Positions 1 through 64,000 of a DNA stretch of 64,000 nucleotides are shown piece by piece (within the stretch, counting starts at the first letter, position 1; every line of letters starts with the position of its first letter). Source of the DNA: Erysipelotrichaceae bacterium (lineage in GTDB: Bacteria; Bacillota_I; Bacilli_A; RFN20; CAG-826). Below the pieces are notes generated by a model. That model had not been told where the DNA came from. It ran no database searches and saw only the letters and a list, made by a program, of their open reading frames with translations. The stretch covers positions 14,998 to 78,997 of the forward strand of contig SVBE01000001.1 of assembly GCA_015059065.1 (NCBI GenBank). The letters run 5' to 3'. Made by a program: the position numbers and the translations under genes.

Positions 1-2
1 AA

Positions 3-257
3 GATATCGTTAAATATTATTATCACGGAGTCTCTCATTCCTTAGGTTTAGACACTCATGATTCACAAGATAGAAATAAACCATACGAAGTTGGTAATGT
101 CGTTACTGTAGAACCAGGTTTATATTTTGCTAAACACGGTGTCGGTGTCAGAATTGAAGATGACGTTTTGATCACGGGTTCGGTGAACGATGTTCTTTCA
201 CGCGATATTCCAAAAGAAGTGGAAGATATCGAAAAACTCTTCAAAACAAGGGGATAA
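3..257 (+). CDS. Xaa-Pro aminopeptidase / M24 metallopeptidase, C-terminal fragment (5' end upstream of window)
   Basis: Frame is open from the window edge: ...YYYHGVSHSLGLDTHD...VEPGLYF...GVRIEDDVLIT... These are the M24 metal-ligand motifs (HGxxHxLGLxxHD, EPG, RIED). Stop TAA at 255-257. Confidence 0.75.
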   Translation, partial: DIVKYYYHGVSHSLGLDTHDSQDRNKPYEVGNVVTVEPGLYFAKHGVGVRIEDDVLITGSVNDVLSRDIPKEVEDIEKLFKTRG

Positions 258-260
258 TTT

Positions 261-1742
261 ATGGAAAAGTTCATTTTATCAATTGACCAAGGCACAACTT
301 CAACGAGAGCAATTCTCTTTGACCATTATGGACAATGTCTTTGCATTACTCAAAAAGAAGTCAATTGTATTTTCCCAAATCCAGGATGGGTAGAAGTGGA
401 TGCGCAAGAGATTTATCAAAGCGCGATTGATGTGATTAATGAGCTATTTGAAAAAGCGGATATCACTCCTGCGGCGATTGAATGTATCGGTATCACTAAC
501 CAAAGAGAAACAACAGTAATGTGGGATAAAGGAACTGGGCTTCCTGTCTGCAACGCAATCGTCTGGCAATCTCGTCAAACTGCCTCGATTTGTGATGCTC
601 ATGAAAAAGATAAAGATTTGATTAGAGAGAAAACTGGTTTAATCATTAACCCATACTTCTCCGCTAGTAAAATTAGATATTTGTTAGACCATGTTCCTAA
701 CGGCCAAGCCAGAGCGGAAAGAGGCGAACTCATCTGCGGTACAATCGATAGTTGGCTCATTTATAAGCTCACTAACCATGAAGTGCATGCGACTGATGTG
801 AGCAATGCTTCAAGAACAATGCTCTTCAACATCAATACGATGAAATGGGATGATGAATTATGTAAATTATTCCGCGTTCCTCAAAAGATGCTTCCAAAAG
901 TTTATCCATCTTCTTATAAGTATGGGAATTTTGAATATAAGGGAAAGAAAATCCCAATCACTGGTGTTGCTGGTGACCAACAAGCTGCTTTGTTTGGACA
1001 AACTTGTTTTGATAAAGGCGACTGTAAAAACACATATGGCACAGGTTGCTTTATGCTTTTAAATACTGGTAATAAACCAACATTTTCTAAATCTGGTCTT
1101 TTGACTACAGTGGCTTGGCAAATCGGTAAGGAAGTGACTTATGCTTTAGAAGGTTCAATCTTTATCGGTGGTGCGGTCATTCAATGGTTGCGCGATGAGA
1201 TGAAGATGATCCCTGATTCTGCCGCTAGTGAAAAATGTGCTTATCACTCTTTAGATAAAGAAAACAATGTTTACATTGTTCCTGCTTTCGTCGGTTTAGC
1301 GACTCCATACTGGGATAATGAAGCTCGTGGTGCTGTCTTTGGTTTAACTAGAGGCACGACTAGAGATGAATTTGTGAGAGCAGCGATTGAAAGTATTGCC
1401 TATCAGTTTAAGGATGTCTTTGAGGTGATGAAAAAAGAATGTGACGCTCCAATCAAGAGATTGCAAGTCGATGGTGGGGCGACAAAGAATAAATATTTAC
1501 TTCAATTCCAAAGCGATATTTGCGGTATCACTATCAAATTACCAAAATGTTTAGAAACAACAGCTTTAGGTGCTGCCTATTTAGCGGGTTTATGCACCGG
1601 ATATTATTCTTCTATTGAAGAGATTAAATCAATCCATTCTTTCCAAGCGATATATGAACCAAAGATGAAATCATCAGTGGTGAAAAAGAAATATAGTGGT
1701 TGGAAACTTGCAGTGAAGGCGACAAGAGTATTTAAACCATGA
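261..1742 (+). CDS. glpK: glycerol kinase
   Basis: 493 aa. N-terminal ILSIDQGTTSTRAILFD, then GITNQRETTVMWD, GDQQAALFGQ and VDGGATKN: FGGY/GlpK signatures across the full length. Confidence 0.95.
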   Translation: MEKFILSIDQGTTSTRAILFDHYGQCLCITQKEVNCIFPNPGWVEVDAQEIYQSAIDVINELFEKADITPAAIECIGITNQRETTVMWDKGTGLPVCNAIVWQSRQTASICDAHEKDKDLIREKTGLIINPYFSASKIRYLLDHVPNGQARAERGELICGTIDSWLIYKLTNHEVHATDVSNASRTMLFNINTMKWDDELCKLFRVPQKMLPKVYPSSYKYGNFEYKGKKIPITGVAGDQQAALFGQTCFDKGDCKNTYGTGCFMLLNTGNKPTFSKSGLLTTVAWQIGKEVTYALEGSIFIGGAVIQWLRDEMKMIPDSAASEKCAYHSLDKENNVYIVPAFVGLATPYWDNEARGAVFGLTRGTTRDEFVRAAIESIAYQFKDVFEVMKKECDAPIKRLQVDGGATKNKYLLQFQSDICGITIKLPKCLETTALGAAYLAGLCTGYYSSIEEIKSIHSFQAIYEPKMKSSVVKKKYSGWKLAVKATRVFKP

Positions 1743-2863
1743 ACCAAAAATTAGAAGTCTCTATCTTTAATAAAGTTCTCGATATTTTACAAGCTCCTAG
1801 CTATGTAGACCGTGAGTTTTTATATTCTGTTTATGATACATGCATTGATATTATCAATCAATTCAACGAGAATGATGCATTAGCGAGTCTACGTAACATC
1901 AACCAAGTGGAACTTATAAGTTACTGCATTGGTGAATACATTTATACTTTTGGTGGTACAGATGAAAAGCTCAAAGCTCATATCATTGAATTAGAAAACG
2001 AAAATGGGCATATTTCATCAGTAGTGGCAGATAAATTTTTATCTCTTTCATATTTCTCTCATGACGAAGGAGCGTTTACTAATAAATATCTCCCTTCGAT
2101 TTCCTCGCTAAATCTATATTTAAATTTCATTCTCAATATTCTCAACAATTATAAGAAGAATGATCCAGTTTCAACTCTTATCACTGATTTGCTCAATAAA
2201 TCAGTCTCGATTGCTCGTTGTGTTTTATCTCTTCTTGTCGATGGCTACGAAACAGAAGCTTTTGCTTTATGGAGAACGCTTCACGAATGTGAATGCACGT
2301 TAGTTCTTTTAGAAAAATACGGTGAACCAATGATCAATTCGTATTTAAAACATATGCAGTATGCGTTAGCGTATTCTGGTGCAGTTAAAGATAAAAACAC
2401 AGTGGACGCGACATTCGAGAAATTAAAAGGTGAGATGAAGACCCACGATTTAAAGAGCAAAGATATGAAGAAATTCATCGAATATGGATGGTTATATGCA
2501 GTTCCAGGTGTTTCTCAAACTGAGCTAAAACTCAATTTCAGAGATGGATTACAAAAATTAGCGGGATTAGAACATTATAATAAGGTCTACGTGATGAGCA
2601 GTGAAATCATTCATAGCACACCTCTTCTCGTCTATTCCGATAAACAATATTTCTACTATATGACTTTGCTCAATCTCTATGAATCATTCTTTAGGTTGGA
2701 AAGAGTGTTTGTCTCTTTGTTTGCATCAAGAGTAAATCAAGAACAGTTTGACAGCTATAAGAAAATGCAGAGCGTTTATTATTCTCAGCTCATCGCGATT
2801 CATCAAAGAGAAAGTAAAACTTATTTCAATATTATAAAGAGACGAGATCAAACATCTTCGTAA
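1739..2863 (+). CDS. hypothetical helical protein (possibly DUF5677-like), translationally coupled to glpK
   Basis: 374-aa ORF. Its ATG overlaps the glpK TGA (ATGA at 1739-1742). No catalytic motif recognised. The segments LWRTLHECECTLVLLEKYG and SSEIIHSTP are only vaguely familiar. Confidence 0.55.
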   Translation: MNQKLEVSIFNKVLDILQAPSYVDREFLYSVYDTCIDIINQFNENDALASLRNINQVELISYCIGEYIYTFGGTDEKLKAHIIELENENGHISSVVADKFLSLSYFSHDEGAFTNKYLPSISSLNLYLNFILNILNNYKKNDPVSTLITDLLNKSVSIARCVLSLLVDGYETEAFALWRTLHECECTLVLLEKYGEPMINSYLKHMQYALAYSGAVKDKNTVDATFEKLKGEMKTHDLKSKDMKKFIEYGWLYAVPGVSQTELKLNFRDGLQKLAGLEHYNKVYVMSSEIIHSTPLLVYSDKQYFYYMTLLNLYESFFRLERVFVSLFASRVNQEQFDSYKKMQSVYYSQLIAIHQRESKTYFNIIKRRDQTSS

Positions 2864-4470
2864 CATGATCCCCCGATAAACTCTCTTAAGATAGAGTTAA
2901 ATGGGACCCATGTATCCGAGATATCAACAAAGTGCTTCATCATTCTTATCAATCTTTCCGCGATCGGGAAGATTTTATTTTCGCGGTCGATATTCTTTAA
3001 TAACGGCATCGCATATTTCTTCATTAATGGGATTTCATAGAAGAGGGCAGAGTTGAATTTAAAATCAGCGTCTTCTTGAGTTTTATAGAGCCATTTGAAT
3101 TCTCCTCTTCTAATACTTTCCCACATCGTAATAGTGGTTTCCGCGGATGTATCACGCTTATGATGATCGCGGACTATTCTTCTTAATAGACGTAAATCAG
3201 TAAGCGATAATGGGTTATGGTTATCAAGGGAAATTTGAGAGTCTGGTTCGATGAAAATTTTGAACTTATTTTCACGAGGAATGTCCTTTGTAACTTCTTC
3301 GTTTAAAGCGTGAATTCCTTCAACGATAATAGGTTGATTTGGTTTGATCTTTTCCTTGCGCGTAAATTCCTTTTCTCGCTTTGAAAAATTGAAGACTGGA
3401 AGAAGAACTTCTTTACCTTCGAATAATTCAATAACGCATTTGTTGAAGAGTTCGATATCGATGGCTTCAACGCTTTCAATATCCACCCCATTATCGATGT
3501 TATGGTCTTTGAAGAAGTCATCAAGAGATAGTCTAAGTGGATGAATCCCTCTTGATAATAATTCGATTCTTAATCTATTCGCGAATGTTGTTTTACCGCT
3601 TGAAGAAGGTCCAGCAATACAGATCATTTTAATACGAGTTTTATCCTTATTGATGCGATAACCTAAATCGCTTAATTGACGAGAATGATTGGCTTCTGCA
3701 AGGGAAATCACATCTAATTCTCCATCGTTTAGGATTCTTTTATTGATTCCGACAACGGTATTGCATCCGATTAAACGGGCTTGTTCATATGCATGAGCGA
3801 GACACTGTCTATACGCTGGTGAGTCTTCAAAATTTGGAATCTGTCCGTTGAAATCTGGACGTGGATATTGAATGATGATGCCTTTACCGTATTTTAGAAG
3901 CTTATAATCTGAAATATAGCCAGTTGATGGGACCATGCGGTAATACATGTAGTTGTAATAGCCATCGCAGAAATAGAGGTGGCATCTTTTTTCAGGACGA
4001 TAACGATATAATTCAATCTTGTCATAATCCTTTGATTCACGGAGCAATCTTACCGCATTATTTTTCGACATTTTCTTTCTTTCTAATGGGTAGTCCGCTT
4101 TGATAATTTTCTTCATTTCTGCATCTAAATTTTTGATGATTTCGTCAAGGTCGATTTCGTTGGCGAAAATATGCATATAGAAGGTGCGGGAAATACTATA
4201 GAGGAATTTGATTCTTAAGTCGGGATAGATTCTTTTCATCGCCATCGCGACAAGATAACGAAGCGAGGCTTCATAGATACCTCTAGCTTCACGGTCAACA
4301 GTCGTAAGTGCGGTAATTGAACAATCCTTATTGACGAGATATGTGAGCTCTTTCACACAGTTATCAACAAGAGCGGCTTTAATCTTTTTATCGTGTCCTA
4401 CGATGTCTAAAACAGTGACCGGTTCGTCAAAGTAAAAAGTGTTATTTTGATATGTAACTTTGAATTCCAT
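2848..4470 (-). CDS. udk: uridine kinase-family protein fused to an N-terminal ThrRS-like TGS/second-additional domain
   Basis: 540 aa. The N-terminal ~270 aa resemble the ThrRS N-terminus (EASLRYLVAMAMKRIYP). The C-terminal half has the P-loop IAGPSSSGKTTFANRL and a PRK/uridine kinase-like tail. Confidence 0.8.
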   Translation of the reverse strand: MEFKVTYQNNTFYFDEPVTVLDIVGHDKKIKAALVDNCVKELTYLVNKDCSITALTTVDREARGIYEASLRYLVAMAMKRIYPDLRIKFLYSISRTFYMHIFANEIDLDEIIKNLDAEMKKIIKADYPLERKKMSKNNAVRLLRESKDYDKIELYRYRPEKRCHLYFCDGYYNYMYYRMVPSTGYISDYKLLKYGKGIIIQYPRPDFNGQIPNFEDSPAYRQCLAHAYEQARLIGCNTVVGINKRILNDGELDVISLAEANHSRQLSDLGYRINKDKTRIKMICIAGPSSSGKTTFANRLRIELLSRGIHPLRLSLDDFFKDHNIDNGVDIESVEAIDIELFNKCVIELFEGKEVLLPVFNFSKREKEFTRKEKIKPNQPIIVEGIHALNEEVTKDIPRENKFKIFIEPDSQISLDNHNPLSLTDLRLLRRIVRDHHKRDTSAETTITMWESIRRGEFKWLYKTQEDADFKFNSALFYEIPLMKKYAMPLLKNIDRENKIFPIAERLIRMMKHFVDISDTWVPFNSILREFIGGSCYEDV

Positions 4471-4572
4471 ATATAGATACCTCTAGCTATATTATACAAT
4501 TTGCATTTATTGTGTTGAATAAAAATTAAATATTAATTAATATATTTAACGGGACTAAAGGAGAATTATTAT

Positions 4573-5775
4573 ATGAAAAACATGGTCTATATACAATCAG
4601 GAGGACCGACTTCCGTCATCAATTCCTCACTTTATGGGGCGATTAGAGAAGCACAGAAACATCACGATGTTATCGGTCATATCTATGGCTCAATCCATGG
4701 TGTTGAAGGTTTAATCTATGATGATTTAATCGATATCGAACAAGAAGATGACGAACAAATCGAATTATTATTACAAACACCAGGTAGTATTTTAGGAACC
4801 ACTCGTCGTAAGCTTCCAAAGGATATTCACGATGAAGTGTATATGAAAATTATTTCTAATTTAAAGAAACACAATATCGGTTATGTCTTTGTCAATGGTG
4901 GCAACGACACGATGGATACTTGCTATAAATTATCTTTACTCGCGAAAGAATTAAATCTTGATATCAAAGTCTTAGGTGTTCCAAAGACTATCGATAACGA
5001 CTTAGCTTGTACTGATCACTCACTTGGTTATCCAAGTGCGGCGAAATACGTTATCAATACCATTAACGAATTCGCGAAAGACGCTCAATGCTTCAAAGTC
5101 GGTAAGATTCACGTCGTGGAAATCATGGGTAGAAATGCTGGTTGGTTAACTGCCGCACCAGATTTATTACCAGAAGATACTCGTCCAGATTTATTCTATT
5201 TCCCAGAATTTGATTTCAATACTCAAGAATTCTTAAAAGATGTCCAAGAATTACATGACCGTAAAGGATATGGCATTATCGCTATCTCTGAAGGTCTAAA
5301 TATTAAAAGAGATACAACTAACGCTCGTGTCGATGGCTTCGGTCACGCTCAATTAGGTGGTGCTGCCACATTCTTATGCGACCTCATCGAAACAAATTTA
5401 AATCTTCCAACAAGAGCGATTGAATTCTCTTTATTACAAAGAGCCTGCCCAATGTTTATATCCCAAGTCGACAGAGATGAAGCGATTAAGACTGGTCAAT
5501 TAGCGGTCAAAGCAGCTCTTGAAGGCCATACTGGCGAAATGATCATCTTCAAGAGAAAGAGCGATGAGCCATATCAAATCGACTTCGATCTCTATGATTT
5601 AAGCCATATCGCCAATGCTGAAAGCAAAATCCCAGCTTCTATGTTCTTAGATAAGACTAGAATGTCTGATGAATTTAGAAAATATTTAAGACCATTAGTG
5701 CAAGGTGAAGTGAACCTTATCTATGAAAATGGAATTGCTAAAGTTTCTAACTTTAAAAAAGTCCATGTCGATTGA
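4573..5775 (+). CDS. pfp: 6-phosphofructokinase, PPi-dependent-type signature
   Basis: 400 aa. GGNDTMDT has Asp where ATP-PFK has the GGDGS Gly; VPKTIDNDL has Lys where ATP-PFK has the PGTIDND Gly; MGRNAGWL is present. Good SD AAAGGAG upstream. Confidence 0.85.
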   Translation: MKNMVYIQSGGPTSVINSSLYGAIREAQKHHDVIGHIYGSIHGVEGLIYDDLIDIEQEDDEQIELLLQTPGSILGTTRRKLPKDIHDEVYMKIISNLKKHNIGYVFVNGGNDTMDTCYKLSLLAKELNLDIKVLGVPKTIDNDLACTDHSLGYPSAAKYVINTINEFAKDAQCFKVGKIHVVEIMGRNAGWLTAAPDLLPEDTRPDLFYFPEFDFNTQEFLKDVQELHDRKGYGIIAISEGLNIKRDTTNARVDGFGHAQLGGAATFLCDLIETNLNLPTRAIEFSLLQRACPMFISQVDRDEAIKTGQLAVKAALEGHTGEMIIFKRKSDEPYQIDFDLYDLSHIANAESKIPASMFLDKTRMSDEFRKYLRPLVQGEVNLIYENGIAKVSNFKKVHVD

Positions 5776-6152
5776 TGATAACTTCTTTTAATAAATTAAA
5801 TGTTTATTATAAAACCGCTCTCCTCTCCTTATTTGTGGGAGTGGTTTTAACACTTGCATTGATGTTTTTATTCTTCATCGGGCAAAGTGAAATTATTTTA
5901 GGGTTAATACTTGGACTATTATTTGGTACAATCATTTATATGATTAACGGAATAATTGAACAACATCAAGGATACCGTTTATCAGTGGCCTTTATATTTA
6001 CCAGATTGATTCTCTTAATCGGTTTTATGGTTGGTATGGCCCTACTTTATTATAAAGGTAATGTTCACGTATTTAATGTGATTGCGATTGCAGGTGGATA
6101 TTTTATATCTGAGGTACTATTTATAGTTTTACATCTAAGGGAGAGAAAATGA
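5775..6152 (+). CDS. atpI: small 4-TM membrane protein, AtpI-like, first gene of the atp operon
   Basis: ~125 aa and very hydrophobic, immediately upstream of and overlapping atpB (ATGA). Start is ambiguous (TTG 5772 or ATG 5775). Confidence 0.5.
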   Translation: MITSFNKLNVYYKTALLSLFVGVVLTLALMFLFFIGQSEIILGLILGLLFGTIIYMINGIIEQHQGYRLSVAFIFTRLILLIGFMVGMALLYYKGNVHVFNVIAIAGGYFISEVLFIVLHLRERK

Positions 6153-6907
6153 TTTACGCAGGGATTTTTGATGGATTCACTGATATCTCTTCTGGCTTAG
6201 CTCCAGAAGTCATTTCCTCGTTGATCGTCGTCGGCATCATCATCATTTTATGCATCATCATTGCCATAATGGCGCATTTTGCTGATCCGCTTAAAAAACC
6301 AAAAGGTCTTTTGTTCATCGCAGAGACGGGTGTTAATTTCTTCGATAGACTCGTCGGAGAGATGATGGGCATTCATTTCAAAGGTTTTGGTGGTTTTGTG
6401 ATGGCAATTGCTGTTTATTTATTCATCTCTTTTATCTTTGGATTAACGGGCTTACCATCCCCGGTCACTAATTTGTCGGTACCGTTATCATTAGCCCTCA
6501 TCACCTTTATTCTCATCCATGCGACAAGCGTGAAATATACGAAATGGAGATATTTCAAACGTTATGTCGACCCTTTTCCAGTGATGCTACCAATCAACCT
6601 CATCTCGATGTGGGCTCCATTATTATCGATGACCCTTCGTTTATTTGGTAATGCATTAGCGGGTTGGACTTTGATGAGCATTATCTATTGGGCCCTTGGC
6701 AATTTGTCCTCGATGATATTCTCTTTTATGAATAGTCCGTGGAATCAAGTGTTTATCGCTCCACTCATCACCCCAGTATTACACGTTTATTTTGATTTAT
6801 TTTCTGGCCTTATCCAGACGGTGATATTCCTCTTCTTAACGATGATCAATATCTCTAACGAAGTGCCAGATGAAATAGATGATTTAGCAAAGGAAGGAGG
6901 TAAATAA
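6149..6907 (+). CDS. atpB: F0F1 ATP synthase subunit a
   Basis: 252 aa, polytopic, with the essential-Arg motif LRLFGNALAG. Confidence 0.9.
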   Translation: MIYAGIFDGFTDISSGLAPEVISSLIVVGIIIILCIIIAIMAHFADPLKKPKGLLFIAETGVNFFDRLVGEMMGIHFKGFGGFVMAIAVYLFISFIFGLTGLPSPVTNLSVPLSLALITFILIHATSVKYTKWRYFKRYVDPFPVMLPINLISMWAPLLSMTLRLFGNALAGWTLMSIIYWALGNLSSMIFSFMNSPWNQVFIAPLITPVLHVYFDLFSGLIQTVIFLFLTMINISNEVPDEIDDLAKEGGK

Positions 6908-6908
6908 T

Positions 6909-7142
6909 ATGTACGCTTTAGCTGCTGCGATTGCAATGGTCTCTGTTGGTTGTTCCGCTATCGGTGAAGGTCTTGTCTGTTGCAAGTCCATCGAAGGTAT
7001 GTCTAGAAACCCAGAAATGTTTGGCAAATTACGTAGTAACATGATTCTCGCTTGTGCGTTAGTCGAAACTACAGCCATTTACGCATTATTAATTGCAATC
7101 TTATGTTTATTCGTCGCGCCAAGTATGGCACCCGCTGCTTAA
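6909..7142 (+). CDS. atpE: F0F1 ATP synthase subunit c (Na+-type two-carboxylate ion site signature)
   Basis: 77-aa hairpin protein with loop RNPE. Ion-site residues are E20 (GEG), E53-T54-T55 and Y58 (LVETTAIY). Strong SD GGAGG. Confidence 0.9.
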   Translation: MYALAAAIAMVSVGCSAIGEGLVCCKSIEGMSRNPEMFGKLRSNMILACALVETTAIYALLIAILCLFVAPSMAPAA

Positions 7143-7160
7143 TAAGAAGGGAGGTAATTT

Positions 7161-7697
7161 ATGATTTACGAAGATACAGGCATCACATTGCCTACCAGTG
7201 ATGATTTCGTCTCTAAGTTGATTCCAAACTGGATATCTTTTGTTGCACAGTTAGCCGCCCTTCTCGTTTTGATTGCGGTCGTCATTTTCTTCGCTTATAA
7301 ACCAGTGAAGAAGATTATTACCCAAAGACAAGAATATATTGAAAACAATATCAAACAGTCCGAGGCTGATAAGTTAATTGCCGCTCAAAATGCTAAGCAA
7401 TCTGAAGAAATGGTGATTGCTAGCCAAAAGAAGGCTGACCAATTAGTGGAAGATGCGCGTAAAGCATCTTTAGATGAAAGAAATCGCATGGTCGATGAAA
7501 CAAATCAATTAATTGCCAAAATGAAAGATGATGCTCAAAAGGATATTGAGCAAGCAACCCTTGATGCGAAGGACGCTATTAGAAAAGAAATGATTGACCT
7601 CGCTCTTTCAGCTTCTTCTGAAATCTTAAAAAGAGAAGTTAACGAGAAAGATAATGCGAGAATTGCAGAGGATTTTATCAGGAGTATTGAAGATTAA
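7161..7697 (+). CDS. atpF: F0F1 ATP synthase subunit b
   Basis: 178 aa with a single N-terminal TM followed by a long charged helix. Operon position fits. Confidence 0.85.
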   Translation: MIYEDTGITLPTSDDFVSKLIPNWISFVAQLAALLVLIAVVIFFAYKPVKKIITQRQEYIENNIKQSEADKLIAAQNAKQSEEMVIASQKKADQLVEDARKASLDERNRMVDETNQLIAKMKDDAQKDIEQATLDAKDAIRKEMIDLALSASSEILKREVNEKDNARIAEDFIRSIED

Positions 7698-8233
7698 TGA
7701 ACGAAATTTCTTCTCGATACGCTAAGGCTTTATATTCCCTCTCTTTAGAGAAAGATAATCTTCTTGAAAGAGAAGACCAAGCCAAACAGTTACTCGATAT
7801 CTTAAATGATAACGAGGATTTCCTTTTGCTTTTATCTAATGAATTCCTAACCATTGGGGAAAGACAAGATATCGCTAAACAAGTATTGAAAGGTGTTGAT
7901 GATGACATTTTAGCGTTGGTTAATATTGTCATTGCTAATCACCGCACAAGGTATTTGAAGGAGATATTCCAAGCGTTCATCAGTGACGCTAATAGCTATC
8001 GAGGAGTTAAAGAAGGTCTACTTTATTCTTCCATTCCGCTTGATAAAAAGACGATTAGTCGTATGGAACAAGCGATCAGCAAGAAAGAAGGATGCAAAAT
8101 CTATCTCAAGCTGATTATTGACCAAACCCTTATTGGTGGGGTTCGTATATTGATCAACGATCATATCTACGATTCATCAATCGTTTCACAAATCGAAAGA
8201 ATGAAACGTAAATTATTAAGAAATGAGGGCTAA
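7697..8233 (+). CDS. atpH: F0F1 ATP synthase subunit delta
   Basis: 178 aa. OSCP-like N-terminus (RYAKALYSLS). Sits between atpF and atpA. Confidence 0.85.
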   Translation: MNEISSRYAKALYSLSLEKDNLLEREDQAKQLLDILNDNEDFLLLLSNEFLTIGERQDIAKQVLKGVDDDILALVNIVIANHRTRYLKEIFQAFISDANSYRGVKEGLLYSSIPLDKKTISRMEQAISKKEGCKIYLKLIIDQTLIGGVRILINDHIYDSSIVSQIERMKRKLLRNEG

Positions 8234-8236
8234 ATT

Positions 8237-9759
8237 ATGAAAATTAACGCCAATGAGATATCTTCTTTAATTAAAGAACAAATCAAATCTTATAAAACTA
8301 AGATTGATAGCAGCGATGTTGGTACCGTCATCTCTTTAGGAGATGGAATCGCTTTAGTCTATGGTTTAGATAACGCGATGAACAACGAGCTTTTGATGTT
8401 CCCACACGATGTCTATGGACTAGTGATGAACTTAGAAAGAGACCATGTCGGTGTTGTCTTATTAGGTAACGACTCTTTAATTAAAGAAGGTGACGAAGTT
8501 AAAAGAACGAAACGCGTCATGGAGGTGCCCGTTGGTGAACAGATGCTCGGTAGAGTGGTCAATTCATTAGGTCAACCGATTGACGGATTAGCCCCAATTG
8601 ATTCCAAGTTTAGAAGACCGATTGAAATTATCGCTCCGGGGGTCATGAAACGTAAAAGCGTGGATACACCTCTTGAGACTGGTATTACAATGATCGATGC
8701 CATTACCCCGATTGGTAGAGGGCAAAGAGAACTCATCATCGGTGATAGACAAACTGGTAAAACAGCGATTGCGATTGATGCGATTATCAATCAAAAAGGC
8801 AAAGATGTGCTCTGTATATATGTTGCTATTGGACAAAAGAATTCATCAGTTGCCCAAATCGTCGATAAATTAAAAGCTCATGGAGCGATGGATTATACTA
8901 TCGTGGTGGCGGCGACAGCTAGTGAGCCAGCCCCAATGCTTTATATCGCCCCATATACTGGAGTGGCGATGGCCGAATATTTCATGAACCAAGGCAAAGA
9001 TGTCTTGATTGTTTATGATGATTTAAGTAAACACGCGGTCAGCTATCGTGCTTTATCATTATTATTAAAACGCTCTCCAGGAAGAGAAGCTTATCCAGGT
9101 GATGTCTTCTATCTCCATAGCCGTTTATTAGAAAGAGCGTGCAAACTCAACGATGAAAATGGTGGTGGTTCAATCACTGCATTACCAATTGTTGAAACAC
9201 AAGCTGGCGATATTTCCGCTTATATTCCAACTAATGTTATCTCCATCACAGATGGACAGATTTTCTTAGTGACGGATTTATTCAACGCTGGTCAAAGACC
9301 AGCCATCGACGCTGGTTTATCCGTTTCTCGTGTTGGTGGAGCGGCCCAAACAAAAGCGATGAAGCAAGTCGCTAGTTCTTTAAAGATCGATTTAGCGAAC
9401 TTCAATGAAATGAAATCATTCGCCCAGTTTGGTAGTGACTTAGATGCTTCTACACAAAAGATTCTTAACCATGGTGAAGTTTTGCTTCAAGTGCTCAGAC
9501 AAGGACAATACGCTCCTTATGAGATGGAAAGAGAGATCTTTGAATTATTCGCGGCTAAATTTGGATTTTTAGACAATGTGAAATTAGATAAAGTCAAAGA
9601 ATCATTAGCGAAATGCTATGAATATGTCAAAAACAAAGATGATGCGATTTTCTACGATATCAGAAAAGATAAGGTCATCTCTAAAGAAAATGATGAAAAA
9701 TTGAAGAAGCTTATTGAAGAGTTCTTCAAAGTATATGCGAAAGATTATTTAAGAGAATA

Positions 9760-9760
<1 letters not shown>
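8237..9760 (+). CDS. atpA: F0F1 ATP synthase subunit alpha
   Basis: 507 aa. [14 protein letters not shown]-loop, [20 protein letters not shown]. Confidence 0.97.
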
Positions 9761-12019
<2,259 letters not shown>

Positions 12020-12020
<1 letters not shown>

Positions 12021-12418
12021 TGAATACATTTCATCTCGACATATTGACCCCATATAAAAAATATATGAGCAAAGATATCACCTTTATGCAGATTCGTAAT
12101 GATGATGCTGTTTTAGGTATTCTTCCTCATCACGCGCCTCTTATTACCACTGTAAAGATATGTGATATGAGCATTAGGGATGAAGAAGGAAAAGAAATAC
12201 TATTTGCTGTTGGTGGGGGATTATTATCCATTAAAGACAATGTTGCGACTTTGATGGTTAATTCAATTGAAAGTCAAGATGAAATCGATTTCCCACGCGC
12301 TGAACGAGCAAAACAACGCGCGATGGCGAGATTAGAAGAAAAATTAGAAAATTTAGATGTTGAAAGAGCCCAACTTGCTCTTTTAAGAGCAACTGTACGT
12401 ATCAATCTCAAAAAATAA
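12020..12418 (+). CDS. atpC: F0F1 ATP synthase subunit epsilon
   Basis: 132 aa. TAATG overlap with atpD. Beta-sandwich followed by a helical tail (AERAKQRAMARLEE). Confidence 0.9.
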
Positions 12419-12436
12419 TAATAGGAGGGTAGATTA

Positions 12437-12982
12437 ATGAACGTTTGGCATGATGTCGCAAAAGAAAGAGTTACACCAGATTCTTTCCTTGCTTTTATTG
12501 AAATTTCAAAAGGTAGTAAGAATAAATATGAATTAGATAAAGCTACTGGCAAATTAATTCTTGACCGTGTTTTGTTTACTTCCACTCACTATCCACATAA
12601 TTACGGATTTATCCCATTAACTTATGCAGATGACCATGACCCACTCGATGTTCTTGTGATCTGTTCTGAACCAATTCTTCCAATGGCTTTTGTCCAGTGC
12701 AAACCATTAGGAGTGATGAGAATGAAAGATAGCGGTATGAACGATGAAAAGATTATCGCCGTACCAATGCATGACCCATTCTATTCTTCTTATGAAGAGA
12801 TCGATGAACTTCCTCAACATATTAGAGATGAAATCATTCACTTCTTCTCCGTTTATAAAACATTAGAAGGAAAATCGACTTTCATTCAAACTTTTGAAGG
12901 CAAGGATGCAGCGAAGAAAATCATCGCCCAATGTCTTGTTAATTACGAAAGAGATATCCTTCCAACTTTAGCTAAAAAATAA
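12437..12982 (+). CDS. ppa: inorganic pyrophosphatase, family I
   Basis: 181 aa. EISKGSKNKYELD, YPHNYGFIP, DDHDPLDVLV, DEKIIAV. Confidence 0.93.
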   Translation: MNVWHDVAKERVTPDSFLAFIEISKGSKNKYELDKATGKLILDRVLFTSTHYPHNYGFIPLTYADDHDPLDVLVICSEPILPMAFVQCKPLGVMRMKDSGMNDEKIIAVPMHDPFYSSYEEIDELPQHIRDEIIHFFSVYKTLEGKSTFIQTFEGKDAAKKIIAQCLVNYERDILPTLAKK

Positions 12983-13506
12983 TGATCCACGTCATCTTGT
13001 TTCGTCCCGAAAAACCACTCAATACTGGAAACATAATGAGAACCTGTATGGCTGTTAAAGCCAAGCTCCATATCATTGGTCCAATCACTTTTTCGTTAGC
13101 GGAAAAAGATTTAAAACGCGCCGGACTTGATTATATTGAAACCCTCGATTATGACTATTATGAAAATATTGAGGAATTTAATAATAAACATCAAGGTATC
13201 AACATATTCTATATCTCTCGATATGGAAGTAAAGTATATAGCAACGAAGATTTCTCCGATGTGGTCAAGGATATTTATGTGATGTTTGGTCGAGAATCAA
13301 CCGGCATTCCTCACGATATTTTAAGAGACAATATGGATAGAGTCCTTCGCTTACCGATGGTTGCAAACGCGCGTAGCTTAAATCTCTCTAACTGTGTTGC
13401 GATAGTGGTCTATGAAATATTGAGACAACAAAAATTTAATGACCTCTCGACTAGTGAGGCGATTAAAGGTGAAGATTTCTTGACGAAAGAATTATATAAA
13501 TCTTGA
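12982..13506 (+). CDS. trmL: SpoU/TrmL-type tRNA 2'-O-methyltransferase
   Basis: 174 aa. IHVILFRPEKPLNTGNIMRTC...LHIIGP, FGRESTGIP, SLNLSN. Confidence 0.8.
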   Translation: MIHVILFRPEKPLNTGNIMRTCMAVKAKLHIIGPITFSLAEKDLKRAGLDYIETLDYDYYENIEEFNNKHQGINIFYISRYGSKVYSNEDFSDVVKDIYVMFGRESTGIPHDILRDNMDRVLRLPMVANARSLNLSNCVAIVVYEILRQQKFNDLSTSEAIKGEDFLTKELYKS

Positions 13507-14865
13507 AGCGTTTTTAACTTTTAGTTTAATGTCTTCTTCAATGTTTTTTACAACATAAGAAGAGTAATTCGATAATATTACTTCTCCGGCCTTTTGGCCT
13601 TTTTTAATGGTCGATACTTTCGCATAGCTAACTTCACCGATATCCTTTTTGCTCACATAGATAGCGATTTGACTAGCGATTTTGATCTCTTCTTGGCTCG
13701 GATTATCTTTCATGAGGATAACATGGGCTCCAGAATAATCTTTGATGTGGAAGAAATAGTGGTCTTTTTCTGCTAAGCGGAAAGTGAGATAATCGTTCTG
13801 CATCGCATTTCTTCCAAAGCCGTATTTCGTATTATTAATAACAACAAAGAATGGGTATTTTGGATTGATGACGATTTTTTGTTTTTTAATAAATTTTGGA
13901 TAACGGGACTGCAAAGCATTTATTTTATAAATATCGAGGGATTTGATTATCTCTAAATCCTCTTTTAACTGTTTTTCTCTTTGCTTGTTTTTATCTATTT
14001 CTTCCTGATCATGACTGATCGTCGATTTTTTCTTTCGATATAATTTGAATTGTTTATTCGCGTTATCAATAATGGAAAGGTTATAGTCGTAATCGATATT
14101 ATTATCTTTAATATAATTATCTAAATCCTCTTTATCATATTGATAAGTGAGGATATATTCTCCTCTTTCTTTATAATCGTTATAAGAAGAACAGCTTTCC
14201 ATTTCTTTTAAAAGCACTTCCTCTTTACGGGAGCATTTCTTAATCTCTTTTTCAATATAGGTAATCAATTTAGAATAAGGGCTTAGCTTTTTGTTATTAA
14301 GGACTTTACTTAGATAATCATTAACATAGGAAGAGAAAGCCTCGATAGATTGTTGACCGCTTTTTGATTCATGCTTTTCTGGGAGTTGGTATTTACCGTT
14401 TCTAATGATGAGTCGATCGACCGTTAAATCGGTGTAATGATTAGCGAAAAGGATGGTATTATCTCCATCTAATATCAATAGGTTTGGATGATGTGGAATG
14501 AGTTCAATAATCAAAAAATAATGGCCTTTTACATTAAAATCGCTGGAAAAACTCAATTTAAATTGAATAATGCGGTCATCGTTTAATTGTTCTATTTCTT
14601 CGATATATGTATTTCTAACGCGTTGTTTTAATTGTTCGTTGAGATTGCCGTTTTCCGTTACTATATCCTCAACTTTATTAACGAGATAGACAAATGGATT
14701 ATTGTGATTTAATGAGACGAATAATTGTTCGTTTCGATAAAAGGAAAAGGTGAGAAGAAAATCCGTCTTATTGATCACAGTGGTTTTCATGATGAAATTA
14801 GAAACAGCAGTTTCCTTTAATCTATTCACTAAGTGTTTAATCAAGGCGTTGTCCATATCAAACAA
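13492..14865 (-). CDS. rqcH: RqcH/FbpA-family (NFACT) ribosome quality-control protein, short form
   Basis: 457 aa. NFACT-N-like N-terminus, a Lys/Glu coiled-coil middle, and a C-terminal NFACT-R motif DYSGAHVILM. Confidence 0.75.
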   Translation of the reverse strand: MFDMDNALIKHLVNRLKETAVSNFIMKTTVINKTDFLLTFSFYRNEQLFVSLNHNNPFVYLVNKVEDIVTENGNLNEQLKQRVRNTYIEEIEQLNDDRIIQFKLSFSSDFNVKGHYFLIIELIPHHPNLLILDGDNTILFANHYTDLTVDRLIIRNGKYQLPEKHESKSGQQSIEAFSSYVNDYLSKVLNNKKLSPYSKLITYIEKEIKKCSRKEEVLLKEMESCSSYNDYKERGEYILTYQYDKEDLDNYIKDNNIDYDYNLSIIDNANKQFKLYRKKKSTISHDQEEIDKNKQREKQLKEDLEIIKSLDIYKINALQSRYPKFIKKQKIVINPKYPFFVVINNTKYGFGRNAMQNDYLTFRLAEKDHYFFHIKDYSGAHVILMKDNPSQEEIKIASQIAIYVSKKDIGEVSYAKVSTIKKGQKAGEVILSNYSSYVVKNIEEDIKLKVKNASRFI

Positions 14866-14917
14866 ATTTTATCATATTATTGACACTTCTAAAATTATTT
14901 TAGAAAATAAACATAAT

Positions 14918-15505
14918 ATGAAAAAAGGTTTATTAATCATTCTTAGTGGTCCATCAGGTGTTGGCAAAGGGACGGTTAGAGAATACATATTTTCTCATAG
15001 CAATCTCCCCTTTGTTTATTCTGTTTCGATGACAACAAGAGAACCTCGTAATGGTGAAGTTGACGGTAAGGATTATTATTTTGTTTCTGATGAAGAATTT
15101 CAAAGAAACGTCCAAAACAATAATTTCTTAGAACACGCTTCCTTTGTGGGACATTCATACGGCACGCCTAAAGATAAAGTCGAAGCGTTACGTAATGAGG
15201 GCAAACATGTCTTCTTAGAGATTGAAGTTAATGGTGCTACCCAAGTGCTCACTAATCACAAAGAACCAGGCGTTGTTTCTATTTTCCTCATGCCGCCTTC
15301 TCTCCGAGCATTAGAGAATCGTATCAAAGGTCGCAAGACTGAACCAAAAGAAATCATCGAAAAAAGATTAGAAAAAGGACGTCGTGAAATTCAATTAGCT
15401 GGAATGTATGACTATGTGGTCATCAATGACAGAGTTGAAAACGCGAGCCAAAAGATCATGGACATCATCCTTAACAAGATTAAGGAAAATAAAGAGGAAG
15501 ATTAG
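14918..15505 (+). CDS. gmk: guanylate kinase
   Basis: LSGPSGVGKGTV P-loop, TTREPRNGEVDGKDYYFVS. ATG 14918 is preferred over the ORF-track start at 14750, which would overlap rqcH. Confidence 0.93.
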   Translation: MKKGLLIILSGPSGVGKGTVREYIFSHSNLPFVYSVSMTTREPRNGEVDGKDYYFVSDEEFQRNVQNNNFLEHASFVGHSYGTPKDKVEALRNEGKHVFLEIEVNGATQVLTNHKEPGVVSIFLMPPSLRALENRIKGRKTEPKEIIEKRLEKGRREIQLAGMYDYVVINDRVENASQKIMDIILNKIKENKEED

Positions 15506-17701
15506 TTGAAAGTAATTGAACTTTTAATTGAGCATAACTCTTTGACGTTAAATCGTCCTTTTACCTATATCTATAATGGGGATAAAAACATTGTTAATGG
15601 TGTTCGTGTTCTCATCGATTTTCATCATCAAGAATTAGTGGGATATGTCACCTCTTGTAAAGATACAGAGCTTAACAAAGAACAATTAGAACAAGAAACG
15701 GGGTATCAATTAAATGAAATTATCGATGTTATCGATGAATCTCCGTTATTAAATGAAGATCTCTTATTATTAGCAGAAGAGATTTCTTCCTATTATTTAG
15801 CGAGCAAGATATCGGTTTTACAAAGCATGCTTCCACCTTCTTTATCTCCGAGAAGGTCTTCTTTAAAAGCCCCGAAAATTGCCTATGACCAATATTTAAA
15901 GATTAAAAAATACGATGAATCAGATTTAACTGGTAAACAAATTGAAATATTAAAACTAGTTCAAAAAGAAGGAGAAGTGCTGAAAAAAGAAGTGAGATCT
16001 CCTTCCATTGTTAAACGTTTAATTGAATTAGAAAGAATAGAAATTATTTATAAAGAGAAAACTCGATTAGAGATGCCTTCTTTTGATCTGGAAGAAGCAA
16101 AGACTTTGACTAAGAAACAACAGGAAGTTAAAGATGAATTCCTTTCTAGTAGCGACCAAGTATATTTATTAGAGGGTGTTACTGGTAGTGGGAAAAGCGA
16201 AGTCTATTTATCGATTTCTGAAGAGATTTTAAAAGAGGGCAAAACCGTTTTAATGCTCGTTCCTGAGATTTCTTTAACCCCGATGATGGTGGAATATTTC
16301 TTAAAGAGATTTGAGGGAAAAGTTGCCGTTCTACATAGCGAGCTTACTCCAGCCGAAAAATATGACGAATATCGTAAAATCGCTCGTGGTGAATGTCAGA
16401 TAGTCGTCGGAGCGAGAAGTGCGATATTCGCTCCACTTGATAACATTGGGCTTATCATTTTAGATGAGGAGCACGTCGAATCATATAAGCAGGATAGTCT
16501 CCCATATTACCACGCTCGCGAAGTGGCAATCATGAGAATGAAAAGACATAAAGGGAAAGTGCTTTTAGGTAGTGCCACCCCTTCATTAGATTCAAGAGCG
16601 AGAGCGCAAAAAGGGATTTATCATCTCCTCACATTACCAGAAAGAGTGAATAAACAAGAGCTCCCTTCAACATATGTGATCAATATGCTTAATCATAGCA
16701 ATATCGACCGCGATTCCTATATCTTTTCTAAACAGTTGAGAAGAGAAATAGCGGAGACATTAAATAGAAAAGAACAGATTATTCTTCTATTAAATAGAAG
16801 AGGGTTTTCCACTAATGTGTCGTGCCGCAGTTGTGGCTATGTTTTTCGTTGCCCAGAATGTGGCATCCCTTTAACATTCCATAAAGAAGATGGGCTTCTT
16901 AAATGTCATCACTGCAACCATGTGGAAAAGATGCCCGATGCTTGCCCAGAATGCGATTCCCCTTATCTCATGAAGACAGGATTTGGATGTGAAAGGGTGG
17001 AAGATGAAGTGAAGAGATTATTTCCAGAAGCGAGAACTCTTCGCCTTGATAGCGATTCCGCGAAGGTGAGAACTAGAGTTGGTAAAATCATTGAGCAGTT
17101 CCGCGAGCATGATGCTGATATTTTAATCGGTACACAGATGATTGCTAAAGGACATGATTTTCCTCTTGTGACACTGGTGGGAATTGTTCTTGCTGATATC
17201 GGTTTAAACATGCCGAATTACCGCAATAGTGAACGCACTTTCCAACTTATTACCCAGGCAATTGGCCGTGCAGGTAGAAAAGACAAAATGGGTAAAGCTT
17301 ATGTTCAAACATATTCGCCTAGTCATTATGCGATCACGATGGCGGCAAGACAGGATTATGAACAGTTCTATAAAATAGAAATGCGTCAAAGGAATCAACA
17401 ATATTACCCGCCTTATTCTTATTTAGTGAGTTTGACTGTCAGTGGTAAAAATGAAGATAAAGTAATAGAGTCTGGATTCCTTCTTGCAGATTTATTAAAA
17501 GAGATTGACGATGAACGCAGAGTGGTACTTGGTCCAGTCACTCCATATATCGCGACTGAGAAAGGCCATTTTATTCGTTCCGTTTTACTCAAATATCGCG
17601 ATGAGAAGAAAGTGCGAGAAAAACTATTAGAAATAATCGAGAGATTTAGACTGAAATCATCGGTCAAATTATCGGTTAATATAGACCCCTACAATTTCTA
17701 A
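15506..17701 (+). CDS. priA: primosomal protein N' (replication restart helicase)
   Basis: 731 aa with a TTG start. GVTGSGKSEVY, DEEH, and the Cys-rich zinc region CRSCG...CPECG...CHHC...CPECD. Confidence 0.93.
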   Translation: MKVIELLIEHNSLTLNRPFTYIYNGDKNIVNGVRVLIDFHHQELVGYVTSCKDTELNKEQLEQETGYQLNEIIDVIDESPLLNEDLLLLAEEISSYYLASKISVLQSMLPPSLSPRRSSLKAPKIAYDQYLKIKKYDESDLTGKQIEILKLVQKEGEVLKKEVRSPSIVKRLIELERIEIIYKEKTRLEMPSFDLEEAKTLTKKQQEVKDEFLSSSDQVYLLEGVTGSGKSEVYLSISEEILKEGKTVLMLVPEISLTPMMVEYFLKRFEGKVAVLHSELTPAEKYDEYRKIARGECQIVVGARSAIFAPLDNIGLIILDEEHVESYKQDSLPYYHAREVAIMRMKRHKGKVLLGSATPSLDSRARAQKGIYHLLTLPERVNKQELPSTYVINMLNHSNIDRDSYIFSKQLRREIAETLNRKEQIILLLNRRGFSTNVSCRSCGYVFRCPECGIPLTFHKEDGLLKCHHCNHVEKMPDACPECDSPYLMKTGFGCERVEDEVKRLFPEARTLRLDSDSAKVRTRVGKIIEQFREHDADILIGTQMIAKGHDFPLVTLVGIVLADIGLNMPNYRNSERTFQLITQAIGRAGRKDKMGKAYVQTYSPSHYAITMAARQDYEQFYKIEMRQRNQQYYPPYSYLVSLTVSGKNEDKVIESGFLLADLLKEIDDERRVVLGPVTPYIATEKGHFIRSVLLKYRDEKKVREKLLEIIERFRLKSSVKLSVNIDPYNF

Positions 17702-17735
17702 GAAATGTAGTATATAATATTGAAAGGTGCGTATT

Positions 17736-18185
17736 ATGATTTCATTAACTATTTATGGCTTAGACCAATTCGTCGTCGGGAAATTGTCCCACGAAATGAC
17801 TTCCGCTTTAGCGGATCTTTATGAGTGCGATAAGGAAGAAATAATCTTCATCGCTCCGGAATCCATGGTTTTCCATAATGGGGTGGAACAGACGAGCTGG
17901 AATGCAGTGGTTAAAGTGGAGGCTCCAAAGAAAGTTGCTGTTCTTCAAGAAGACGCTGCTAAACTCATCACTAGTTTGGTCAAAGGCCCAACGATCAATG
18001 TTCAGGTCATTTTCTCTTATTTCTCTCAAGATAATTTCTACGAAAGTCTTAATCCAGATTATCCACGTTTTATCGAAAATGAGAACCTTGTGAATTTTGA
18101 AGAGGAATATAGCGAGGACATTGAAGAAGGTGAAGGCGATGACCAGATTTTCACCGGTGATATTTTTAAGGATTTTAACAAATAA
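17736..18185 (+). CDS. small acidic-tailed hypothetical protein (DUF1904-like)
   Basis: 149 aa from ATG 17736 (SD GAAAGG), with a TATAAT at 17713-17718 upstream. It occupies the position where def/fmt usually sit in this conserved cluster. Confidence 0.5.
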   Translation: MISLTIYGLDQFVVGKLSHEMTSALADLYECDKEEIIFIAPESMVFHNGVEQTSWNAVVKVEAPKKVAVLQEDAAKLITSLVKGPTINVQVIFSYFSQDNFYESLNPDYPRFIENENLVNFEEEYSEDIEEGEGDDQIFTGDIFKDFNK

Positions 18186-18187
18186 TT

Positions 18188-19450
18188 ATGAACAATTTTG
18201 AATTAGCCTCTGCTGCACTTACAGATATTCTTCTTAAAGAGATTCCCTTTTCCATCTCTTTGAAGGAAGTGTTTACTAAAAATGAAGTGAGTAAGGAATC
18301 ACGCGCTTTAATTACTGGGCTTGTCGGATGTGAATTAAGACATCACCTTCTTTTTAGAAGCTTATTAAAAGAGAAATTTGGTTATACCAAAGAAGAGGAA
18401 GAAAAATATATTCCGATTTTCTTATTATTAACTAACGAGCTTTATTATCATCGTTTTGATTTTAATCAAATCGTGTTAAACGCCGCGAAGATGTCGGATA
18501 AACCAGCGAAGGATTTAACCGCATATATCAACGAGCTTAAAGCCAAAGAAAAAATCATTCCAAGCAATGTTCAAGAAGGATCTTTAGAATATCTCTCTTT
18601 AAGATTTAATACTCCTCTTTGGTTAGTGAAGATGTGGGACAAACAGTATGGGAGAACCACAACTTTTAAAGTTCTTAAGGGCAATAGCAAAACGAGCAAA
18701 ATCACCTGTGGAATTAATACATTAGTAACTTCTAAAGACAAATTATTGGAAAGCGGCAATTTTGCTCCATCTGGTATCGACAATTGTTTGATCTATACGG
18801 GTAAAGAAGTGCTTAGAAGCACTAATTATTCAAAATACCATAACGTTTATTTAGAGAAGATGCCATATATCGACATCATCAATAGATTAGAATGCGATCC
18901 ATTTAATAAGGTGGCAATTCTTTCTGGATATACTAATAATTTATTGCTTGATTACATCTTTTTAAAATCACCGCAGACAAAGATTGATGTCATCGTTCCT
19001 GAATATCGCGATTATGTAGCTTTGAAAAATGATGTCCATCAATTCAAGCTCAACAATGTGCAGTTATATGATGCGAAGGCAAATGTCATTGAATCCTGCC
19101 TCTCTGAACCGGTTGATTTATTCTTCCTTCTCGCGAGAAATACAAATTTTGAAAACTTCAATCGCATGCCGGATTATTTCCTTCAATGCAAGAACCAAAA
19201 ACTCGATCCTTTAATCAATGAACAAAGATATTCATTAGAAGAAGCTTATAACGCTTTAAATGTCGGCGGTCAGCTTCTATATATGATTCCAACTCTTAAC
19301 AAGAAAGAAACTTCGTTGTTAATCAAGGACTTCTTATTGATTCACCGCGATATGTCTTTAGTGGAAGAGAAACATTATATGCCTTTTGAAGATGGCGAAT
19401 CTCTCATGTATTACGTCAAGATGATTAAGACAAACCATAAATATGATTAA
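18188..19450 (+). CDS. RsmB/Sun-like protein with degenerate (apparently inactive) methyltransferase motifs
   Basis: 420 aa with a NusB-like N-terminus and a collinear MTase domain. The SAM motif is VAILSGYTNN (canonical LDxCAAPGGK), motif IV is LLARNT (canonical DAPCSG), and motif VI is YMIPTL (canonical YSTCS). Confidence 0.7.
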   Translation: MNNFELASAALTDILLKEIPFSISLKEVFTKNEVSKESRALITGLVGCELRHHLLFRSLLKEKFGYTKEEEEKYIPIFLLLTNELYYHRFDFNQIVLNAAKMSDKPAKDLTAYINELKAKEKIIPSNVQEGSLEYLSLRFNTPLWLVKMWDKQYGRTTTFKVLKGNSKTSKITCGINTLVTSKDKLLESGNFAPSGIDNCLIYTGKEVLRSTNYSKYHNVYLEKMPYIDIINRLECDPFNKVAILSGYTNNLLLDYIFLKSPQTKIDVIVPEYRDYVALKNDVHQFKLNNVQLYDAKANVIESCLSEPVDLFFLLARNTNFENFNRMPDYFLQCKNQKLDPLINEQRYSLEEAYNALNVGGQLLYMIPTLNKKETSLLIKDFLLIHRDMSLVEEKHYMPFEDGESLMYYVKMIKTNHKYD

Positions 19451-20501
19451 TTTATACGGACAACCTTTACATAAATTAGAGGAGTTGATGATACAAGAAG
19501 GCCAGAAGAAATATCGGGCCACTCAACTCTATATTTGGATGTACGAGAAAAAAGCGACAGATTTTGATGAAATGACCGACATTTCCAAGACTTTTCGCGA
19601 AGTTCTTAAAGAGAAATATTGCCTTTCCATTCCGGTTATCGATAAAAAACAAGTCAGTTCTGATGGGACGATTAAATTATTATTGAAGCTTGAAGATAAT
19701 AGCAAAGTAGAGACGGTTTTAATGCGTTATAACTATGGCTATAGTGCTTGTGTGTCTTCACAAGTTGGTTGCAATATGGGATGTTCATTCTGCGCTTCTG
19801 GATTATTAGGAAAGAAGAGAAATCTTTTACCTGAAGAAATAGTGGGTCAAGTTCTTGTTTTAAACAATCTTCTTCAAGAAGAGGGCAAAGGTCAACATAT
19901 CACCCACGTCGTAGTGATGGGAACAGGTGAACCATTTGATAATTATGATAACGTCATGGATTTCATCCGTATCATCAATAACCAAAAAGGACTTTCTATT
20001 GGAGCGAGACATATCACCGTTTCAACATGTGGCATCCCTGATAAAATCATCAAATATGCAGGTGAAGGATTGCAAACTAACCTTGCTATTTCTTTACACG
20101 CGCCTAATAATGAAATTCGTAACTCTTTGATGAAGGTCAATAAAGCTTTCCCTGTAGAACAGGTGATTGAAGCCGTTAAGCAATATGAAGAGATTGCCGG
20201 AAGAAGAGTGACTTATGAATACCTTCTTATCGATGGAATCAACGATAGCAAGGAAAACGCTGAAGAATTGATTAATTTAATCAAAGATACAAAGGGATAT
20301 GTTAATCTCATTCCTTATAATGAGACTAATATTTTGCCTTATAAACGTCCAAGTGGTAATCGCATACATAATTTCCTTGACTACCTCACTAAAGGTGGAG
20401 TTACGGCGACGATTAGAAAAGAATTCGGTAGCGATATCGATGCTGCCTGTGGACAGTTAAGAGCTAAGGAGAGAGACAATGAGGAAAGAGGAGAGAATTA
20501 A
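19443..20501 (+). CDS. rlmN: 23S rRNA/tRNA A2503/A37 C2-methyltransferase, radical SAM
   Basis: 352 aa. SSQVGCNMGCSFCASG, GEPFDNYDNV, and the C-terminal IDAACGQL. Confidence 0.93.
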   Translation: MINLYGQPLHKLEELMIQEGQKKYRATQLYIWMYEKKATDFDEMTDISKTFREVLKEKYCLSIPVIDKKQVSSDGTIKLLLKLEDNSKVETVLMRYNYGYSACVSSQVGCNMGCSFCASGLLGKKRNLLPEEIVGQVLVLNNLLQEEGKGQHITHVVVMGTGEPFDNYDNVMDFIRIINNQKGLSIGARHITVSTCGIPDKIIKYAGEGLQTNLAISLHAPNNEIRNSLMKVNKAFPVEQVIEAVKQYEEIAGRRVTYEYLLIDGINDSKENAEELINLIKDTKGYVNLIPYNETNILPYKRPSGNRIHNFLDYLTKGGVTATIRKEFGSDIDAACGQLRAKERDNEERGEN

Positions 20502-21243
20502 TAACGGACAATTCGCCTTCCATACCGATGTCGGAAGGGTGAGGATGTCCAATGAAGATCAAGCCTGTGCCTTAGTCAATGCCTATGGAACTGTTTTGCT
20601 CATCGTCTGTGATGGAATGGGTGGACAGAATAAAGGTGACTATGCCTCCGCTTTAGCGGTCTCATACATCGTCGATGAGTTTAAGAAAGTCAATCGTTTC
20701 TTGACCTCCCTTCATGTTTATTATTGGTTAAATCAAACATGTCGTAATGCGAATAGTCAAATCTATTCTGAATCGATTAGAAATCCAATATATCAAGGTA
20801 TGGGTACGACTTTATCCATCGCGATCATTCATAAGAAGAAATTATTTACTGGCCAAGTCGGTGATTCAAGAATCTATTCTTTGAAGAGCAAAGAAATGGT
20901 GCAGTTAACAGAAGATCAAACCTATGTCGGTTATCTTTACCGCACTGGGCAGATCAGCAAAGAGGAAATGGCCACTCATCCAAAACGCCATATGCTGATG
21001 AACGCTTTAGGTGTTTATCCAGCTTTAAACATCGACATCAAAATTAAAAAATATGAAAACGAATCATTGCTCTTATGCAGTGATGGCTTATATAACAACG
21101 CAAACGAGACAACTATTTGTTCAGTCTTATCTAACAAAGACACGCCTGAAGAGAAAGTTAACGAACTCATTGCTATCGCTAACAATAACGGCGGCTCAGA
21201 CAATATTGCAGTAGTGATATGGGAGAGTAATTATGCAGATTAA
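20479..21243 (+). CDS. prpC: PP2C-family Ser/Thr phosphatase
   Basis: 254 aa. TDVGRVRMSNED, VCDGMGG, LCSDGL, GGSDNIAVV. Confidence 0.9.
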   Translation: MRKEERINNGQFAFHTDVGRVRMSNEDQACALVNAYGTVLLIVCDGMGGQNKGDYASALAVSYIVDEFKKVNRFLTSLHVYYWLNQTCRNANSQIYSESIRNPIYQGMGTTLSIAIIHKKKLFTGQVGDSRIYSLKSKEMVQLTEDQTYVGYLYRTGQISKEEMATHPKRHMLMNALGVYPALNIDIKIKKYENESLLLCSDGLYNNANETTICSVLSNKDTPEEKVNELIAIANNNGGSDNIAVVIWESNYAD

Positions 21244-22117
21244 AATTGGAACATTGATCGACGGTCGATATCGCGTAACAGCGAAAATCGGTCATGGTGG
21301 AATGGCAGATATTTATGAAGCAACGGATATTATCAAAAAGAATACTGTCGCCATTAAAATGATTAGAGATGATGTGATGCTTGATTCAACAAACCTCAAG
21401 CGCTTTGAAAATGAAGCGCTGATTGCCGCAAGTTTAAATCACCCAAACATCGTAAAAGTTTATAACCATGGCACAATCGCGGGCGTGCCATACATTGCTA
21501 ACGAATATGTCAAAGGACAAACCTTGAAGGAAGTTATCGATTTTAGAGGAGCTTTGCCTCTTGAAGAAGCGGTGGATTATATGATCCAACTTACCGATGC
21601 TTTATATTTTGCCCACCAACACAATATCGTTCACCGCGATGTCAAACCAGAGAACATCTTTGTGATGCCTGATGGCACAATTAAATTAGGGGACTTTGGC
21701 ATTGCCCAAGCCGAAGGCTTAGATAACCATCTCACAAAAACTAATGAGATTATCGGTTCTGTTTATTATATGGCTCCAGAGATTGCCAAAGGCAAAAAAG
21801 CGACTTTTAAAAGCGATATGTATGCGGTTGGGGTAGCATTCTTTGAAATGCTCACTGCCCATCCACCTTTTGAAAACGATTCCGCGGTGAATATCGCCGT
21901 GATGCACATCAAGGACAAATTCCCATCGGTTAGAAATTATGTTCCTGATTGTCCAAAAGAGGTTGAAAAGATTATCGCTAAAGCCACAAATAAAGATCCG
22001 AATTACCGCTATGCGGATATGAACGAATTCAATCAGGAATTAAGAAAGATAAAAATTAATATCGAAAACCTTCAACCAAAGAAAGGTTTCTTCGCAAAAC
22101 TATTTGGCTTTAAATAA
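21233..22117 (+). CDS. prkC: Hanks-type Ser/Thr protein kinase, catalytic domain only (no TM/PASTA)
   Basis: 294 aa. GHGGMADIY, VAIKMI, HRDVKPENI, DFGIAQ, YMAPE. The protein ends ~25 aa after the kinase domain. Confidence 0.9.
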   Translation: MQIKIGTLIDGRYRVTAKIGHGGMADIYEATDIIKKNTVAIKMIRDDVMLDSTNLKRFENEALIAASLNHPNIVKVYNHGTIAGVPYIANEYVKGQTLKEVIDFRGALPLEEAVDYMIQLTDALYFAHQHNIVHRDVKPENIFVMPDGTIKLGDFGIAQAEGLDNHLTKTNEIIGSVYYMAPEIAKGKKATFKSDMYAVGVAFFEMLTAHPPFENDSAVNIAVMHIKDKFPSVRNYVPDCPKEVEKIIAKATNKDPNYRYADMNEFNQELRKIKINIENLQPKKGFFAKLFGFK

Positions 22118-22971
22118 TGAATGGTATCATCACTTCATCAATAGCAGGCAAATATAAGATTCTCGCGAACAACGAGGAATACGAATGCACCGCAAAAGGT
22201 GCTTTTCGTAAAAGTGGAATCAAACCTCTTGTCGGTGATGATGTCGTGATTGATGAAAAGCTTTTAGTAATCAATGAGATACTTCCACGCCGCTCTAGCT
22301 TAATTAGACCAAATGTTGCAAATATAGATCATCTCATCATTGTTCATTCTTATCTTGAACCAGCTTTTTCTTTTGGTCTCATCTTTAAATATTTAACGTA
22401 CGCTAATATGAACGGAATTAAATCAAGCGTGGTGATTAGCAAAATCGATAAATGCGAAAATAAGGATGATTTGCAGGGTATTTTAGAAGTATTTCGTTCA
22501 ATTGATGTTCCAGTTTACTTTGTAAATAGCAAGAAGGGCGAAGGTATTGAGGAAGTGAAAAAAATATTCTCGCATCATATCGTGGCCTTGATTGGAACAA
22601 GTGGAGTTGGCAAATCAACATTACTCAATGCGATAAATCCTTTATATAATAGAAAAGAGGGGGATTATTCTTATTCTCTTAAAGGCGGAAAACACCAAAC
22701 TAAGGAAGTAATTCTTCTTCCTTATGAATCTGGTTATTTAGTGGATACTCCTGGGTTTTATGCTCTGCAGCTCAATTTAAAAAAAGAGGAACTCGCGAAG
22801 TTTTATCCAGGAATGTATATCCGCAACCAAGATTGCTATTTCTCTAACTGCCTTCATCTCGGGGAGAAACAGTGTGCAATCAAAGAGGATTTAGCATCTG
22901 GCAAATTACATAAAATTGTCTATGACAGTTACTTACAACAATTAAAAGAAATCGAAGAGGAGAAAAAATAA
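22117..22971 (+). CDS. rsgA: ribosome small-subunit biogenesis GTPase
   Basis: 284 aa. Circularly permuted GTPase (ISKIDK ... GTSGVGKSTLLN ... DTPGF) with a zinc knuckle CYFSNCLHLGEKQC. Confidence 0.9.
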   Translation: MNGIITSSIAGKYKILANNEEYECTAKGAFRKSGIKPLVGDDVVIDEKLLVINEILPRRSSLIRPNVANIDHLIIVHSYLEPAFSFGLIFKYLTYANMNGIKSSVVISKIDKCENKDDLQGILEVFRSIDVPVYFVNSKKGEGIEEVKKIFSHHIVALIGTSGVGKSTLLNAINPLYNRKEGDYSYSLKGGKHQTKEVILLPYESGYLVDTPGFYALQLNLKKEELAKFYPGMYIRNQDCYFSNCLHLGEKQCAIKEDLASGKLHKIVYDSYLQQLKEIEEEKK

Positions 22972-22972
22972 T

Positions 22973-23635
22973 ATGGGAAAAACACTTCTATCAGCATCAC
23001 TTCTATCAGCGGATTTTTCAAACATCGAAAAGGAAGTGAGAAAATGTGAGGAAAACGGAGTTGACTGGATCCATTACGATGTGATGGATGGCCACTTTGT
23101 TGATAATATCACATTTGGTTTTGCTTTCATTGAACAGAGTAAAAAGCATCATAATCTTTTATGCGATGTTCATATCATGATTGATAACCCCTTTTTATAC
23201 GCTCGTAGATTCTGTCGTTTAGGCGCTGATAGTCTCACTTTCCATTACGAGGCTTGCAAAAGCGATAAGCAGGTCTTCCAAATCATTGATGACATCCATC
23301 AATGTGGCAGTAAAGCAGGGCTATCAATCAATCCAAAAACTCCTGTTGAAGTCGTCTATCCATTTTTAAACTCTCTTGATTTAGTTCTCATCATGTCGGT
23401 TGAACCAGGTTATGGAGGACAACCTTTTGATGATTCAGCATTAGAAAAAGTCGTGGCTTTAAAGAAATATATGGAAAAGCACGAAATTAAGAATACTCTT
23501 ATCTCCATCGATGGTGGAATTAACGGTAAGACCGCGCCTCTTGCTAAACAAGCGGGATGTGATGTCTTAGTGTCTGGCAGTTATTTATTTAAAGCCGAAG
23601 ATTTTAAAATGACAGTGGAGCAACTTAAAAAATAA
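22973..23635 (+). CDS. rpe: ribulose-phosphate 3-epimerase
   Basis: 220 aa. SLLSADF, HYDVMDGHFV, MSVEPGYGGQ, IDGGIN. Confidence 0.93.
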   Translation: MGKTLLSASLLSADFSNIEKEVRKCEENGVDWIHYDVMDGHFVDNITFGFAFIEQSKKHHNLLCDVHIMIDNPFLYARRFCRLGADSLTFHYEACKSDKQVFQIIDDIHQCGSKAGLSINPKTPVEVVYPFLNSLDLVLIMSVEPGYGGQPFDDSALEKVVALKKYMEKHEIKNTLISIDGGINGKTAPLAKQAGCDVLVSGSYLFKAEDFKMTVEQLKK

Positions 23636-24291
23636 TGCCTATTACTCAGCTTAGCGTTTTAATCATCGCAGTTTTTCTCTTTGTATGTTTCCTTCTTGCT
23701 TCGATATTTAATTACAAAGCAAGGTTTAAAAAGAGTTATCATTTTCGCAGTCACTTTCCTTATGAATTAAATTATCATGGGAAATTTAAAGACAATATTT
23801 ATGGCAACTTGATTTACATTCTATATTTTATTGCGATAGTGGTTTTCTTCGTTTTCTTTAAAGATGTATCGTTTAATGGATATTTGATATTTGCTTTAGT
23901 CGCAGGTGGATTAACGCTTATATCTTTAACAGCTTTAATTTATATACCGATTGACCAATTGAGGCTGCATATGATCGATGTCGCATTTTCTTTTGTTTTC
24001 TCGATCGGTTTTTCTTTCGCGATTGTTCTTTCGAGTTTTAATAAATTTAAAGAAACGAGCAGTATTCCTTCCTTGGTCTCTCTCATCATTTCGATTGTCG
24101 TGACTTTAATCTTTGTCATCTTGATTCTCAATCCTCGCTTATCGAGGTGGGCGGAGATGGATGTTGAGAAAAAAGAGGATGGAACCCTGGTGAATGTGAG
24201 ACCGAAATGGTTCCCTCTCGCCTATAGTGAATGGGCGATGATGTTCCTCTATTTATTGTCGCTGACTTCCTTCTTAGTGGGAACGATATAA
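23635..24291 (+). CDS. polytopic membrane protein, unknown function
   Basis: 218 aa with about 6 hydrophobic segments. TAATG overlap with rpe. Confidence 0.55.
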   Translation: MPITQLSVLIIAVFLFVCFLLASIFNYKARFKKSYHFRSHFPYELNYHGKFKDNIYGNLIYILYFIAIVVFFVFFKDVSFNGYLIFALVAGGLTLISLTALIYIPIDQLRLHMIDVAFSFVFSIGFSFAIVLSSFNKFKETSSIPSLVSLIISIVVTLIFVILILNPRLSRWAEMDVEKKEDGTLVNVRPKWFPLAYSEWAMMFLYLLSLTSFLVGTI

Positions 24292-24322
24292 AAAAACAAC
24301 CCAAGGGTTGTATTTTTATTTT
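24291..24322. terminator. bidirectional intrinsic terminator between convergent units
   Basis: AAAAAA-CAACC-CAAG-GGTTG-TATTTTTATTTTT. A-run on the left and T-run on the right, located between the membrane-protein stop and the rpmB stop. Confidence 0.6.
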
Positions 24323-24335
24323 TGAATGTTTTTAC

Positions 24336-24518
24336 TTATTTACTAGCACTTGTTTTATTAAGGGTGCGGTAAGCGCGGGTTGACATTCTCACGCGTTGTC
24401 CGTCAATAGTATAAGTTTGGAGATTGACGTTCCATTTACGACGTGTAGCTCTAACAGAATGTGAACGATTGTTTCCGCTTACAGGACCTTTACCAGTAAA
24501 TGGACATTTTCTAGCCAT
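24336..24518 (-). CDS. rpmB: 50S ribosomal protein L28
   Basis: 60 aa. [21 protein letters not shown]... Confidence 0.93.
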
Positions 24519-24584
24519 CTTTCTTCCTCCTTAATTAAGCCTAAATTAACTTATCACAAAGTAAGGTTATGTGCAATAAATTTA

Positions 24585-25382
24585 TTATTTATGTTGCGCA
24601 TTATATGCTTCCATGAGGTTGGTGAGAAGGGTTAATCTCGTCAATAATCCAACTCCTCCTGGAACCGGTGTTTGTAATTTGACAGGTAAATCTCTTTCTG
24701 CATCGCCGTGTAATTTGCCTTCGATTCTATTGATGCCAACATCGACGATGACAGCATCAGGTTTATAGTTATATGAATGGTCTAAGAATCCTGCTTTGCC
24801 TATGGCAATGACGATGATATCAGCGTGTTCAATGTAGAACTTCATATCTTCTTTAGTGGTTTTTGAATGGACAGTAGTGACGTTGCAGTTTTCCGCGAGG
24901 AGAAGTCTCGCCATTGGCTTACCAACGATATTGCTTCTACCGATGACAAGAGCGTTTTTGCCAGAGAGCGCGACGTTTTCATTCTTTAAATAATTGATGA
25001 TGCCTTTTGGAGTGCATGGATCAAGTTTTGTGAGTGGGTGGAATCCATCGATATCTTTCTTTGGGTCAACTGCGAGCTTGACCGCTTCTTCATCGATTTG
25101 ACGTGGAAGGGGCATTTGGACGATTAAGCCATCGATGTTACTATCATTATTGATTTCATCAATTTTCTTGAGTAAATCCTCTTGACTAACTGTCACTGGT
25201 AATTTGACGAGGTCACAGATGATGCCGACTTCAGTGGCGTCTTTAATCTTTCCTCTAACGTAGGCGTTAGAAGCTTCATCTTCATTGACTTGAATGATGA
25301 CGAAGTGTGGCTTTGGATTTAAAGAAGCGATTTCCGCCTTTAAAGATTCTTTTTTGTAATTAACGTATTCTTTTATAATCAT
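24585..25382 (-). CDS. folD: bifunctional methylenetetrahydrofolate dehydrogenase/cyclohydrolase
   Basis: 265 aa. ASNAYVRGK, LIVQMPLP, DGFHP, VIGRSNIVGKP, GGVGLLT. Confidence 0.9.
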   Translation of the reverse strand: MIIKEYVNYKKESLKAEIASLNPKPHFVIIQVNEDEASNAYVRGKIKDATEVGIICDLVKLPVTVSQEDLLKKIDEINNDSNIDGLIVQMPLPRQIDEEAVKLAVDPKKDIDGFHPLTKLDPCTPKGIINYLKNENVALSGKNALVIGRSNIVGKPMARLLLAENCNVTTVHSKTTKEDMKFYIEHADIIVIAIGKAGFLDHSYNYKPDAVIVDVGINRIEGKLHGDAERDLPVKLQTPVPGGVGLLTRLTLLTNLMEAYNAQHK

Positions 25383-25857
25383 AATCGATATGTGGAATCC
25401 TTTCTCCGTATTGTCTATATTTGATGCCAGCGAGGTCGAACATTTTCATCGATGCTTGAACCCCAATGGTGTCTTTGTATTTGTTATCGGCATAAACGAT
25501 TTCACTGATGCCGGTTTGTATGACAGCTTTAGCACATTCATTGCAAGGGAATAAAGTGACATAAAGGGTACAACCTTGTAGTGATACGCGGTCTTTGGTA
25601 TTTAAAATTGCGTTGAATTCAGCATGGCAGACGTAAAGGTATTTGCTATCTAACCCTTCACCTTTGTTCCATGTGAGTTGATCATCAGGAATGCCTGTTG
25701 GCATACCGTTATATCCAATTGAGACAACTTTGTGATTTTTATCAGCGATACACGCGCCGACTTTTGTGTTGGGGTCTTTGCTTCTAAGAGCGGATAAATG
25801 GGCGAGGCCCATGAAGTATTCATCCCATGAAATATTTGCTTTATTCATTTGTTGCAC
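25360..25857 (-). CDS. comEB: dCMP deaminase (ComEB-type)
   Basis: 165 aa. CHAEFNAI and PCNECAK zinc motifs. Confidence 0.88.
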   Translation of the reverse strand: MQQMNKANISWDEYFMGLAHLSALRSKDPNTKVGACIADKNHKVVSIGYNGMPTGIPDDQLTWNKGEGLDSKYLYVCHAEFNAILNTKDRVSLQGCTLYVTLFPCNECAKAVIQTGISEIVYADNKYKDTIGVQASMKMFDLAGIKYRQYGERIPHIDYDYKRIR

Positions 25858-25907
25858 CTCTTTCTATATTTTATATAAAAAGAATGTCGCATTAAAAGAA
25901 ATTATTA

Positions 25908-25915
25908 TGTATAAT
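25908..25915 (+). promoter_or_regulatory. candidate extended -10 (TGTATAAT) for the glgCDA operon
   Basis: TGTATAAT lies 52 nt upstream of the glgC ATG in the divergent intergenic region. The -35 is poor. Confidence 0.35.
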
Positions 25916-25966
25916 TTATTTAGCAACTTTTTAGTTCATTAATTAATTAGGAGGAATCTTTACGCT

Positions 25967-27082
25967 ATGGAGAACAAAGTAGTAGCAATGATTCTTGCCG
26001 GAGGAAAAGGAACTAGATTACAGAACTTGACAAAAAAGAATGCAAAACCAGCTGTCTCTTTTGCTGCGAAGTACCGTATTATCGATTTTCCAATTTCCAA
26101 CTGCGCGAATAGTGGCATCAACACGATTGGCATTTTGACTCAATATGAGTCCACCTTCCTTGATAGCTATATCGGCAATGGCGAGAAGTGGGGATTAAAT
26201 GGCGTCCGCTGTTTAATGAGTTCTTTGGCCCCAAGACAAACCGAAGAAGGTGCTGCATGGTATAGTGGCACTGCTGATGCGATTGCCCAAAACATTTATT
26301 GGCTAGACCAGCAAAAACCAGATTATGTCGTCATTCTTTCTGGCGACCACATTTATCGCACAACTTATAACGAAATGATTTCGCTTCATATCAACAATAA
26401 AGCGGATTGCACAATTTCTGTTATTGAAGTCGATAAGAAGGAAGCTTCTCGTTTTGGTATTATGACCACTGATGCAAAAGGTAACATTACCAAATTCGAA
26501 GAGAAACCAAAGAACCCAACTAGCACATTAGCAAGTATGGGTGTCTATTGCTTTACTTGGTCTACTTTAAGAGATTACCTTGTGAAGGATATGAAGAATC
26601 CAAATTCATCACATGACTTTGGTAACGATATCATCCCACAGATGCTTAAAAACAAGAAAAAGCTTATGGCTTATCAATTCCAAGGCTATTGGAGAGATGT
26701 TGGTACATTAGCTTCTTTACATGCGGCAAATATGGACGTTGCACTCAATAGAGAGAATATCAATCTATTCGAGAACAATATGAAAACAAGAATTTATACT
26801 GAAGATACATATAGTATGCCTCAGTACGTTGGTAGTGGTGCGTTGATTACTAATTCTGTCGTCAACCAAGGCGCAATTGTCTTAGGAGATTGTGATGCTT
26901 GTGTCATCTCCAACGAAGTACTGATTGAAAAAGGCGCAAAGGTCGATCACGCTGTCGTGATGGCTGGTGCGATTATTAAGAAAGGCGCGGTTGTGCATAA
27001 TGCAATTGTTGGACCTGGTGCGGTTATTGAAGAAAAAGCCAAGGTCAATACTGATAGCAACGCGATTGTTTTGGTGAGCTAA
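25967..27082 (+). CDS. glgC: glucose-1-phosphate adenylyltransferase
   Basis: 371 aa. MILAGGKGTRL, FAAKYRIIDFPISNC, LSGDHIY, YWRDVGT. Confidence 0.93.
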   Translation: MENKVVAMILAGGKGTRLQNLTKKNAKPAVSFAAKYRIIDFPISNCANSGINTIGILTQYESTFLDSYIGNGEKWGLNGVRCLMSSLAPRQTEEGAAWYSGTADAIAQNIYWLDQQKPDYVVILSGDHIYRTTYNEMISLHINNKADCTISVIEVDKKEASRFGIMTTDAKGNITKFEEKPKNPTSTLASMGVYCFTWSTLRDYLVKDMKNPNSSHDFGNDIIPQMLKNKKKLMAYQFQGYWRDVGTLASLHAANMDVALNRENINLFENNMKTRIYTEDTYSMPQYVGSGALITNSVVNQGAIVLGDCDACVISNEVLIEKGAKVDHAVVMAGAIIKKGAVVHNAIVGPGAVIEEKAKVNTDSNAIVLVS

Positions 27083-27083
27083 T

Positions 27084-28199
27084 ATGAAAACAGCAATTGG
27101 ATTTTTAAATTTACACGGCAATCCATCCCTTGGAAAATTAACCGAAGGTAGAACTTTTGGTACTGTGACTTTCCTCGGTAGATATGCCCTTATGGACTTC
27201 GCATTATCAAACTTCTGTAATTCAGATATCAACAAGACTGAAATCTTAGTTGAAGGCTATTATGACTCGGTTCGTAGCCATATCTCAAATGGTAACATTT
27301 GGGTTACTAACACAAAAACTGGTTTTATTAGACCAGTATTAAATGAAAAGGAATTGCATTCATATAACAACACTGATATCGCTAACATCATGGAAAATAT
27401 TCCAGCTGATGCAATCAGTGAAGATTATGTCGTCGTTGCTTCCCCACAATTCTTGATGTCAATCGATTACCGTGATGTTTTAAGACAACATGGCGATACT
27501 GGCGCAGGTATTACTGTTGTTTATACAAAAACTAAAGAGAAAGACCGTTTCCAAGGATGCGATAATCTCACTATTGATAAAGATGGTTTTGTCCGTCGCT
27601 TCAATAAAGCTGGTGATAGTGAAGATGAAGAATTATGCGTACCAGTGGAATCCTATGTCTTCTCTAAAGATGTCTTTATCGGCTTATTAAGATTCTCAAG
27701 AGAGATTTCTAATACCAAAACCACGATTAGAAAAATGGTCGAATTATACGCTAATAACCATATGACTTCCGTTAAGGGTTATGAATTCAAAGGTATGGTC
27801 GTGCCAATCCTCTCCTTAAATCAATACGTTGATGAATCATTTAAATTATTGGCCAATAAGAATCGTAAGCAATTATTCAATCCTGAATGGCCAATTTATA
27901 CTACAACACACAACACTCCACCAACTAGATATGGTGATAACGCAGTTGTTAATAACTGCTTTGTTGCCAATGGCTCTTATATCAAAGGTACAGTGAAGAA
28001 CTGCATCATTTCTCGTGATGTAGTGATCGATGAAGGAGCAGTTGTGGAGAACTGTATCTTATTCACTAATACTTATATTGGTCAAAGAGTTACATTAAAA
28101 CATACAGTTACAGATAAGAATGTTGTGATTAATGATGTTAAGAAGTTATCCGGTGATGAAGAGGATTACTTGCTTATTTCTAAGGGAGCTAAGATCTAA
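27084..28199 (+). CDS. glgD: glucose-1-phosphate adenylyltransferase regulatory subunit
   Basis: 371 aa. A GlgC paralog lacking the GGxGxRL motif (FLGRYALMDFALSNF), placed immediately after glgC as in Firmicutes. Confidence 0.85.
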   Translation: MKTAIGFLNLHGNPSLGKLTEGRTFGTVTFLGRYALMDFALSNFCNSDINKTEILVEGYYDSVRSHISNGNIWVTNTKTGFIRPVLNEKELHSYNNTDIANIMENIPADAISEDYVVVASPQFLMSIDYRDVLRQHGDTGAGITVVYTKTKEKDRFQGCDNLTIDKDGFVRRFNKAGDSEDEELCVPVESYVFSKDVFIGLLRFSREISNTKTTIRKMVELYANNHMTSVKGYEFKGMVVPILSLNQYVDESFKLLANKNRKQLFNPEWPIYTTTHNTPPTRYGDNAVVNNCFVANGSYIKGTVKNCIISRDVVIDEGAVVENCILFTNTYIGQRVTLKHTVTDKNVVINDVKKLSGDEEDYLLISKGAKI

Positions 28200-29626
28200 T
28201 GAAGATCACATTTATTGCTAGTGAAGCAAATCCATTTATTAAAACAGGTGGATTAGCAGATGTCGTCTATTCTCTAAGTGAGCAATATGTTATCGACAAG
28301 CACGAAGTCAATATCATCATCCCGTTTTATTCCAAGATTAAGAATTCAATCTTTATCAATCTCGAATACCTTGGTTCCTTCAGAATGATGCTTTCATGGA
28401 AAGAAGTTGAAGTGAAGCTTTGTGTCGGAAAATACCACGGAATTACTTACTATTTTGTGGAAAATGATCAATATTTTAGTCGTTCACAGATTTATGGTGA
28501 AGGCGATGATGGTGAGAGATTTGCTTTCTTCACAATGGCGTGTATTGAAGTTATTAAACGCTACAACATCAAATCTGACATCATCCATTTACACGACTGG
28601 CAAGTTGGTATGTTCCCATGTGTTGTCAAAGAGAACAACGACCCATATTTTGCCAAAACAAAGTTCGTTTATACAATTCATAACCCTGCTTTCCAAGGCA
28701 TTTATAGTTCGGACTTCATCCTTTCATTCTATGGAGTACCACGTGAATGTTACACAAACGGTAACATCGAAATGTTTGGACAGTGCTCTACTTTAAAAGC
28801 AGGTATAGTTTATTCCGATAAAGTGACTACTGTTTCTCCAACTCATCGTGAAGAACTTCTTACTAGAGAAGGCAGTATGAATCTCGATTTCGTATTAAAG
28901 CTTCGTGAAAAAGATTTCGTCGGTATTTTAAACGGTATTGATAATCAAGAGTTTTCACCTGAACATGACAAGAAGATTGCTGCAACCTACAATTCTAAAA
29001 ACTTCTATGAGAGGAAACTCATCGATAAAGAAGCCCTTCTCGCGAAATTTGGTTTAAAGAATTTAGGCCTTCCAGTCTTTGGATTAGTCTCTCGTTTAAC
29101 TTGGCAAAAAGGCATTGATCATATCTATCCTTTGGTTAGAACATTAGCCCCTCGTGGATGCGTTTTCGTCTTCCTCGGAAGCGGTGAATACGGACACGAA
29201 CAGGGCTTTGAACAACTCCATCGTGAATTCCCTGATAAAGTTGGAATCTATATTGGATATAATGATGAGATTGCTCACTTAATTTATGCGGGTAGTGACT
29301 TCTTCCTAATGCCATCGTTATTTGAACCATGTGGACTTAGCCAGATGATTTCTGAAGCCTATGGTACTCTTCCAATCGTTCGTCTCACTGGTGGACTTAG
29401 AGATTCGGTTGTTTGTTATGATGGTAATAACCTCGATGTCGCAAACGGATTCGGCTTTGCAGACAATAATTCCGATGAACTCATCAAAGTGTGCAACTGG
29501 GCATTCGATAATTATTGGAATTTACCAGTAAGAAAGAAACTCATCAAAAACGCGATGGAAACCGATAATTCTTGGAAAAAGAGTGCGGATAAGTACATCG
29601 AAGTGTATAAGAGTATCAAGAAATAA
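28199..29626 (+). CDS. glgA: glycogen synthase (ADP-glucose type)
   Basis: 475 aa. SEANPFIKTGGLADV, HDWQ, SRLTWQKG, PSLFEPCGLSQM. Confidence 0.93.
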   Translation: MKITFIASEANPFIKTGGLADVVYSLSEQYVIDKHEVNIIIPFYSKIKNSIFINLEYLGSFRMMLSWKEVEVKLCVGKYHGITYYFVENDQYFSRSQIYGEGDDGERFAFFTMACIEVIKRYNIKSDIIHLHDWQVGMFPCVVKENNDPYFAKTKFVYTIHNPAFQGIYSSDFILSFYGVPRECYTNGNIEMFGQCSTLKAGIVYSDKVTTVSPTHREELLTREGSMNLDFVLKLREKDFVGILNGIDNQEFSPEHDKKIAATYNSKNFYERKLIDKEALLAKFGLKNLGLPVFGLVSRLTWQKGIDHIYPLVRTLAPRGCVFVFLGSGEYGHEQGFEQLHREFPDKVGIYIGYNDEIAHLIYAGSDFFLMPSLFEPCGLSQMISEAYGTLPIVRLTGGLRDSVVCYDGNNLDVANGFGFADNNSDELIKVCNWAFDNYWNLPVRKKLIKNAMETDNSWKKSADKYIEVYKSIKK

Positions 29627-29637
29627 CCACAAGTCAT

Positions 29638-29653
29638 TTTGTATTAATACAAA
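29638..29653. promoter_or_regulatory. 16-bp perfect palindrome TTTGTATTAATACAAA
   Basis: Perfect dyad 12 nt after the glgA stop and upstream of leuS. Too AT-rich and loop-less to act as a terminator, so it is operator-like. Confidence 0.3.
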
Positions 29654-29671
29654 CTTAAACTTGATTAATTA

Positions 29672-29710
29672 CCTCAATTAGATAGAATAATTCTAATTGG
29701 GGTTTTATTT
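29672..29710 (+). terminator. hairpin plus U-tract after glgA that contains the leuS SD
   Basis: CCTCAATTAGA-(9 nt)-TCTAATTGGGG gives 11 bp including one G-U, followed by TTTTATTT and then the leuS ATG. A candidate promoter TTGATT(29661)-16-TAGAAT(29683) overlaps the left arm. Confidence 0.4.
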
Positions 29711-32104
29711 ATGGGATACGATTTTACTAACATTGAAAAGAAATGGCAAAAATATTGGAAAGAAAACCAAACGTTCAAGACTGATGTCTACGATTTTTCT
29801 AAACCTAAATTTTACGCCCTTGACATGTTTCCATATCCAAGTGGGGTCGGTCTTCATGTTGGTCACCCAGAAGGATATACGGCAACCGATATCGTTTCCC
29901 GTATGAAAAGAATGCAAGGATATAATGTTCTTCACCCAATGGGATACGATTCTTTTGGACTCCCTGCGGAACAATATGCGATTCAAACAGGTAATAATCC
30001 TGCCATATTTACTAAAGAAAATATCAAGTATTTTCAAAGTCAACTCGATGAACTTGGTTTTGATTATGACTGGGATAAAGTGATTGCGACAAGTGATCCT
30101 GAGTTTTATAAATGGACCCAATGGATTTTTAAAAACCTCTATCTTGATGGATACGCTAAATACATGGAGATGCCAGTTAACTGGTGTGAAGAATTAGGCA
30201 CTGTCTTATCAAACGATGAAGTTATCGATGGTAAGAGTGAAAGAGGTGGATATCCGGTTGTTCGTAAATATTTGAAACAATGGGTTATTGACCAAGTGCA
30301 GTTCGCAGAAGAATTGCTTTCAGGCTTAGATAAGATTGATTGGCCAGAATCCACAAAGGAGATTCAAAGAAACTGGATTGGAAAAAGCATCGGTGCTTCC
30401 ATCGATTTCCAAATCAAAGGGCAAAATAAAACATTAACTGTTTTTACCACTAGATGTGACACTTTGTTTGGAGCGACATACTGCGTCCTTTCTCCCGAAC
30501 ATGAATTAGTGAAAGAGATCACAAGTGACAAACAAAGAGTTGAAGTTGATGAATATGTGAAAATGGCGGCTCGTAAGAGTGAACTTGAAAGAACTTCGAA
30601 TAAAGAGAAAACTGGTGTTTTCACTGGGGCATATGCGATTAATCCAGTCAACAATAAAGAAATGCCTATCTACATTAGCGATTATGTTTTATCCAGTTAT
30701 GGCACAGGGGCGATTATGGCTGTACCTGCCCATGATTCACGCGATTATGCGTTCGCGAAAAAATTTGGTTTAGACATCATTCAAGTTTTAGACGGTGGAG
30801 ATATTTCTAAGGAAGCTTATGAAGGTGATGGTCTTCATATCAATTCCGGATTCCTCAATGGTTTAAATAAGCAAGACGCGATTAACGCAATGATTGCTTT
30901 CCTTATGGAAAAAGGAATTGGAAAACAAAAAATTAATTATAAATTTAGAGAATGGGTATTCGCGAGACAACGTTATTGGGGAGAACCAGTCCCTGTTGTT
31001 CATATGGACGACGGTTCAATTCATGTTTTAGACGATAGTGAATTGCCTCTTGTCCTTCCAGTTTTAGATGACTACAAATCAAGAAACGGGAAAGCTCCTT
31101 TAGAGAATGCAGAGCAGTGGAAAGAATACACTTATCAAGGAAAGCATGGTGTGAGAGAAACTTCCACAATGCCAGGCAGTGCTGGTAGCTCTTGGTATTT
31201 CCTCAGATATATCGATCCACATAACGACAAAATTTTCTGTGATAAGAAATTAGCGGATCACTGGCTACCAGTCGACTTATACATCGGTGGACCAGAACAT
31301 GCGGTTGGCCATCTCATCTATTCACGTATTTGGACTAAATACTTACATAAGAAAGGTTACATCTCTACTGATGAGCCTTTCAAAAAACTCGTTCACCAAG
31401 GAATGATACTAGGGGCGAACAACATTAAAATGGGCAAAAGATATCCAGAATTCGTTGTTAATCCTACTGATGTTGTTCATGAACATGGTGCGGATTCATT
31501 ACGCATATACGAAATGTTTATGGGCCCACTTGAGGCGAGCAAACCTTGGAGCGATCAAGGCGTAGAAGGCGCGCATCGATATTTAGATCGCGTTTATCGT
31601 ATTATTGTTGAATCTGATGCAGTGACTGATGAGGCAACTCCAGAACTCGATTTCATCTATAACCAGACTGTGAAGAAAGTGACAGATGATTTTGAATCGC
31701 TTAACTTTAACACTGCGATCAGCCAAATGATGGTTTTTATCAATGAAGTATATCGTATTAATAAAATTAATAGAAAATACGCTGAAGGGTTTGTTAAACT
31801 CATCTATCCAATTGTTCCTCACCTCGGTGAAGAGATGTGGGAAAAACTTGGTCATAACCATACTATTGCGTATGAACCATGGCCTAAATGTGATGAATCC
31901 AAACTCGTTAAGTCGACAGTCAAGATGGCTGTTTCTGTTAACGGAAAATTAAGAGATACCATCGAAGTAGCTCTTGATTTAGATAATGCAGAAGTGGAAC
32001 AAATTGCCCTTCAAAGTGAAGCGATTAAACGTCACACTGAAGGCAAGACGATCAAGAAAATTATCGTCGTGAAGAATAAGATTGTGAATATTGTGGCTAT
32101 TTAA
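29711..32104 (+). CDS. leuS: leucyl-tRNA synthetase
   Basis: 797 aa. [16 protein letters not shown] (HIGH region), KMGKRYP (KMSKS-like), and a class Ia editing domain. Confidence 0.97.
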
Positions 32105-32105
32105 T

Positions 32106-32876
32106 ATGAAACTTGCAGTGGACGTTGGAAATACGACAATTGCCTTTGGCTTATTTAATGATTCTCTCGTTGAAAAGATTATTGTTTCAACAGATATCAA
32201 TAAAGCCCAGGATGATTTTTTCCTTCTTCTTTCTCCTTTATTAAAAGAGAAAAACATCGATCGCAAAGAGGTTAATAAAATAATCTATTGTTCGGTTGTT
32301 CCTCAAGTTGATGAAGCTCTTAGAGGGGCAATCAAAGAACTATTTATTAATGCAGAAGTTATCGTTACTAACCCTCAATTAAAAACCGATTTTGTTATCA
32401 ATGTTCAAAACAAAGAAGAAATCGGTGGGGATTTGCTTGCAGGACTTGAAGGAGCTTATAAATTATATGGCTACCCAACCTTGATTGCTGATCTTGGAAC
32501 TGCTACAAAGATTCTCTCCTTAAATGACAAGGGTGAATTTACGACCTGTTTGATCATTCCTGGAATGGATATTTCTGCTTCCCTTTTATCAAATAAAGCC
32601 GCTCTGTTACCTTCTGTTGGATTAGATGACGTAAAACCGATTAATAAATGCAATAACACCATTGATGCAATGAAGGGTGGAATTGTGTATGGCCATCTTG
32701 AAATGGTCGACGGTTTGTTTAATAGATATGAAAAAGCACTTGGCTATAAGTGCAAACATGTGATTACTGGTGGGGCAACTCACAATATTGAACAATTTTT
32801 AAAAGACGATTATGTAGTTAATTATGATCTAGTGCTGTATGGACTAATTGAACTATTGAATATCAATGCAAAATGA
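32106..32876 (+). CDS. coaX: type III pantothenate kinase
   Basis: MKLAVDVGNTTIAFG, ADLGTATK, GGATH. ATG 32106 follows the leuS stop at 32102-32104. Confidence 0.88.
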   Translation: MKLAVDVGNTTIAFGLFNDSLVEKIIVSTDINKAQDDFFLLLSPLLKEKNIDRKEVNKIIYCSVVPQVDEALRGAIKELFINAEVIVTNPQLKTDFVINVQNKEEIGGDLLAGLEGAYKLYGYPTLIADLGTATKILSLNDKGEFTTCLIIPGMDISASLLSNKAALLPSVGLDDVKPINKCNNTIDAMKGGIVYGHLEMVDGLFNRYEKALGYKCKHVITGGATHNIEQFLKDDYVVNYDLVLYGLIELLNINAK

Positions 32877-32886
32877 GGAGATTTTT

Positions 32887-34266
32887 ATGAAAACTGAAGT
32901 CAAATATGTAAAATTAACAAAAAAGTATGAAAAGACTTTGATGGAAAGCTTAAAAGATTTTGTGGCCATTGATTCAAAATATGATGAGGCAACTGTAAGC
33001 AAGACTGATCCGTTTGGAAAAGGTGTTACTAAAGCTCTCAAATATTTCGAAGAACTCGCTAAAAAAGATGGTTTTAAAGTCACTAACTATGATAACAAAG
33101 TCGTGGAAGCAATTGTGGGTGAGGGTGAGAAGAATATTACTATCTTAGCACACGCTGATATTGTTCCAGAAGGAACTGGATGGTCACAAAACCCATTTGA
33201 AGTTGTGGAAAAGAAAGGCGTCGTTTATGGTCGTGGAGTCGCCGATGACAAAGGACCATTGCTCTCATGCTATTACGGCTTATTAGCCTTGAAGGAGAAT
33301 AACCTTTTAGGCAAATACCGCGTGAGATTCTTAGTAGGCGGAAACGAAGAAAGCGGTTCTGCTTGTATGGAACATTATTTCCATACTTTGAAGAAAGAAG
33401 AACCAACATATGGTTTTTCTCCTGATAGTAATTTCCCAGTTGTTTTTGCTGAGAAGGGCATCATGAATTTTGAAGTGAAAAAGAAGGTTAATATTCCTGG
33501 ATTGATTTCCCTTAAAGGTGGTACAGCTCCTAACTCAGTAATCGAACTTGCTACTATGCAGATTGAAATCAACGATGATATCGTTCCATTCTTGGTTAAG
33601 AATTATCCAGATGTGGAAATCTATACTAGGGATGATGTTGTTAATGTAACTTTCCACGGGAAGGCCGCTCATGGTTCGATGCCACAACTCGGAGTTAACG
33701 CAGGTATGAAAGCCATTAAATGTTTAGCGGATTATACCCAAAATAAAGATCTATTAAAGATTGTGGAATGCTATTCCGATGTCTATGGAAAAGGCTGTAA
33801 AGCAAATGGATATTCACATGATATGGGTCAAAACTCTCTTAACGTTGGCTTATTAGATTACAAAGATGGAGAAATATCACTCATTGTCAACTTCCGTTTC
33901 GTGGAAACATGTAACGTCGCTGATTTAAAGAGCAATATAACAACTGCGTCTCGTCCATTAACGGTGAAATTTTCAGAAGCAATGCCAATTCTTTATTTCA
34001 AAAAAGATAGTCCTCTTATTAAAACTTTGGTCAACGCTTATCGTGCGGAGACAGGGGATTATGAAAATGAACCTCTTGCTATCGGTGGTGGCACATACGC
34101 AAAAGAAACAACTAACACAGTGGCGTTTGGTTTAGAATACCCAGGTTGGGATTCAAAAATGCACTCTGTGGGTGAACAGATTAAAGTTGAAGCCCTTAAT
34201 CAAGGCATGGCAATTTATGCAAGGGCAATTCATTATTTAGGACAATTAATAGAAAATGAGAACTAA
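32887..34266 (+). CDS. pepV: M20-family dipeptidase (PepV-like)
   Basis: LAHADIVPEG, GRGVADDKGP, GGNEESGS. Start chosen at ATG 32887 behind SD GAGGAG. Confidence 0.85.
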   Translation: MKTEVKYVKLTKKYEKTLMESLKDFVAIDSKYDEATVSKTDPFGKGVTKALKYFEELAKKDGFKVTNYDNKVVEAIVGEGEKNITILAHADIVPEGTGWSQNPFEVVEKKGVVYGRGVADDKGPLLSCYYGLLALKENNLLGKYRVRFLVGGNEESGSACMEHYFHTLKKEEPTYGFSPDSNFPVVFAEKGIMNFEVKKKVNIPGLISLKGGTAPNSVIELATMQIEINDDIVPFLVKNYPDVEIYTRDDVVNVTFHGKAAHGSMPQLGVNAGMKAIKCLADYTQNKDLLKIVECYSDVYGKGCKANGYSHDMGQNSLNVGLLDYKDGEISLIVNFRFVETCNVADLKSNITTASRPLTVKFSEAMPILYFKKDSPLIKTLVNAYRAETGDYENEPLAIGGGTYAKETTNTVAFGLEYPGWDSKMHSVGEQIKVEALNQGMAIYARAIHYLGQLIENEN

Positions 34267-34864
34267 ATTTAAAGCTTGGGCCGAACCTTATATCAATGAA
34301 CATCAAGACATTTGTGTTGATGCTTTTGCTTTGCAAAATATCGATAACTTATATTTAGAAATTGGTTCTGGTAAGGGCTTATATTTAGTGACTATGGCAA
34401 ACAAATTCCCTGAAAGAAATTATGTCGGCGTGGAAAGAAACGTGACCTGTGCTGGCTATCTTGCTAAAAAGATTGTTGAAGGGGAAGTGAAAAACGCAAA
34501 GCTTTGTTTTATGGATGCCGAAAAACTTTTGGGAGAATTAAAAGAGAATTCTTTAAAGCATGTCTTCCTTAATTTTTCTGATCCATGGCCAAAGAAAAGA
34601 CATAATAAACGTCGTTTAACTTCAGAAAGGTTTATCCCTTTATATCAAAAGGTGATGGCGAAAGGTGGAGAGATTATCTTAAAAACCGACAACAAAGAAT
34701 TATTTGATTTTTCAAAAGAAAATTTTCTTGCAAACGGTTTTTCTTTGATGTTTGAAGATCTCGACTACCAGCTTGATGAAAATAACGATGCTTTAACAGA
34801 ATATGAAATTGATTTCCGAAAAGAAAACGAGCCAATTTATCGTTTAGGGGTGAGATATGAATAA
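34256..34864 (+). CDS. trmB: tRNA (guanine46-N7)-methyltransferase
   Basis: 202 aa. LEIGSGKG, NFSDPWPKKRHNKRRL. Confidence 0.9.
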   Translation: MRTKFKAWAEPYINEHQDICVDAFALQNIDNLYLEIGSGKGLYLVTMANKFPERNYVGVERNVTCAGYLAKKIVEGEVKNAKLCFMDAEKLLGELKENSLKHVFLNFSDPWPKKRHNKRRLTSERFIPLYQKVMAKGGEIILKTDNKELFDFSKENFLANGFSLMFEDLDYQLDENNDALTEYEIDFRKENEPIYRLGVRYE

Positions 34865-35483
34865 ATATTGTCTGTACTATTTCCCTCCAAAAAGCGATCC
34901 TAACTTAGGGGATAGCCTGATTGTATATTTCGGCGGCAATTTACCGACCACACGTAATGAAAAAGGCGAAGGTGTTGATAAATTGTTCAATAAGGATACT
35001 TTAATTGGCTATCTCATTCATAATTTTTCTAGTTATTGCAAAATCCATGTGTCAGGTCCTATTTTCCTTCCTAATGATGAAATAGTGGACTTGCTCAATG
35101 ACATTTTAGTTAACGCTGGACTTAATGCGATTGACTATTACGATCATTCTGGGTTTGTAATTGGAGAAATAATTGATAAAAAACCATTAAAAAAATCCTA
35201 TCTTTATGAGATAGACATCGATAGAAAAATTAATGTTGAATCAACATTTGACCTCGACAAAGGGGAGAAAGTAGTCATCGCCCTTAACGGCACATATTTG
35301 ATGCCAGGGATGATGGTAAATTCATTCGATATTCAAGGAGGGATCAAAAGCGATGGTCGCATCTGTTCTAACCAAGACCTCATCGTTGCCCCTCTAGAGG
35401 AATTCTTCCCGATCATTGTTGAAGGAGATAATAAAAACGGAGATGACTTTTTTAAAGTAGAAAGAAGGGAAAGCGATGCTTGA
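34857..35483 (+). CDS. YtpR-like putative tRNA-binding protein
   Basis: 208 aa. The N-terminal part resembles the DUF4479 region of YtpR, and the C-terminal part is an OB/tRNA-binding-like fold (GGIKSDGRICSNQDL). Follows trmB. Confidence 0.4.
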   Translation: MNKYCLYYFPPKSDPNLGDSLIVYFGGNLPTTRNEKGEGVDKLFNKDTLIGYLIHNFSSYCKIHVSGPIFLPNDEIVDLLNDILVNAGLNAIDYYDHSGFVIGEIIDKKPLKKSYLYEIDIDRKINVESTFDLDKGEKVVIALNGTYLMPGMMVNSFDIQGGIKSDGRICSNQDLIVAPLEEFFPIIVEGDNKNGDDFFKVERRESDA

Positions 35484-36582
35484 GATTAAATTAAAAGAAG
35501 AAGGAAAGATTAAACGATTAACAAATCGCACTTTTAAATTTGACGAAAGAATGAAAGATGGATTCTATTCTGCCTGCTATTTTTTAAAAAGTCGTAAGAT
35601 TGTTAGAGAAAACGAACCAAACCATATCGTCACTATGCAGTGGTTTCAAAGAACTAAAGGCGCGATGCTTTGTGGAATCGATGAAGCGATTGCAATTTTA
35701 CATACATTTGCCGACAATCCTCAGGATTTATTAATTGAGGCATTAAATGATGGCGATCTTATTGAAGCAAATGAACCAGTTCTAAAAGTTACTGGAAAAT
35801 ATGAAGATTTTGGTTTTTTAGAAAGCGTTATTGATGGAGTTTTAGCTAGACGTACTTCGGTTGCTACAAACGTAAAAAGAGTTCTTGATGTTGCTGGCGA
35901 TACACCTGTGTTTTCTATGGCAGATCGTCAAGATGATTATTTGACTCAAGTCGGTGATGGATACGCAACATATGTTGCGGGTATCAATAGAATTTCCACT
36001 GATGCCCAAGGATTGTGGTGGGGTGGTAAAGGCATGGGAACAATGCCACATGCTTTAATTCAAATTTGTGGTGGTGACTTATGTCGTGCTGCTGATATTT
36101 ATCGCCAGTCATATCCAAATGAAAAAATTACTGCCTTAGTGGATTATCATAATAACGTCACCGTTGATGCATTGAAGTTAGCGAGACATTTAAAAGAGAA
36201 TTTAAAAGCTGTTAGGGTTGATACATCGATGAGCTTAATCGATCATTATTTCGATGATAAAGACACATCAGGGTTTGATCCACACGGGGTTTGTAAAGAG
36301 CTTATCTTTGCTTTAAGGAAAGCTTTAGATGACGAAGGGTTTACTTATGTAAACATTGTTGTCAGTTCCGGATTTGGTGCGGATAAGATTAAACAGTGGA
36401 AAAAGGATAATGTTCCTGTGGACCTATATGGCGTCGGAACATCATTCGTTAATAATATGACATGTGGTTTCACAGGTGACCTAGTGGTGTTAGATGGAAG
36501 AAACGAAGCGAAAGAGGGTAGAAGCAATTACCCTACTAATAGATTACAAAAAGTAGATTACTCGATATGCAAGGAGGTTTAA
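35476..36582 (+). CDS. pncB: nicotinate phosphoribosyltransferase-family protein
   Basis: 368 aa. GTMPHALIQ and VRVDTS are type II PRTase barrel motifs. Confidence 0.7.
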   Translation: MLEIKLKEEGKIKRLTNRTFKFDERMKDGFYSACYFLKSRKIVRENEPNHIVTMQWFQRTKGAMLCGIDEAIAILHTFADNPQDLLIEALNDGDLIEANEPVLKVTGKYEDFGFLESVIDGVLARRTSVATNVKRVLDVAGDTPVFSMADRQDDYLTQVGDGYATYVAGINRISTDAQGLWWGGKGMGTMPHALIQICGGDLCRAADIYRQSYPNEKITALVDYHNNVTVDALKLARHLKENLKAVRVDTSMSLIDHYFDDKDTSGFDPHGVCKELIFALRKALDDEGFTYVNIVVSSGFGADKIKQWKKDNVPVDLYGVGTSFVNNMTCGFTGDLVVLDGRNEAKEGRSNYPTNRLQKVDYSICKEV

Positions 36583-36586
36583 TAAA

Positions 36587-37837
36587 ATGAATATCGTAGA
36601 AGAATTAAAATATCGTGGATTAATTAAAGATTATTCAAATCAGGAAGCTGTTGAAAAGCTATTAAGCAGTCCAACAACAATATATTGTGGATTTGATCCA
36701 AGCGCTTCATCTTTGCATATGGGTAATTTCGTGATGATTTCCCTTTTGATGCGTTTACAAAGAGCGGGACATCGCATTATCGCCGTCGTGGGTGGTGCGA
36801 CTGGTATGATTGGTGATCCAAGTGGTAAAAGTGCAGAGAGAAATCTTCAAACAAAAGAAACACTTGCCGAAAACACTCGCAAAATTAAAGAACAACTTGA
36901 GAGATTTATTGATTTAAGCGATCCGAAAAAAGGTATCATTTTAAACAATTATGAATGGCTTGGTACATTAAATATCCTTGATTTATTAAGAGATTATGGC
37001 AAACATTTCTCAATTAACTACTTGTTAGCAAAAGATATCATCGCCAATCGTTTGGAAAGTGGTTTATCTTTCACTGAATTCACATACAATATCCTTCAAG
37101 CAATTGACTTCTTACATTTATATCGTTCTGAAGGATGTCGCATGCAAGTTGGTGGTAGTGATCAATGGGGCAACCTCACTAGTGGTCTTGAACTCATTAG
37201 AAAAGCTGAAGGTTCTGAAGCAGAAGCAGAAGCGATGACTTGCCACTTATTGCTTAGAAGCGATGGTAAGAAATTCGGTAAGAGTGAAAAAGGAGCTTTG
37301 TTCCTCAATCCTGAACTCACTAGCCCATATCAACTATATCAATATTTCTATAATGTCACTGATGCTGATGCGGTTAAATACTTGAAAGTATTAACCTTCT
37401 TATCCCCAGAAGAAATTAATATAATTGAATTAGATCATATCGCAAATCCAGGCGCGAGAGTTGGGCAAAAAGAATTAGCTTATGCAGTTACTAGCACCAT
37501 TCATGGAAAAGATAAGGCTGATGAAGCGAAAATGATGAGCGAAGTTTTATTTAAAGGTGATATTTCATCTTTGAACAAGAAACAAATTGAAGAAGTGTTT
37601 GGAGATTTAACTGTGGAAGTGGAAGGCGACTTAATGTTAGAAGACCTTCTCATCAAAGTTGGAGCAGCATCAAGTAAAAGAGAAGCTCGTGAATTTGCAC
37701 GTGGCAATTCTGTATTAGTGAACGGAAATAAAGAAACTGATCCAAACAAAATCATTGCAAAAAAGGATTCTTTATTTGAAACATATACTGTTTTAAGAAG
37801 AGGTAAGAAGAACTATTATCTTGTCAAACACCTATAA
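36587..37837 (+). CDS. tyrS: tyrosyl-tRNA synthetase
   Basis: 416 aa. YCGFDPSASSLHMGN (HIGH), KFGKS (KMSKS), and a C-terminal S4-like domain. Confidence 0.95.
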   Translation: MNIVEELKYRGLIKDYSNQEAVEKLLSSPTTIYCGFDPSASSLHMGNFVMISLLMRLQRAGHRIIAVVGGATGMIGDPSGKSAERNLQTKETLAENTRKIKEQLERFIDLSDPKKGIILNNYEWLGTLNILDLLRDYGKHFSINYLLAKDIIANRLESGLSFTEFTYNILQAIDFLHLYRSEGCRMQVGGSDQWGNLTSGLELIRKAEGSEAEAEAMTCHLLLRSDGKKFGKSEKGALFLNPELTSPYQLYQYFYNVTDADAVKYLKVLTFLSPEEINIIELDHIANPGARVGQKELAYAVTSTIHGKDKADEAKMMSEVLFKGDISSLNKKQIEEVFGDLTVEVEGDLMLEDLLIKVGAASSKREAREFARGNSVLVNGNKETDPNKIIAKKDSLFETYTVLRRGKKNYYLVKHL

Positions 37838-37846
37838 AATAATTAG

Positions 37847-37913
37847 TTTTTGCATAAAATAATTTAATTTTGCATATTTTTTACAAAATTCTTTTTGCAT
37901 TCGCGTGTGCATA
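37847..37913 (+). promoter_or_regulatory. four direct copies of a T-rich TGCAT motif upstream of the P/E-rich membrane protein gene
   Basis: TTTTTGCATA 37847-37856, TTTTGCATA 37868-37876, TTTTTGCAT 37892-37900, GTGCATA 37907-37913, followed by TAGAAT/TATAAT at 37912-37922. Confidence 0.35.
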
Positions 37914-37949
37914 GAATATAATGAAATTACTATATAAGGAGACTTTTGT

Positions 37950-39569
37950 ATGGAAAGTAAATTCAAAAAGCCCGCAATCGTGTTTTTAGTTTTAAATACG
38001 ATTTTTCTTCTTGCGTGGGTGGCAGTCCTTGTTGTTTTTGGTTTAACATCAGGCCTTTATGCTAACTTTGTGCAAGATTTCTTAATGGGGGCTCATGTAA
38101 ACCCAATACTCAATGTGTTTACTAAACACAATTTTGCAAACTGGAAGATTTATGTTCTTATTGCCATCGCTGCAATTGGTGTGATCATGCTCATTGTTGG
38201 TATCGTCTTATCAATTACTAGAAAGCGCAAGAGATACATTTTCTATATCCTTTCTTTCTTATTATCTATTGCTGCTGCAATCGATTTCTTTGCTAACGCA
38301 GGCATTTATTACAGAGCTATTTTTAATCAAACTTTTGCCGGCAAACATTTAGCAGGTCTCGGTATCTTCTACATGGTGGCGATTGTTGCTTCTGCAGCCA
38401 TTGCTTATGGCTCGCACTTCTTAGTTTATTTCTTAGGCTTAGCCCACGCTAAAGCGTTAAGAAAAGCTGCTGAAGAAGAAGCTGCTCCAGTCGAAGAACA
38501 ACCAGCCCAAATTGAAGAACAACCAGAAGAGAATAACGAAGCACCTCTTGAAGATGAAGGTGAAGACTTCGCCTTAGCGGCTGTTAATAATGAAGCTCAA
38601 GCTGTCGAAGAAGTTAAGGAAGAAGAACAACCAGAAGAACAACCATTAGCTGACTTCGCTGTTGAACCAGAAGAACTTCCAGCTCAACCAGAAGAAGTTG
38701 TTGTTGAAGAAGTTCCACAAGAAACAGATCCTGAAAAGACACCTGTCACAAGACAAGATTTAGCTTCTATCTTGAAAGATGTCGTTAGAGATATCGTCAG
38801 AGACGAAATCGCTCGTGCTAACGCTGATAAAGAAGAAGAAAAGAAAGAAGAAAGACCACAATTCAATGGCAATGGTGGATTCCCATCAGTCACTGGTGCG
38901 ACATTCGGCGGACCATTAGTGGTTCAATATTTTAACGGTGGTATTAATGGACCAGCTGAACCTGCTGTTGCTCCAGCACCTGCACCAGCCCCAGCCCCAG
39001 CCCCAAAAGAAGAACCAAAAGAAGAGCCAAAACCAGCTGAAGAACCTCAACCAAAAGAAGAGCCAAAACCAGCTGAAGAACCAGCACCTCAAGCTGTGGA
39101 ACCTGTTTCAGGACCAGTTGTGGAAGAAAAACCAAAGAATCAAATCATTAGAATTCCATTCACTGAAAGACTTCTCGGTTCAGAACAAGATGTCAAGGAC
39201 ATCTATAATGAATTAAAGAATGAACTTCTTTCCTGGGGTCTCCATTCTAGAGTGAGCAATAGCGGTGATGCCTTCCGTCTCCATACAAAGACATACTGTA
39301 AAGTAACTGTTGCTGGTAAGAGCATCAAATTATATTTAGCCCTTGATCCAGCTGATTATGCAGATTCTACTCTTCCAATTCAAGATGCGTCTGAAAAAGG
39401 CTTATATGTCGATATTCCACTTGTCTTCAAAGTCAAGAGCGGCTTATCCATTAGAAGAGCTAAACAGCTCATCAAAGATGCTTGTGAAAAGGATGGCTTA
39501 ACTCAAGAAGAAGTTGGCACTGTCAACTGGGTTAAAGAATTACAAGCTGAACAAAAAGCCAAAAAATAA
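37950..39569 (+). CDS. modular membrane protein: N-terminal multi-TM domain, acidic Pro/Glu-rich repetitive linker, C-terminal globular domain
   Basis: 539 aa. About 5 TM segments in residues 1-170, then EEQP/PEE and PAPAPAPAP/KEEPKPAEEP repeats, then a ~150-aa non-repetitive C-terminal domain. Confidence 0.7.
   Translation: MESKFKKPAIVFLVLNTIFLLAWVAVLVVFGLTSGLYANFVQDFLMGAHVNPILNVFTKHNFANWKIYVLIAIAAIGVIMLIVGIVLSITRKRKRYIFYILSFLLSIAAAIDFFANAGIYYRAIFNQTFAGKHLAGLGIFYMVAIVASAAIAYGSHFLVYFLGLAHAKALRKAAEEEAAPVEEQPAQIEEQPEENNEAPLEDEGEDFALAAVNNEAQAVEEVKEEEQPEEQPLADFAVEPEELPAQPEEVVVEEVPQETDPEKTPVTRQDLASILKDVVRDIVRDEIARANADKEEEKKEERPQFNGNGGFPSVTGATFGGPLVVQYFNGGINGPAEPAVAPAPAPAPAPAPKEEPKEEPKPAEEPQPKEEPKPAEEPAPQAVEPVSGPVVEEKPKNQIIRIPFTERLLGSEQDVKDIYNELKNELLSWGLHSRVSNSGDAFRLHTKTYCKVTVAGKSIKLYLALDPADYADSTLPIQDASEKGLYVDIPLVFKVKSGLSIRRAKQLIKDACEKDGLTQEEVGTVNWVKELQAEQKAKK
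39015..39082 (+). repeat. in-frame tandem repeat: 32-nt perfect copy with a 36-nt period
   Basis: CCAAAAGAAGAGCCAAAACCAGCTGAAGAACC occurs at 39015-39046 and again at 39051-39082 (PKEEPKPAEEP x2). It is preceded by a (CCAGCC)n PAPAPAPAP tract at ~38977-39004. Confidence 0.9.
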
Positions 39570-39590
39570 TCCATTTTGAAAACAAAACGA

Positions 39591-39618
39591 AAAGGTATGT
39601 TCTTTCATACCTTTTTTG
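39591..39618 (+). terminator. intrinsic terminator
   Basis: AAAGGTATG-TTCTTT-CATACCTTT followed by TTTT. Confidence 0.75.
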
Positions 39619-39645
39619 TTTATGTTAATATTTATATTGCTGAAT

Positions 39646-40662
39646 ATGCCTGATTATCTATCGTGGATCTTAATCTCATTGTGCCTTCTTGGGCACTTCT
39701 TCTTTTCTGCGTCTGAAACAGCATTAGCATCGTGCAATCGTTTTCGTATGAATGTACTAGCTGAAGAAGGCAGCAAATCAGCGAAACTAGTGATTAAAGT
39801 GGTGGAGAAGTTCGATCGCGCTTTGACCACAATATTAATCGGTAACAATATCTTTGCTGTTGGCATTTCTACAATTGCCACGCTTCTATTTTATAACTAT
39901 CTTGCAGGGACAGATTTAGTGCAATATGTCTCTATCATATCTTCAATCATTTTCACTTTTGTTGTTTATATCTTTGCCGATACTCTTCCAAAGACAATCG
40001 CTAAAGCGATACCTGATACGTTATCTCTTATTTTCATTTATCCGATTTACTTTTTTACTATCATCTTGTTTCCTATTACTATCGTTTTTGAATGGCTGAT
40101 GAAATTAATCGAAAAGATGTTCAGGGTCGATGATGATCAAACTTTTACCCAAGAAGATTTTGAAAATGTGGTCGACAAAATTGAAGAAGAGGGAATGATT
40201 GAAGAAGAGAACAGTGAGATTATTCGTTCTGCGTTTGATTTTATCGATACCCCTTTAAAAGATGTCATTACGTATAAAGATAAGATGTATGCTTTAAATA
40301 TCGATGATCTCGATTCTGATAAATTGATCACCATTATAAAAGAAACAACTTATTCAAGAATCCCGATTTATCAAGGTGATGATAATAATTTTATTGGTAT
40401 TTTACATGTAAAATCGTTCGTGGAAACTTATTTAGAAGACCCACATTTACCTATTGAAAAATACCTGCAAAAACCATTTTTCGTTCCAAGTAACATCGAC
40501 TTAGTCGAATTGCTTGATGGCTTTAAAAAGTCATACACACATCTTGCTTTAGTTAAAAAAGAAGACCAAGTGATTGGCATGGTTACTTTAGAGGATGTTT
40601 TAGAAGTGCTTGTTGAAGATATCAGTGAGCCAAACCGCATTAAAAGGAGTGCGAGATTATGA
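39646..40662 (+). CDS. CNNM/TlyC-family transporter (DUF21 + CBS pair), short form
   Basis: FFFSASETALAS opens the DUF21 domain, followed by a CBS pair. No CorC_HlyC tail. Start is uncertain (ATG 39646 or TTG 39616, which would lie inside the terminator). Confidence 0.82.
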   Translation: MPDYLSWILISLCLLGHFFFSASETALASCNRFRMNVLAEEGSKSAKLVIKVVEKFDRALTTILIGNNIFAVGISTIATLLFYNYLAGTDLVQYVSIISSIIFTFVVYIFADTLPKTIAKAIPDTLSLIFIYPIYFFTIILFPITIVFEWLMKLIEKMFRVDDDQTFTQEDFENVVDKIEEEGMIEEENSEIIRSAFDFIDTPLKDVITYKDKMYALNIDDLDSDKLITIIKETTYSRIPIYQGDDNNFIGILHVKSFVETYLEDPHLPIEKYLQKPFFVPSNIDLVELLDGFKKSYTHLALVKKEDQVIGMVTLEDVLEVLVEDISEPNRIKRSARL

Positions 40663-41909
40663 GTTGGGAATATTGGCTCATTTTAGCTGTTTTACTCCTC
40701 ATGAGTGCCTTTTTCTCTGCGGCTGATATGGCCTACGGTTCAGTGGATAGAAATCGGTTGGTGAAAAAAGCTGAAACTAGCAAATTAGCCGCTATCGCAT
40801 TAAAGCTTGTAGATAGATATGAATTTTCAATATCTTCTATTCTTTTTGGTAACAATTTAGTGAATATCCTTGCTTCATCTATTATCACTATTGTGGGTAC
40901 TAGTGCATATGGGGATATGGGGGCTTCAATTGGAGCTATCATCTTCACTGTTATCTTGATCATTTTTGCAGAATTTTTACCTAAGGCAATTGCAAAAAGA
41001 TTTAATTATACCCTATCGTTAGCTTTCGCTTATCCGGTGTTTTTCTTCTCGGCTTTATTCTTTGTCTTTGTCTGGCCTATTTCTAAAATGTTCCAATTGA
41101 TTGGAAAATTGTTTACTAAAAAGGCTAAAGAAGAGGAGGAAATCGGTGAAGAAGAATTAGATGAGATGATCGATGAAATTGAAGAGAGTGGCGAACTTGA
41201 AAAAGACGAAGCTGAACTTGTCCGTGGTGCGGTTGATCTCATCGATATAGAGGCTTATGAAATCATGACACCGCGTGTTGATGTGTTCGCGGTTGATGTC
41301 GATGAGAACATTAAAGAAAAATATGAAATATCGGAATTATTAAAACATTCAAGAATACCTGTTTATGAAAACACGATCGACAATATCATCGGCATTATTC
41401 CAGTAAAAACGTTAGCAAGGCTTCTTCTTAGTGGCGGTGAAATAGATGTTCGTTCTTTGTTATATAGGCCACTTTACATCCCACGTAATTATCAAATCGT
41501 GAAACTTCTCGACGATTTTAGAAAAGACAGAATACATATCGCTATCGTTAAGGATGAATATGGTGGCACAGATGGAATTGTCACAATGGAAGACATTATC
41601 GAAGAAATAGTGGGCGATATTTTTGACGAGACTGATGAAGTGGTGGAAGAGGTCAAAAAAGTGAGGAAAGGCATCTATCTCATCAGCGGAATGATGAATA
41701 TTGATGACTTCTTTGAACTTATTGATTATCACGATGATTTCGACACAAATTATTCAACAGTTGGTGGATTGTGCCAGGAATTCTTCGAAGATTTTCCTAA
41801 TGTTGGCGACTCTTTCCATATTGGAAATTATAAAATTACTATCACAAAAGCAGACCGATATAGTGTTATTCAGGTCAAAGCGTGTCGCGTATATAAAAAG
41901 ACTAATTAA
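40659..41909 (+). CDS. CNNM/TlyC-family transporter (DUF21 + CBS pair + CorC_HlyC)
   Basis: 416 aa. FFSAADMAYGS, CBS pair, and a C-terminal transporter-associated domain. ATGA overlap with the upstream paralog. Confidence 0.88.
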   Translation: MSWEYWLILAVLLLMSAFFSAADMAYGSVDRNRLVKKAETSKLAAIALKLVDRYEFSISSILFGNNLVNILASSIITIVGTSAYGDMGASIGAIIFTVILIIFAEFLPKAIAKRFNYTLSLAFAYPVFFFSALFFVFVWPISKMFQLIGKLFTKKAKEEEEIGEEELDEMIDEIEESGELEKDEAELVRGAVDLIDIEAYEIMTPRVDVFAVDVDENIKEKYEISELLKHSRIPVYENTIDNIIGIIPVKTLARLLLSGGEIDVRSLLYRPLYIPRNYQIVKLLDDFRKDRIHIAIVKDEYGGTDGIVTMEDIIEEIVGDIFDETDEVVEEVKKVRKGIYLISGMMNIDDFFELIDYHDDFDTNYSTVGGLCQEFFEDFPNVGDSFHIGNYKITITKADRYSVIQVKACRVYKKTN

Positions 41910-42454
41910 TTAGCCTCTCTTTGATCTAGTATTTTACGATACTTATTGAAAATGTATTTAGTTACTTCGTCTTGGTTATAATTTTGACTATCGACAATTA
42001 CGTCGACTTCAGGGATGTTGTCTTTACCAAACCTAACCTTGTCTTCGATTAACCTTTGTTCAACATTTTCAGGCAAATCTCCGCGCATAAGCATTCTTTC
42101 TCTTCTCACTTTTTCGCAGACATCGAGATAGAAAACAATAATATGTGGGTCGTTTAACGCGATATAGGCGCGCATTCCATTTGGTTCAATCGCGATTACC
42201 TTGTTATCGGCAATTTCACTTTTTAGGGATCCATAGAGGTTTCCGTTATATTCTGTATATTCAACAAATAAACCTTCATTAATCATTTCTTTAAATCTTT
42301 CTTTGCTAACGAAATAATAGTCGACTCCATCGACTTCGCCTTTTCGCATAGGGCGCGTGGTCGTAGTTATCACGCGCTTAATGCCGTATTCATTCATTAA
42401 AAGTTTGGCTACTTCGGTTTTCCCGCTTGCGCTTGGACCGCTTAATACAATCAT
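41906..42454 (-). CDS. guanylate kinase paralog
   Basis: 182 aa. LSGPSASGKTEV, TTRPMRKGEVDGVDYYFVS, YNGNLYG. Confidence 0.85.
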   Translation of the reverse strand: MIVLSGPSASGKTEVAKLLMNEYGIKRVITTTTRPMRKGEVDGVDYYFVSKERFKEMINEGLFVEYTEYNGNLYGSLKSEIADNKVIAIEPNGMRAYIALNDPHIIVFYLDVCEKVRRERMLMRGDLPENVEQRLIEDKVRFGKDNIPEVDVIVDSQNYNQDEVTKYIFNKYRKILDQREAN

Positions 42455-42577
42455 AGTTTTTAACCTTTTTAAAATTATAAACCTGTTTTTTCTTTTGAGA
42501 CAATAGTATATCGAAACGAGAATAGTTTTCTTAAAAAATTAAGAAAGTATGTAAATAGTTTCTTTTTTTATTTATAA

Positions 42578-43909
<1,332 letters not shown>

Positions 43910-43944
43910 TAAAACTGAAAAAAATTAAAAAAAATTAAAAATTT

Positions 43945-43973
43945 AGCCTATCTATTTAGATAGGCTTTTTTTT
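43945..43973 (+). terminator. intrinsic terminator of eno
   Basis: AGCCTATCT-ATTT-AGATAGGCT followed by TTTTTTT. Confidence 0.85.
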
Positions 43974-43979
43974 CGCAAA

Positions 43980-44029
43980 AAATTTCTGCGACGAAAATTG
44001 CGATTTTTACACTCTTTATATATAGGGGG
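43980..44029 (+). repeat. left copy of the 50-bp inverted repeat (promoter/operator-like), directly upstream of the pilus-like operon
   Basis: AAATTTCTGCGACGAAAATTGCGATTTTTACACTCTTTATATATAGGGGG. It matches the reverse complement of 50157-50206 at 41/50 positions ungapped, with perfect blocks of 11 and 15 nt. Confidence 0.85.
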
Positions 44030-44036
44030 ACTTTTT

Positions 44037-44345
44037 ATGAACTCACTTAAAAGCATGGTAAAAATGGAAGATGAAGTCGGCGTCATCATGTCAATTTATG
44101 CGAAAAACATCTTGTCTGTTATCGATGAAAACAACAATTCCTCAATCCCAAAAATTAATCTATTTTACATCCATCGAGTACAAGAGGCATTTAACGCACT
44201 AAATGAAGAAGAACGTGAATTAATCAATAATGATTTTTTGGACGCCGATTCCCCACATTGGTGGGAACCATTTTATACGAACGAGCAATACCTGAAATTA
44301 AGGTATTCGTCTGTGAGTTCATTTTTGATGCATTTTTATGATTAA
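44037..44345 (+). CDS. small cytoplasmic protein, first gene of the pilus-like operon (possible sigma region-4/ArpU-like regulator)
   Basis: ~102 aa from ATG 44037. No TM segment. The C-terminal segment LNEEERELINNDFL...YLKLRYSSVSSFL resembles small phage-type transcription activators, but the similarity is weak and from memory only. Confidence 0.45.
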   Translation: MNSLKSMVKMEDEVGVIMSIYAKNILSVIDENNNSSIPKINLFYIHRVQEAFNALNEEERELINNDFLDADSPHWWEPFYTNEQYLKLRYSSVSSFLMHFYD

Positions 44346-45369
44346 TCTATTCCTCCATATCAAAAAAGCATTGCCTGTTCTTCTACTAATTCTATTTAGT
44401 TGCTTTTTTGCTTTCGGTGATAATTCTCCTATAAATCACCTTAAGCGTAGAAGTGCATCGTCCCCCATTCTTTTCACTAGTTCGACACTTTATGGTCCAT
44501 ATAAAGGAGGAGAAGAAATTACATTTAAATGGTCGTATAGAAATGTTTCGGGAACTAATTATAGCTCTGTCAATGATTATTTCATTGTTAGTTGTCCCTC
44601 TTATTCCTCTTCCCCTTTATTGAGCAAAAGGGTTAGTAAACATTCTTTAGCTATAGGTGCTAAACAGAATCTATCTTATTCATATAAGATTCCACCCCAA
44701 AGATTTAACACTGAATCAGGCCTTGTTATTAAAGTTGGTGTTCAGTATGGAGGGAGCTATTTATCTATAATTGAAAAAACTATAAAACCAATCAGTAGTA
44801 AAACTATTAATCCGCTTGATTATAGGTCTTCTCCATATGTTATTAAAGATAGATCATTTTATCTTAAAGATGTTGAGGTGAATGAGAGCTTTTTATTTGA
44901 CGAATATCGCGATTATGTGGAATGCGATCAGTATAATCGTCTATTGTTATCTAATCTTACTTTTAGATACAACTACCCATTAAAACTTCTTTATAAAAAC
45001 GCGAGGGTAAAATTCCTTGACCCAGAAAACATTTTTTCAAGCCTATCTTTAGATGGCGATGGTTATCGAAGCATCAATATTGTTTTAGATGATCAAGATG
45101 GAATAGTTAAAATTCTTATCCCTTCCATTTATTATGATCCACTCAGTTTAGTCCCTAACGATAAAGGGAAGGGAAATAAAACAAAATATCTATATGTTCC
45201 TAAAGGAAAAAGCAAAAAGATAGAGAAATATGAATTCATCATTGAGGCTACTGGGTTAGGGATTAACAAAACTAGCTTTTCACATTGTTTAGAATTATCA
45301 ATTTCACCTTTTTTCCTCGGTGATTGTATCGATTCAGACTACTGCATAGTTGGAGGGGTGAAAAAATGA
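44338..45369 (+). CDS. secreted protein / putative lipoprotein of the pilus-like operon
   Basis: 343 aa. The N-terminus KKALPVLLLILFSCFFA has a signal peptide with a lipobox-like LFSC. Ser/Tyr-rich with no recognised domain. 8-nt overlap with the upstream gene. Confidence 0.55.
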   Translation: MINLFLHIKKALPVLLLILFSCFFAFGDNSPINHLKRRSASSPILFTSSTLYGPYKGGEEITFKWSYRNVSGTNYSSVNDYFIVSCPSYSSSPLLSKRVSKHSLAIGAKQNLSYSYKIPPQRFNTESGLVIKVGVQYGGSYLSIIEKTIKPISSKTINPLDYRSSPYVIKDRSFYLKDVEVNESFLFDEYRDYVECDQYNRLLLSNLTFRYNYPLKLLYKNARVKFLDPENIFSSLSLDGDGYRSINIVLDDQDGIVKILIPSIYYDPLSLVPNDKGKGNKTKYLYVPKGKSKKIEKYEFIIEATGLGINKTSFSHCLELSISPFFLGDCIDSDYCIVGGVKK

Positions 45370-45749
45370 TCATTTTATTCATATCTTTGATGTTTTTATT
45401 AATGGGTTATTCTTTGTTTTCGTTTTCTTTTGCTGCACATGGCATTAATCGTTTAATTATCAACGCGCCGAGGACGATTTTTGAATATGGTGTAGTTGTT
45501 AATGATAGTGGGAACCCATATTACGAACAAGATAATATCAAGAAACGCTACAAAGCATATCTTGATGACAATATTTATCAATATGTTAATAGCTATGATT
45601 TATCATTTCGTTTTTATTACCCTGTAACAGGAGGGCTATGCGAGGAAAAATGCGAAGGAGTGGAAGTTAATATAACTTCGATTATTACCTTTTCTTTTGA
45701 GTATTCGCGAACGATGTTTTATGAAATAAGCGAGGTGCAAAATGGATAA
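45366..45749 (+). CDS. small N-terminally anchored protein (TadE/pseudopilin-like position)
   Basis: 127 aa from ATG 45366 behind SD GGAGGGG. One N-terminal TM (MIILFISLMFLLMGYSLFSFSFAA). ATGA overlap with the upstream gene. Confidence 0.5.
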   Translation: MIILFISLMFLLMGYSLFSFSFAAHGINRLIINAPRTIFEYGVVVNDSGNPYYEQDNIKKRYKAYLDDNIYQYVNSYDLSFRFYYPVTGGLCEEKCEGVEVNITSIITFSFEYSRTMFYEISEVQNG

Positions 45750-46806
45750 GAAGCAAGGTTTAGATTTCTTATATTCTACGAAATTATCTCCATATTTTAA
45801 AAAGGACAATATTACCGATATTTCGTATAATGGTATTGATATTTTTTATGTCGATAATAATGCAGGAAGAATAAAAAGCGATATCGCCTTTAGCCAAGAT
45901 GAAGCGCGCGATTTTATTCGTCAAATAGCGAATATATGTGAAAAACAGTTTTCAATGACATCGCCTAGACTTGATGTTACGATTGACAAATTCCGTATTA
46001 ACGCAATGCATCAATCAATTGGAAGAGTTAAAGACGAACAAGCTGTGACTTTTTCAATACGTATAGCTTCTAAAAAAATACGCATCTATGATGATGAGGA
46101 TTTTTTGACCGAAGAAATAAAAGAATTATTCGATGTTTTGATGGTATCTCATCAGTCTATTGTACTAGGCGGGTTACCTGGGTCTGGAAAAACGGAACTT
46201 CAAAAATATTTATTGACGAGACTTGCTAAAGATCAAAGAGCAATTGTTGTGGACAACGTCCTAGAGCTTGAAACGATTAGAGAATATATCAATTACGATT
46301 TAACGATGTGGCAGTATAACGAGAACAATCCGAATGCATCGTTGCCTTTGCTAATTAAAGAAGCGTTAAGAAATATGCCAGATTGGCTCATTTTAGCCGA
46401 AGGAAGAGGAAAAGAAATGCTTGATATTCTTAATTCGGCGGTGACGGGGTTACCGATTATTACTACTTTGCACGCTTACGATGTTCATAGCATAGTCATT
46501 AGAATGGCAAGAATGGTAATGCAAAATCAGGAAAACAGTCGTTATGAAGATGTTTTAAATGATATAAAATATCACTTTCGTTATTTCGTTTATTTAAAAA
46601 GAGAAAAAGATTCCTCAGGTGTAATAAAAAGATATATCTCTTCAATATTGCATTTAACTCCTAAAGGTGAAGCGATTGAAATATATAATAACGATTTGCA
46701 AAAGATTAGATATGGAAAAATTGATAGAGAATCGTTGTTATTGTTAAAAATTAAAAAGAATCAGACTTCTTTCATAAGAAGTTTTATAGGAGATGTAAAT
46801 GAATAG
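45742..46806 (+). CDS. tadA: CpaF/TadA/VirB11-family secretion ATPase
   Basis: 354 aa. FRINAMHQSIG...FSIR, Walker A GGLPGSGKTELQ, VDNVLELE, ALRNMPDWLILAEGRGKE (Walker B/Asp box), ITTLHA (His box). Confidence 0.85.
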   Translation: MDKKQGLDFLYSTKLSPYFKKDNITDISYNGIDIFYVDNNAGRIKSDIAFSQDEARDFIRQIANICEKQFSMTSPRLDVTIDKFRINAMHQSIGRVKDEQAVTFSIRIASKKIRIYDDEDFLTEEIKELFDVLMVSHQSIVLGGLPGSGKTELQKYLLTRLAKDQRAIVVDNVLELETIREYINYDLTMWQYNENNPNASLPLLIKEALRNMPDWLILAEGRGKEMLDILNSAVTGLPIITTLHAYDVHSIVIRMARMVMQNQENSRYEDVLNDIKYHFRYFVYLKREKDSSGVIKRYISSILHLTPKGEAIEIYNNDLQKIRYGKIDRESLLLLKIKKNQTSFIRSFIGDVNE

Positions 46807-47506
46807 TTATCGCCTTTATTTTGTTATTATCGCTTTAATCGCTTCTGGTGTTTGCTTTTTTGCGAGTGAGAATCTTTATATCACGATTGGGGTAGGGGTC
46901 GTATTTCTTATTTATCCTCAAATAATGTTAGTAAAAAAGATTGAAAAAAGTAATTCAACATATAGCCGATATCATGAGTGTTTTCACTTTGTTAACTCAT
47001 TTATTGTGAGCATTGATATACGCGGATCATTAAACGGCGCTTTTTCCTCAATAAACCCGACAATGAGTAAATCATATCAAGCTGTTTATGAAGGCATAGA
47101 GTCAAACAAAAGTGAAGATAAAATCACTTATTTGCAGAAATATTTCCCTTTCCATTACTATGGCTTATTTATAAAAATAATAAATCTTTGGCAAGAACAA
47201 GGTGGAGATATTTTATCTATGTCGTCCCATTTATTAGAAGAGGGAAGAAAAAGTGAGGAATATTTAAGATACTGTCAAGACTCACATCTCACAAGGACGA
47301 TGGAATTTGTAGTCTTATGGGTTTTTGCCTTGGTTAATCTTGTCGTGATGCGTGTTTCCTTAAACCAGTTTTTCACACATATTGTTAACAATATAGTCTA
47401 TCAGGTTGGATTAACTGCATTCTTCCTCTTCTTTCTAATAAGCATCGATATTCTTGTGAGAAAAGTTACGAGTAAAGAAGTAAAGGGGTGGGATGAATAT
47501 GAATAA
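46799..47506 (+). CDS. TadB-like inner-membrane platform protein (T2SSF-like)
   Basis: 235 aa. N-terminal TM pair, a cytoplasmic helical domain (...LWQEQGGDILSMSSHLLEE...) and C-terminal TMs. Size, topology and position after the ATPase fit TadB. Confidence 0.6.
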   Translation: MNSYRLYFVIIALIASGVCFFASENLYITIGVGVVFLIYPQIMLVKKIEKSNSTYSRYHECFHFVNSFIVSIDIRGSLNGAFSSINPTMSKSYQAVYEGIESNKSEDKITYLQKYFPFHYYGLFIKIINLWQEQGGDILSMSSHLLEEGRKSEEYLRYCQDSHLTRTMEFVVLWVFALVNLVVMRVSLNQFFTHIVNNIVYQVGLTAFFLFFLISIDILVRKVTSKEVKGWDEYE

Positions 47507-48167
47507 ATTAAGAAGAATAATTGAAGAACAAGGTCTTTCATTTTCAAAAGAGATGTTTAAATTAGCATTGATTAACGTCTTTTTCATCGCTTTAGGAGTC
47601 CTCGTTTTTTGTTTAAAGTTAGAAAAATACTATTACATAGTGGTCGTGGTGTTTTTATTGCTTGCAAATTATTTTTTCATTAGTTCTTATTCTAGTCGTT
47701 ACCAGCAGATGATTTATCAGCACGACGATGAATTAATTGCTTTGTTTTCATATTTTAAAGTTTTTATATCGAATCATATTCCGGTCTATTCGGCATTTAC
47801 AAATTTGCTTGCTTATTCAAGTGACTGGATGAAAGAAAAGATAAATCTTTTACTTAAAGAAATTGACAATGACAAAACAGTGCAGCCTTTTATACGTTTT
47901 AGCAAAAACTTTCAAAATCTAGTTTTTGAATCTTTGTGCATTTCTTTGTACCAAATGATTGATGAGGGAGAAAGCTTAGAAAAGAGCAATGAGTTCACTT
48001 TCTTATTTAACGAGGTGAATGAATCGAATATACGTCGGAAAATGGAGAAAAAGAAAAGGTCCTTAGATATTCTGGCTTCTTTTCCTCTATTTGGAAGTGG
48101 GATCATTACTGTGACTCTTACTATTAGTATTGTTTCAAGCATTGGAGGTATGATAAATGTCTTCTAA
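47493..48167 (+). CDS. TadC-like inner-membrane platform protein (T2SSF-like)
   Basis: 224 aa with the same topology as the preceding gene. 14-nt overlap with it. Confidence 0.6.
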   Translation: MNMNKLRRIIEEQGLSFSKEMFKLALINVFFIALGVLVFCLKLEKYYYIVVVVFLLLANYFFISSYSSRYQQMIYQHDDELIALFSYFKVFISNHIPVYSAFTNLLAYSSDWMKEKINLLLKEIDNDKTVQPFIRFSKNFQNLVFESLCISLYQMIDEGESLEKSNEFTFLFNEVNESNIRRKMEKKKRSLDILASFPLFGSGIITVTLTISIVSSIGGMINVF

Positions 48168-48498
48168 AATTGGAACGATTTTATCGATGTTATTTGTAGT
48201 CATGTTTTTCCTTTTTGGGACTGATTTATTATGCCTTCAATATTGCTATTCATCGCTCGATTCTAAAGGAATAACTATTTCTTATTACATAAGCAAAAAT
48301 GGCAGAATTGATAACGATTTTATTTCTTATTTATCGAATAAATACGAAGTTGAAATAATCGCAGATCAAAAACAATCAGTTGATTATGGAGACGTTGTTA
48401 GATTCACGATTAGAGATACATTTAACCCATTGGTGATATCTAGCTCAGAGATGGTTGTATCTATCTCTAGAGAAGCGATTATTGGCTATTATGGGTAG
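48157..48498 (+). CDS. small N-terminally anchored protein (TadE-like/minor pilin candidate)
   Basis: 113 aa with a single N-terminal TM (IGTILSMLFVVMFFLFGTDLL). 11-nt overlap with the upstream gene. Confidence 0.5.
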   Translation: MSSKIGTILSMLFVVMFFLFGTDLLCLQYCYSSLDSKGITISYYISKNGRIDNDFISYLSNKYEVEIIADQKQSVDYGDVVRFTIRDTFNPLVISSSEMVVSISREAIIGYYG

Positions 48499-48512
48499 AA
48501 AGGAGGGTAAGT

Positions 48513-48698
48513 ATGTCAGAGATCAAAGGACAACTATTAGGAATAATTCTCGTTTTAATGGTTTTTGGTGCGGTGTCGGCAGCAATGGTGGTTGTATTTA
48601 ATAAACTTACAAAGAGTGTCGAAGACCAAGTAACAGAAATAACTAATTCGTCATCAAAAAAGAGTGTTTACCAAATTGACGATTATCTTTCCTATTAG
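48513..48698 (+). CDS. Flp/archaeal-type pilin-like protein
   Basis: 61 aa. MSEIKG|QLLGIILVLMVFGAVSAAMVVVF has a short charged leader, Gly, then ~22 hydrophobic residues and a short polar tail. Strong SD AAAGGAGGG. Confidence 0.5.
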   Translation: MSEIKGQLLGIILVLMVFGAVSAAMVVVFNKLTKSVEDQVTEITNSSSKKSVYQIDDYLSY

Positions 48699-48762
48699 AA
48701 ATAATACTTTTTGCTTTCTTCCTCGAGGCAAAAACAATACAATATTTTTATGAGGCCTCAAA

Positions 48763-48987
48763 ATGGATGTTGTTAATACCATTAAAGTAATTTTAGCTAA
48801 GCGTGTTGATGTAACTAAACTTAAGCCTGAGGATACTTTGCCATCACTTGGTTTAGACTCTTTAGATCTAGTTGAAGTTATGCTTGAAATTGAATATGCT
48901 CTCCATATTGAATTCACAAGTGAAGAGATTACAAATTTGACTACAATTCAAAGTGTAATTGATTTGATTAATGCTAAATTAGCATAA
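48763..48987 (+). CDS. acpP: acyl carrier protein
   Basis: 74 aa. LGLDSLDLVEVMLEIE, with the DSL serine as the phosphopantetheine attachment site. Confidence 0.85.
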   Translation: MDVVNTIKVILAKRVDVTKLKPEDTLPSLGLDSLDLVEVMLEIEYALHIEFTSEEITNLTTIQSVIDLINAKLA

Positions 48988-49033
48988 AATCTTGTTTCGT
49001 TAAAATCTTTGTGATATTATCGTTGTTGCGCTT

Positions 49034-49109
49034 GCCTACCTAGCTCAGTCGGTAGAGCTATCGGCTGTTAACCGATCGGTCGTGGGTTCGAGTCCCTCGG
49101 TAGGCGCCA
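49034..49109 (+). tRNA. tRNA-Asn (GTT)
   Basis: Cloverleaf: acceptor GCCTACC/GGTAGGC, D arm GCTC/GAGC, anticodon arm ATCGG-CTGTTAA-CCGAT, T loop TTCGAGT (one U-U mismatch in the T stem), encoded CCA. Confidence 0.88.
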
Positions 49110-49114
49110 CAACT

Positions 49115-49191
49115 GGCCTGTTGGAGAAGCGGCTTAACTCACCACCCTTTCACGGTGGCATTCATGGGTTCGAATCCCATACAGGTCACCA
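49115..49191 (+). tRNA. tRNA-Glu (TTC)
   Basis: Acceptor GGCCTGT/ACAGGTC, anticodon arm CCACC-CTTTCAC-GGTGG, T arm ATGGG-TTCGAAT-CCCAT, encoded CCA. Closely resembles Bacillus tRNA-Glu. Confidence 0.9.
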
Positions 49192-49202
49192 ACCCAAAAA
49201 AT

Positions 49203-49222
49203 ACAGCTTCGGCTGTTTTTTT
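49203..49222. terminator. bidirectional intrinsic terminator after the tRNA pair
   Basis: AAAAAAT-ACAGC-TTCG-GCTGT-TTTTTT. A UUCG tetraloop flanked by A and T runs. Confidence 0.75.
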
Positions 49223-49225
49223 GTT

Positions 49226-49322
49226 GTGACTGTATGCGAACCATGAATGGTTAAGCTCTTCTCAACACCAGTTGGCACCTACACACCCACGACCAATCAG
49301 TTAACGCCTTAGGCGCACGACC
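49226..49322 (-). pseudogene. degenerate inverted copy of the tRNA-Asn/tRNA-Glu pair (pseudo-tRNAs)
   Basis: 49226-49269 aligns to the reverse complement of tRNA-Glu (GTGAC.TGTATG....CGAACC.ATGAATG[anticodon arm missing]GTTAAGC.CTTCTC.AACA). 49273-49322 aligns to the reverse complement of tRNA-Asn (TGGCaCCTAC[T arm missing]ACCCACGACCaATCaGTTAAC...). Confidence 0.65.
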
Positions 49323-49370
49323 AAAACAATGACAAAGTCATTGCTTTAGTTTTTGATACCAAAATCTTGT

Positions 49371-50123
49371 TTATGGCAAGTAATGAGTGCTGATATAATT
49401 CATGTTCTCGAGAATATTAGGCCAATAGAATTCAACTCTTCTTCGATAAGATTCGTTTTTAATTTTGGTCTTGTAGTACCTAGCATGAGGCCTAAATAAA
49501 ATTGGCCCAATATGAAGTGCTTCGATAAAGTCCCAGTCTTTGCTTTCAAGATATTTTAAAACCTGAGTGCGAGAAATGATTACACCGATATTGACATCGC
49601 CGTGATATAGATAATCTGCAGAAATGTAATCTTCTTGTGAACCCTTAAATAAAAAACGATCAACCATATCAACAACAAATCTGCGATTAGCATTTAGTTC
49701 TCTGTTGCCAAGAATGAATGGTTTCTCGAGTTTTTTTCTTAGAGCAGGATAGCTCATTCTCTCTTTTCCGGAACCATCATATGTTCCGTCTCCAAATTGG
49801 AAAAAAAGAATTGTTTTGAGCAAATAATCGTGGAAACCATAATCTCTAAGCAGATTAATAAAATTTTTAATGTATTCTTGATGAACAATGTTATTGATAC
49901 CGCTTTTCATCGAAATATAATGAGTTTCATCATTTATGGTAATGGAAAAATCAGGCTTCATTGTTCCTTCAATTTGTTTGGCATAAACGATATCGCCATC
50001 GTGACAATTAGGAAAAACAAAGCGGACAATATTCTGCAAATTAAGCGATAGTAGTGACACTGGTTTTTCATTCAGTTCAGCGACCATTTGTGACTCTTTT
50101 AATTCGCCGTGGTTATACTTCAT
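49371..50123 (-). CDS. PD-(D/E)XK restriction-endonuclease-like protein (MspI/HpaII-like core?), no adjacent methyltransferase
   Basis: 250 aa with SD GGAGGGAG. The candidate nuclease core GTMKPDFSITINDETHYISMKSG fits a PD...(S/N)xK pattern like MspI KTD...NIK. The N-terminal NHGELKE is reminiscent of the HpaII-family GEWSE. Recognition is from memory only. Confidence 0.4.
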   Translation of the reverse strand: MKYNHGELKESQMVAELNEKPVSLLSLNLQNIVRFVFPNCHDGDIVYAKQIEGTMKPDFSITINDETHYISMKSGINNIVHQEYIKNFINLLRDYGFHDYLLKTILFFQFGDGTYDGSGKERMSYPALRKKLEKPFILGNRELNANRRFVVDMVDRFLFKGSQEDYISADYLYHGDVNIGVIISRTQVLKYLESKDWDFIEALHIGPILFRPHARYYKTKIKNESYRRRVEFYWPNILENMNYISTHYLP

Positions 50124-50156
50124 AAACTCCCTCCTTTCTGGAGGCTAAACAAAAAC

Positions 50157-50206
50157 CCTCCTATATATAAAGAGGGCAAAAACGCGAAATTTCGACGCAG
50201 AAATTT
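50157..50206 (-). repeat. right copy of the 50-bp inverted repeat, upstream of the nuclease-like gene
   Basis: On the minus strand it reads AAATTTCTGCGTCGAAATTTCGCGTTTTTGCCCTCTTTATATATAGGAGG. It contains the 10-bp palindrome CGAAATTTCG and lies 33 nt upstream of the ATG at 50123. Confidence 0.85.
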
Positions 50207-50249
50207 ATTTTTTTGATTATTTTTTTGTCTATAAAATACTTTTATCGAT

Positions 50250-50912
50250 TTATCGATAAGAGAAAAGAGAGTCTAAGTAGTCCGCAAGCTCATCAGTGCC
50301 TTCATCTTTAATCGAACTAACTTTGAAAACTTTAGCATTTGGATTTCTTTTATGGATATTTGCTTCACATTTTTTAAAGTCAAAGTTGAAGACGGGTAGA
50401 GTATCAATTTTTGTTATAACCGCTATATCACTAACTTGGAACATTAAAGGGTATTTAAGAGGTTTATCGTCACCTTCAGGCACGGACAAAAGCATCATAT
50501 TGATGTTACTGCCTGTATCAAATTCAGCGGGGCATACAAGGTTGCCAATGTTTTCGAGTATTAAAATATCTAATCCTTCAACATTAAACTCATTTATTGC
50601 ATCATTAACCATCTGTGCGGTTAGATGACATGCTCCTGAGGTGTGAATTTGAATTGACTTAACGCCAGTAGCAGAGGATATTCTTTCCGCATCAACTTCT
50701 CCATCAATGTCCGCTTCCATCACGCCAATTTTGTACTTTTTCTTTAATTTATTGATGATATTTGTTAATAGAGTGGTTTTGCCACTTCCTGGTGAAGCCA
50801 TTACGTTAAGGAAGAAAATGCCTTTTTCTTTAAGCATTTTTCTCACCTCTTTTGCCTTTTCATTATTCTCAACAAGAATGTCTTCTTTAACTTTTACCAC
50901 CTGATATTCCAT
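50250..50912 (-). CDS. hypB: hydrogenase/urease-type nickel-insertion GTPase HypB (copy 1)
   Basis: 220 aa from ATG 50912 (SD GAGAGGT). [15 protein letters not shown] (CH metal motif), ENIGNLVCPAEFD, TKID. No His-rich or CxxCGC N-terminus. Confidence 0.88.
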   Translation of the reverse strand: MEYQVVKVKEDILVENNEKAKEVRKMLKEKGIFFLNVMASPGSGKTTLLTNIINKLKKKYKIGVMEADIDGEVDAERISSATGVKSIQIHTSGACHLTAQMVNDAINEFNVEGLDILILENIGNLVCPAEFDTGSNINMMLLSVPEGDDKPLKYPLMFQVSDIAVITKIDTLPVFNFDFKKCEANIHKRNPNAKVFKVSSIKDEGTDELADYLDSLFSYR

Positions 50913-51003
50913 ATAATAATTACCTCTCATACATAATATCATAAAATAATTAGTAGTTTTATTATTAAACATAGTTTACAATAAATACGTTAAGAAATTA
51001 GCA

Positions 51004-51678
51004 ATGAGTGAAATCAAGACTATCACAGTAAATCGTTCAGCTTATGCGGACAATGACGAGGAAGCAAATTTATTGAGAGAGTATCTCAAGAGCAAAGGAA
51101 CTTTTCTTGTGAATCTCATGTCTTCGCCTGGCGCGGGTAAGACTACAACGTTAATAGCTTTGATAAATGTCTTGAAAAAGCAATTTCGCATTGGCGTGAT
51201 GGAAGCGGATATCGATAGTGATGTCGACGCCATTTCTATCGCAAAGAATACAGGAGTAAAATCGATTCAGATTCATACTTCAGGAATGTGCCACCTTGAT
51301 GCAGGAATGACGAAAAGTGGACTTGACAGTATTGATATCAGCGATCTTGACCTTGTGTTCTTAGAAAACGTAGGTAATCTCGTTTGCCCAGCGGAATTCG
51401 ACACTGGAGCGAGTATGGACATGATGATCCTTTCCATTCCAGAAGGCGATGATAAGCCGTTAAAATATCCACTCGTATTTGAGAAATGTGATCTCGTTCT
51501 CATCAATAAGATTGACACTATATCATATTTCAACTTTGATATCGACAAGTGTAAACAAGCGATACTTCGAAGAAATCCTCACGCAACGATTATTCCTATT
51601 AGTGGTTTAACTGGGGAGAACATTGATAAAGTTGCAGAATATTTTAGTAATATCATTAAGAACTGGAAGGAGAAATAA
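51004..51678 (+). CDS. hypB: nickel-insertion GTPase HypB (copy 2)
   Basis: 224 aa. SPGAGKTTTL, GMCHLDA, ENVGNLVCPAEFD, NKID. Divergent from copy 1, separated by a 91-nt spacer. Confidence 0.9.
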   Translation: MSEIKTITVNRSAYADNDEEANLLREYLKSKGTFLVNLMSSPGAGKTTTLIALINVLKKQFRIGVMEADIDSDVDAISIAKNTGVKSIQIHTSGMCHLDAGMTKSGLDSIDISDLDLVFLENVGNLVCPAEFDTGASMDMMILSIPEGDDKPLKYPLVFEKCDLVLINKIDTISYFNFDIDKCKQAILRRNPHATIIPISGLTGENIDKVAEYFSNIIKNWKEK

Positions 51679-51681
51679 ATA

Positions 51682-54576
51682 ATGCCAGAACAATATTACA
51701 AACAAAAACCGCCATTCCAAGGTGAACAAGGCTACTCTTACGAAAAGAAATTGATCAAACTCTGCCGTAAGATTACTGACGTTGTTCCACACAAGTTATT
51801 TGGAATGACAACTAATGACCCAGAATATTTCGGTCTTAGAGAAGTTTTAACTGAGGAAATGATTGATGTTTTACTCAAATTAAAACAAAGAAAACATTAC
51901 ACATTTGAAGATTTGGTGAAGAAATTCCCCGAGATTGAACCAGCTAAGCTTCAAAAATTATTCGACGATATGTCCGTTATCGGTATTATCGAATATGACT
52001 ATGGTGATAATTATGCATGGGATCACCCATTAGAAGATAAACCAAAGATTAAGAGATATATGCTCTCTTATTTCGTTCCTGGCAGTGCAGAGTTGATGAA
52101 CTCTTCCGTTGACCGTATTGCTAAAAATCCAGCCGTTGCATCTTTCTTTGAAAGAATGACATTCGTTCCGCTTGCCGGTGTGACTGAAATGCTTCCTCCT
52201 GGTGGAGGTGGTGTTGGTATGCACGTCATCCCAGTGGAAAAAGCCATTGAAAATAACCAAGAAGCCATCGATGTTGAAAAGATTTCTCACTGGATGGATA
52301 AATACGAAGGTCATATTTCCGCAGGTATTTGTTCATGTCGTGCCTCCAGAGCGATGATCGGCGATGGATGTATCGATGATGTCGATGATTGGTGTGTTCA
52401 ATTCGGTGATATGGCCGATTATACTGTTGAAACTAATCGTGCGCATTATATTACAAAGGAAAGAGCGCTTGAGATTTTCCAAGCTGCAGAAAAGAATGGT
52501 TTCGTTCACCAAATCACTAACATCGACGGTGAAAACAAAATCTTCGATATCTGTAACTGTGACGTCAAGATTTGTAATGCTTTAAGAACAGCATTATTAT
52601 TCAACACTCCATACCTTGAAAGAAGTGCTTATTCTGCAAAGGTTGATAAGACCAAATGTGTGGCATGTGGTCAATGTGTCTCCAATTGTCCAGCTGGTGC
52701 TGTTAAATTAGGTCAAAAATTATGTAAGGGTGACGGCAAAGAGCAAGAATATCCTCTCTCCGTCTTACCAGATAAAATTAAATGGGGCAAATATGCATGG
52801 GATGAAAATTACCGTGATACTGCCCGTAAGAGTGATACTTGGGCTACTGGTACAGCTCCATGTAAGGTTGCTTGTCCAGCTCACGTCCCAGTCCAAGGAT
52901 ATTTACAAAAAGCCAAAGAAGGCAAATATGTCGAAGCTTTAGCGTTAATTAAGACTCAAAACCCATTCCCAGCAGTTTGTGGTCGTGTCTGTAACAAAAA
53001 ATGTGAAGAAGCTTGTACTAGAGGAAAAGTTGACGCACCAGTTTCTATTGATGCTGTCAAGAAATTCGTCGCAGACTTCGAGAGAAGCCAAAAAGATCGT
53101 TATATCCCAGAAAAGATTATGGCGACTTTACACGAAGAAGGCTTCCCAGAAAAGATCGCTATCATCGGTGCTGGTCCAGCTGGTTTATCTGCGGCCTATT
53201 ACTTATGTGAAATGGGCTTCAAACCAACAGTCTTTGAAAAGAATGAAAAACCTGGCGGTATGATGATGTACGGCATTCCATCATACAAACTTGAAAAAGA
53301 CGTCATTGAAGATGAAATTGATATCATCAGAAAGATGGGGGCTGAAATCAAGTGTGGTGTGGAAGTCGGTAAAGATGTAACAATCGCTCAACTTAAAGAA
53401 CAAGGCTATAAAGCCTTCTATATCGCAATCGGTTGCCAAGGTGGCAGAAGACCAAATGTTCCAAATGATACTGCAAAAGGCACTGATATTGCCGTCAGCT
53501 ACTTAAAGGGAGCTCTTGGCAAACAAGTTAAATTCACTGGTGATGTCGTTGTCGTCGGTGGTGGTAACGTTGCTATTGACTGTGTGAGAACAGCTCATAG
53601 ATTAGGAAGCAAGAATGTGCAAATGTTCGCTCTTGAATCAAGAGAAACAATGCCAGCTTCTAAAGAAGAAATTTCTGAAACACTCGATGAAGGAATTCTC
53701 ATCAACAATGGTTGGGGTCCAAAAGAACTTAAAGTCAACGCCAAAGGTGAAGTCACTGAAATCGTCTTCAAAAAATGTACTGCCACATTGGACAAAGATG
53801 GCAAATTCAATCCACAATATGATGAATCCGAAATCATGACTGTGAAAGCCGATAAAGTAATCTTCGCAATTGGCCAAGCTATTGAATGGGGTAACCTCTT
53901 AGAAGGAAGCAAAGTCACATTCTGGCATGGTAATTATCCACTCGCTGATAAGTTAACTTATCAAACTGCTGACGATGATATCTTCGTCGGTGGTGATGTC
54001 TTCACTGGTCCAAAATTCGTCATCAACGCGATTGCTGCTGGTCACGAAGTTGCCGATGCTCTCGCTAGACATGTTAGACCAAATGCCCATCCAACTATCG
54101 CCTTTAATAGACGTGGATTCACTCCTCTTAATAAAGATGATATTACTCTTCCAGGTTATGATGAAGCTGGTAGACAAGAAGCTGGTATGGACGAAAAGAT
54201 TGACCACAAGAACTCCTTCAAAGATGCCCATAAGACTCTTACTGAAGAACAAGTTCACATCGAGACAAGCAGATGTCTCTCCTGTGGTGCCGCCCATGTT
54301 GACTTCAACAAATGTATCGGTTGTGGTGTTTGTACAACTAAATGTAAGTTCGACGCCATCCACTTGGTGAGAGATCACCCAGAATGTTCCAATATGAAAC
54401 GTGCCGAAGATAAAGTTGGCACTCTCCTCAAATACGCTCTCAAACGCGAAGTTAAAATCTTGCTCCATTCCGGTAGCAAAGAAGCTCGCATGATGAGAAA
54501 GAAACGCAAGGAGTGGAACAAATACTACAAAACTGCCAAGAAAGAAAAACCTTGGACAGGTAACGCAGTAGAATAA
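51682..54576 (+). CDS. large multi-cluster Fe-S flavoprotein: unknown Cys-rich N-domain + ferredoxin + GltD/DPD-like FAD/NAD(P) module + C-terminal 2x[4Fe-4S] ferredoxin
   Basis: 964 aa. CSCRAS...C...C, then CVACGQCVSNCP, then CKVACPAH...CGRVCNKKCEEACTRG (GltD N-terminal clusters), IAIIGAGPAGLSAAYYL, VVVVGGGNVAIDC, and CLSCG...CIGCGVCTTKC. Confidence 0.85.
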   Translation: MPEQYYKQKPPFQGEQGYSYEKKLIKLCRKITDVVPHKLFGMTTNDPEYFGLREVLTEEMIDVLLKLKQRKHYTFEDLVKKFPEIEPAKLQKLFDDMSVIGIIEYDYGDNYAWDHPLEDKPKIKRYMLSYFVPGSAELMNSSVDRIAKNPAVASFFERMTFVPLAGVTEMLPPGGGGVGMHVIPVEKAIENNQEAIDVEKISHWMDKYEGHISAGICSCRASRAMIGDGCIDDVDDWCVQFGDMADYTVETNRAHYITKERALEIFQAAEKNGFVHQITNIDGENKIFDICNCDVKICNALRTALLFNTPYLERSAYSAKVDKTKCVACGQCVSNCPAGAVKLGQKLCKGDGKEQEYPLSVLPDKIKWGKYAWDENYRDTARKSDTWATGTAPCKVACPAHVPVQGYLQKAKEGKYVEALALIKTQNPFPAVCGRVCNKKCEEACTRGKVDAPVSIDAVKKFVADFERSQKDRYIPEKIMATLHEEGFPEKIAIIGAGPAGLSAAYYLCEMGFKPTVFEKNEKPGGMMMYGIPSYKLEKDVIEDEIDIIRKMGAEIKCGVEVGKDVTIAQLKEQGYKAFYIAIGCQGGRRPNVPNDTAKGTDIAVSYLKGALGKQVKFTGDVVVVGGGNVAIDCVRTAHRLGSKNVQMFALESRETMPASKEEISETLDEGILINNGWGPKELKVNAKGEVTEIVFKKCTATLDKDGKFNPQYDESEIMTVKADKVIFAIGQAIEWGNLLEGSKVTFWHGNYPLADKLTYQTADDDIFVGGDVFTGPKFVINAIAAGHEVADALARHVRPNAHPTIAFNRRGFTPLNKDDITLPGYDEAGRQEAGMDEKIDHKNSFKDAHKTLTEEQVHIETSRCLSCGAAHVDFNKCIGCGVCTTKCKFDAIHLVRDHPECSNMKRAEDKVGTLLKYALKREVKILLHSGSKEARMMRKKRKEWNKYYKTAKKEKPWTGNAVE

Positions 54577-54920
54577 TGCACGAACTTGGAATCGTTGTCC
54601 ACGTTGTCAAACAAGTCGAGGAACTCGTCAAAAAGAATAATGCGACAAAAGCATTAGAAGTGACTCTTGAAGTCGGCGAGGTCAGTGGGGTTGTTAAAGA
54701 ATATTTCGTCGATGCCTTTAATTGGGCAGCAAAAAGATCGGAATATATGAAGGAATGTAAACTCAATTATATTACCATTCAAGCAATCACATATTGTCAA
54801 GACTGTAAACATACATATCAGACGGTGAAATATGGTAAAGAATGTCCATACTGCCATTCTCCGAATACATATCTCACTACTGGTAAAGATGTGATGATCA
54901 AGGACATCAAAGTAATATAA
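54576..54920 (+). CDS. hypA: nickel metallochaperone HypA
   Basis: 114 aa. N-terminal MHE nickel site and a zinc site CQDC...CPYC. The ATG shares one nucleotide with the upstream TAA (TAATG). Confidence 0.9.
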   Translation: MHELGIVVHVVKQVEELVKKNNATKALEVTLEVGEVSGVVKEYFVDAFNWAAKRSEYMKECKLNYITIQAITYCQDCKHTYQTVKYGKECPYCHSPNTYLTTGKDVMIKDIKVI

Positions 54921-54926
54921 ATTAAG

Positions 54927-54953
54927 AAAGTAGGCCTCAAAACCTACTTTTTT
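54927..54953 (+). terminator. intrinsic terminator after hypA
   Basis: AAAGTAGG-CCTCAAAA-CCTACTTT followed by TTT. Confidence 0.8.
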
Positions 54954-55017
54954 AAAATATATGTATATTTAAAAATAACAAACTGGTTATAATAGAAAAA
55001 AAGGATGGTTTTTGATT

Positions 55018-55656
55018 ATGAAAAATTTGTTAGATAAAACCTATGATTTATTTGCTTCAAGACTGAATAAGTGGTTTATTCTAGCTGGCATTGCTTCCCT
55101 TGGATTAAACGCTTTGTTTACATTTATTGGTGGAGTGAGCTCACTTGGCAGCGAAGCATTTTATTATATTGTTCTTCTTGCTTTCCAAGCTCTTATTATC
55201 GTTGGCCTTATCGTTGGCCATTATCGAAACAAAGAACCTCTTTTATTCTTCGCATTTATCGCATTTCTTGTTTTATTAGCGCAGGGTAGTGTGGTAGGTG
55301 CTACATTCGGTGCAAGCGCTTTAGGCCAAGCAGACACTACCTATGTTTTAAGATGGGTATTTTCTTTGATTTATGCGATCGCCCTTGGCTGTTTCTTAGT
55401 CTGTATCCTTCTCGTTTACTTATTTAAAGTGAAAATGGTGGTTATCATTTTAAAAGCGAGCTTTTTCCTCTCTTTAATCTTTGGAGTTGTGGCTTGGATA
55501 TTTGGCATCGTCTATGCGGCCAATGGATATGGTTGGACTAACGCTATTATTCCTTTATTAGAAGTTGGCTCATTATTAATGATTCCTGGATTACTTGAAG
55601 AACTTCTTCCTGGCGAACTCGATGGCGAAAGAGAAGAAAAAGAATCTGAAGAATAG
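55018..55656 (+). CDS. polytopic membrane protein with an acidic C-terminal tail
   Basis: ~212 aa with about 6 TM segments and a tail GELDGEREEKESEE. No family recognised. Confidence 0.55.
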   Translation: MKNLLDKTYDLFASRLNKWFILAGIASLGLNALFTFIGGVSSLGSEAFYYIVLLAFQALIIVGLIVGHYRNKEPLLFFAFIAFLVLLAQGSVVGATFGASALGQADTTYVLRWVFSLIYAIALGCFLVCILLVYLFKVKMVVIILKASFFLSLIFGVVAWIFGIVYAANGYGWTNAIIPLLEVGSLLMIPGLLEELLPGELDGEREEKESEE

Positions 55657-55675
55657 ATAACAATCAGCATTAATG

Positions 55676-55706
55676 AAAACGGATAAATACAATCCGTTTT
55701 TTTATT
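55676..55706 (+). terminator. intrinsic terminator
   Basis: AAAACGGAT-AAATACA-ATCCGTTTT followed by TTTATTTTT. Confidence 0.8.
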
Positions 55707-55720
55707 TTTATTCATAGTTC

Positions 55721-55748
55721 TTGGAATTATTATCAATTCATTTATAAT
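55721..55748 (+). promoter_or_regulatory. sigma-70-type promoter TTGGAA-16-TATAAT, placed for a leaderless transcript
   Basis: -35 TTGGAA at 55721-55726 and -10 TATAAT at 55743-55748. The ABC gene ATG begins at 55755, 7 nt after the -10, and there is no SD. Confidence 0.55.
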
Positions 55749-55754
55749 GACTAT

Positions 55755-57563
55755 ATGATTACAGGTAAGTATATCAATAAATTCTATAAAAAATATTGGT
55801 ACATGTTCCTCTTTGGAGTACTTGTTTTAATCGCGGTTGACTGGATACAGTTATATATTCCACAGTTTACAGGCGATGTCGTTGATCGACTCGCTGACGG
55901 TTTTGTGACCGACGAAGATATTTCCGCAATTAGTTTGGAAGTGCTATGGATTTTATTGATTGCTTTTGGAATGTTTGTCGGCCGTATTTTGTGGAGAATA
56001 TCAATTCTTTTCACTGCGAGAAAAATTGAAGGTGAACTAAGAAGAGATATGTTTTTAAAAGCTGAGAAGCTTTCTGTTAATTATTATCATAATAATAAAG
56101 TTGGAGCGATTATGGCTTGGTTTACCAACGACCTAGAAACCATTGAAGAATGTTTCGGCTTCGGCACAGTCATGATTGTTGATAGCACATTCTTATTGAT
56201 GTTCTCATTGGTCAAGATGATTGTACTTGACCCATCTTTGACTCTCATTTCTATTATCCCAGTGGCCTTAATTGTTTTATGGGGTGCATTAGTGGAAAAA
56301 GTGATGTCAGAGAAGTGGGAATTGAGACAGAAGAGTTTTGATGACATCTATGATTATTCACAAGAAAACTTCACGGGAATTAGAGTAATTAAAGCTTTCG
56401 TTAAGGAGAACCAAGAGATATTGGCTTTCTCTAAAGTAGCCCGCCGCAGTCAAAAGATCGAGGTCGATGCAGCAAGAGTGTCAGTGGGCTTTGATGTCGC
56501 AATTGAAGTAATTATAGCTTTATGTTTTGCAGTTATTTTAGGCTTTGGCGGATGGTTTGTTTTAGCAGCTGTACAAGGTAACCCAATAGTAATACTCGGT
56601 CATGAAATATATTTAAGCGCCGGTAAGTTAGTAGAATTCACCGGATATTTTGATTCAATGATTTGGCCTCTTATTGCCTTAGGACAGATCGTCACAATGC
56701 GCGCTAGAGGAAAAGCAAGTGTGAAACGTATCTCTGAATATATGGAAACAGAGGAAGAAATACATGATAAAGAAGACGCTGTCGAATTTGATGTCAAAGG
56801 CAAAATCTCTTTCAATCATTTCTTTTTCACTTATCCAGAAAGTAAAAATGAAACATTGACAGATGTCAATTTAACCATTGAAGCTGGCGAAACAGTTGGT
56901 ATTATCGGAAAGATTGGAAGCGGTAAATCCACAATAGTTAATTCCTTATTAAGACTATATAATCTCGCTCCAAGGTCAGTGTTTATCGATGATGTTGATA
57001 TCATGGATATGAAAATATCTTGTGTGAGAGATAATATTGCGATTGTTCCACAAGATAATTTCCTCTTCTCTGATACAATTGAGAAAAATATTAATTTCTC
57101 TGATCGCACACGTAGTTTAGATGAGGCTATTGAAGCAGCCCAGTTTGCTGATGTTCACGATAATATTGTGGAATTTAAGGACCAATATCAAACAATCTCT
57201 GGTGAAAGAGGTGTTACTCTTTCTGGTGGGCAAAAACAACGTATCTCATTAGCGAGAGCGTATGCGAAAAACGCGCCAATTCTAATATTGGATGACTCTG
57301 TTTCTGCGGTTGACTTAAAAACAGAGGAAAAGATTTTAAAGAATATTAAAGAGCAACGAAAAGGTAAGACCACATTAGTGATTGCTTCTCGTGTATCAAC
57401 TGTTGCTCATATGGATAAAATCATGGTGATTAACGATGGGAAGATTGAAGCTTTTGCTTCGCCAAAAGAATTATCAAAGATTTCACCAACATACCAAAAG
57501 ATGGTTTATTTGCAAAGATTAGAGAAAGAAGTAGGAAGTGTAGCGCCATGGAAGAAGAATTAA
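55755..57563 (+). CDS. ABC exporter half-transporter (degenerate-site subunit of a heterodimer)
   Basis: 602 aa. 6-TM domain, GKIGSGKST, LSGGQKQR, and Walker B ILILDDS with Asp in place of the catalytic Glu. Confidence 0.9.
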   Translation: MITGKYINKFYKKYWYMFLFGVLVLIAVDWIQLYIPQFTGDVVDRLADGFVTDEDISAISLEVLWILLIAFGMFVGRILWRISILFTARKIEGELRRDMFLKAEKLSVNYYHNNKVGAIMAWFTNDLETIEECFGFGTVMIVDSTFLLMFSLVKMIVLDPSLTLISIIPVALIVLWGALVEKVMSEKWELRQKSFDDIYDYSQENFTGIRVIKAFVKENQEILAFSKVARRSQKIEVDAARVSVGFDVAIEVIIALCFAVILGFGGWFVLAAVQGNPIVILGHEIYLSAGKLVEFTGYFDSMIWPLIALGQIVTMRARGKASVKRISEYMETEEEIHDKEDAVEFDVKGKISFNHFFFTYPESKNETLTDVNLTIEAGETVGIIGKIGSGKSTIVNSLLRLYNLAPRSVFIDDVDIMDMKISCVRDNIAIVPQDNFLFSDTIEKNINFSDRTRSLDEAIEAAQFADVHDNIVEFKDQYQTISGERGVTLSGGQKQRISLARAYAKNAPILILDDSVSAVDLKTEEKILKNIKEQRKGKTTLVIASRVSTVAHMDKIMVINDGKIEAFASPKELSKISPTYQKMVYLQRLEKEVGSVAPWKKN

Positions 57564-59335
57564 TGAGATTAAAGGGCGATCACCATATCCCTACAAGAAC
57601 TCTGGTGAAAAGATTGGTTAAATATGTCTCCAAATATTGGAGCAGATTCCTTTTAGCGTTCATTTTGATCACCGTCAATGTTGCCCTTGATATCATTACC
57701 CCATTGTTCGTCAGGGCGATTACTGATTATTTATCAACAGCGACGATTAATTCCACCGTGCTTTATATCGTTTCATTCTCAGTTGGCTATTTCGTTCTCT
57801 GCTTAGGAAATCAAATCATTTTATATTTAGAAGCGATGCTCCTCCAACGTACAGGACAAGCCATCATCTATGAATTAAGAATGGAAGTGTTCACTCATAT
57901 TGAAAATATGTCGCAGAACCAATTTAATGATATGCCAGTTGGCTCACTAGTCACTCGTGTCGCAAACTATACGACTAATATGTCTGATTTATTTACGACG
58001 ACATTAGTGGCGATGGTAAGGAATATATTCACCATTGTTGGCGTCTATATTATCATGATTACCTTATCGCCATTATTATCACTGATATTATTTGGCTTTG
58101 TGATTGTTGTTTTCATTATTTCTTTCATCTTTAGAAACACAATTTCTAAGAGATTTAGAATTGAAAGAGGATGTTTATCCGACCTCAATACATTCTTAAA
58201 CGAGAATCTTGGTGGAATGAAGATCATTCAAATCTTTAATCAGGAAGAAAGAAAAGTAGAGGAATTTGATGCGAAGAACACGGCTTATTATAAGGCTCGT
58301 ATCAAAGTCATGAAGGCTTTCGCAATTTATCGTCCATCAATTTCATTCTTATATTTTGCTGCAATTGCTGTGACCTTTATGGTTGGTATTCAACCTTGGA
58401 TTGGTTTATCCGCTGGTGGAGTTGTTGCCTTCTATTTATATCTCTCTCGTTTCTTCAATCCAGTTCAGAATTTAGCAGATCAATTAAATAACCTTCAAAG
58501 AGCAAGAACCGCCTCTGAAAGATTGTTCAATTTATTAGAGGTTGAACCAGAGGTGCTCGACGCTCCTGATGCGATCGATATCGATCATTTCGAAGGCAAG
58601 ATTGAATTCCGTGATGTGTGGTTTGCTTATAAACCTAATGAGTGGATATTAAAAGGCATCAATTTTGTCATCGAACCTAAACAATCTATTGCATTTATTG
58701 GAGCAACTGGAAGTGGCAAAACAACAATTCTCTCTTTAATTGTTCGTAATTATGAGATTGCAAAAGGGCAGATTTTAATCGACGATATCGATATTAAAAA
58801 GATCAAGATAAATTCTTTACGTAAAGCGATTGGCCAGATGCTACAAGATGTTTTCTTGTTCTCAGGAACAATCAAAACTAATATTACCCTACATGATGAA
58901 TCGTTTACCCAGGAACAAATCGAGGAAGCATGCGTTTATGTTAACGCGGATAGATTTATCAATAAACTTCCAAATAAACTCGAAGAAGAAGTGATTGAAC
59001 GCGGTGAGAACTTCTCCCAAGGTGAAAGACAGCTCTTATCATTCGCACGTACTGTTTTGCATCAACCACAAATATTAATACTTGATGAAGCCACTGCGAA
59101 TATCGATACCGAAACTGAAGTTTTGATTCAAGAAAGTTTAGAAAAAATGAAATCTATCGGCACAATGCTTATCGTTGCTCATAGATTATCTACTATCCAA
59201 AAATGTGATCAAATATTTGTTCTTAAGGATGGAGTGCTTTTAGAAAGAGGCAACCATCAATCATTACTTTCTCAAAAAGGTGAATACTATAAGTTATATC
59301 AACTACAGTTTGATGAAGATTTACAAAGCAACTAA
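57548..59335 (+). CDS. ABC exporter half-transporter (consensus-site subunit of a heterodimer)
   Basis: 595 aa. GATGSGKTT, a non-canonical signature FSQGERQ, and Walker B ILILDEAT with the catalytic Glu. 16-nt overlap with the partner gene. Confidence 0.9.
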   Translation: MEEELMRLKGDHHIPTRTLVKRLVKYVSKYWSRFLLAFILITVNVALDIITPLFVRAITDYLSTATINSTVLYIVSFSVGYFVLCLGNQIILYLEAMLLQRTGQAIIYELRMEVFTHIENMSQNQFNDMPVGSLVTRVANYTTNMSDLFTTTLVAMVRNIFTIVGVYIIMITLSPLLSLILFGFVIVVFIISFIFRNTISKRFRIERGCLSDLNTFLNENLGGMKIIQIFNQEERKVEEFDAKNTAYYKARIKVMKAFAIYRPSISFLYFAAIAVTFMVGIQPWIGLSAGGVVAFYLYLSRFFNPVQNLADQLNNLQRARTASERLFNLLEVEPEVLDAPDAIDIDHFEGKIEFRDVWFAYKPNEWILKGINFVIEPKQSIAFIGATGSGKTTILSLIVRNYEIAKGQILIDDIDIKKIKINSLRKAIGQMLQDVFLFSGTIKTNITLHDESFTQEQIEEACVYVNADRFINKLPNKLEEEVIERGENFSQGERQLLSFARTVLHQPQILILDEATANIDTETEVLIQESLEKMKSIGTMLIVAHRLSTIQKCDQIFVLKDGVLLERGNHQSLLSQKGEYYKLYQLQFDEDLQSN

Positions 59336-59850
59336 ATTTTATTTTTAATAAAACCCATCATTGCATTCGCCATATCTTCTGGAGTGTCGATATAATTTCT
59401 GTTGCTCCATCGGATGACAACATTAAATAATCCTCCAGAGAAAAATGGGATATCAAATGGATTAAGTATGTTACCCAAATTCATTTTTGACGCTATATAT
59501 GATGAATATTGCTCAAATTGAGCGAGAAGAATCGTATCTCTTTGTGATTTTTTAAGCATATCGATTTCGCGATGATATTTTTTAAGATTGGCGAAGAACA
59601 TAATAAACATATCTTTCACCGTGAGAGTCGGTGAATGTGAGATTTCTTGGAAGAACGCATCAAACGTTTCATCGCAAAAGACGATAAAAATATCTTCCTT
59701 AGTTGAATAGTAACGGTAGAAAGACATGCGTGAAACACCGGCCTTTTCACAAATCTCTTTAATTGATATGTTATCGAAATCCTTTTTCAAAAGAAGTTCA
59801 TAGATTGCTAATTGAATCAGCTTTTTGCTCTTTGCTTTTTTGCTTTTCAT
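59332..59850 (-). CDS. TetR-family transcriptional regulator
   Basis: 172 aa. N-terminal HTH ISIKEICEKAGVSRMSFYRYYSTKEDIF. Confidence 0.85.
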   Translation of the reverse strand: MKSKKAKSKKLIQLAIYELLLKKDFDNISIKEICEKAGVSRMSFYRYYSTKEDIFIVFCDETFDAFFQEISHSPTLTVKDMFIMFFANLKKYHREIDMLKKSQRDTILLAQFEQYSSYIASKMNLGNILNPFDIPFFSGGLFNVVIRWSNRNYIDTPEDMANAMMGFIKNKI

Positions 59851-59935
59851 AATGACATTGTACCAATCTAAACTAACTGTGACAACTGTAACGTACTTAT
59901 AAAACTTATTATTTTAAAAAATATAAGTTATACTT

Positions 59936-60370
59936 ATGAATATGGAAAGAATCAATTGCTGTTGTTCCTATCAATTTAAGGATCAAATTATCGATTATTA
60001 CACTTTATTTGGCTATAACTTTGAGGGGATTAAAAATCTTCATTTTTCGCGTATAAAGTTATCTTTTAGCCGCGAAGATGTTGATAAAAAAGTGAGAGAA
60101 GTTGAAGGGAAATATCGACTTTATCCATTTTTAACTTTTTATCCTGTCGCTATTGCCTGTTTATTAATCCTCGTTCTTGCCACCCTATTTCTCGTTTTTA
60201 CTTTTAAAGGCGGGGGAGATAAACTTATATATTTTTTATCTTTTATGCTTCCAGCGTTTATTTTGCTCCCTCTTATCGCCGTTTATACATACGTTCGTTA
60301 TCATTTTGATAGTAAAAATATACTAATATTATCTTCTTTGAAGGAAATCAAAAAACAATTGGAGGAGTAA
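59936..60370 (+). CDS. small membrane protein, unknown function
   Basis: 144 aa with two central TM segments. Its TAA shares one nucleotide with the cls ATG. Confidence 0.5.
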   Translation: MNMERINCCCSYQFKDQIIDYYTLFGYNFEGIKNLHFSRIKLSFSREDVDKKVREVEGKYRLYPFLTFYPVAIACLLILVLATLFLVFTFKGGGDKLIYFLSFMLPAFILLPLIAVYTYVRYHFDSKNILILSSLKEIKKQLEE

Positions 60371-61992
60371 TGATGGCTAATAAAAACAAAGAAAAAACAA
60401 AAAGAGAAAAAACCCAAAGAATCCAAGAACCAGTTATCACCCCTTTTTATTTAAATAAAAAGTTGGTTGCTGGTATTATCCTATTTCTCGAAGTTGCAAC
60501 CCTTATAACTGGTATCATCCTATTAAGGTATTTCGCGAATGGTAATTATATCTGGATTTATTGGATTATCCGCGCATTATGTTGGCTTGTTCTCATTCCA
60601 ATCGTCAATAGCAGAATGGATGCAGCCTATAAAATCATTTGGCTAGTGGTCATGGTTTTAGTCCCTGTTTTAGGCGCGACATTATACTTATTATTTGCAA
60701 ATAAGAAATTCTCGAAAAAAGAGAAGAAAAGCGTTGGAAATGTTCATAAGGAACTCGATAAATTCATGTCCTATTCCTCTAAAGGTGTTTTAAAGAAAAT
60801 CGACCCTGATAAAGAGCCAAACGCATATAATATTGCGCGTTATATCCATTCTAATGGTCGCACTAACATCTTTGATAACACGGAAACAACATATTATCCA
60901 TGGGGAGAAGATGTCTTCCCTGTGATGCTTGAGAAACTTAGAAACGCCAAACACTATATCTTCATGGAATATTTTATCATTGAACAAGGGCATTTCTGGA
61001 ATTCAATATTAGATATATTGATCGAAAAAGCGAAGGCCGGGCTTGATGTACGAGTGATGTATGATGACCTTGGTTGTATGAATACTTTGCCAAATGATTA
61101 TGATCAGTATTTAGAATCAGTTGGCATTAAATGCTGTGTGTTCGCACCAATTAGACCATTCTTAGACATCAGAATGAATAACCGTGATCACCGTAAAATA
61201 CTCGTCATCGATGGGCACACTGGATTTACAGGTGGCATCAATATCGCTGATGAATATATTAACGAAAAAATACGTTTCGGAAAATGGAAAGATAATGCGA
61301 TTATGTTGCATGGAAACGGCGTGTTCGGTTTGACATCTCTTTTCCTTGAAACTTGGTCGAGATTAAAAAATGAAGAAGTAGTGGATTTCAATCAGTATTT
61401 ATCCACTAAATATCTAGATGAAACCACTTCCTTTAAAAGCGATGGATTCGTTCAAGCATATGGTTCCATTCCTTATACTTTTGAAACGATTGGTTTAAAT
61501 GTCTATCAAGACATCATTTTTAGAGCGAAAAAATATTTATATATTTCTACACCTTATCTCATCCTCAATGATGAAATGATGAACGCGATTAAAATGGCCG
61601 CGAAAAATGGCGTTGATGTAAGGTTATTAACACCTCATATCCCAGATAAGAAAATCGTTTTTGGCATCACAAGAAGCTTCTACCGTCAACTAGTTGAAGC
61701 TGGTGTCCGTATCTATGAATATGTTCCTGGTTTCGTGCATGCCAAAACATTTATCGCTGATGATGAAATGGCGACTGTTGGAACGATTAATTTGGACTAC
61801 CGTTCCTTGTTCCTTCACAGTGAAAATGGTGTATTCCTATATAAGACAAAATCCATAAAAGACATCAAGAAAGATTTCGAGACAACATTCATGGTTTCTA
61901 AAGAATATACTCTTGAAGTAATGGACAAGGAATTCACTCCCGCATATCGTTTTATCGTTGCAATTTTAAGATTGTTTGCTCCGATGCTTTAA
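60370..61992 (+). CDS. cls: cardiolipin synthase (PLD superfamily)
   Basis: 540 aa. N-terminal TMs and two HKD motifs: HRKILVIDGHTGFTGGINIAD and HAKTFIADDEMATVGTINLDYRS. Confidence 0.9.
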   Translation: MMANKNKEKTKREKTQRIQEPVITPFYLNKKLVAGIILFLEVATLITGIILLRYFANGNYIWIYWIIRALCWLVLIPIVNSRMDAAYKIIWLVVMVLVPVLGATLYLLFANKKFSKKEKKSVGNVHKELDKFMSYSSKGVLKKIDPDKEPNAYNIARYIHSNGRTNIFDNTETTYYPWGEDVFPVMLEKLRNAKHYIFMEYFIIEQGHFWNSILDILIEKAKAGLDVRVMYDDLGCMNTLPNDYDQYLESVGIKCCVFAPIRPFLDIRMNNRDHRKILVIDGHTGFTGGINIADEYINEKIRFGKWKDNAIMLHGNGVFGLTSLFLETWSRLKNEEVVDFNQYLSTKYLDETTSFKSDGFVQAYGSIPYTFETIGLNVYQDIIFRAKKYLYISTPYLILNDEMMNAIKMAAKNGVDVRLLTPHIPDKKIVFGITRSFYRQLVEAGVRIYEYVPGFVHAKTFIADDEMATVGTINLDYRSLFLHSENGVFLYKTKSIKDIKKDFETTFMVSKEYTLEVMDKEFTPAYRFIVAILRLFAPML

Positions 61993-62089
61993 ACTTTATT
62001 CTTAAAAATAATCGTTTTGTTTTACAAATCAATTTTTCTTATGTATAGTACATAATGACTTTTTATATTAAATAAAAGGAGGAAGAAAA

Positions 62090-64000
62090 ATGGCTAAGGA
62101 TAATGTGATGCTCAGATTAGTAGATATCGTCAAAGTCTATCAAGCAGGTAATAACAAAGTAAGAGCCGTTGATGGTGTCTCACTTAATTTTCGTAAAAAT
62201 GAATTCGTTTCCATACTTGGTCCATCAGGTAGTGGTAAGACAACGTTATTAAATATTATTGGCGGACTTGATCATTATACTTCAGGTGATTTAATCATTG
62301 CTGGGAAGTCGACCAAACAATATAAAGACAGAGATTGGGATAAATATCGTAACTTGCGCGTTGGTTTCATCTTCCAAAGCTATAATTTAATTCCTCACCA
62401 AAGCGTTCTCGCTAACGTTGAACTCGCTTTAACGATTTCTGGCGTTGGCAAAGAAGAGAGAAAACAAAGAGCGATTGAAGCACTTACTAAAGTTGGCTTA
62501 GGCGACCAAATCAATAAGAAACCTAACCAATTATCGGGTGGGCAATGCCAAAGAGTGGCGATTGCGCGTGCCTTAGTCAATAACCCAGAAATATTATTAG
62601 CAGATGAACCTACAGGTGCCTTAGACACAAAGACCAGCAAGCAAATCATGGATTTAATTGCCGAGATTGCTAAAGATCGTTTGGTCATCATGGTTACTCA
62701 TAACCCAGAATTAGCGGAAGAATATTCTTCCCGTATCATCCGTTTATTAGACGGAAAAATCAGTGATGATTCAAATCCATTAGTTGCTGAAGAAAACTAT
62801 GAAGAGGAAGAAAAAGAGACTAAGGCCAAAATGGGCTTTTTGACAGCGTTGAAGTTATCTTTCAAAAACCTCGTCAGTAAGAGAAAAAGAACAATATTAG
62901 TCGCGATTGCTTCTAGTATTGGCATTATCGGTGTTTCGACAGTTTTATCTGTCTCATATGGCGTTACTAATTATATCAACGGCATGCAAGATGATATGTT
63001 ATCTTCCTATCCTTTGGAGATAAGCGAAGCTTCCGTTGATCTCACCTCACTTATGAGCGGTTTATCTTCTGATGAGAAAAGAGAGTTGGCGCAGTTTGAT
63101 GCAACCACTCAAGTTGGTATGGATTCGATGATCTCTTACTTAATGAGGAGATATTCAGATATCACAAACATTAAGACCAACGATATCAATGAAGACTTAG
63201 TGGCGTATGTCCATGATATGCCAGTAGACACATACGCGACTATTAAAGATGAATACGGCATTGATGTTACAAACAACATCTTCACGAACTGGAAATCATC
63301 AAAACAAGAAGATTATACGAGATATAACATCTCTCTCAATGGTTTAACTCAAAGATATATTTCTGAACTCAAAACGGTTGAAGGCTTCGCTGCTTATGCT
63401 TCTTATGTCGATTTATTCACAAACTTCATGAAACAATATCCAGGCAATGAAGAATATATTCTCAATCAATACGATTTGGTTGGCGAAAATTCCAAATTCG
63501 CGACTGCTGAAAATGAAATCATGATAGTAGTGGATAGCAATACAACTCTCACCGACTTTACCTTAGCTCAGATGGGTTTTTATGAACACGACGAGTTCAT
63601 CAATATCGGTAAGAAAGCTGTTAAATATAATGAACTCACAACGGCATATAATGAAAAACCAACACATACTGCCGAGGAGAAAAAAGCTTATGAAGACAGT
63701 GTTAAACAACTCGATACAGATTATCCATATCGCACAGTTTTTAATGATTATCCTGATTTAATAGGTACGGAATTCTATTATTTCCCACATTCCGCTTTAT
63801 GGGAATACGGCAATGTTTCTACCTCTACCACAATGGAAGGCACATTGTTCCTTTCCAATAATGATGGGTATTTATATTACTTCACTTTATCCACTCAAAA
63901 TTTACTTGGAAATGACTTAGATATCCTCGCTGGAGTGAAGATTGCTCCTGGTCAACCAATCGACTTAAATAATCTTAATTACTTTGTAAGACAAGCTTCT
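62090..64000 (+). CDS. MacB-like fused ABC ATPase/FtsX-type permease, 5' part (continues beyond window)
   Basis: Frame is open from ATG 62090 (SD AAAGGAGG) to the window end, 637 codons. [31 protein letters not shown], then one TM ([19 protein letters not shown]) and more than 370 aa of hydrophilic domain. Confidence 0.85.

What the first reader, a model, noticed from the sequence alone, without database searches (positions are those of the whole stretch)
43980..50206. 6.2-kb accessory module bracketed by a 50-bp inverted repeat located at the 5' ends of two convergent transcription units
43980-44029 reads AAATTTCTGCGACGAAAATTGCGATTTTTACACTCTTTATATATAGGGGG. The reverse complement of 50157-50206 reads AAATTTCTGCGTCGAAATTTCGCGTTTTTGCCCTCTTTATATATAGGAGG. 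These are 41/50 identical ungapped, with perfect blocks AAATTTCTGCG and CTCTTTATATATAGG. The left copy ends 7 nt before the first ATG of the pilus-like operon (44037). The right copy ends 33 nt before the ATG of the nuclease-like gene (50123, minus strand). Both copies point inward. The module sits between eno with its own terminator and hypB. By eye it looks more AT-rich than the flanks, and it holds all the non-core genes of the window plus tRNAs and tRNA debris. There are two readings. (a) The repeat is a shared promoter/operator (TATATA -10-like box, CGAAATTTCG dyad) that defines a small regulon. (b) The copies are terminal inverted repeats of an acquired or invertible segment. I see no recombinase or transposase, so I favour (a), possibly on an old island.
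Basis: seen in the sequence. Interest (0 to 1): 0.75.

Follow-up and report, generated by a model that had tools for sequence, protein, structure and literature searches.

The report
Shared control element of DNA-uptake genes
The two inverted 50-base repeats are not the ends of a mobile segment: they are two of at least seven copies of a roughly 60-base promoter-plus-leader element that this uncultured gut or rumen bacterium places directly in front of its DNA-uptake (natural competence) genes.

Summary
The arms match at 41/50 ungapped, against a best of 32 in shuffles, and the window holds only these two copies.

The "bracketed accessory module" framing is wrong:
- The pilus operon, ACP, tRNA-Asn and tRNA-Glu form a conserved syntenic block in relatives.
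- The 250-aa gene sits elsewhere in most of about 80 related genomes. There it still carries a related upstream element.

A metagenome scan found five more full copies in the same species. Each lies within 6-15 nt of a candidate start codon. They sit in front of:
- comEA-comEC;
- a double-glycine-leader peptide plus radC;
- a C39-peptidase membrane protein;
- two bacteriocin-exporter-like ABC proteins;
- an MqsA-family antitoxin module.

A second species carries the element in front of the same four orthologues tested.

The downstream half (T5, CTCTTTATATATAGGAGGG, T-run) is nearly invariant. It can fold into a hairpin that covers the ribosome-binding site. The upstream half (TTTCTGCGWCGAAAWWT here) is identical within a species but differs between species, which suggests a co-evolving dedicated regulator.

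The 250-aa protein has a HinP1I-like restriction-endonuclease fold and no partner methylase.

Reading (a), a shared promoter/operator defining a regulon, is supported and extended to a competence regulon. Reading (b), terminal inverted repeats, is rejected. The transcription start and the regulator remain inferred.

The parts
43945..43973 (+). eno terminator: a 9-bp hairpin plus a T-run, directly upstream of the left element.
   Evidence: Terminator scan; sequence.
43977..44036 (+). Left copy of the regulon element, the pilus-operon copy. It ends 1 nt before the ATG at 44037.
   Evidence: Scores 84.7 bits with model R1.
43983..43999 (+). Species-specific upstream box TTTCTGCGACGAAAATT. This is the proposed recognition site and -10-like GAAAAT of a dedicated regulator or sigma factor.
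   Evidence: The core TGCGWCGAAA is shared by all 7 copies in this species; the TTTC before it by 6 of 7. The box is replaced by other boxes in two sister species. In 1.84 Mb of fetched DNA it never occurs without the downstream half.
44004..44029 (+). Invariant downstream half: T5, ACA, then CTCTTTATATATAGGGGG. It is hairpin-forming and contains the Shine-Dalgarno sequence. This is the weak pilus variant.
   Evidence: Invariant columns in 13 sites from 3 species. Fold energy -3.7 kcal/mol.
44037..44345 (+). g1, 102 aa: an MG284/MPN403-family four-helix protein. Its weak structural matches are mostly to sigma-factor region 4. Candidate regulator (a lead only).
   Evidence: NCBIfam NF045770, 53.5 bits against a cutoff of 37.3. 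Model pLDDT 92.4. Foldseek hits to sigma region 4 and sigma-28, all with E > 1.
44338..45369 (+). g2, 343 aa: a predicted exported protein of the pilus operon. No family match.
   Evidence: Conserved in L018, L087, L089 and L091.
45366..45749 (+). g3, 127 aa: N-terminal hydrophobic segment, possibly a minor pilin or pseudopilin.
45742..46806 (+). Secretion/pilus ATPase of the VirB11/CpaF/FlaI clade.
   Evidence: Pfam T2SSE, 2.5e-16. NCBIfam VirB11 and TadA matches below their cutoffs. PDB sequence matches: HP0525 2.3e-15 and CpaF 2e-9.
46799..48167 (+). Two polytopic membrane proteins (235 and 224 aa) in the position of TadB/TadC platform proteins.
   Evidence: No sequence match to known platform proteins.
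48157..48698 (+). Two small proteins (113 and 61 aa) with pilin-like hydrophobic N-termini.
   Evidence: Conserved in L007 and L018.
48763..49191 (+). Acyl carrier protein, tRNA-Asn and tRNA-Glu. This is a conserved downstream neighbour block and probably not part of the regulon.
   Evidence: The same order is found in L007, L018, L087, L089 and L091.
49371..50123 (-). 250-aa protein with a HinP1I-like restriction-endonuclease (PD-(D/E)XK) fold and no adjacent methyltransferase.
   Evidence: Alignment A1 invariants K56-P57-D58, S71, K73 and E83. Model pLDDT 89.8. Foldseek hit to 2fkc_A, E 1.4e-8, TM 0.61 over 253 columns. Neighbour analysis.
50124..50156 (-). Extra leader found only in this species' nuclease copy. 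It holds a second anti-SD/SD hairpin (50130-50144) and a possible 10-codon TTG-initiated upstream ORF whose TGA overlaps the ATG.
   Evidence: Fold of 50115-50184, -19.5 kcal/mol with two hairpins. The sister species L087 lacks this insert.
50151..50209 (-). Right copy of the regulon element, the nuclease copy. The box TTTCTGCGTCGAAATTT is at 50203-50187, and the hairpin GCCCTCTTTATATATAGGAGGGT is at 50177-50155.
   Evidence: Scores 87 bits with model R1. The terminator scan flags the hairpin plus TTTTGTTT.

Best explanation
Each arm of the repeat is one copy of a roughly 60-nt cis-regulatory cassette (promoter plus 5' leader). The cassette drives a natural-competence (DNA-uptake) regulon in this uncultured Bacilli lineage. 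The two copies form an inverted repeat only because two regulon members happen to lie convergently here: the pilus-like operon and a HinP1I-fold nuclease gene.

Shown:
- The same cassette, in the same orientation, lies within 6-15 nt of a candidate start codon in front of at least seven transcription units of this species. These include comEA-comEC and radC.
- The cassette sits in front of the orthologous genes in a second species.
- The downstream half is almost invariant.
- The upstream half is uniform within a species and different between species.

Inferred:
- A dedicated regulator, either an alternative sigma factor or an activator, reads the species-specific upstream box. In this species the box is TTTCTGCGWCGAAAWWT: a T-rich stretch followed by a WCGAAA/-10-like GAAAAT. 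This is reminiscent of the streptococcal SigX box.
- Transcription most likely starts near the T5 run.
- The invariant leader then folds into an 8-bp hairpin of about -11 kcal/mol. Its 3' arm is the Shine-Dalgarno sequence, and a U-run follows it. Expression would therefore be gated twice: by the regulator, and by ribosome-binding-site occlusion or weak attenuation.
- The pilus copy carries a conserved weakened hairpin. The nuclease copy in this species carries two hairpins.
- The pilus-like machine, driven by a VirB11/CpaF-clade ATPase, is proposed to be the transformation pilus.
For: Repeat significance.

Five extra full copies in the same species. Sample Ga0247609 contains contig Ga0247609_10000394, which is 99% identical to the window.

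Identity of the downstream genes:
- ComEA: HHH_3 at 1.9e-16, and TIGR00426 above its cutoff.
- ComEC-like: NF045979 at 5e-19.
- RadC: 2.7e-25.
- Peptidase_C39: 1.3e-17.
- MqsA-family antitoxin above its cutoff.
- An ABC protein resembling bacteriocin exporters.

A second species has the cassette before the pilus g1, nuclease, C39 and comEA genes.

Concerted evolution: the upstream half is 0.80 identical between different genes of one species, but only 0.56 between the same gene in different species. The downstream half is 0.87-0.91 identical in all comparisons.

The box never occurs alone in 1.84 Mb of fetched DNA.

Homologues of the 250-aa gene in about 65 genomes keep a T-tract (85% against 41% of controls). 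They also keep a C-TAT...GGAGG module (35% against 5%), even though they are not next to a pilus operon.

L018 and L087 have genome-specific shared blocks on both the pilus and the nuclease promoters.

Hairpin evidence:
- Fold energies of -11 kcal/mol with z about -3.
- SD pairing enriched against other strong-SD genes: 54% against 32%, p=0.006; MFE p=1e-5.
- A compensatory change between two copies in one genome, L040: CTCTA/TAGAG against CACTA/TAGTG.

The streptococcal SigX regulon likewise contains comEA, radC and bacteriocin genes. Its box is a T-rich tract plus TACGAATA at -10 (PMC6001120).
Against: - No transcription start has been mapped.
- The loop TATATAT and, in relatives, TATAAT or TACAAT (L059, L036) could instead be the -10. 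That would put the start inside or after the AGGAGG.
- The CGAA core is not general in the wider family (27% against 14% of controls). It is also absent in two sister species, which have CTAAAAT and AGAAAAT.
- No sigma factor or regulator gene has been identified.
- Canonical recombination genes (dprA, ssbB, recA, comF) were not recovered. The exact-match scan could only find copies with an identical downstream half.
- The hairpin is weak in the pilus copy (-3.7 kcal/mol, z -0.9). Only about half of the distant homologues show SD pairing.
- Assigning the five extra copies to the same genome rests on three things: the shared sample, similar GC content, and the identical species-specific box. 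It does not rest on a closed genome.
- Competence itself has never been shown in this lineage.
Confidence: 0.75

Rival explanations
1. Same regulon, different promoter geometry. In this version the upstream box is the binding site of a class-II-type activator centred near -41. The conserved downstream half is the core promoter: an AT-rich -10 in TATATAT or TATAAT, with a G-rich discriminator AGGAGGG. Alternatively, the two halves are the -35-like and -10-like blocks of an ECF-like sigma factor (CGAAA-N15-CCTCTT here; TCAACA-N16-CGTCTT in L018). In either case transcription starts in or just after the AT-rich stretch. The 5' arm would then not be transcribed, and there would be no RNA hairpin.
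For: - A core that is conserved across species next to a fast-evolving upstream site is the usual pattern for a core promoter plus an activator site.
- L059 and L036 have perfect TATAAT or TACAAT at this position.
- In L018 the two shared blocks are separated by a spacer that is T5 in one copy and A5 in the other.
- Other promoters in this window place the -10 only 6-10 nt before the SD.
Against: - In this species no hexamer in CTCTTTATATATAGG has both A at position 2 and T at position 6. The sigma-70 scan reports nothing there.
- A start after AGGAGG would remove a Shine-Dalgarno sequence that keeps canonical 6-10 nt spacing to the ATG in about 60 genomes.
- The arm covariation, including a compensatory pair within L040, needs both arms on one strand.
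Confidence: 0.3
2. The cassette is a dispersed promoter-carrying repeat (REP- or MITE-like). It spread by duplication and is kept uniform by gene conversion, without a dedicated regulator.
For: At least seven near-identical copies per genome. Within-species uniformity of the upstream half could come from conversion. Short-read assemblies break at the element (L003, L004 and L006 start inside it).
Against: - All copies have one orientation and lie within 6-15 nt of a candidate start codon.
- No copies occur in other contexts in 1.84 Mb of fetched DNA or in the rest of the window.
- The same orthologous genes carry the cassette in a second species.
- Homologous genes carry a related element across about 65 genomes.
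- Several of the genes served are functionally linked to DNA uptake.
- The element has no terminal repeats or target duplications around it.
Confidence: 0.08
3. The two arms are terminal inverted repeats of an acquired or invertible 6.2-kb segment.
For: Inverted orientation; lower GC inside; tRNA genes and inverted tRNA fragments inside.
Against: - There is no recombinase or transposase gene.
- The pilus-ACP-tRNA block has the same neighbours (eno or gmk) in L087, L089 and L091.
- L089 keeps the left copy but has other genes and no nuclease on the right.
- In most genomes the nuclease gene with its element lies far from any pilus operon.
- Five further copies exist elsewhere in the genome.
Confidence: 0.02
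4. The regulon is real but does not serve genetic transformation. It could serve DNA scavenging as a nutrient, adhesion or biofilm formation, or a stress, defence or fratricide programme that happens to include comEA/comEC.
For: The regulon also holds toxin-antitoxin genes, a bacteriocin-like peptide, ABC exporters and a restriction-like nuclease. No dprA, ssbB or recA copy was found. Liberibacter is reported to use Tad pili and ComEC for DNA uptake linked to missing nucleotide biosynthesis (PMC8513845, title and abstract).
Against: ComEA, ComEC and RadC together with a pilus machine are the hallmark of competence regulons. Streptococcal SigX regulons also contain bacteriocin and fratricide genes. 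DNA uptake is the common step in both readings.
Confidence: 0.15

Closest known systems
SigX (ComX) box / cin-box late-competence regulon of streptococci
   Same: One short cis element marks all the DNA-uptake operons. It has a T-rich tract followed by a CGAA-containing -10-like box and no obvious -35. Both regulons include comEA, a pilus operon, radC and bacteriocin or fratricide genes (PMC6001120). One subclade of relatives (L051-L053) has an exact TTTTTTACGAATA before the nuclease homologue.
   Different: The box here is TTTCTGCGWCGAAAWWT (4-6 of 8 to TACGAATA, depending on the copy) and it changes between sister species. The element is about 60 nt long with an invariant SD-containing leader hairpin. 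It lies about 43 nt from the ATG, against about 20 nt in streptococci. No ComX gene has been identified. The pilus is not the ComG type.
ComG competence pilus (ComM) of monoderm bacteria, and Tad (type IVc) pili used for DNA uptake
   Same: An operon with a secretion ATPase, two membrane platform-like proteins and small proteins with pilin-like N-termini, co-regulated with comEA/comEC. Tad-type pili have been linked to DNA uptake in Liberibacter (PMC8513845) and, from my own knowledge, in Micrococcus luteus. The type IV filament superfamily framework is described in PMC6668835.
   Different: The ATPase is closest to VirB11/CpaF/FlaI, not to ComGA. The platform and pilin candidates have no detectable homology to TadB/C, Flp or ComGC. 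The operon has no prepilin peptidase. Instead the regulon holds a C39 peptidase and a peptide with a double-glycine-type leader.
SD-sequestering leader hairpins (for example ROSE or fourU RNA thermometers, and translational operators)
   Same: A short 5' leader stem whose 3' arm is the ribosome-binding site. The arms co-vary between genomes.
   Different: Here the same leader is copied in front of every member of a regulon and is followed by a U-run. No Rfam family matches. The trigger that would open the hairpin is unknown.
HinP1I / MspI-type monomeric type II restriction endonucleases
   Same: A full-length fold match to HinP1I. There is an invariant PD...SxK motif plus glutamates.
   Different: There is no neighbouring methyltransferase in about 80 loci. 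The gene is under the competence element. The protein family is confined to Mollicutes-related Bacilli MAGs. Functionally it may parallel competence nucleases such as NucA, EndA or CoiA; this is my inference.

Membership tests
SigX/ComX-box promoters | Octamer TACGAATA at -10. | tested here: not met
   This species has [AT]CGAAA[AT][AT], 4-6 of 8 depending on the copy. Sister species have AGAAAAT or CTAAAAT. CGAA[AT] is only weakly enriched across the family, 27% against 14%. The exact box occurs only in L051-L053.
SigX/ComX-box promoters | T-rich tract just upstream (about -25). | tested here: met
   ATTTCT lies 3 nt before the box in 6 of 7 copies. A T5+ tract is present in 85% of homologue upstreams against 41% of controls.
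SigX/ComX-box promoters | Located before DNA-uptake and DNA-processing operons. | tested here: met
   Found before comEA-comEC, radC and the pilus-like operon.
SigX/ComX-box promoters | Transcription depends on the alternative sigma factor ComX. | not testable with these tools
   No whole genome was available and no sigma gene was found in the window or loci. g1 shows only a weak resemblance to sigma region 4.
Tad (type IVc) pilus | TadA/CpaF-family ATPase. | tested here: inconclusive
   T2SSE domain. NCBIfam VirB11 104.7 bits and TadA-family 94.7 bits, both far below their cutoffs. PDB sequence matches: VirB11 2e-15 and CpaF 2e-9.
Tad (type IVc) pilus | TadB/TadC (T2SSF) platform proteins. 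| tested here: not met
   Two polytopic proteins sit in the expected position. They have no Pfam, NCBIfam or PDB-profile match. Fold was not tested.
Tad (type IVc) pilus | Flp pilin with a G/XXXXEY processing motif, and a TadV prepilin peptidase. | tested here: not met
   The 61-aa candidate begins MSEIKGQLLG... and lacks the E/Y motif. The operon has no aspartic peptidase.
HinP1I-like type II restriction endonuclease | PD-(D/E)XK fold resembling HinP1I. | tested here: met
   Foldseek hit to 2fkc_A: E 1.4e-8, probability 1.00, TM 0.61, 253 aligned columns. The model has pLDDT 89.8.
HinP1I-like type II restriction endonuclease | Cognate methyltransferase encoded next to it. | tested here: not met
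   There is no methyltransferase among the recurrent neighbours in the loci. The commonest neighbour is a MacB-like ABC protein, in 18 loci.
Transposon or invertible segment with terminal inverted repeats | A recombinase or transposase, and repeats that travel with the segment. | tested here: not met
   No such gene is present. The arms occur independently of each other in relatives and at five other loci.
REP/MITE-like dispersed repeat | Copies at unrelated intergenic sites in either orientation. | tested here: not met
   All 7 plus 4 copies have the same polarity and lie within 6-15 nt of a candidate start codon. No stray copies were found.
MG284/MPN403 protein family (g1) | Match to NCBIfam NF045770 above its curated cutoff. 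| tested here: met
   53.5 bits against a cutoff of 37.3, over residues 44-99. There are 77 representatives of about 100 aa.

The most novel reading that the evidence does not exclude
Mollicutes-related gut and rumen Bacilli may possess a previously undescribed natural-transformation system with four unusual features:
- The uptake pilus is driven by a VirB11/CpaF-clade ATPase. Its platform and pilin proteins have no detectable relatives. It may be matured by a C39 (double-glycine) peptidase rather than a prepilin peptidase.
- A HinP1I-fold nuclease without a methylase is a core regulon member.
- The whole regulon is switched by a dedicated, rapidly co-evolving regulator that reads the species-specific half of a 60-nt cassette. 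That regulator may be the sigma-region-4-like MG284/MPN403-family protein encoded by the first gene of the pilus operon.
- The invariant half of the cassette acts as a common translational gate.
Probability: 0.3. Interest if true: 0.8.

Novelty: new variant of a known kind. Interest (0 to 1): 0.62.

Why it matters
- It gives a sequence signature (model R1) that can enumerate the competence regulon in a large, uncultured, Mollicutes-related group of gut and rumen bacteria. No competence system has been described for this group in the literature I could search.
- It predicts that a non-ComG pilus machine serves DNA uptake in a monoderm lineage.
- It places an orphan restriction-like nuclease, a double-glycine peptide with a C39 peptidase, and toxin modules under competence control. 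This parallels the streptococcal fratricide and defence add-ons.
- The within-species uniformity and between-species turnover of the upstream box is a clean natural experiment on regulator and cis-element co-evolution.
- It also assigns a testable role to the uncharacterised MG284/MPN403 family, which is present in mycoplasmas.

Tried and rejected
- **Gibbs sampling** of the 67 upstream regions locked onto the trivial T-tract and the SD.
- **Family and structure searches for the 250-aa protein, g2, g3 and g5-g8.** Pfam gave nothing for these. A PDB sequence profile gave nothing for the 250-aa protein. Only fold comparison worked for it.
- **Rfam** found only the two tRNAs.
- **g1 as a sigma region 4 protein.** Pfam and PDB sequence profiles were negative. 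Foldseek hits are thematically consistent but all have E > 1, so I treat this as a lead only.
- **Known promoter types checked by eye.**
  - A sigma-54 reading (TGCGACG-N4-TTGCG) fails because the -24 GG is absent and the right copy is out of register.
  - A LexA/Cheo box reading (CGAAC-N4-GTTCG) has no matching right half.
  - A ComK AT-box reading (AAAA-N5-TTTT) has inconsistent spacing (5-7 nt) and cannot be tested.
- **Sigma-70 -35/-10 scan.** No hit at either copy.
- **Position histogram of AAAAT/AAATT relative to the SD.** No sharp peak, so the -10 assignment stays an inference.
- **Contig ends of Logan assemblies** at TTTGCCCTC... (L003, L006). I first considered these as possible 5' ends. 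I rejected that because short-read assemblies are expected to break at a repeat of about 32 nt shared by several copies.
- **Searching the fetched loci for T-tract plus ACGAATA** found no further informative sites.
- **Model R1 is too species-specific** to detect distant copies. It recovered only L007, L087, L089, L036, L041 and L042.
- **The literature search** found nothing on MG284/MPN403 or on competence in this lineage.

Full report
**1. The observation.**

The two 50-mers read exactly as reported. They share 41/50 positions without gaps. Shuffling the two intergenic regions 200 times gave a mean best match of 25.9 and a maximum of 32. The repeat finder extends the pair to 59 nt at 80% identity. 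Neither perfect block recurs elsewhere in the 64-kb window. A covariance model built later scores 87 and 84.7 bits at the two sites and at most 22.9 bits anywhere else.

The stated distances to the two start codons are right. So are the eno terminator, the HypB-family neighbours and the lower GC of the pilus operon.

**2. The genes between the arms.**

On the plus strand, one tightly packed operon runs from 44037 to 48698:
- a 102-aa protein (g1);
- a 343-aa exported protein;
- a 127-aa protein;
- a T2SSE-domain ATPase;
- two polytopic membrane proteins;
- two small proteins with hydrophobic, pilin-like N-termini.

The ATPase is nearest to VirB11, CpaF and FlaI, and it scores below every curated family cutoff. 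The other proteins match no family. The one exception is g1, which matches the NCBIfam MG284/MPN403 domain above its cutoff.

An ACP gene, tRNA-Asn and tRNA-Glu follow the operon.

On the minus strand, 49371-50123 encodes a 250-aa protein with no family match.

**3. The segment is not a bracketed module.**

The 250-aa family is small. It is confined to uncultured 'Bacilli / Erysipelotrichaceae / Tenericutes' MAGs from rumen and gut.

I fetched 80 loci around homologues. Only L007 and L018 have the pilus operon nearby. Even so, most homologues keep a related upstream architecture. Measured against other AT-rich, strong-SD upstream regions in the same loci:
- a T5+ tract is present in 85% against 41%;
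- a C-TAT...GGAGG module is present in 35% against 5%.

Conversely, the pilus operon, ACP, tRNA-Asn and tRNA-Glu sit next to eno or gmk in L087, L089 and L091 (73-79% and 49% ATPase identity). In L018 and L007 the pilus genes and the two tRNAs lie in the same order.

L089 keeps the left element, but other genes and no nuclease lie between the tRNAs and hypB.

So the pilus block is core synteny for this lineage. Only the nuclease gene moves, and it takes its 5' element with it. No recombinase is present. The terminal-inverted-repeat reading is therefore excluded.

**4. The key result: more copies.**

An exact scan of metagenome contigs for CTCTTTATATATAGGNGG returned 76 stretches. Most are chance matches with unrelated flanks.

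One sample, Ga0247609, contains a contig that is 99% identical to the window. That sample holds both window copies and five more full-length copies on other contigs. Copies with identical element and flanking sequence recur in a second sample, Ga0310697.

Each copy has the same polarity and lies within 6-15 nt of a candidate start codon. The downstream genes are:
- comEA (HHH_3, SLBB, TIGR00426 above its cutoff) followed by a ComEC-like protein (NF045979, DUF4131);
- a 59-aa peptide whose N-terminus, KLSIEECKNIYVG, resembles a double-glycine leader (my reading), followed by radC (PF04002) and a 123-aa protein;
- a 391-aa Peptidase_C39 membrane protein;
- two ABC ATPase-permease fusions that resemble MacB and bacteriocin exporters;
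- after a longer leader with a small upstream ORF, a toxin-like protein and an MqsA-family antitoxin.

A second species (L127, L136, L148, L157) carries the cassette in front of its C39, comEA, pilus g1 and nuclease orthologues.

comEA/comEC, radC and a pilus machine under one element is the signature of a competence regulon. The streptococcal SigX regulon contains the same core plus bacteriocin and fratricide genes (PMC6001120).

**5. Anatomy of the cassette.**

This comes from the alignment of 13 sites in three species. The consensus for this species is:

AAAWTTTCTGCGWCGAAAWWT - N4 - TTTTT - RCC - CTCTTTATATATAGGAGGG - T5-7 - ATG

- **Downstream half.** The T5 run and CTCTTTATATATAGG are invariant in all 13 sites. 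Identity is 0.87-0.91 in every comparison.
- **Upstream half.** It is 0.80 identical between different genes of one species, but only 0.56 between the same gene in different species. The three species carry TGCGWCGAAAWWT, AAGCGAAGAAAAT and TGT(G)CTAAARTG.
- **Farther upstream** there is no conservation (0.38-0.41).
- **Co-occurrence.** In 1.84 Mb of fetched sequence the sp1 box never occurs without the downstream half.
- **Same behaviour elsewhere.** L018 has shared blocks TTCAACATTTT ... CCGTCTT ... ATATATAGG on both the pilus and nuclease promoters. L040 and L059 have a second copy in front of a tiny hydrophobic ORF.

Uniformity within a genome combined with turnover between genomes is what co-evolution with a dedicated trans-acting factor predicts.

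**6. The leader hairpin.**

In the comEA, C39 and radC copies, GCCCUCUU/AGGAGGGU forms an 8-bp stem of -11 kcal/mol (z -2.2 to -3.5). It buries the Shine-Dalgarno sequence and is followed by a U-run. The terminator scan even flags the right window copy.

The pilus copy has a weakened stem, ACACUCU.../AGGGGGA, at -3.7 kcal/mol. This variant is conserved in three species. The nuclease copy of this species has a 26-nt insert with a second anti-SD/SD stem (total -19.5 kcal/mol). The insert is absent in sister species L087.

I compared 52 distant nuclease homologues with 195 other strong-SD genes from the same loci:
- at least 4 SD nucleotides are paired upstream in 54% against 32% (p=0.006);
- the leaders fold more stably (p=1e-5).

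The arms co-vary between genomes: CCCACT/AGTGGG, CTCCTA/TAGGAG, CCTAT/ATAGG. The two copies inside L040 differ by a compensatory pair, CTCTA/TAGAG against CACTA/TAGTG. This favours a structure on one strand, most simply the mRNA.

**7. How it most likely works.**

Shown: a regulon-wide cassette with a species-specific half and an invariant half.

Inferred:
- The specific half is the promoter, read by a dedicated factor. It has a T-rich stretch plus a -10-like GAAAAT, GAAATT or TAAAAT with A at position 2 and T at position 6. It has no -35. This is like the T-tract plus TACGAATA of SigX boxes.
- Transcription starts near the T5 run.
- The invariant leader gates translation, or weakly attenuates transcription.

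The main rival geometry puts the start in or after the AT-rich loop. In that version the specific half acts as an activator site or as a -35-like block. It is favoured by perfect TATAAT or TACAAT at that place in L059 and L036, and by the variable spacer in L018.

Three points count against it:
- this species has no correctly phased -10 in the loop;
- the SD would be lost from the transcript;
- the arms co-vary, which needs both on one strand.

I put about 55-60% on the leader-hairpin geometry and about 30% on the rival. Only 5' end mapping can decide.

**8. The regulator is unknown.**

g1 is the first gene behind the pilus copy. It is also the fastest-evolving protein of the operon. It is 47-50% identical to its nearest database relatives, which include the second species' g1. 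The ATPase is 73-79% identical in the sister species.

Its confident four-helix model gives only non-significant PDB matches, although most of the better ones are to sigma region 4, sigma-28 or ECF sigma factors. g1 is absent from the L018 operon. I treat it as a lead and nothing more.

**9. The 250-aa protein.**

Alignment A1 shows invariant K-P-D58, S71-x-K73 and E83. The model (pLDDT 89.8) matches HinP1I over its whole length: E 1.4e-8, TM 0.61.

No methyltransferase recurs next to it. The commonest neighbour is a MacB-like ABC protein. The protein has no signal peptide.

An orphan, restriction-like nuclease under competence control, and doubly gated in this species, could process or police incoming or donor DNA. 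Its substrate is unknown.

**10. Comparison with known systems.**

The cassette works like a SigX-box regulon but fails the membership test on the octamer itself. The sigma factor cannot be tested here.

The pilus machine is of the type IV filament kind. It fails the sequence tests for Tad platform proteins, pilin and peptidase, and it is not ComG.

I found no description of competence, of this element or of MG284/MPN403 function in the searchable literature.

**11. Verdict.**

The repeat is real. It is two copies of a competence-regulon promoter/leader cassette and not the boundary of an island.

I classify it as a new variant of a known kind, with several unusual components. It makes competence in a large uncultured lineage directly testable.

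Noticed in passing
window 49229-49310 (minus-strand sense): Decayed inverted copies of parts of tRNA-Glu and tRNA-Asn lie between the tRNA genes and the 3' end of the nuclease gene. For example, 49285-49305 is 90% complementary to 49067-49087. The stretch is conserved next to the nuclease in L007 (87% identity), even though the tRNA genes there are about 8 kb away. This suggests an old rearrangement or insertion scar, and a variable hotspot downstream of tRNA-Glu.
   Followed up: partly
L040 12420-12599 (-) and L059 17754-18010 (+): In two distant relatives, a second copy of that genome's own element precedes a tiny hydrophobic ORF (about 26-41 aa, for example MTDIVLILFEMIIVLVLIRKDPSDKR). In L059 it is preceded by a long, probably structured leader. 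These resemble type I toxins or small bacteriocins.
   Followed up: partly
L122 2555-2735 (+) and L103 (391-aa gene): The 59-aa peptide upstream of radC has a double-glycine-type leader (KLSIEECKNIYVG | EAITLSAV...). A C39 peptidase membrane protein lacking an ABC ATPase domain is in the same regulon. The peptidase weakly matches NCBIfam 'pilus system C39 peptidase FilB' (E 5e-4). It may mature a pilin-like or bacteriocin-like peptide.
   Followed up: partly
L051-L053, about 60-75 nt upstream of the nuclease homologue: This subclade (Bacillales bacterium UBA4278 / UBA4365) has an exact streptococcal-type TTTTTTACGAATA box followed by a different hairpin (GCGACA...TGTCGC). This suggests a true ComX-type promoter in that branch.
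   Followed up: partly
window 50124-50156 (-): There is a possible 10-codon upstream ORF that starts with TTG (TTG TTT AGC CTC CAG AAA GGA GGG AGT TTA TGA). Its stop codon overlaps the nuclease ATG. The single difference in the 99%-identical strain L166 (AGT to AGC) is synonymous in that frame.
   Followed up: no
window 50250-50972 (-) and 51004-51678 (+): Two paralogous HypB/CobW-family GTPase genes are arranged divergently, only 31 nt apart (about 51% identical to each other by tblastn in L007). They are followed by a large Fer4/pyridine-nucleotide oxidoreductase and hypA. This arrangement is conserved in L007, L087 and L089.
   Followed up: no
L007 10936-19146: In the closest NCBI relative, about 8.2 kb of other genes is inserted between the nuclease gene (with its tRNA debris) and tRNA-Glu. 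The content of this insert was not examined.
   Followed up: no
window 14857-15826 and 62692-64000: My crude ATG-only gene call left two long stretches (970 nt and about 1.3 kb) without a called ORF. Rfam finds no RNA family there. They may hold genes with non-ATG starts or pseudogenes.
   Followed up: no
L003, L004, L006 (Logan assemblies): Short-read assemblies of this organism break inside the element: the contigs start at TTTGCCCTC... or TTGTTTAGCC.... This is expected for a repeat of about 32 nt shared by several copies. MAGs of this lineage will therefore tend to be fragmented exactly at competence promoters.
   Followed up: partly

Follow-up and report, generated by a model that had tools for sequence, protein, structure and literature searches.

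Relatives on conjugative plasmids

The closest relatives of the locus analysed here form an uncharacterised block of genes on Gram-positive conjugative plasmids such as pLS20 (genes 36-41), to which current reviews attribute no pili. In the paper on the pLS20 family, genes 36 and 38-41 carry the label 'Unknown', and Gram-positive conjugative elements are said to form no conjugative pili (PMC8557374). The block is also present on pAW63/pXO2 (CDS23-18) and on Listeria and Enterococcus plasmids. Its ATPase is annotated as "VirB11" and its other genes as "unknown", and we found no report of a filament for it. Large surface adhesins are encoded just 5' of the plasmid module: on pLS20 this is the thioester protein Tie, on an E. 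faecium plasmid a SpaA-like protein.

We identified an eight-gene operon in a 64-kb stretch of DNA (hereafter, the window) that probably specifies a minimal assembly machine of the type IV filament (TFF) kind, chromosomal and vertically inherited within a lineage of Bacilli. A first-pass annotation had singled it out as the best candidate for an undescribed system, and indeed no prior description of such an eight-gene machine was found in the searchable literature.

A conserved chromosomal operon

The operon and its downstream neighbour comprise the following genes.

44037..44345, + strand: g1, which opens the operon; soluble protein of 102 aa, MG284/MPN403 family
44338..45369, + strand: g2, 343-aa exported/surface protein with an N-terminal signal or anchor
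45366..45749, + strand: g3, 127-aa N-terminally anchored protein without a leader, in the position of pLS20 gene 36
45742..46806, + strand: g4, the motor, a secretion ATPase of the hexameric type with 354 aa (T2SSE/PilT-VirB11 superfamily)
46799..47506, + strand: g5, 235-aa polytopic membrane protein, TadB/TadC/GspF-type platform subunit with a single helical domain in the cytoplasm; homologous to pLS20 gene 38
47493..48167, + strand: g6, 224-aa second platform subunit, GspF/TadC type; homolog of pLS20 gene 39
48157..48498, + strand: g7, protein of 113 aa, anchored N-terminally, whose short N-terminus is of the MS(Y/S)K(I/L)G type; homologous to pLS20 gene 40
48513..48698, + strand: g8, 61-aa pilin-like protein with its own strong Shine-Dalgarno site
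48763..48987, + strand: acyl carrier protein gene (acp), with a PP-binding domain in orthologous loci

All eight co-directional open reading frames (ORFs) lie exactly where the first-pass annotation had placed them. The junctions from g1 to g7 overlap by 8, 4, 8, 8, 14 and 11 nt in order, and a 14-nt gap carrying AAAGGAGGG precedes g8, the last gene. A terminator-like hairpin (43945-43966) lies 3' of enolase and 5' of g1, whose ATG at 44037 has an AGGGGG Shine-Dalgarno site on its 5' side. The operon is slightly lower in GC than the window as a whole (0.326 versus a mean of 0.367). TGA serves as a stop codon, which sets the code apart from that of Mycoplasma, and the earlier suggestion of a wall-less host found no support.

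We surveyed the arrangement in 85 related loci from other uncultured genomes, drawn from species-representative genomes. Each of the eight genes has orthologs in 70 to 85 of these loci, all in metagenome-assembled genomes (MAGs) of uncultured Bacilli, a recurrence far beyond chance. The commonest order is gmk(-) g1-g8(+) acp(+), and protein identity among orthologs is 20-50% for most of the eight genes. The breadth of this distribution, together with the gmk/acpP order, argues for vertical inheritance under selection. The operon appears to be chromosomal, vertically inherited and fixed throughout an entire lineage of uncultured Bacilli from the gut and rumen. The acp gene, found 3' of g8 in 72 of the 85 loci, is a conserved neighbour that marks the synteny without being a demonstrated part of the machine.

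The motor ATPase

The g4 product carries the motifs GSGKT, ALRNMPDWLILAEGRG, TGL and TTLHA, as first noted, and matches Pfam T2SSE with 59.7 bits (cutoff, 24.9). It falls far under every NCBIfam subfamily cutoff (VirB11, 104.7 of 249.95 bits; TadA-type, 94.7 of 373; ComGA, 51.5 of 300). The best Protein Data Bank (PDB) matches are the VirB11 protein HP0525 (2e-15), an archaeal GspE (7e-13) and CpaF (2e-9). The catalytic set is intact: Walker A K150/T151, E220, R222 and H244 do not vary across 80 orthologs. At position 237 the window ATPase has Leu, giving TGL where 57 of 80 family members have the His of TGH. The deviation that had been pointed out is therefore real in this protein, but TGL is the trait of a subclade and not of the family. 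Loss of this first His of the His box in this genome counts against reading the operon as a filament-assembly machine.

A neighbor-joining tree recovers the g4 family as monophyletic, and its sister group (100% bootstrap) consists of 'VirB11-like' ATPases from conjugative plasmids of Bacillota (pLS20 gene 37, pAW63/pXO2 CDS22, and Listeria and Enterococcus plasmids). The g4 family is not nested within the plasmid group. Nor does it join proteobacterial VirB11 or CpaF, its position relative to both being left unsettled by the tree. The label 'Tad/archaeal-type' originally given to the operon is not borne out by this placement, nor by its pilin-like protein, which has no Flp G/XXXXEY motif.

Two platform proteins

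Three lines of evidence, from profile-profile alignment, from the predicted fold and from a bridging homolog, show that g5 and g6 encode T2SSF-like, single-domain GspF/TadB-like platform proteins. Hhalign aligned g5 with canonical TadB/TadC over 207 columns (94.9% probability, E = 4e-8) and with the plasmid gene-38 family (96%, E = 4e-9). With its HMM, a protein from a B. badius plasmid reaches 44.9 bits; on Pfam T2SSF, that plasmid protein itself scores 25.7 bits (cutoff, 25.2). The AF2 model of g5 (pLDDT 79) has as its best meaningful Foldseek matches the PilC N-domain (2whn; probability 0.87, TM 0.64-0.67) and OutF (5nbg; 0.75, TM 0.69), at E-values of 2-3.

The start of g6 is placed two codons downstream by gene callers, giving 222 aa. 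Its top Foldseek matches all share one fold: OutF 5nbg (probability 1.00), SpoIIIAB 6bs9 (0.99), EpsF 2vmb (0.99) and PilC 2whn (0.87), at E = 0.14-1.5. Such weak Foldseek E-values (0.14-3 for g5 and g6) are usual for small helical bundles. Hhalign matched g6 to the plasmid gene-39 family (96.5%, E = 9e-10), and its direct comparison with proteobacterial TadB/C was not significant. With the g6 HMM, a score of 45.2 bits was obtained for a protein from a B. badius plasmid, named 'type II secretion system F family' by PGAP; this relative scores 24.6 bits on Pfam T2SSF, just under the 25.2 cutoff. In the profile test proposed for the two membrane proteins, neither g5 nor g6 of the window matches Pfam T2SSF directly, but 8 of 61 g6 orthologs do (best E = 0.0016). 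Similarity between g5 and g6 is only marginal. Direct above-threshold Pfam or NCBIfam matches were found for none of g5, g6, g7 and g8 of the window.

Pilin-like proteins

The g8 protein has an invariant MSEIKG leader, followed by Q/S/T, about 20 hydrophobic residues and a short variable tail. No other ORF in the window has such a signal. Across 61 orthologs (47-75 aa), M1, E3, K5, G6 and F18 never vary, and nearly the same holds for S2, I4, Q7, L8, L9, G10 and L13. The leader and hydrophobic helix resemble a class III signal peptide, and the protein lacks Glu5. Pfam matches among the orthologs are weak and mixed (archaeal Pilin_N, 3/61; TrbC, 4/61). Weak HMM matches (E ~6e-3 each) connect g8 with a protein of 55 aa (MGEHKGAITLSLVV...) encoded in the conjugation cluster of B. 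badius, and with an unannotated 67-aa pilin-like ORF in the pXO1 Tad locus. Motif and context lead us to propose that g8 is the major filament subunit. The filament-like composition first described is thus upheld: an ATPase that passes T2SSE, TadB/TadC-like g5 and g6, and a short pilin-like g8.

We consider g7 a candidate minor pilin or pseudopilin. It matches the plasmid gene-40 family in hhalign (96%, E = 4e-9), and its HMM finds the collinear gene on five plasmids (E = 1.6e-7 to 2.2e-5). These plasmid homologs have weak DUF4320 matches. Pfam TadF matches 4 of 59 g7 orthologs (best E = 2.4e-4), and no match to proteobacterial TadE was obtained.

The first three genes

Four products had initially been left without a family. 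This no longer holds for the 113-aa g7, given its kinship with pLS20 gene 40 and the weak DUF4320 and few weak TadF matches, or for the 102-aa g1, which scores 53.5 bits on NCBIfam NF045770 (MG284/MPN403; cutoff, 37.3). Orthologs of g1 occur in 70 of 85 loci, always immediately 5' of g2, and share the motif ...INNEFF..WW..YS..YYR.K. An HMM search found no g1 counterpart on the compared conjugative plasmids.

Orthologs of g2, found in 72 of 85 loci, have a median identity of 27%, and g2 is the fastest-evolving gene of the operon. Its alignment conserves a C-terminal G.C..SDYCV.GG, YVNP.TLEMS, FYLP.NK and a C-terminal Cys pair. The lipobox Cys varies among orthologs, so the lipoprotein assignment once suggested is not general but a subclade feature. 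No Pfam, NCBIfam or PDB-sequence relatives of g2 and no plasmid counterpart were found; it is a candidate adhesin or filament-associated surface component.

The g3 protein opens straight into a hydrophobic helix and carries an N-R motif that is conserved and reads GINR in the window. Its HMM matches the gene just 5' of the ATPase on a B. halotolerans plasmid (E = 5e-6), pLS20 (2e-3) and an E. faecium plasmid (3e-3), and profile-profile comparison with the plasmid gene is weak (5% probability). Homology to pLS20 gene 36 is positional and tentative. The protein is possibly an assembly factor or minor subunit.

Comparison with the plasmid block and alternative readings

From these comparisons, g3-g8 appear to be a collinear chromosomal sister of pLS20 genes 36-41, with homology shown for g4-g7 and tentative for g3. 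On 5-6 plasmids, the HMMs of g3-g7 match the equivalent genes; five of these plasmids keep them collinear with the ATPase, and the B. badius plasmid has them dispersed across its conjugation cluster. The chromosomal operon has the same platform and pilin-like genes as the plasmid block, but no genes of a type IV secretion system (T4SS) nearby. Without T4SS partners, the chromosomal block must work alone.

Searches for an A24 prepilin peptidase (motif search, Pfam on polytopic window ORFs, and HMM/phmmer with two TadV and one GspO) found none in the 64-kb window, the 85 chromosomal loci or the 15-19 kb around the module on seven plasmids. TadZ, CpaB, VirB4 and VirD4 were absent from the precomputed Pfam families of neighbouring genes, and no secretin was present in the locus. 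The absence of peptidase, TadZ and secretin from the locus agrees with the first-pass annotation. A prepilin peptidase encoded outside the locus has precedent, as all MSH loci are without one (PMC6668835).

A decaying remnant of an integrated conjugative element is strongly disfavoured, and we give it hardly any probability. The nearest annotated relatives of the ATPase and g5-g7 do lie in tra regions of conjugative plasmids, as a conjugative origin would have it, and the GC content of the operon is slightly below that of the window. Against decay, intact orthologs with 20-50% identity recur in the gmk ... acpP setting of species-representative genomes, the catalytic residues of the ATPase are invariant, and its family is a sister to the plasmid group. 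Precomputed Pfam annotation of the flanks showed no relaxase, hydrolase or integrase, nor VirB4 or VirD4. Because the plasmid relatives share the platform and pilin-like genes, and the chromosomal operon lacks T4SS neighbours and keeps its housekeeping synteny, the conjugative kinship that had been raised against a pilus is real for the ATPase but does not make the operon a conjugation remnant.

It is also unlikely, if less implausible, that a competence pseudopilus has replaced ComG in a reduced genome, pulling DNA to the membrane for ComEC-type uptake. An ATPase, a platform, a short pilin and minor pilin-like proteins fit TFF systems for DNA uptake, the operon occupies a conserved, core-like place in the chromosome, and relatives are located in DNA-transfer operons. 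ComG-type loci also keep their peptidase elsewhere (comC in B. subtilis), which counts for this reading. However, the ATPase stays far below the ComGA cutoff, the platform, unlike ComGB, is split between two single-domain proteins, the KG|FTLxE signature is missing from g8, and comEA, comEC and dprA were not seen in the Pfam-annotated flanks. We think it improbable, too, that the operon is a T2SS-like exporter or surface-display device in which a short g8 endopilus pushes g2 or other substrates out with no long fibre. A wall-poor envelope would require just a short piston, g2 is exported, fast-evolving and translationally coupled within the operon, and adhesin genes adjoin the plasmid module. 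Yet g2 has its own Sec-type signal and so needs no dedicated exporter, there are no identifiable secretion substrate and no T2SS-specific parts, and the idea is purely inferential.

Proposed machine

We therefore favour a filament-assembly machine, for which we infer leader cleavage, filament formation and roles for g1-g3. Hexameric g4 would dock onto a heteromeric membrane platform of g5 and g6, and this motor would pull g8 from the membrane and polymerise it into a thin filament. Cleavage of g8 probably falls behind the invariant Gly6, for a mature length of ~41-69 aa. Priming or minor subunits would be g7 and possibly g3. The fast-evolving exported g2 would be the best candidate for an adhesive or filament-associated surface component. 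As to function, we infer adhesion or DNA uptake: in the gut or rumen the machine most likely mediates attachment or contact between cells, with DNA uptake as the main alternative. The g1 product may be a small cytoplasmic accessory protein, a role as regulator or chaperone being our guess; it has 77 cluster representatives among 1.84 billion proteins.

A conserved eight-gene operon in uncultured Bacilli

We find eight tightly packed ORFs on the + strand between positions 44037 and 48698. This is the layout that the first-pass annotation had described, and its junctions match ours.

Genes of the operon at 44037-48698 (+), with median ortholog identity across 85 related loci
g1: 102 aa; MG284/MPN403-like protein; 33%
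g2: 343 aa; exported protein; 27%
g3: 127 aa; N-anchored protein; 30%
g4: 354 aa; ATPase; 49%
g5: 235 aa; predicted platform protein; 36%
g6: 224 aa; predicted platform protein; 41%
g7: 113 aa; minor-pilin candidate; 44%
g8: 61 aa; pilin-like protein; 54%

Consecutive ORFs from g1 to g7 overlap by 8, 4, 8, 8, 14, and 11 nt, and g7 and g8 are separated by a 14-nt gap with AAAGGAGGG. An AGGGGG Shine-Dalgarno site precedes g1, and a terminator-like hairpin further upstream (43945-43966) closes the enolase gene. The operon has a GC content of 0.326, compared with 0.367 for the window. It lies between an enolase gene and a divergent guanylate kinase gene (gmk) on its 5' side and an acyl carrier protein (ACP) gene followed by tRNA-Asn and tRNA-Glu on its 3' side; CNNM transporter and HypB-like genes are also among the flanking genes. 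TGA is in use as a stop codon throughout the window (3 of 29 long ORFs, plus g2) and never occurs in frame, so the organism uses the standard rather than the Mycoplasma code, despite its low GC content and the Mycoplasma flavor of the g1 family.

The operon is widespread among relatives of its host. More than 1000 g4 relatives are present in the protein collection, the few named ones being 'Erysipelotrichaceae bacterium' MAG proteins, and a scan of one genome per species recovered 269 loci. The best 80 of these 269 (ATPase identity, 43 to 74%) all belong to MAGs of uncultured 'Bacilli', 'Erysipelotrichaceae', or 'Bacillales' that were sampled in rumen, gut, and digesters. Among 85 loci, comprising these 80 and five fetched by exact protein, each of the eight genes has orthologs in 70 to 85, most commonly in the order gmk(-) g1 g2 g3 g4 g5 g6 g7 g8 acp(+). 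Even the nearest orthologs differ by more than 20% at the protein level. Because all eight genes and the same housekeeping neighbors have been kept at such divergence, the operon is, as judged from sequence conservation, a selected and vertically inherited trait, and neither a chance arrangement nor a recent insertion. Related uncultured orders are predicted to be without sortases and to include peptidoglycan-deficient families (PMC10868615); our literature search on pili in RF39, RFN20, and Tenericutes returned nothing relevant.

The first two genes are the least familiar. g1 scores 53.5 bits against the NCBIfam model of the MG284/MPN403 C-terminal domain (cutoff 37.3), a family that takes its name from Mycoplasma proteins. 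An exhaustive g1 search returned 77 cluster representatives, all of them MAG proteins, and added no further direct link to cultured Mycoplasma; a literature search on MG284/MPN403 found nothing relevant. Note that the 1665-aa metagenomic protein P0240 carries this domain eight times in tandem, an odd arrangement for a domain otherwise found in stand-alone proteins of ~100 aa. g2 has a signal peptide or anchor and is the most divergent of the eight genes; its orthologs keep a C-terminal G.C..SDYCV.GG motif. It had been called a putative lipoprotein, a label that does not extend to the family, as the lipobox Cys is not conserved among orthologs. Relatives of g2 were not detectable with its ortholog profile against PDB sequences or with its orthologs against Pfam. 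More generally, Pfam and NCBIfam searches run directly on g2, g3, g5, g6, g7, and g8 gave nothing above noise, every g1, g2, and g3 ortholog gave only noise against Pfam, and the ortholog profiles of g1, g2, g3, g5, g6, and g7, run as HMMs against PDB sequences, gave no match.

A platform pair and pilin-like proteins

Neither g5 nor g6 from the window matches Pfam directly; their assignment comes from profiles and models. The g5 ortholog profile aligns with canonical TadB/TadC proteins from Novosphingobium, Xanthobacter, and pXO1 at 94.9% probability (hhalign; E = 4e-8, 207 columns). In AlphaFold models (pLDDT 79 and 77), g5 and g6 are predicted to have transmembrane helices at both ends and a cytoplasmic helical bundle between them. 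Foldseek relates the g6 model to the cytoplasmic domains of OutF, EpsF, SpoIIIAB, and PilC (probability 0.87 to 1.0; target-normalized TM, 0.61 to 0.67) and the g5 model to PilC and OutF (probability 0.75 to 0.87; TM, 0.64 to 0.69), with weak E-values in both cases. Pfam T2SSF was found in 8 of 61 g6 orthologs and in none of the g5 orthologs. Each profile also scores 45 bits on a protein of a Bacillus badius plasmid, and these two proteins, both named 'type II secretion system F family' by PGAP, have Pfam T2SSF scores right around the cutoff of 25.2 (24.6 and 25.7 bits). By hhalign, g6 showed no significant match to proteobacterial TadB/C, and the alignment of g5 with g6 was marginal (9% probability). 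The two genes are adjacent and encode proteins of ~230 aa with one T2SSF-like domain each, as expected of a TadB/TadC pair. On these profile and model comparisons, we accept g5 and g6 as predicted single-domain GspF/TadB/TadC-type platform proteins of TFF type. The TadB/TadC-like pair proposed at first pass is thus supported by the g5 alignment, the g6 Foldseek matches, and the B. badius T2SSF link.

The last gene, g8, encodes a protein of 47 to 75 aa across species. An invariant M-S-E-I-K-G is followed by Q, S, or T, then LLG(I/V)(I/L)L, about 20 uncharged or hydrophobic residues, and a variable tail. Class III (prepilin) signal peptides are built in this way, and g8 has the Lys at -2 and the Gly at -1 but not Glu5. 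The Flp motif, G/XXXXEY, is absent: g8 reads KG/QLLGIILV, and no ortholog has Glu-Tyr at +5/+6. Neither g8 nor its orthologs match the Flp_Fap profile in Pfam. The other matches of the g8 orthologs, 3 of 61 to archaeal Pilin_N and 4 of 61 to TrbC, are weak and point to different families, with none above noise. g7 combines an MS(Y/S)K(I/L)G N terminus with a hydrophobic helix and a beta-rich domain; Pfam TadF weakly matches 4 of 59 orthologs (best E = 2.4e-4), and an hhalign comparison with proteobacterial TadE was not significant. g3 opens straight into a transmembrane helix.

No A24 prepilin peptidase was found anywhere in the window (64 kb), in the 85 chromosomal loci, or in the plasmid loci described below, using motif searches, Pfam on all polytopic ORFs of the window, and HMM and phmmer searches with two TadV proteins and Escherichia coli GspO. 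TadZ, CpaB, secretin, VirB4, VirD4, and relaxase are likewise absent from the precomputed Pfam families of neighboring genes. TadZ, CpaB/RcpC, and TadV are missing from the operon and its flanks, and all three are present in the reference Tad loci that we fetched. The lack of a peptidase, TadZ, and secretin reported earlier is therefore confirmed for the locus by the A24 search and the neighbors' Pfam families. A peptidase outside the locus has precedent, as one is absent from all MSH loci (PMC6668835). The invariant g8 leader suggests that a peptidase encoded elsewhere may recognize it.

The ATPase and its sister group on plasmids

g4 is a secretion ATPase of TFF type by its Pfam T2SSE match (PF00437; 59.7 bits, cutoff 24.9). 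None of the NCBIfam subfamily models comes near its cutoff: g4 scores 104.7 bits against VirB11 (TIGR02788; cutoff 249.95), 94.7 against the TadA-type model (TIGR03819; cutoff 373), 62.5 against FlaI (cutoff 550), and 51.5 against ComGA (cutoff 300). VirB11 gives the best score in both NCBIfam and PDB sequences, and among solved structures g4 lies roughly as far from VirB11 (60 bits) as from archaeal GspE (52 bits) and CpaF (40 bits). The catalytic residues are intact: Across 80 orthologs, the Lys/Thr of Walker A, the Glu of Walker B, the Arg, and the second His of the His box do not vary. The first-pass annotation had noted TGL in place of the TGH of the His box. The substitution is real in g4, but it is a subclade trait rather than a deviation of the whole family, since 57 of 80 orthologs have the first His and the others carry Leu, Met, Ala, Ile, Val, or Ser instead.

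A tblastn search of plasmids with g4 gave its top matches on plasmids of Bacillus (545 records), Listeria, and Enterococcus, at 26 to 33% identity and E-values down to 3e-39, with proteobacterial VirB11 and CpaF far lower (~1e-13 or weaker). In a small bootstrapped neighbor-joining (NJ) tree, the g4 family is monophyletic (100%) and sister (100%) to the plasmid ATPase group (98% on its own). The two together join VirB11 in 16 of 100 bootstraps and CpaF in 0 of 100, the deep nodes of this tree being without resolution. Together with the platform, g4 represents a deep-branching lineage that bears on the debate over kinship between TFF and T4SS ATPases.

A related block in Gram-positive conjugation operons

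The same block of genes is found on pLS20, pXO2, Listeria, Enterococcus faecium, and Bacillus halotolerans plasmids. The equivalents are pLS20 genes 36 to 41 and CDS23 to CDS18 of pAW63/pXO2/pBT9727, with others on pLM80-type Listeria plasmids and on plasmids of E. faecium, B. halotolerans, and B. badius.

Block of genes on the plasmids (pLS20 genes 36 to 41) and the corresponding operon genes
Position 1: ~125-aa N-anchored protein; g3
Position 2: ATPase; g4
Position 3: ~270-aa membrane protein; g5
Position 4: ~250-aa membrane protein; g6
Position 5: ~120-aa N-anchored protein; g7
Position 6: one or more 47- to 80-aa single-helix proteins; g8

Ortholog HMMs match the equivalent gene in each plasmid, with the ATPase HMM scoring 166 to 233 bits. 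By hhalign, g5 aligns with gene 38 at 96% probability, g6 with gene 39 at 96.5%, and g7 with gene 40 at 96%. The operon thus contains collinear homologs of pLS20 genes 37, 38, 39, and 40. The link between g3 and gene 36 is weak (HMM E = 5e-6 to 3e-3; hhalign, 5% probability), and g8 corresponds to gene 41 in position and architecture alone. The g8 HMM weakly matches (about 6e-3) a 67-aa pilin-like ORF in the pXO1 Tad locus and a 55-aa protein of the B. badius cluster, a closer g8 look-alike that reads MGEHKGAITLSLVVIVLFG...

On the plasmids, the block sits inside T4SS conjugation operons (VirD4, VirB4, a VirB6-like protein, and a cell-wall hydrolase), often near a large adhesin gene. Wherever the wider plasmid context was retrieved, T4SS genes adjoin it: VirD4 and, on pLS20, also the membrane protein pLS20_p028. 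The adhesin gene lies upstream of the block on the pLS20, B. halotolerans, and E. faecium plasmids. In B. badius, parts of the module are scattered through a cluster with VirD4, VirB4, a VirB6-like protein, and NlpC/P60. In contrast, the operon of the window lies in the chromosome without T4SS genes and has g1 and g2 in addition; across the related loci, too, the setting is a chromosomal housekeeping one rather than a conjugation operon. The plasmid ATPases are also longer (373 to 471 aa), and they retain the first His-box His in five of six cases, with Ser in pLS20 gene 37. Plasmid and chromosomal loci are alike in lacking an A24 peptidase.

This block is known only in part from the literature. 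In the pLS20 family, gene 37 is listed as a putative VirB11 and genes 36 and 38 to 41 as 'Unknown', and the same paper states that Gram-positive conjugative elements form no conjugative pili (PMC8557374). In pAW63, CDS22 is named 'VirB11' beside conserved hypotheticals (PMC1196294). A 2025 review of T4SSs describes VirB11 homologs as 'universally' missing from Gram-positive conjugation systems (PMC12857230). No paper that we found connects pLS20 with platform proteins (TadB, GspF) or type IV pilins.

Several plasmid features deserve mention in their own right. A pLS20-type plasmid (NZ_CP032868) carries the 47-aa gene 41 in tandem (12140-12283 and 12310-12453), encoding an identical protein with the same WP accession, which would fit a highly expressed structural subunit. 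The conjugation clusters of B. badius pPM400, E. faecium, and pXO2 contain a separate TrbC/VirB2-family 'T4SS pilin' gene besides the block (41 bits against Pfam T4SS_pilin for the B. badius copy), so two different pilin-like systems coexist in Gram-positive tra regions. Positions 4959-10423 of the retrieved pXO1 stretch hold a Tad locus of the canonical monoderm kind, which is not the pXO2/pLS20-type block. Its genes encode CpaB, an AAA family ATPase in the position of TadZ, CpaF, and a platform protein, and two small pilin-like ORFs in it bear a hypothetical annotation. The anthrax plasmids therefore hold two different TFF-like systems.

A proposed minimal type IV filament-type machine

Our preferred reading of the operon is a minimal machine of the type IV filament type. 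In this scheme, the g4 motor would be seated on a heteromeric TadB/TadC-like platform of g5 and g6 and would assemble g8, a very short putative pilin, while g7, and perhaps g3, would serve as priming or minor subunits. g2 is a plausible adhesive or filament-associated component, because it is exported, fast evolving, and located where plasmids carry adhesins. Since no T4SS parts lie alongside, the machine would have to work alone. Its role would be adhesion or cell-cell contact as first choice and DNA uptake as second.

The first-pass annotation had proposed a Tad or archaeal-type pilus operon. A type IV filament-type machine is supported; a strict Tad system is not. The Tad/Flp likeness lies in one ATPase followed by two paralogous single-domain platform proteins, as in TadB plus TadC, a very short pilin-like protein, and small N-anchored pseudopilin-like proteins. 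However, the operon lacks TadZ, CpaB/RcpC, and TadV, g8 has no Flp motif, and g4 falls outside the TadA/CpaF clade of the small NJ tree and is closer to VirB11 than to CpaF structures. A Bulleidia tad locus (PMC12786226) is a different system, a complete canonical tad operon. Archaeal type IV pili of the Epd/Aap type resemble the operon in their short K-G leader, the following Q, an uncharged helix without Glu5, and an envelope-simple monoderm machine, and the few weak Pilin_N matches of g8 orthologs point the same way. They differ in their ATPase, given the low FlaI score of g4, and no FlaK/PibD-type peptidase accompanies the operon; we recovered no archaeal relatives. The MSH system shares the systematic lack of a prepilin peptidase, borrowed from elsewhere (PMC6668835), but it derives from the T4aP of diderms, has a secretin and long pilins, and shows no sequence relationship. 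Nor is the locus ComG, given its ComGA score, a platform split in two where ComGB has two domains, and a g8 without the Glu5 of the ComGC motif KG|FTLxE.

A remnant of a conjugation system is disfavored as well, even with sister ATPases on conjugative plasmids. VirB11 acts under VirB4, without GspF-type platform or class III pilin partners. g4 resembles Gram-negative VirB11 in length (330 to 350 aa) and does not belong to that clade, by either its model score or its bootstrap placement. The first-pass annotation had held that the operon would be such a remnant if its membrane proteins failed to match T2SSF/TadBC and its ATPase grouped with conjugative VirB11/TrbB. The T2SSF/TadBC match is present, and the grouping with conjugative-plasmid ATPases is firm, yet no T4SS genes accompany it. 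The conserved housekeeping synteny, an ATPase that is sister to rather than nested within the plasmid group, the intact catalytic residues, and the absence of VirB4, VirD4, and relaxase from the neighbors' Pfam families all speak against a remnant. We conclude that the locus is neither Tad in the strict sense, nor ComG, nor what is left of a VirB11 T4SS.

The main value of these findings is an unrecognized pilus-like module in Gram-positive conjugation operons, of which a free-standing version in the chromosome is fixed in a gut lineage that is uncultured. The plasmid 'VirB11' belongs to a complete module of ATPase, platform, and pilin-like protein, and this module can stand alone. We tentatively raise the possibility, which we consider somewhat less likely than not, that pLS20-, pAW63/pXO2-, and Listeria-type plasmids and, separately, a whole lineage of uncultured Mollicutes-related gut and rumen Bacilli build an unrecognized class of type IV filament, with pilins of ~45 to 60 aa, a VirB11-like ATPase, a TadB/C-like platform, and no dedicated peptidase, serving as a conjugative pilus on plasmids and, domesticated and T4SS-free, in adhesion or DNA uptake in the chromosome. 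If true, the plasmid filament would be the missing 'conjugative pilus' of monoderms, and the chromosomal version a domesticated form; provided that the lineage is RFN20-like, its host cells may lack sortases and perhaps even a wall. Because pLS20 is tractable in Bacillus subtilis, mating-pair formation in monoderms becomes directly testable. For the abundant, uncultured Bacilli with reduced genomes that live in gut and rumen, the operon also offers a candidate organelle of adhesion or DNA uptake.

Other features of the window

Elsewhere in the window, we noted the following:

50250-50972 (-) and 51004-51678 (+): divergent paralogous HypB/UreG-like (cobW-family) GTPase genes
51682-54576 (+): 964-aa Fe-S flavoprotein resembling the glutamate synthase small chain
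54576-54920 (+): small HypA-like CxxC protein
49371-50123 (-): 250-aa orphan ORF, 3' of acpP and tRNA-Asn/Glu, with no Pfam or NCBIfam match
23635-24291 (+), 55018-55656 (+), and 37950-39569 (+): polytopic ORFs of 218, 212, and 539 aa, with no Pfam or NCBIfam match at E <= 0.01

The genes from 50250 to 54920 form a metallocenter-maturation cluster, with Pfam families taken from the orthologous locus L004 and no obvious hydrogenase or urease in the window. The region beside tRNA-Asn/Glu differs among relatives: The counterpart of 49200-50200 is an 818-aa Big_2 surface protein in L004 (11693-15389) and pyruvate formate-lyase genes in a second related locus, L001 (11593-15109). This may be a variable or insertion-prone spot. 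Three ORFs were considered as peptidases and rejected. Unlike a TadV-like peptidase, a 144-aa ORF with a GGGD motif (59936-60370) is soluble in its N-terminal half, contains two transmembrane segments, and matches nothing in Pfam, and the orphan polytopic ORFs at 23635-24291 and 55018-55656 found no support as divergent peptidases. The L001 ortholog of the 539-aa polytopic ORF matches PF09847 (12TM_1).

What the first reader, a model, noticed from the sequence alone, without database searches (positions are those of the whole stretch)
50250..54920. hypB / hypB - 964-aa Fe-S flavoprotein - hypA cluster with no recognisable nickel enzyme
HypA (MHE Ni site, CxxC...CxxC Zn site) and two HypB GTPases (CH motif, ENxGNLVCPA) normally mature [NiFe]-hydrogenase or urease. 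Here hypB2 ends 3 nt before the start of a 964-aa multi-cluster flavoprotein. The stop of that protein overlaps the hypA ATG (TAATG at 54574-54578), and a terminator follows. So the metallochaperones bracket an oxidoreductase that is not a known Ni enzyme. The window contains no hydrogenase large or small subunit, hypCDEF, ureABC, cooS/acsA, larA or Ni transporter. Either the flavoprotein or a partner needs HypAB-delivered metal, which would be a new client, or it is the redox partner of a Ni enzyme encoded elsewhere.
Basis: partly seen in the sequence, partly recalled or inferred. Interest (0 to 1): 0.6.

Follow-up and report, generated by a model that had tools for sequence, protein, structure and literature searches.

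The report
Nickel-chaperone-flanked IsrA-type diene reductase
A small gut or rumen bacterium keeps its only nickel-chaperone genes (hypA and two hypB) wrapped around a large iron-sulfur flavoprotein of the published but biochemically untested "putative isoprene reductase" (IsrA) family, and comparative genomics suggests the protein is itself the nickel client and may hydrogenate conjugated fatty acids.

Summary
hypB1 (minus strand) faces hypB2, a 964-aa Fe-S flavoprotein "X" and hypA. The last three are translationally coupled and end at a terminator.

X is not an orphan. It is 43% identical over its full length to IsrA, the putative isoprene reductase of Acetobacterium wieringae. Kronen et al. 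(2023) already reported that this family sits next to hypA and hypB, and proposed a Cys6 site as a nickel site. Nickel has never been shown.

New evidence here:
- **Own genome:** it is 1.27 Mb and 90% complete, and has no [NiFe]-hydrogenase, CODH/HCP, HypD, LarA, urease or CbiM.
- **Order survey:** in 201 genomes of the same order, X occurs in 74 and HypA in exactly those 74. Four X-negative genomes carry hypA remnants or contig-edge copies.
- **Paralogues:** each X paralogue has its own hypA.
- **Isomerase link:** a homologue of the linoleate isomerase PAI occurs in 39 genomes, all X-positive. It often shares an operon with hypB-X-hypA. The window's genome carries one on another contig.

Best reading: X is a HypAB-matured, probably nickel-dependent, conjugated-diene reductase, plausibly acting on conjugated linoleic acid. 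It is a new member of a known, uncharacterised family.

The parts
50250..50912 (-). hypB1, a divergent second HypB GTPase of 220 aa from the corrected start (the ORF is open to 50972)
   Evidence: TIGR00073 scores 242.6 bits. The P-loop GSGKT, GACH, ENIGNLVCPAEFD and TKID are visible. A ribosome-binding site precedes the ATG at 50912. The same divergent layout occurs in L005, L007 and L091.
50155..50177 (-). terminator-like hairpin directly after hypB1
   Evidence: It implies that hypB1 is monocistronic and that the 250-aa ORF at 49371-50123 is not part of the module. That ORF has no Pfam match and is not conserved in L005.
50913..51003 (.). 91-bp divergent intergenic (promoter) region between hypB1 and hypB2
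   Evidence: Sequence read. Only weak sigma-70-like matches were found. A promoter here is inferred, not shown.
51004..51678 (+). hypB2, a HypB GTPase and first gene of the hypB2-X-hypA operon
   Evidence: TIGR00073 scores 215.7 bits. Motifs are visible. Its stop lies 3 nt before the X start. A HypB is adjacent to X in 60 of 80 related loci.
51682..54576 (+). X, a 964-aa IsrA-family ('clade 9') Fe-S flavoprotein reductase
   Evidence: 43% identity over 882 aa to IsrA, P0289. P0289 is identified as IsrA by its isrA-hypA-hypB-fdx-hypA operon in GCA_902175055.1 and by the paper's description.
51682..52626 (+). family-specific N-domain (residues 1-315): a winged-helix part (about residues 45-125) plus a Cys-rich part
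   Evidence: No Pfam or PDB sequence match. There are 931 representative homologues, and the full-length ones are about 900 aa. Foldseek matches only the wHTH part, to MarR/DsrD-like folds.
52330..52575 (+). Cys6 site: C217, C219 (CSCR), C238, C291, C293 (CNC) and C298, with invariant R220 and H276. This is the candidate Ni/Fe-S active site.
   Evidence: These residues are invariant in 10 distant and 66 closer homologues. They correspond to the IsrA C180/C182 and C254/C256 'cluster V' site of PMC10134865. Metal content is inferred, not shown.
52639..52722 (+). ferredoxin-type CxxCxxCxxxCP motif (C326-C336)
   Evidence: PF00037 match at residues 320-341. The motif is invariant.
52849..54081 (+). 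GltD/NfnB-like module: Fer4_20 (two [4Fe-4S]) plus FAD and NAD(P)H Rossmann folds
   Evidence: PF14691 and PF07992. PRK12771 scores 430 bits. PDB matches include 9bov, 9n5u, 4ylf, 5jca and 2vdc.
54259..54381 (+). C-terminal ferredoxin-type Cys motifs (CLSCGA...CIGCGVCTTKC)
   Evidence: NCBIfam Fer4-type matches at residues 869-899. The sequence is shown.
54576..54920 (+). hypA, a nickel metallochaperone whose start overlaps the X stop (TAATG)
   Evidence: PF01155 scores 99.3 bits. MHE and CxxC...CxxC are present. It is the only hypA in the genome. A hypA is adjacent to X in 71 of 80 loci.
54927..54950 (+). intrinsic terminator hairpin followed by a T-run, marking the end of the operon

Best explanation
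hypB2-X-hypA, together with the divergent hypB1, is a self-contained enzyme-plus-maturase module.

**What X is.** X belongs to the IsrA ('clade 9') family.

**How it probably works.**
- NAD(P)H reduces FAD in the GltD/NfnB-like module.
- Electrons then pass along a chain of [4Fe-4S] clusters to a family-specific N-terminal site built from six invariant cysteines (two CxC motifs).
- At that site a C=C bond of a conjugated diene is reduced.
- HypB (GTPase) and HypA are dedicated to this enzyme. They most likely insert nickel into, or next to, the Cys6 site.

**What is shown.** Gene order and coupling, family membership, conservation of the cysteines and of the HypA/HypB metal motifs, strict phyletic co-occurrence of hypA with X, and absence of every classical nickel client.

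**What is inferred.** That the metal is nickel, that it sits in the Cys6 site, the electron path, and the substrate class. The substrate class is extrapolated from isoprene and butadiene reduction by strains carrying IsrA, and from the link to a PAI-type fatty-acid isomerase.
For: - **Family.** X is 43% identical to IsrA over 882 aa, including the N-domain and all six cysteines. The paper reports proteomic induction of IsrA, HypA and HypB by isoprene. It also reports HypA and HypB co-occurrence of 0.73 and 0.56 among 988 homologues.
- **Adjacency.** hypA lies next to X in 71 of 80 loci and hypB in 60 of 80. These loci come from Bacillota, Bacteroidota, Spirochaetota, Coriobacteriia and Fibrobacterota.
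- **Co-occurrence.** In 201 genomes of the order, X is in 74 and HypA in all 74. Four X-negative genomes have traces: three carry stop codons or score weakly, and one sits at a contig edge. Fisher p is about 1e-50, and 8e-13 at genus level.
- **Paralogues.** Even paralogues only 29-39% identical carry their own hypA just downstream.
- **No other client.** The own genome has none of the [NiFe] large subunit, CODH/HCP, HypD, LarA, urease alpha or CbiM. It has a single hypA, two hypB and one X.
- **Other genomes.** Of 50 other X genomes, 47 lack a [NiFe] large subunit, 48 lack CODH and 27 lack all four known classes.
- **Chaperone motifs.** The nickel-binding MHE and the Zn Cys4 site are kept in 69 of 71 HypA. 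The P-loop, GxCH and ENxGNLVCP motifs are kept in 62-65 of 67 HypB.
Against: - No metal analysis exists for any family member.
- The Cys6 site could simply hold an unusual Fe-S cluster.
- No nickel importer was found in this genome. CbiM is absent, and NiCoT, HupE and Nik were not tested.
- HypB is missing next to X in 20 of 80 loci, and hypA in 9 of 80. Many of those sit at contig ends.
- HypA scores below the TIGR00100 equivalog cut-off (72.9 against 88.1 bits), so it is a divergent HypA.
- The genome is only 90% complete.
- The order-level counts are not phylogenetically independent.
Confidence: 0.72

Rival explanations
1. HypA and HypB serve an unrecognised nickel enzyme encoded elsewhere, and X is only its electron-transfer partner. 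It would act as an NAD(P)H:ferredoxin-type oxidoreductase co-expressed with the chaperones.
For: The C-terminal two thirds of X is a generic NfnB/GltD electron-transfer module. The genome is 90% complete. In 5 loci a CdhC-like protein and a CooC-like ATPase lie nearby.
Against: No conserved third partner appears in the 80 neighbourhoods. Only HypA, HypB, DUF5692 (16 loci), GntR (14) and PAI recur. hypA follows every X paralogue one-to-one. The N-domain carries its own invariant Cys6/His site. No known nickel enzyme is present in the genome.
Confidence: 0.1
2. The HypA/HypB paralogues here deliver a metal other than nickel to X (zinc or iron), or act as assembly or stability factors for an all-iron Cys6 cluster. 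X would then be an Fe-S enzyme, not a nickel enzyme.
For: From general knowledge of HypA/HypB, the HypB G-domain CH...C site and the HypA Cys4 site bind Zn as well as Ni. No dedicated nickel importer was detected: CbiM scored above its family cut-off in only 6 of 51 X genomes (9 at E <= 0.001) and is absent in this one. The paper itself compares the Cys6 site to P-cluster or double-cubane sites. HypA falls below the equivalog cut-off.
Against: The nickel-specific N-terminal MHE motif of HypA is kept in 69 of 71 copies. Every characterised HypA/HypB pair handles nickel (established knowledge). Other importers (NiCoT, HupE, Nik) were not tested.
Confidence: 0.15
3. The arrangement is a relic. 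The hyp genes are left over from a lost hydrogenase operon and lie next to X by chance.
For: None beyond the absence of a hydrogenase in the genome.
Against: The genes are translationally coupled. The order is conserved across at least five phyla at 50-75% identity with unrelated flanks. Metal motifs are intact. Co-occurrence is perfect, whereas hypA decays where X is absent: G066 and G131 carry stop codons.
Confidence: 0.01

Closest known systems
IsrA, the putative isoprene reductase of Acetobacterium wieringae ISORED-2 / strain Y, and its 'clade 9' homologues (Kronen et al. 2023, PMC10134865)
   Same: - Same full-length architecture: N-domain with Cys6 (two CxC), Fer4, a GltD/NfnB-like FAD/NAD(P)H module and a C-terminal Fer4.
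- 43% identity over 882 aa.
- hypA and hypB are adjacent.
- The host lacks a [NiFe] hydrogenase and hypCDEF (for A. wieringae; here).
   Different: - X lies in a different large clade of the tree.
- X lacks the ~22-26-aa insertion typical of the isoprene-reducing cluster.
- X has an invariant PPGGxGxGMHxIPVE loop where IsrA has a shorter loop without the His.
- The window has no extra N-domain ferredoxin or second hypA, but it has a second hypB.
- The host here has no other known nickel enzyme, whereas A. wieringae has CODH/ACS and LarA.
- The X clade is linked to a PAI-type isomerase, which the paper does not mention.
NfnB / GltD / DsrL-type Fe-S flavoproteins (for example PDB 4ylf, 5jca, 2vdc; fused forms 9bov, 8oh5)
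   Same: Residues ~390-800 of X match these proteins at E 1e-48 to 1e-87. X shares their two [4Fe-4S] clusters, FAD and NAD(P)H sites.
   Different: They have no N-terminal wHTH plus Cys6 domain and no link to nickel chaperones. In X this module is only the electron-input part.
HypA/HypB nickel insertion into [NiFe]-hydrogenase (and urease in Helicobacter)
   Same: HypA keeps MHE and the Zn Cys4 site. HypB is a type-1 G3E GTPase with the CH...C site.
   Different: There is no large subunit and no HypCDEF in the genome. Both HypB lack the N-terminal CxxCGC or His-rich nickel-storage region. The presumed target is a Cys-rich Fe-S flavoprotein.
Bacterial fatty-acid biohydrogenation enzymes: PAI of Cutibacterium acnes (PDB 2B9W), CLA-ER of Lactobacillus plantarum, and the CLA reductase activity of Butyrivibrio
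   Same: The X clade co-occurs with close PAI homologues and is often co-operonic with them. IsrA-carrying strains reduce conjugated dienes.
   Different: From and general knowledge, CLA-ER is a small enone reductase acting on 10-oxo-trans-11 intermediates, and it is not related to X. No gene of the X type has been tied to CLA reduction in the literature searched.

Membership tests
IsrA 'clade 9' oxidoreductases (PMC10134865) | Aligns to the entire ~900-aa IsrA, including the first ~270-300 residues that GltD/NfnB homologues lack | tested here: met
   BLASTP aligns X residues 47-899 to IsrA residues 24-878 at 43% identity. P0289 is identified as IsrA by its operon in the ISORED-2 assembly.
IsrA 'clade 9' oxidoreductases (PMC10134865) | Six clustered cysteines with two CxC motifs ('cluster V' site) | tested here: met
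   C217, C219, C238, C291, C293 and C298 are invariant in A1 (10 distant sequences) and A2 (66 sequences). Their spatial clustering could not be measured because no coordinates were returned.
IsrA 'clade 9' oxidoreductases (PMC10134865) | FAD/NAD(P)H domain, Fer4_20 and two further ferredoxin-type motifs | tested here: met
   PF07992, PF14691 and PF00037. C-terminal Fer4-type matches appear.
IsrA 'clade 9' oxidoreductases (PMC10134865) | hypA and/or hypB within a few genes | tested here: met
   hypB2 and hypA abut X, and hypB1 is divergent.
IsrA sensu stricto (isoprene-reducing cluster I) | The 26-aa insertion at IsrA 756-782 and the five-gene isr operon with an N-domain ferredoxin and a second hypA | tested here: not met
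   The alignment shows a gap in X opposite the IsrA insertion. The window has no such ferredoxin and no second hypA. X falls in a different clade.
IsrA sensu stricto (isoprene-reducing cluster I) | Isoprene or 1,3-butadiene reduction activity | not testable with these tools
   This needs an enzyme or culture assay.
HypB (TIGR00073) | Score above the equivalog cut-off, plus the GTPase P-loop, the CH...C metal site and NKxD | tested here: met
   Scores of 242.6 and 215.7 bits against a cut-off of 121.2. The motifs were read.
HypA (PF01155 / TIGR00100) | Pfam gathering score, the N-terminal MHE nickel site and the CxxC...CxxC zinc site | tested here: met
   PF01155 scores 99.3 bits against a cut-off of 28.9. 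MHELG... and CQDC...CPYC are present. The stricter TIGR00100 equivalog cut-off is not reached (72.9 against 88.1 bits).
[NiFe]-hydrogenase maturation system | A large subunit and HypCDEF in the same genome | tested here: not met
   PF00374 and PF01924 are absent from G000. Only HypD was searched among HypCDEF.
Nickel enzyme (general) | Nickel bound and required for activity | not testable with these tools
   Only indirect evidence exists: dedicated HypA/HypB, conserved nickel motifs, and no other client.
PAI-type polyunsaturated fatty acid isomerase (the partner gene, G000 contig C20:14941-16401, outside the window) | Close full-length homology to the C. acnes PAI (PDB 2B9W) | tested here: met
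   phmmer E = 7.8e-100 for the own-genome copy and 1.4e-112 for the L008 copy. 2B9W is identified as PAI in PMC13003489. Activity was not tested.

The most novel reading that the evidence does not exclude
X and its clade are the missing conjugated-diene (conjugated linoleic acid) reductases of gut and rumen fatty-acid biohydrogenation. A PAI-type isomerase would turn linoleate into a conjugated diene such as t10,c12-CLA. X would then hydrogenate one double bond at a HypAB-installed Ni-Fe-S centre in its Cys6 pocket. That would also make the family a new class of nickel enzyme.
Probability: 0.35. Interest if true: 0.85.

Novelty: new member of a known kind. Interest (0 to 1): 0.55.

Why it matters
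If nickel is confirmed, this family would be a new class of nickel enzyme, one that uses the hydrogenase chaperones HypA and HypB without any hydrogenase. It is very widespread in gut and rumen anaerobes. More than 8000 close homologues were found, and X occurs in 74 of 201 genomes of this order.

This genome is a cleaner test case than A. wieringae. It is tiny, and no other known nickel enzyme was detected in it.

The strict nesting of PAI-type isomerase genes inside the set of X-positive genomes, together with their frequent operonic fusion with hypB-X-hypA, gives concrete candidate genes. They could account for a reduction step of ruminal and gut biohydrogenation of dietary polyunsaturated fat. 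That process shapes milk and meat fat composition and CLA levels, and its reductases remain genetically poorly defined.

Tried and rejected
- **Classical clients in the own genome.** I looked for the [NiFe] large subunit, CODH/HCP, HypD, LarA, urease alpha and CbiM. None was found.
- **The flanking 250-aa ORF (49371-50123) as part of the module.** Rejected. It has no Pfam match, is not homologous to the gene at that position in L005, and a terminator separates it from hypB1.
- **The 214-aa membrane protein after hypA as a nickel permease or module part.** It has no Pfam match and no homologue in the 80 related loci.
- **Solved relatives of the N-domain.** PDB sequence search and Foldseek on two AF2 models were used. 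Only the winged-helix part matches, weakly, to MarR/DsrD-like folds. The Cys-rich part matches nothing at E < 0.2. The models have moderate confidence (pLDDT 73.6 and 60.8), and no coordinates were returned, so Cys-Cys distances could not be checked.
- **Literature.** I searched for biochemical proof of nickel in IsrA-type enzymes, and for a published link to CLA reduction. Neither was found.
- **Naming P0190.** The cluster look-up to identify it gave no names.

Full report
**1. The observation**

ORF listing and family scans confirm four genes.
- hypB1 lies at 50250-50972 on the minus strand.
- hypB2 lies at 51004-51678 on the plus strand.
- A 964-aa protein, called X here, lies at 51682-54576.
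- hypA lies at 54576-54920.

Both HypB score far above the TIGR00073 cut-off. They carry the P-loop, GxCH, ENxGNLVCPAEFD and (N/T)KID motifs. Both lack an N-terminal CxxCGC or His-rich region. HypA has MHE and CQDC...CPYC.

Three nucleotides separate hypB2 from X. A TAATG overlap joins X and hypA. A hairpin with a T-run follows at 54927-54950.

hypB1 most likely starts at 50912, where a GAGAGG ribosome-binding site precedes MEYQVV. It is followed by its own terminator-like hairpin at 50177-50155.

The unit is therefore hypB1 facing the hypB2-X-hypA operon across a 91-bp intergenic region.

**2. What X is**

Pfam and NCBIfam recognise three parts:
- one ferredoxin motif at residues 320-341;
- a GltD/NfnB-type module at about residues 390-800 (Fer4_20 plus FAD and NAD(P)H Rossmann folds);
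- a C-terminal ferredoxin-type motif.

PDB sequence hits cover only residues ~370-875, matching NfnB, GltD, DPD and fused formate-dehydrogenase subunits. The first ~315 residues match nothing.

An exhaustive HMMER search with that N-domain found 931 representatives, and the full-length ones are about 880-945 aa. Alignments of 10 distant and 66 closer homologues show these invariant residues:
- C217, C219, R220, C238, H276, C291, N292, C293, C298 and R302;
- the CxxCxxCxxxCP motif;
- in the X clade, a PPGGxGxGMHxIPVE loop.

AF2 models of the N-domain (pLDDT 73.6) and of its Cys-rich half (pLDDT 60.8) gave only weak winged-helix matches for residues ~45-125. The Cys-rich part matched nothing.

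**3. It is a member of a published family**

Notes from earlier agents in this scan pointed to IsrA. I tested that lead.

Kronen et al. 2023 (PMC10134865) describe a 901-aa oxidoreductase of Acetobacterium wieringae ISORED-2. It is induced by isoprene and encoded in an isrA-hypA-hypB-ferredoxin-hypA operon. It has four canonical [4Fe-4S] sites and a Cys6 site with two CxC motifs. Its ~900-aa 'clade 9' homologues occur in many anaerobes.

Among 988 homologues, HypA co-occurs at 0.73 and HypB at 0.56. The authors propose that IsrA is the nickel target, and they state that this needs biochemical proof.

I recovered IsrA itself as P0289. It is 901 aa, comes from A. wieringae, and sits in GCA_902175055.1 in exactly that five-gene operon.

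X is 43% identical to it over 882 aa, from the N-domain to the C-terminal ferredoxin. All six cysteines align. X lacks the insertion that marks the isoprene-reducing cluster. It falls in a different large clade of a 92-sequence tree.

Later preprints on Pelotomaculum show hypA and hypB induced 373-fold and 585-fold by isoprene, but they contain no enzymology. I found no paper showing nickel in any member.

**4. Evidence added here that X is the HypAB client**

(a) A scan of GTDB species genomes with the N-domain profile returned 80 loci. They come from Bacillota, Bacteroidota, Spirochaetota, Coriobacteriia and Fibrobacterota. hypA is adjacent in 71 and hypB in 60, almost always on the same strand. 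The wider flanks are unrelated.

(b) The window's genome is 1.27 Mb and 90% complete. It has none of the following:
- [NiFe] large subunit
- CODH/HCP
- HypD
- LarA
- urease alpha
- CbiM

It has exactly one hypA, two hypB and one X.

(c) I surveyed 50 other X-bearing genomes.

| Family | Genomes with a match |
|---|---|
| PF00374 ([NiFe] large subunit) | 3, all partial (model positions 1-69 only) |
| True CODH | 2 |
| Urease alpha | 1, marginal |
| LarA-like | 20 |
| None of these four | 27 |

(d) I surveyed 201 genomes of the window's own order.
- X is present in 74.
- HypA is present in all 74 of those.
- Among the 127 X-negative genomes, only four show any hypA trace.
  - Two of these traces carry stop codons.
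  - One is a sub-threshold hit with a stop codon.
  - One lies at the edge of a contig in an 80%-complete assembly.

Fisher p is about 1e-50 for genomes and 8e-13 for genera. These counts are not phylogenetically independent.

Second X paralogues that are only 29-39% identical each have their own hypA about 2.7 kb downstream of the start of their N-domain (coordinates).

(e) The nickel-site and zinc-site motifs of HypA are retained in 69 of 71 copies. The GTPase and metal motifs of HypB are retained in 62-65 of 67 copies.

Together these results make a hidden hydrogenase, or a relic arrangement, untenable. The redox-partner reading is also unlikely, because no third conserved partner appears.

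**5. A functional lead: link to a fatty-acid isomerase**

Clustering all neighbours of the 80 loci gave few recurrent families besides HypA and HypB: DUF5692 in 16 loci, a GntR/FCD regulator in 14, and transporters.

In five loci a ~460-aa FAD protein lies just upstream on the same strand. These loci (L008, L010, L011, L017, L022) include the nearest relatives of X outside its own family. The protein matches PDB 2B9W at E = 1.4e-112. [quoted passage not shown]

The window's genome has such a gene on contig C20 (14941-16401; E = 7.8e-100 to 2B9W).

In the same 201-genome set the PAI homologue occurs in 39 genomes. All 39 are X-positive, and none of the 127 X-negative genomes has it. Fisher p is 2e-21 for genomes and 7e-6 at genus level.

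Seven regions fetched from that order show these layouts:
- PAI-hypB-X-hypA
- PAI-X-hypA
- hypB-X-hypA followed by PAI

The last group includes the closest relative, G187, which is 85% identical in the N-domain and has the same divergent hypB1.

The 2023 paper mentions neither an isomerase nor linoleate. It notes only an oleate hydratase next to two Acetobacterium homologues. Strains carrying IsrA reduce isoprene, and a related strain (N) reduces 1,3-butadiene. These substrates are unfunctionalised conjugated dienes.

The simplest synthesis is that the X clade hydrogenates the conjugated diene made by the isomerase. This is inference only. Just 39 of 74 X genomes have PAI, and in this genome the two genes are unlinked. 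Earlier agents of this scan reached the same idea on other genomes. That is not independent evidence.

**6. Verdict**

X is a new member of the IsrA clade-9 family, in a subclade distinct from IsrA proper. The mechanism I commit to has three steps.
1. NAD(P)H reduces FAD.
2. Electrons pass along the [4Fe-4S] chain to the Cys6 site.
3. A conjugated diene is reduced at that site, which HypB and HypA load with nickel.

| Claim | Confidence |
|---|---|
| HypAB are dedicated to X | about 0.8 |
| The metal is nickel | about 0.6 |
| The substrate is a conjugated fatty acid | about 0.35-0.45 |

**Limits**
- No model coordinates were returned.
- The other nickel importers were not searched.
- Most genomes surveyed are incomplete metagenome-assembled genomes.

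Noticed in passing
G000 contig C20:14941-16401 (outside the window): The window's genome encodes a close homologue of the C. acnes linoleate isomerase PAI (E = 7.8e-100 to PDB 2B9W). In relatives this gene is often in the hypB-X-hypA operon.
   Followed up: yes
L068:3292-8883 (-); also L028, L037, L050, L039: A divergent operon lies next to hypB-X-hypA in five loci, including Pseudobutyrivibrio ruminis AD2017. It encodes a CdhC-like 240-aa protein (PF03598, ACS beta-subunit family), a BcrAD/BadFG-type activator ATPase, two HGD-D proteins and a CooC/MinD-like ATPase. This may be another Ni/Fe-S-related module.
   Followed up: partly
window 55012-55656 (+): A 214-aa multi-pass membrane protein lies directly after the hypA terminator. 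It has no Pfam match and no homologue in 80 related loci. In 16 of those loci a DUF5692 membrane protein occupies that position instead.
   Followed up: partly
window 50880-50972 (-): hypB1 is probably 220 aa, starting at 50912 behind a GAGAGG ribosome-binding site. The 20 extra N-terminal codons of the longest ORF are likely not translated.
   Followed up: yes
X residues 172-186 (window 52195-52239): The loop PPGGxGxGMHxIPVE is invariant in 66 X-clade sequences but predicted with pLDDT below 50. IsrA and its clade have a shorter loop with Arg in place of His. It is a candidate determinant of substrate or metal specificity.
   Followed up: partly
L017:14015-16825 and L022:7164-9980: Some genomes carry tandem X paralogues. 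Across the order, each paralogue, even at 29-39% identity, has its own hypA downstream.
   Followed up: partly
window 44338-48987 (+): Upstream lies a tight operon with a T2SSE-type ATPase (45742-46806) and several small unannotated ORFs, which looks like a competence or pilus operon. It is followed by a lone 74-aa PP-binding (ACP-like) gene at 48763-48987.
   Followed up: no
window 55755-59850: Two heterodimeric ABC exporter genes (602 and 595 aa) are followed by a convergent TetR regulator. The 2023 paper lists TetR as a frequent neighbour of clade-9 genes (0.21), but here it more likely controls the exporter.
   Followed up: no
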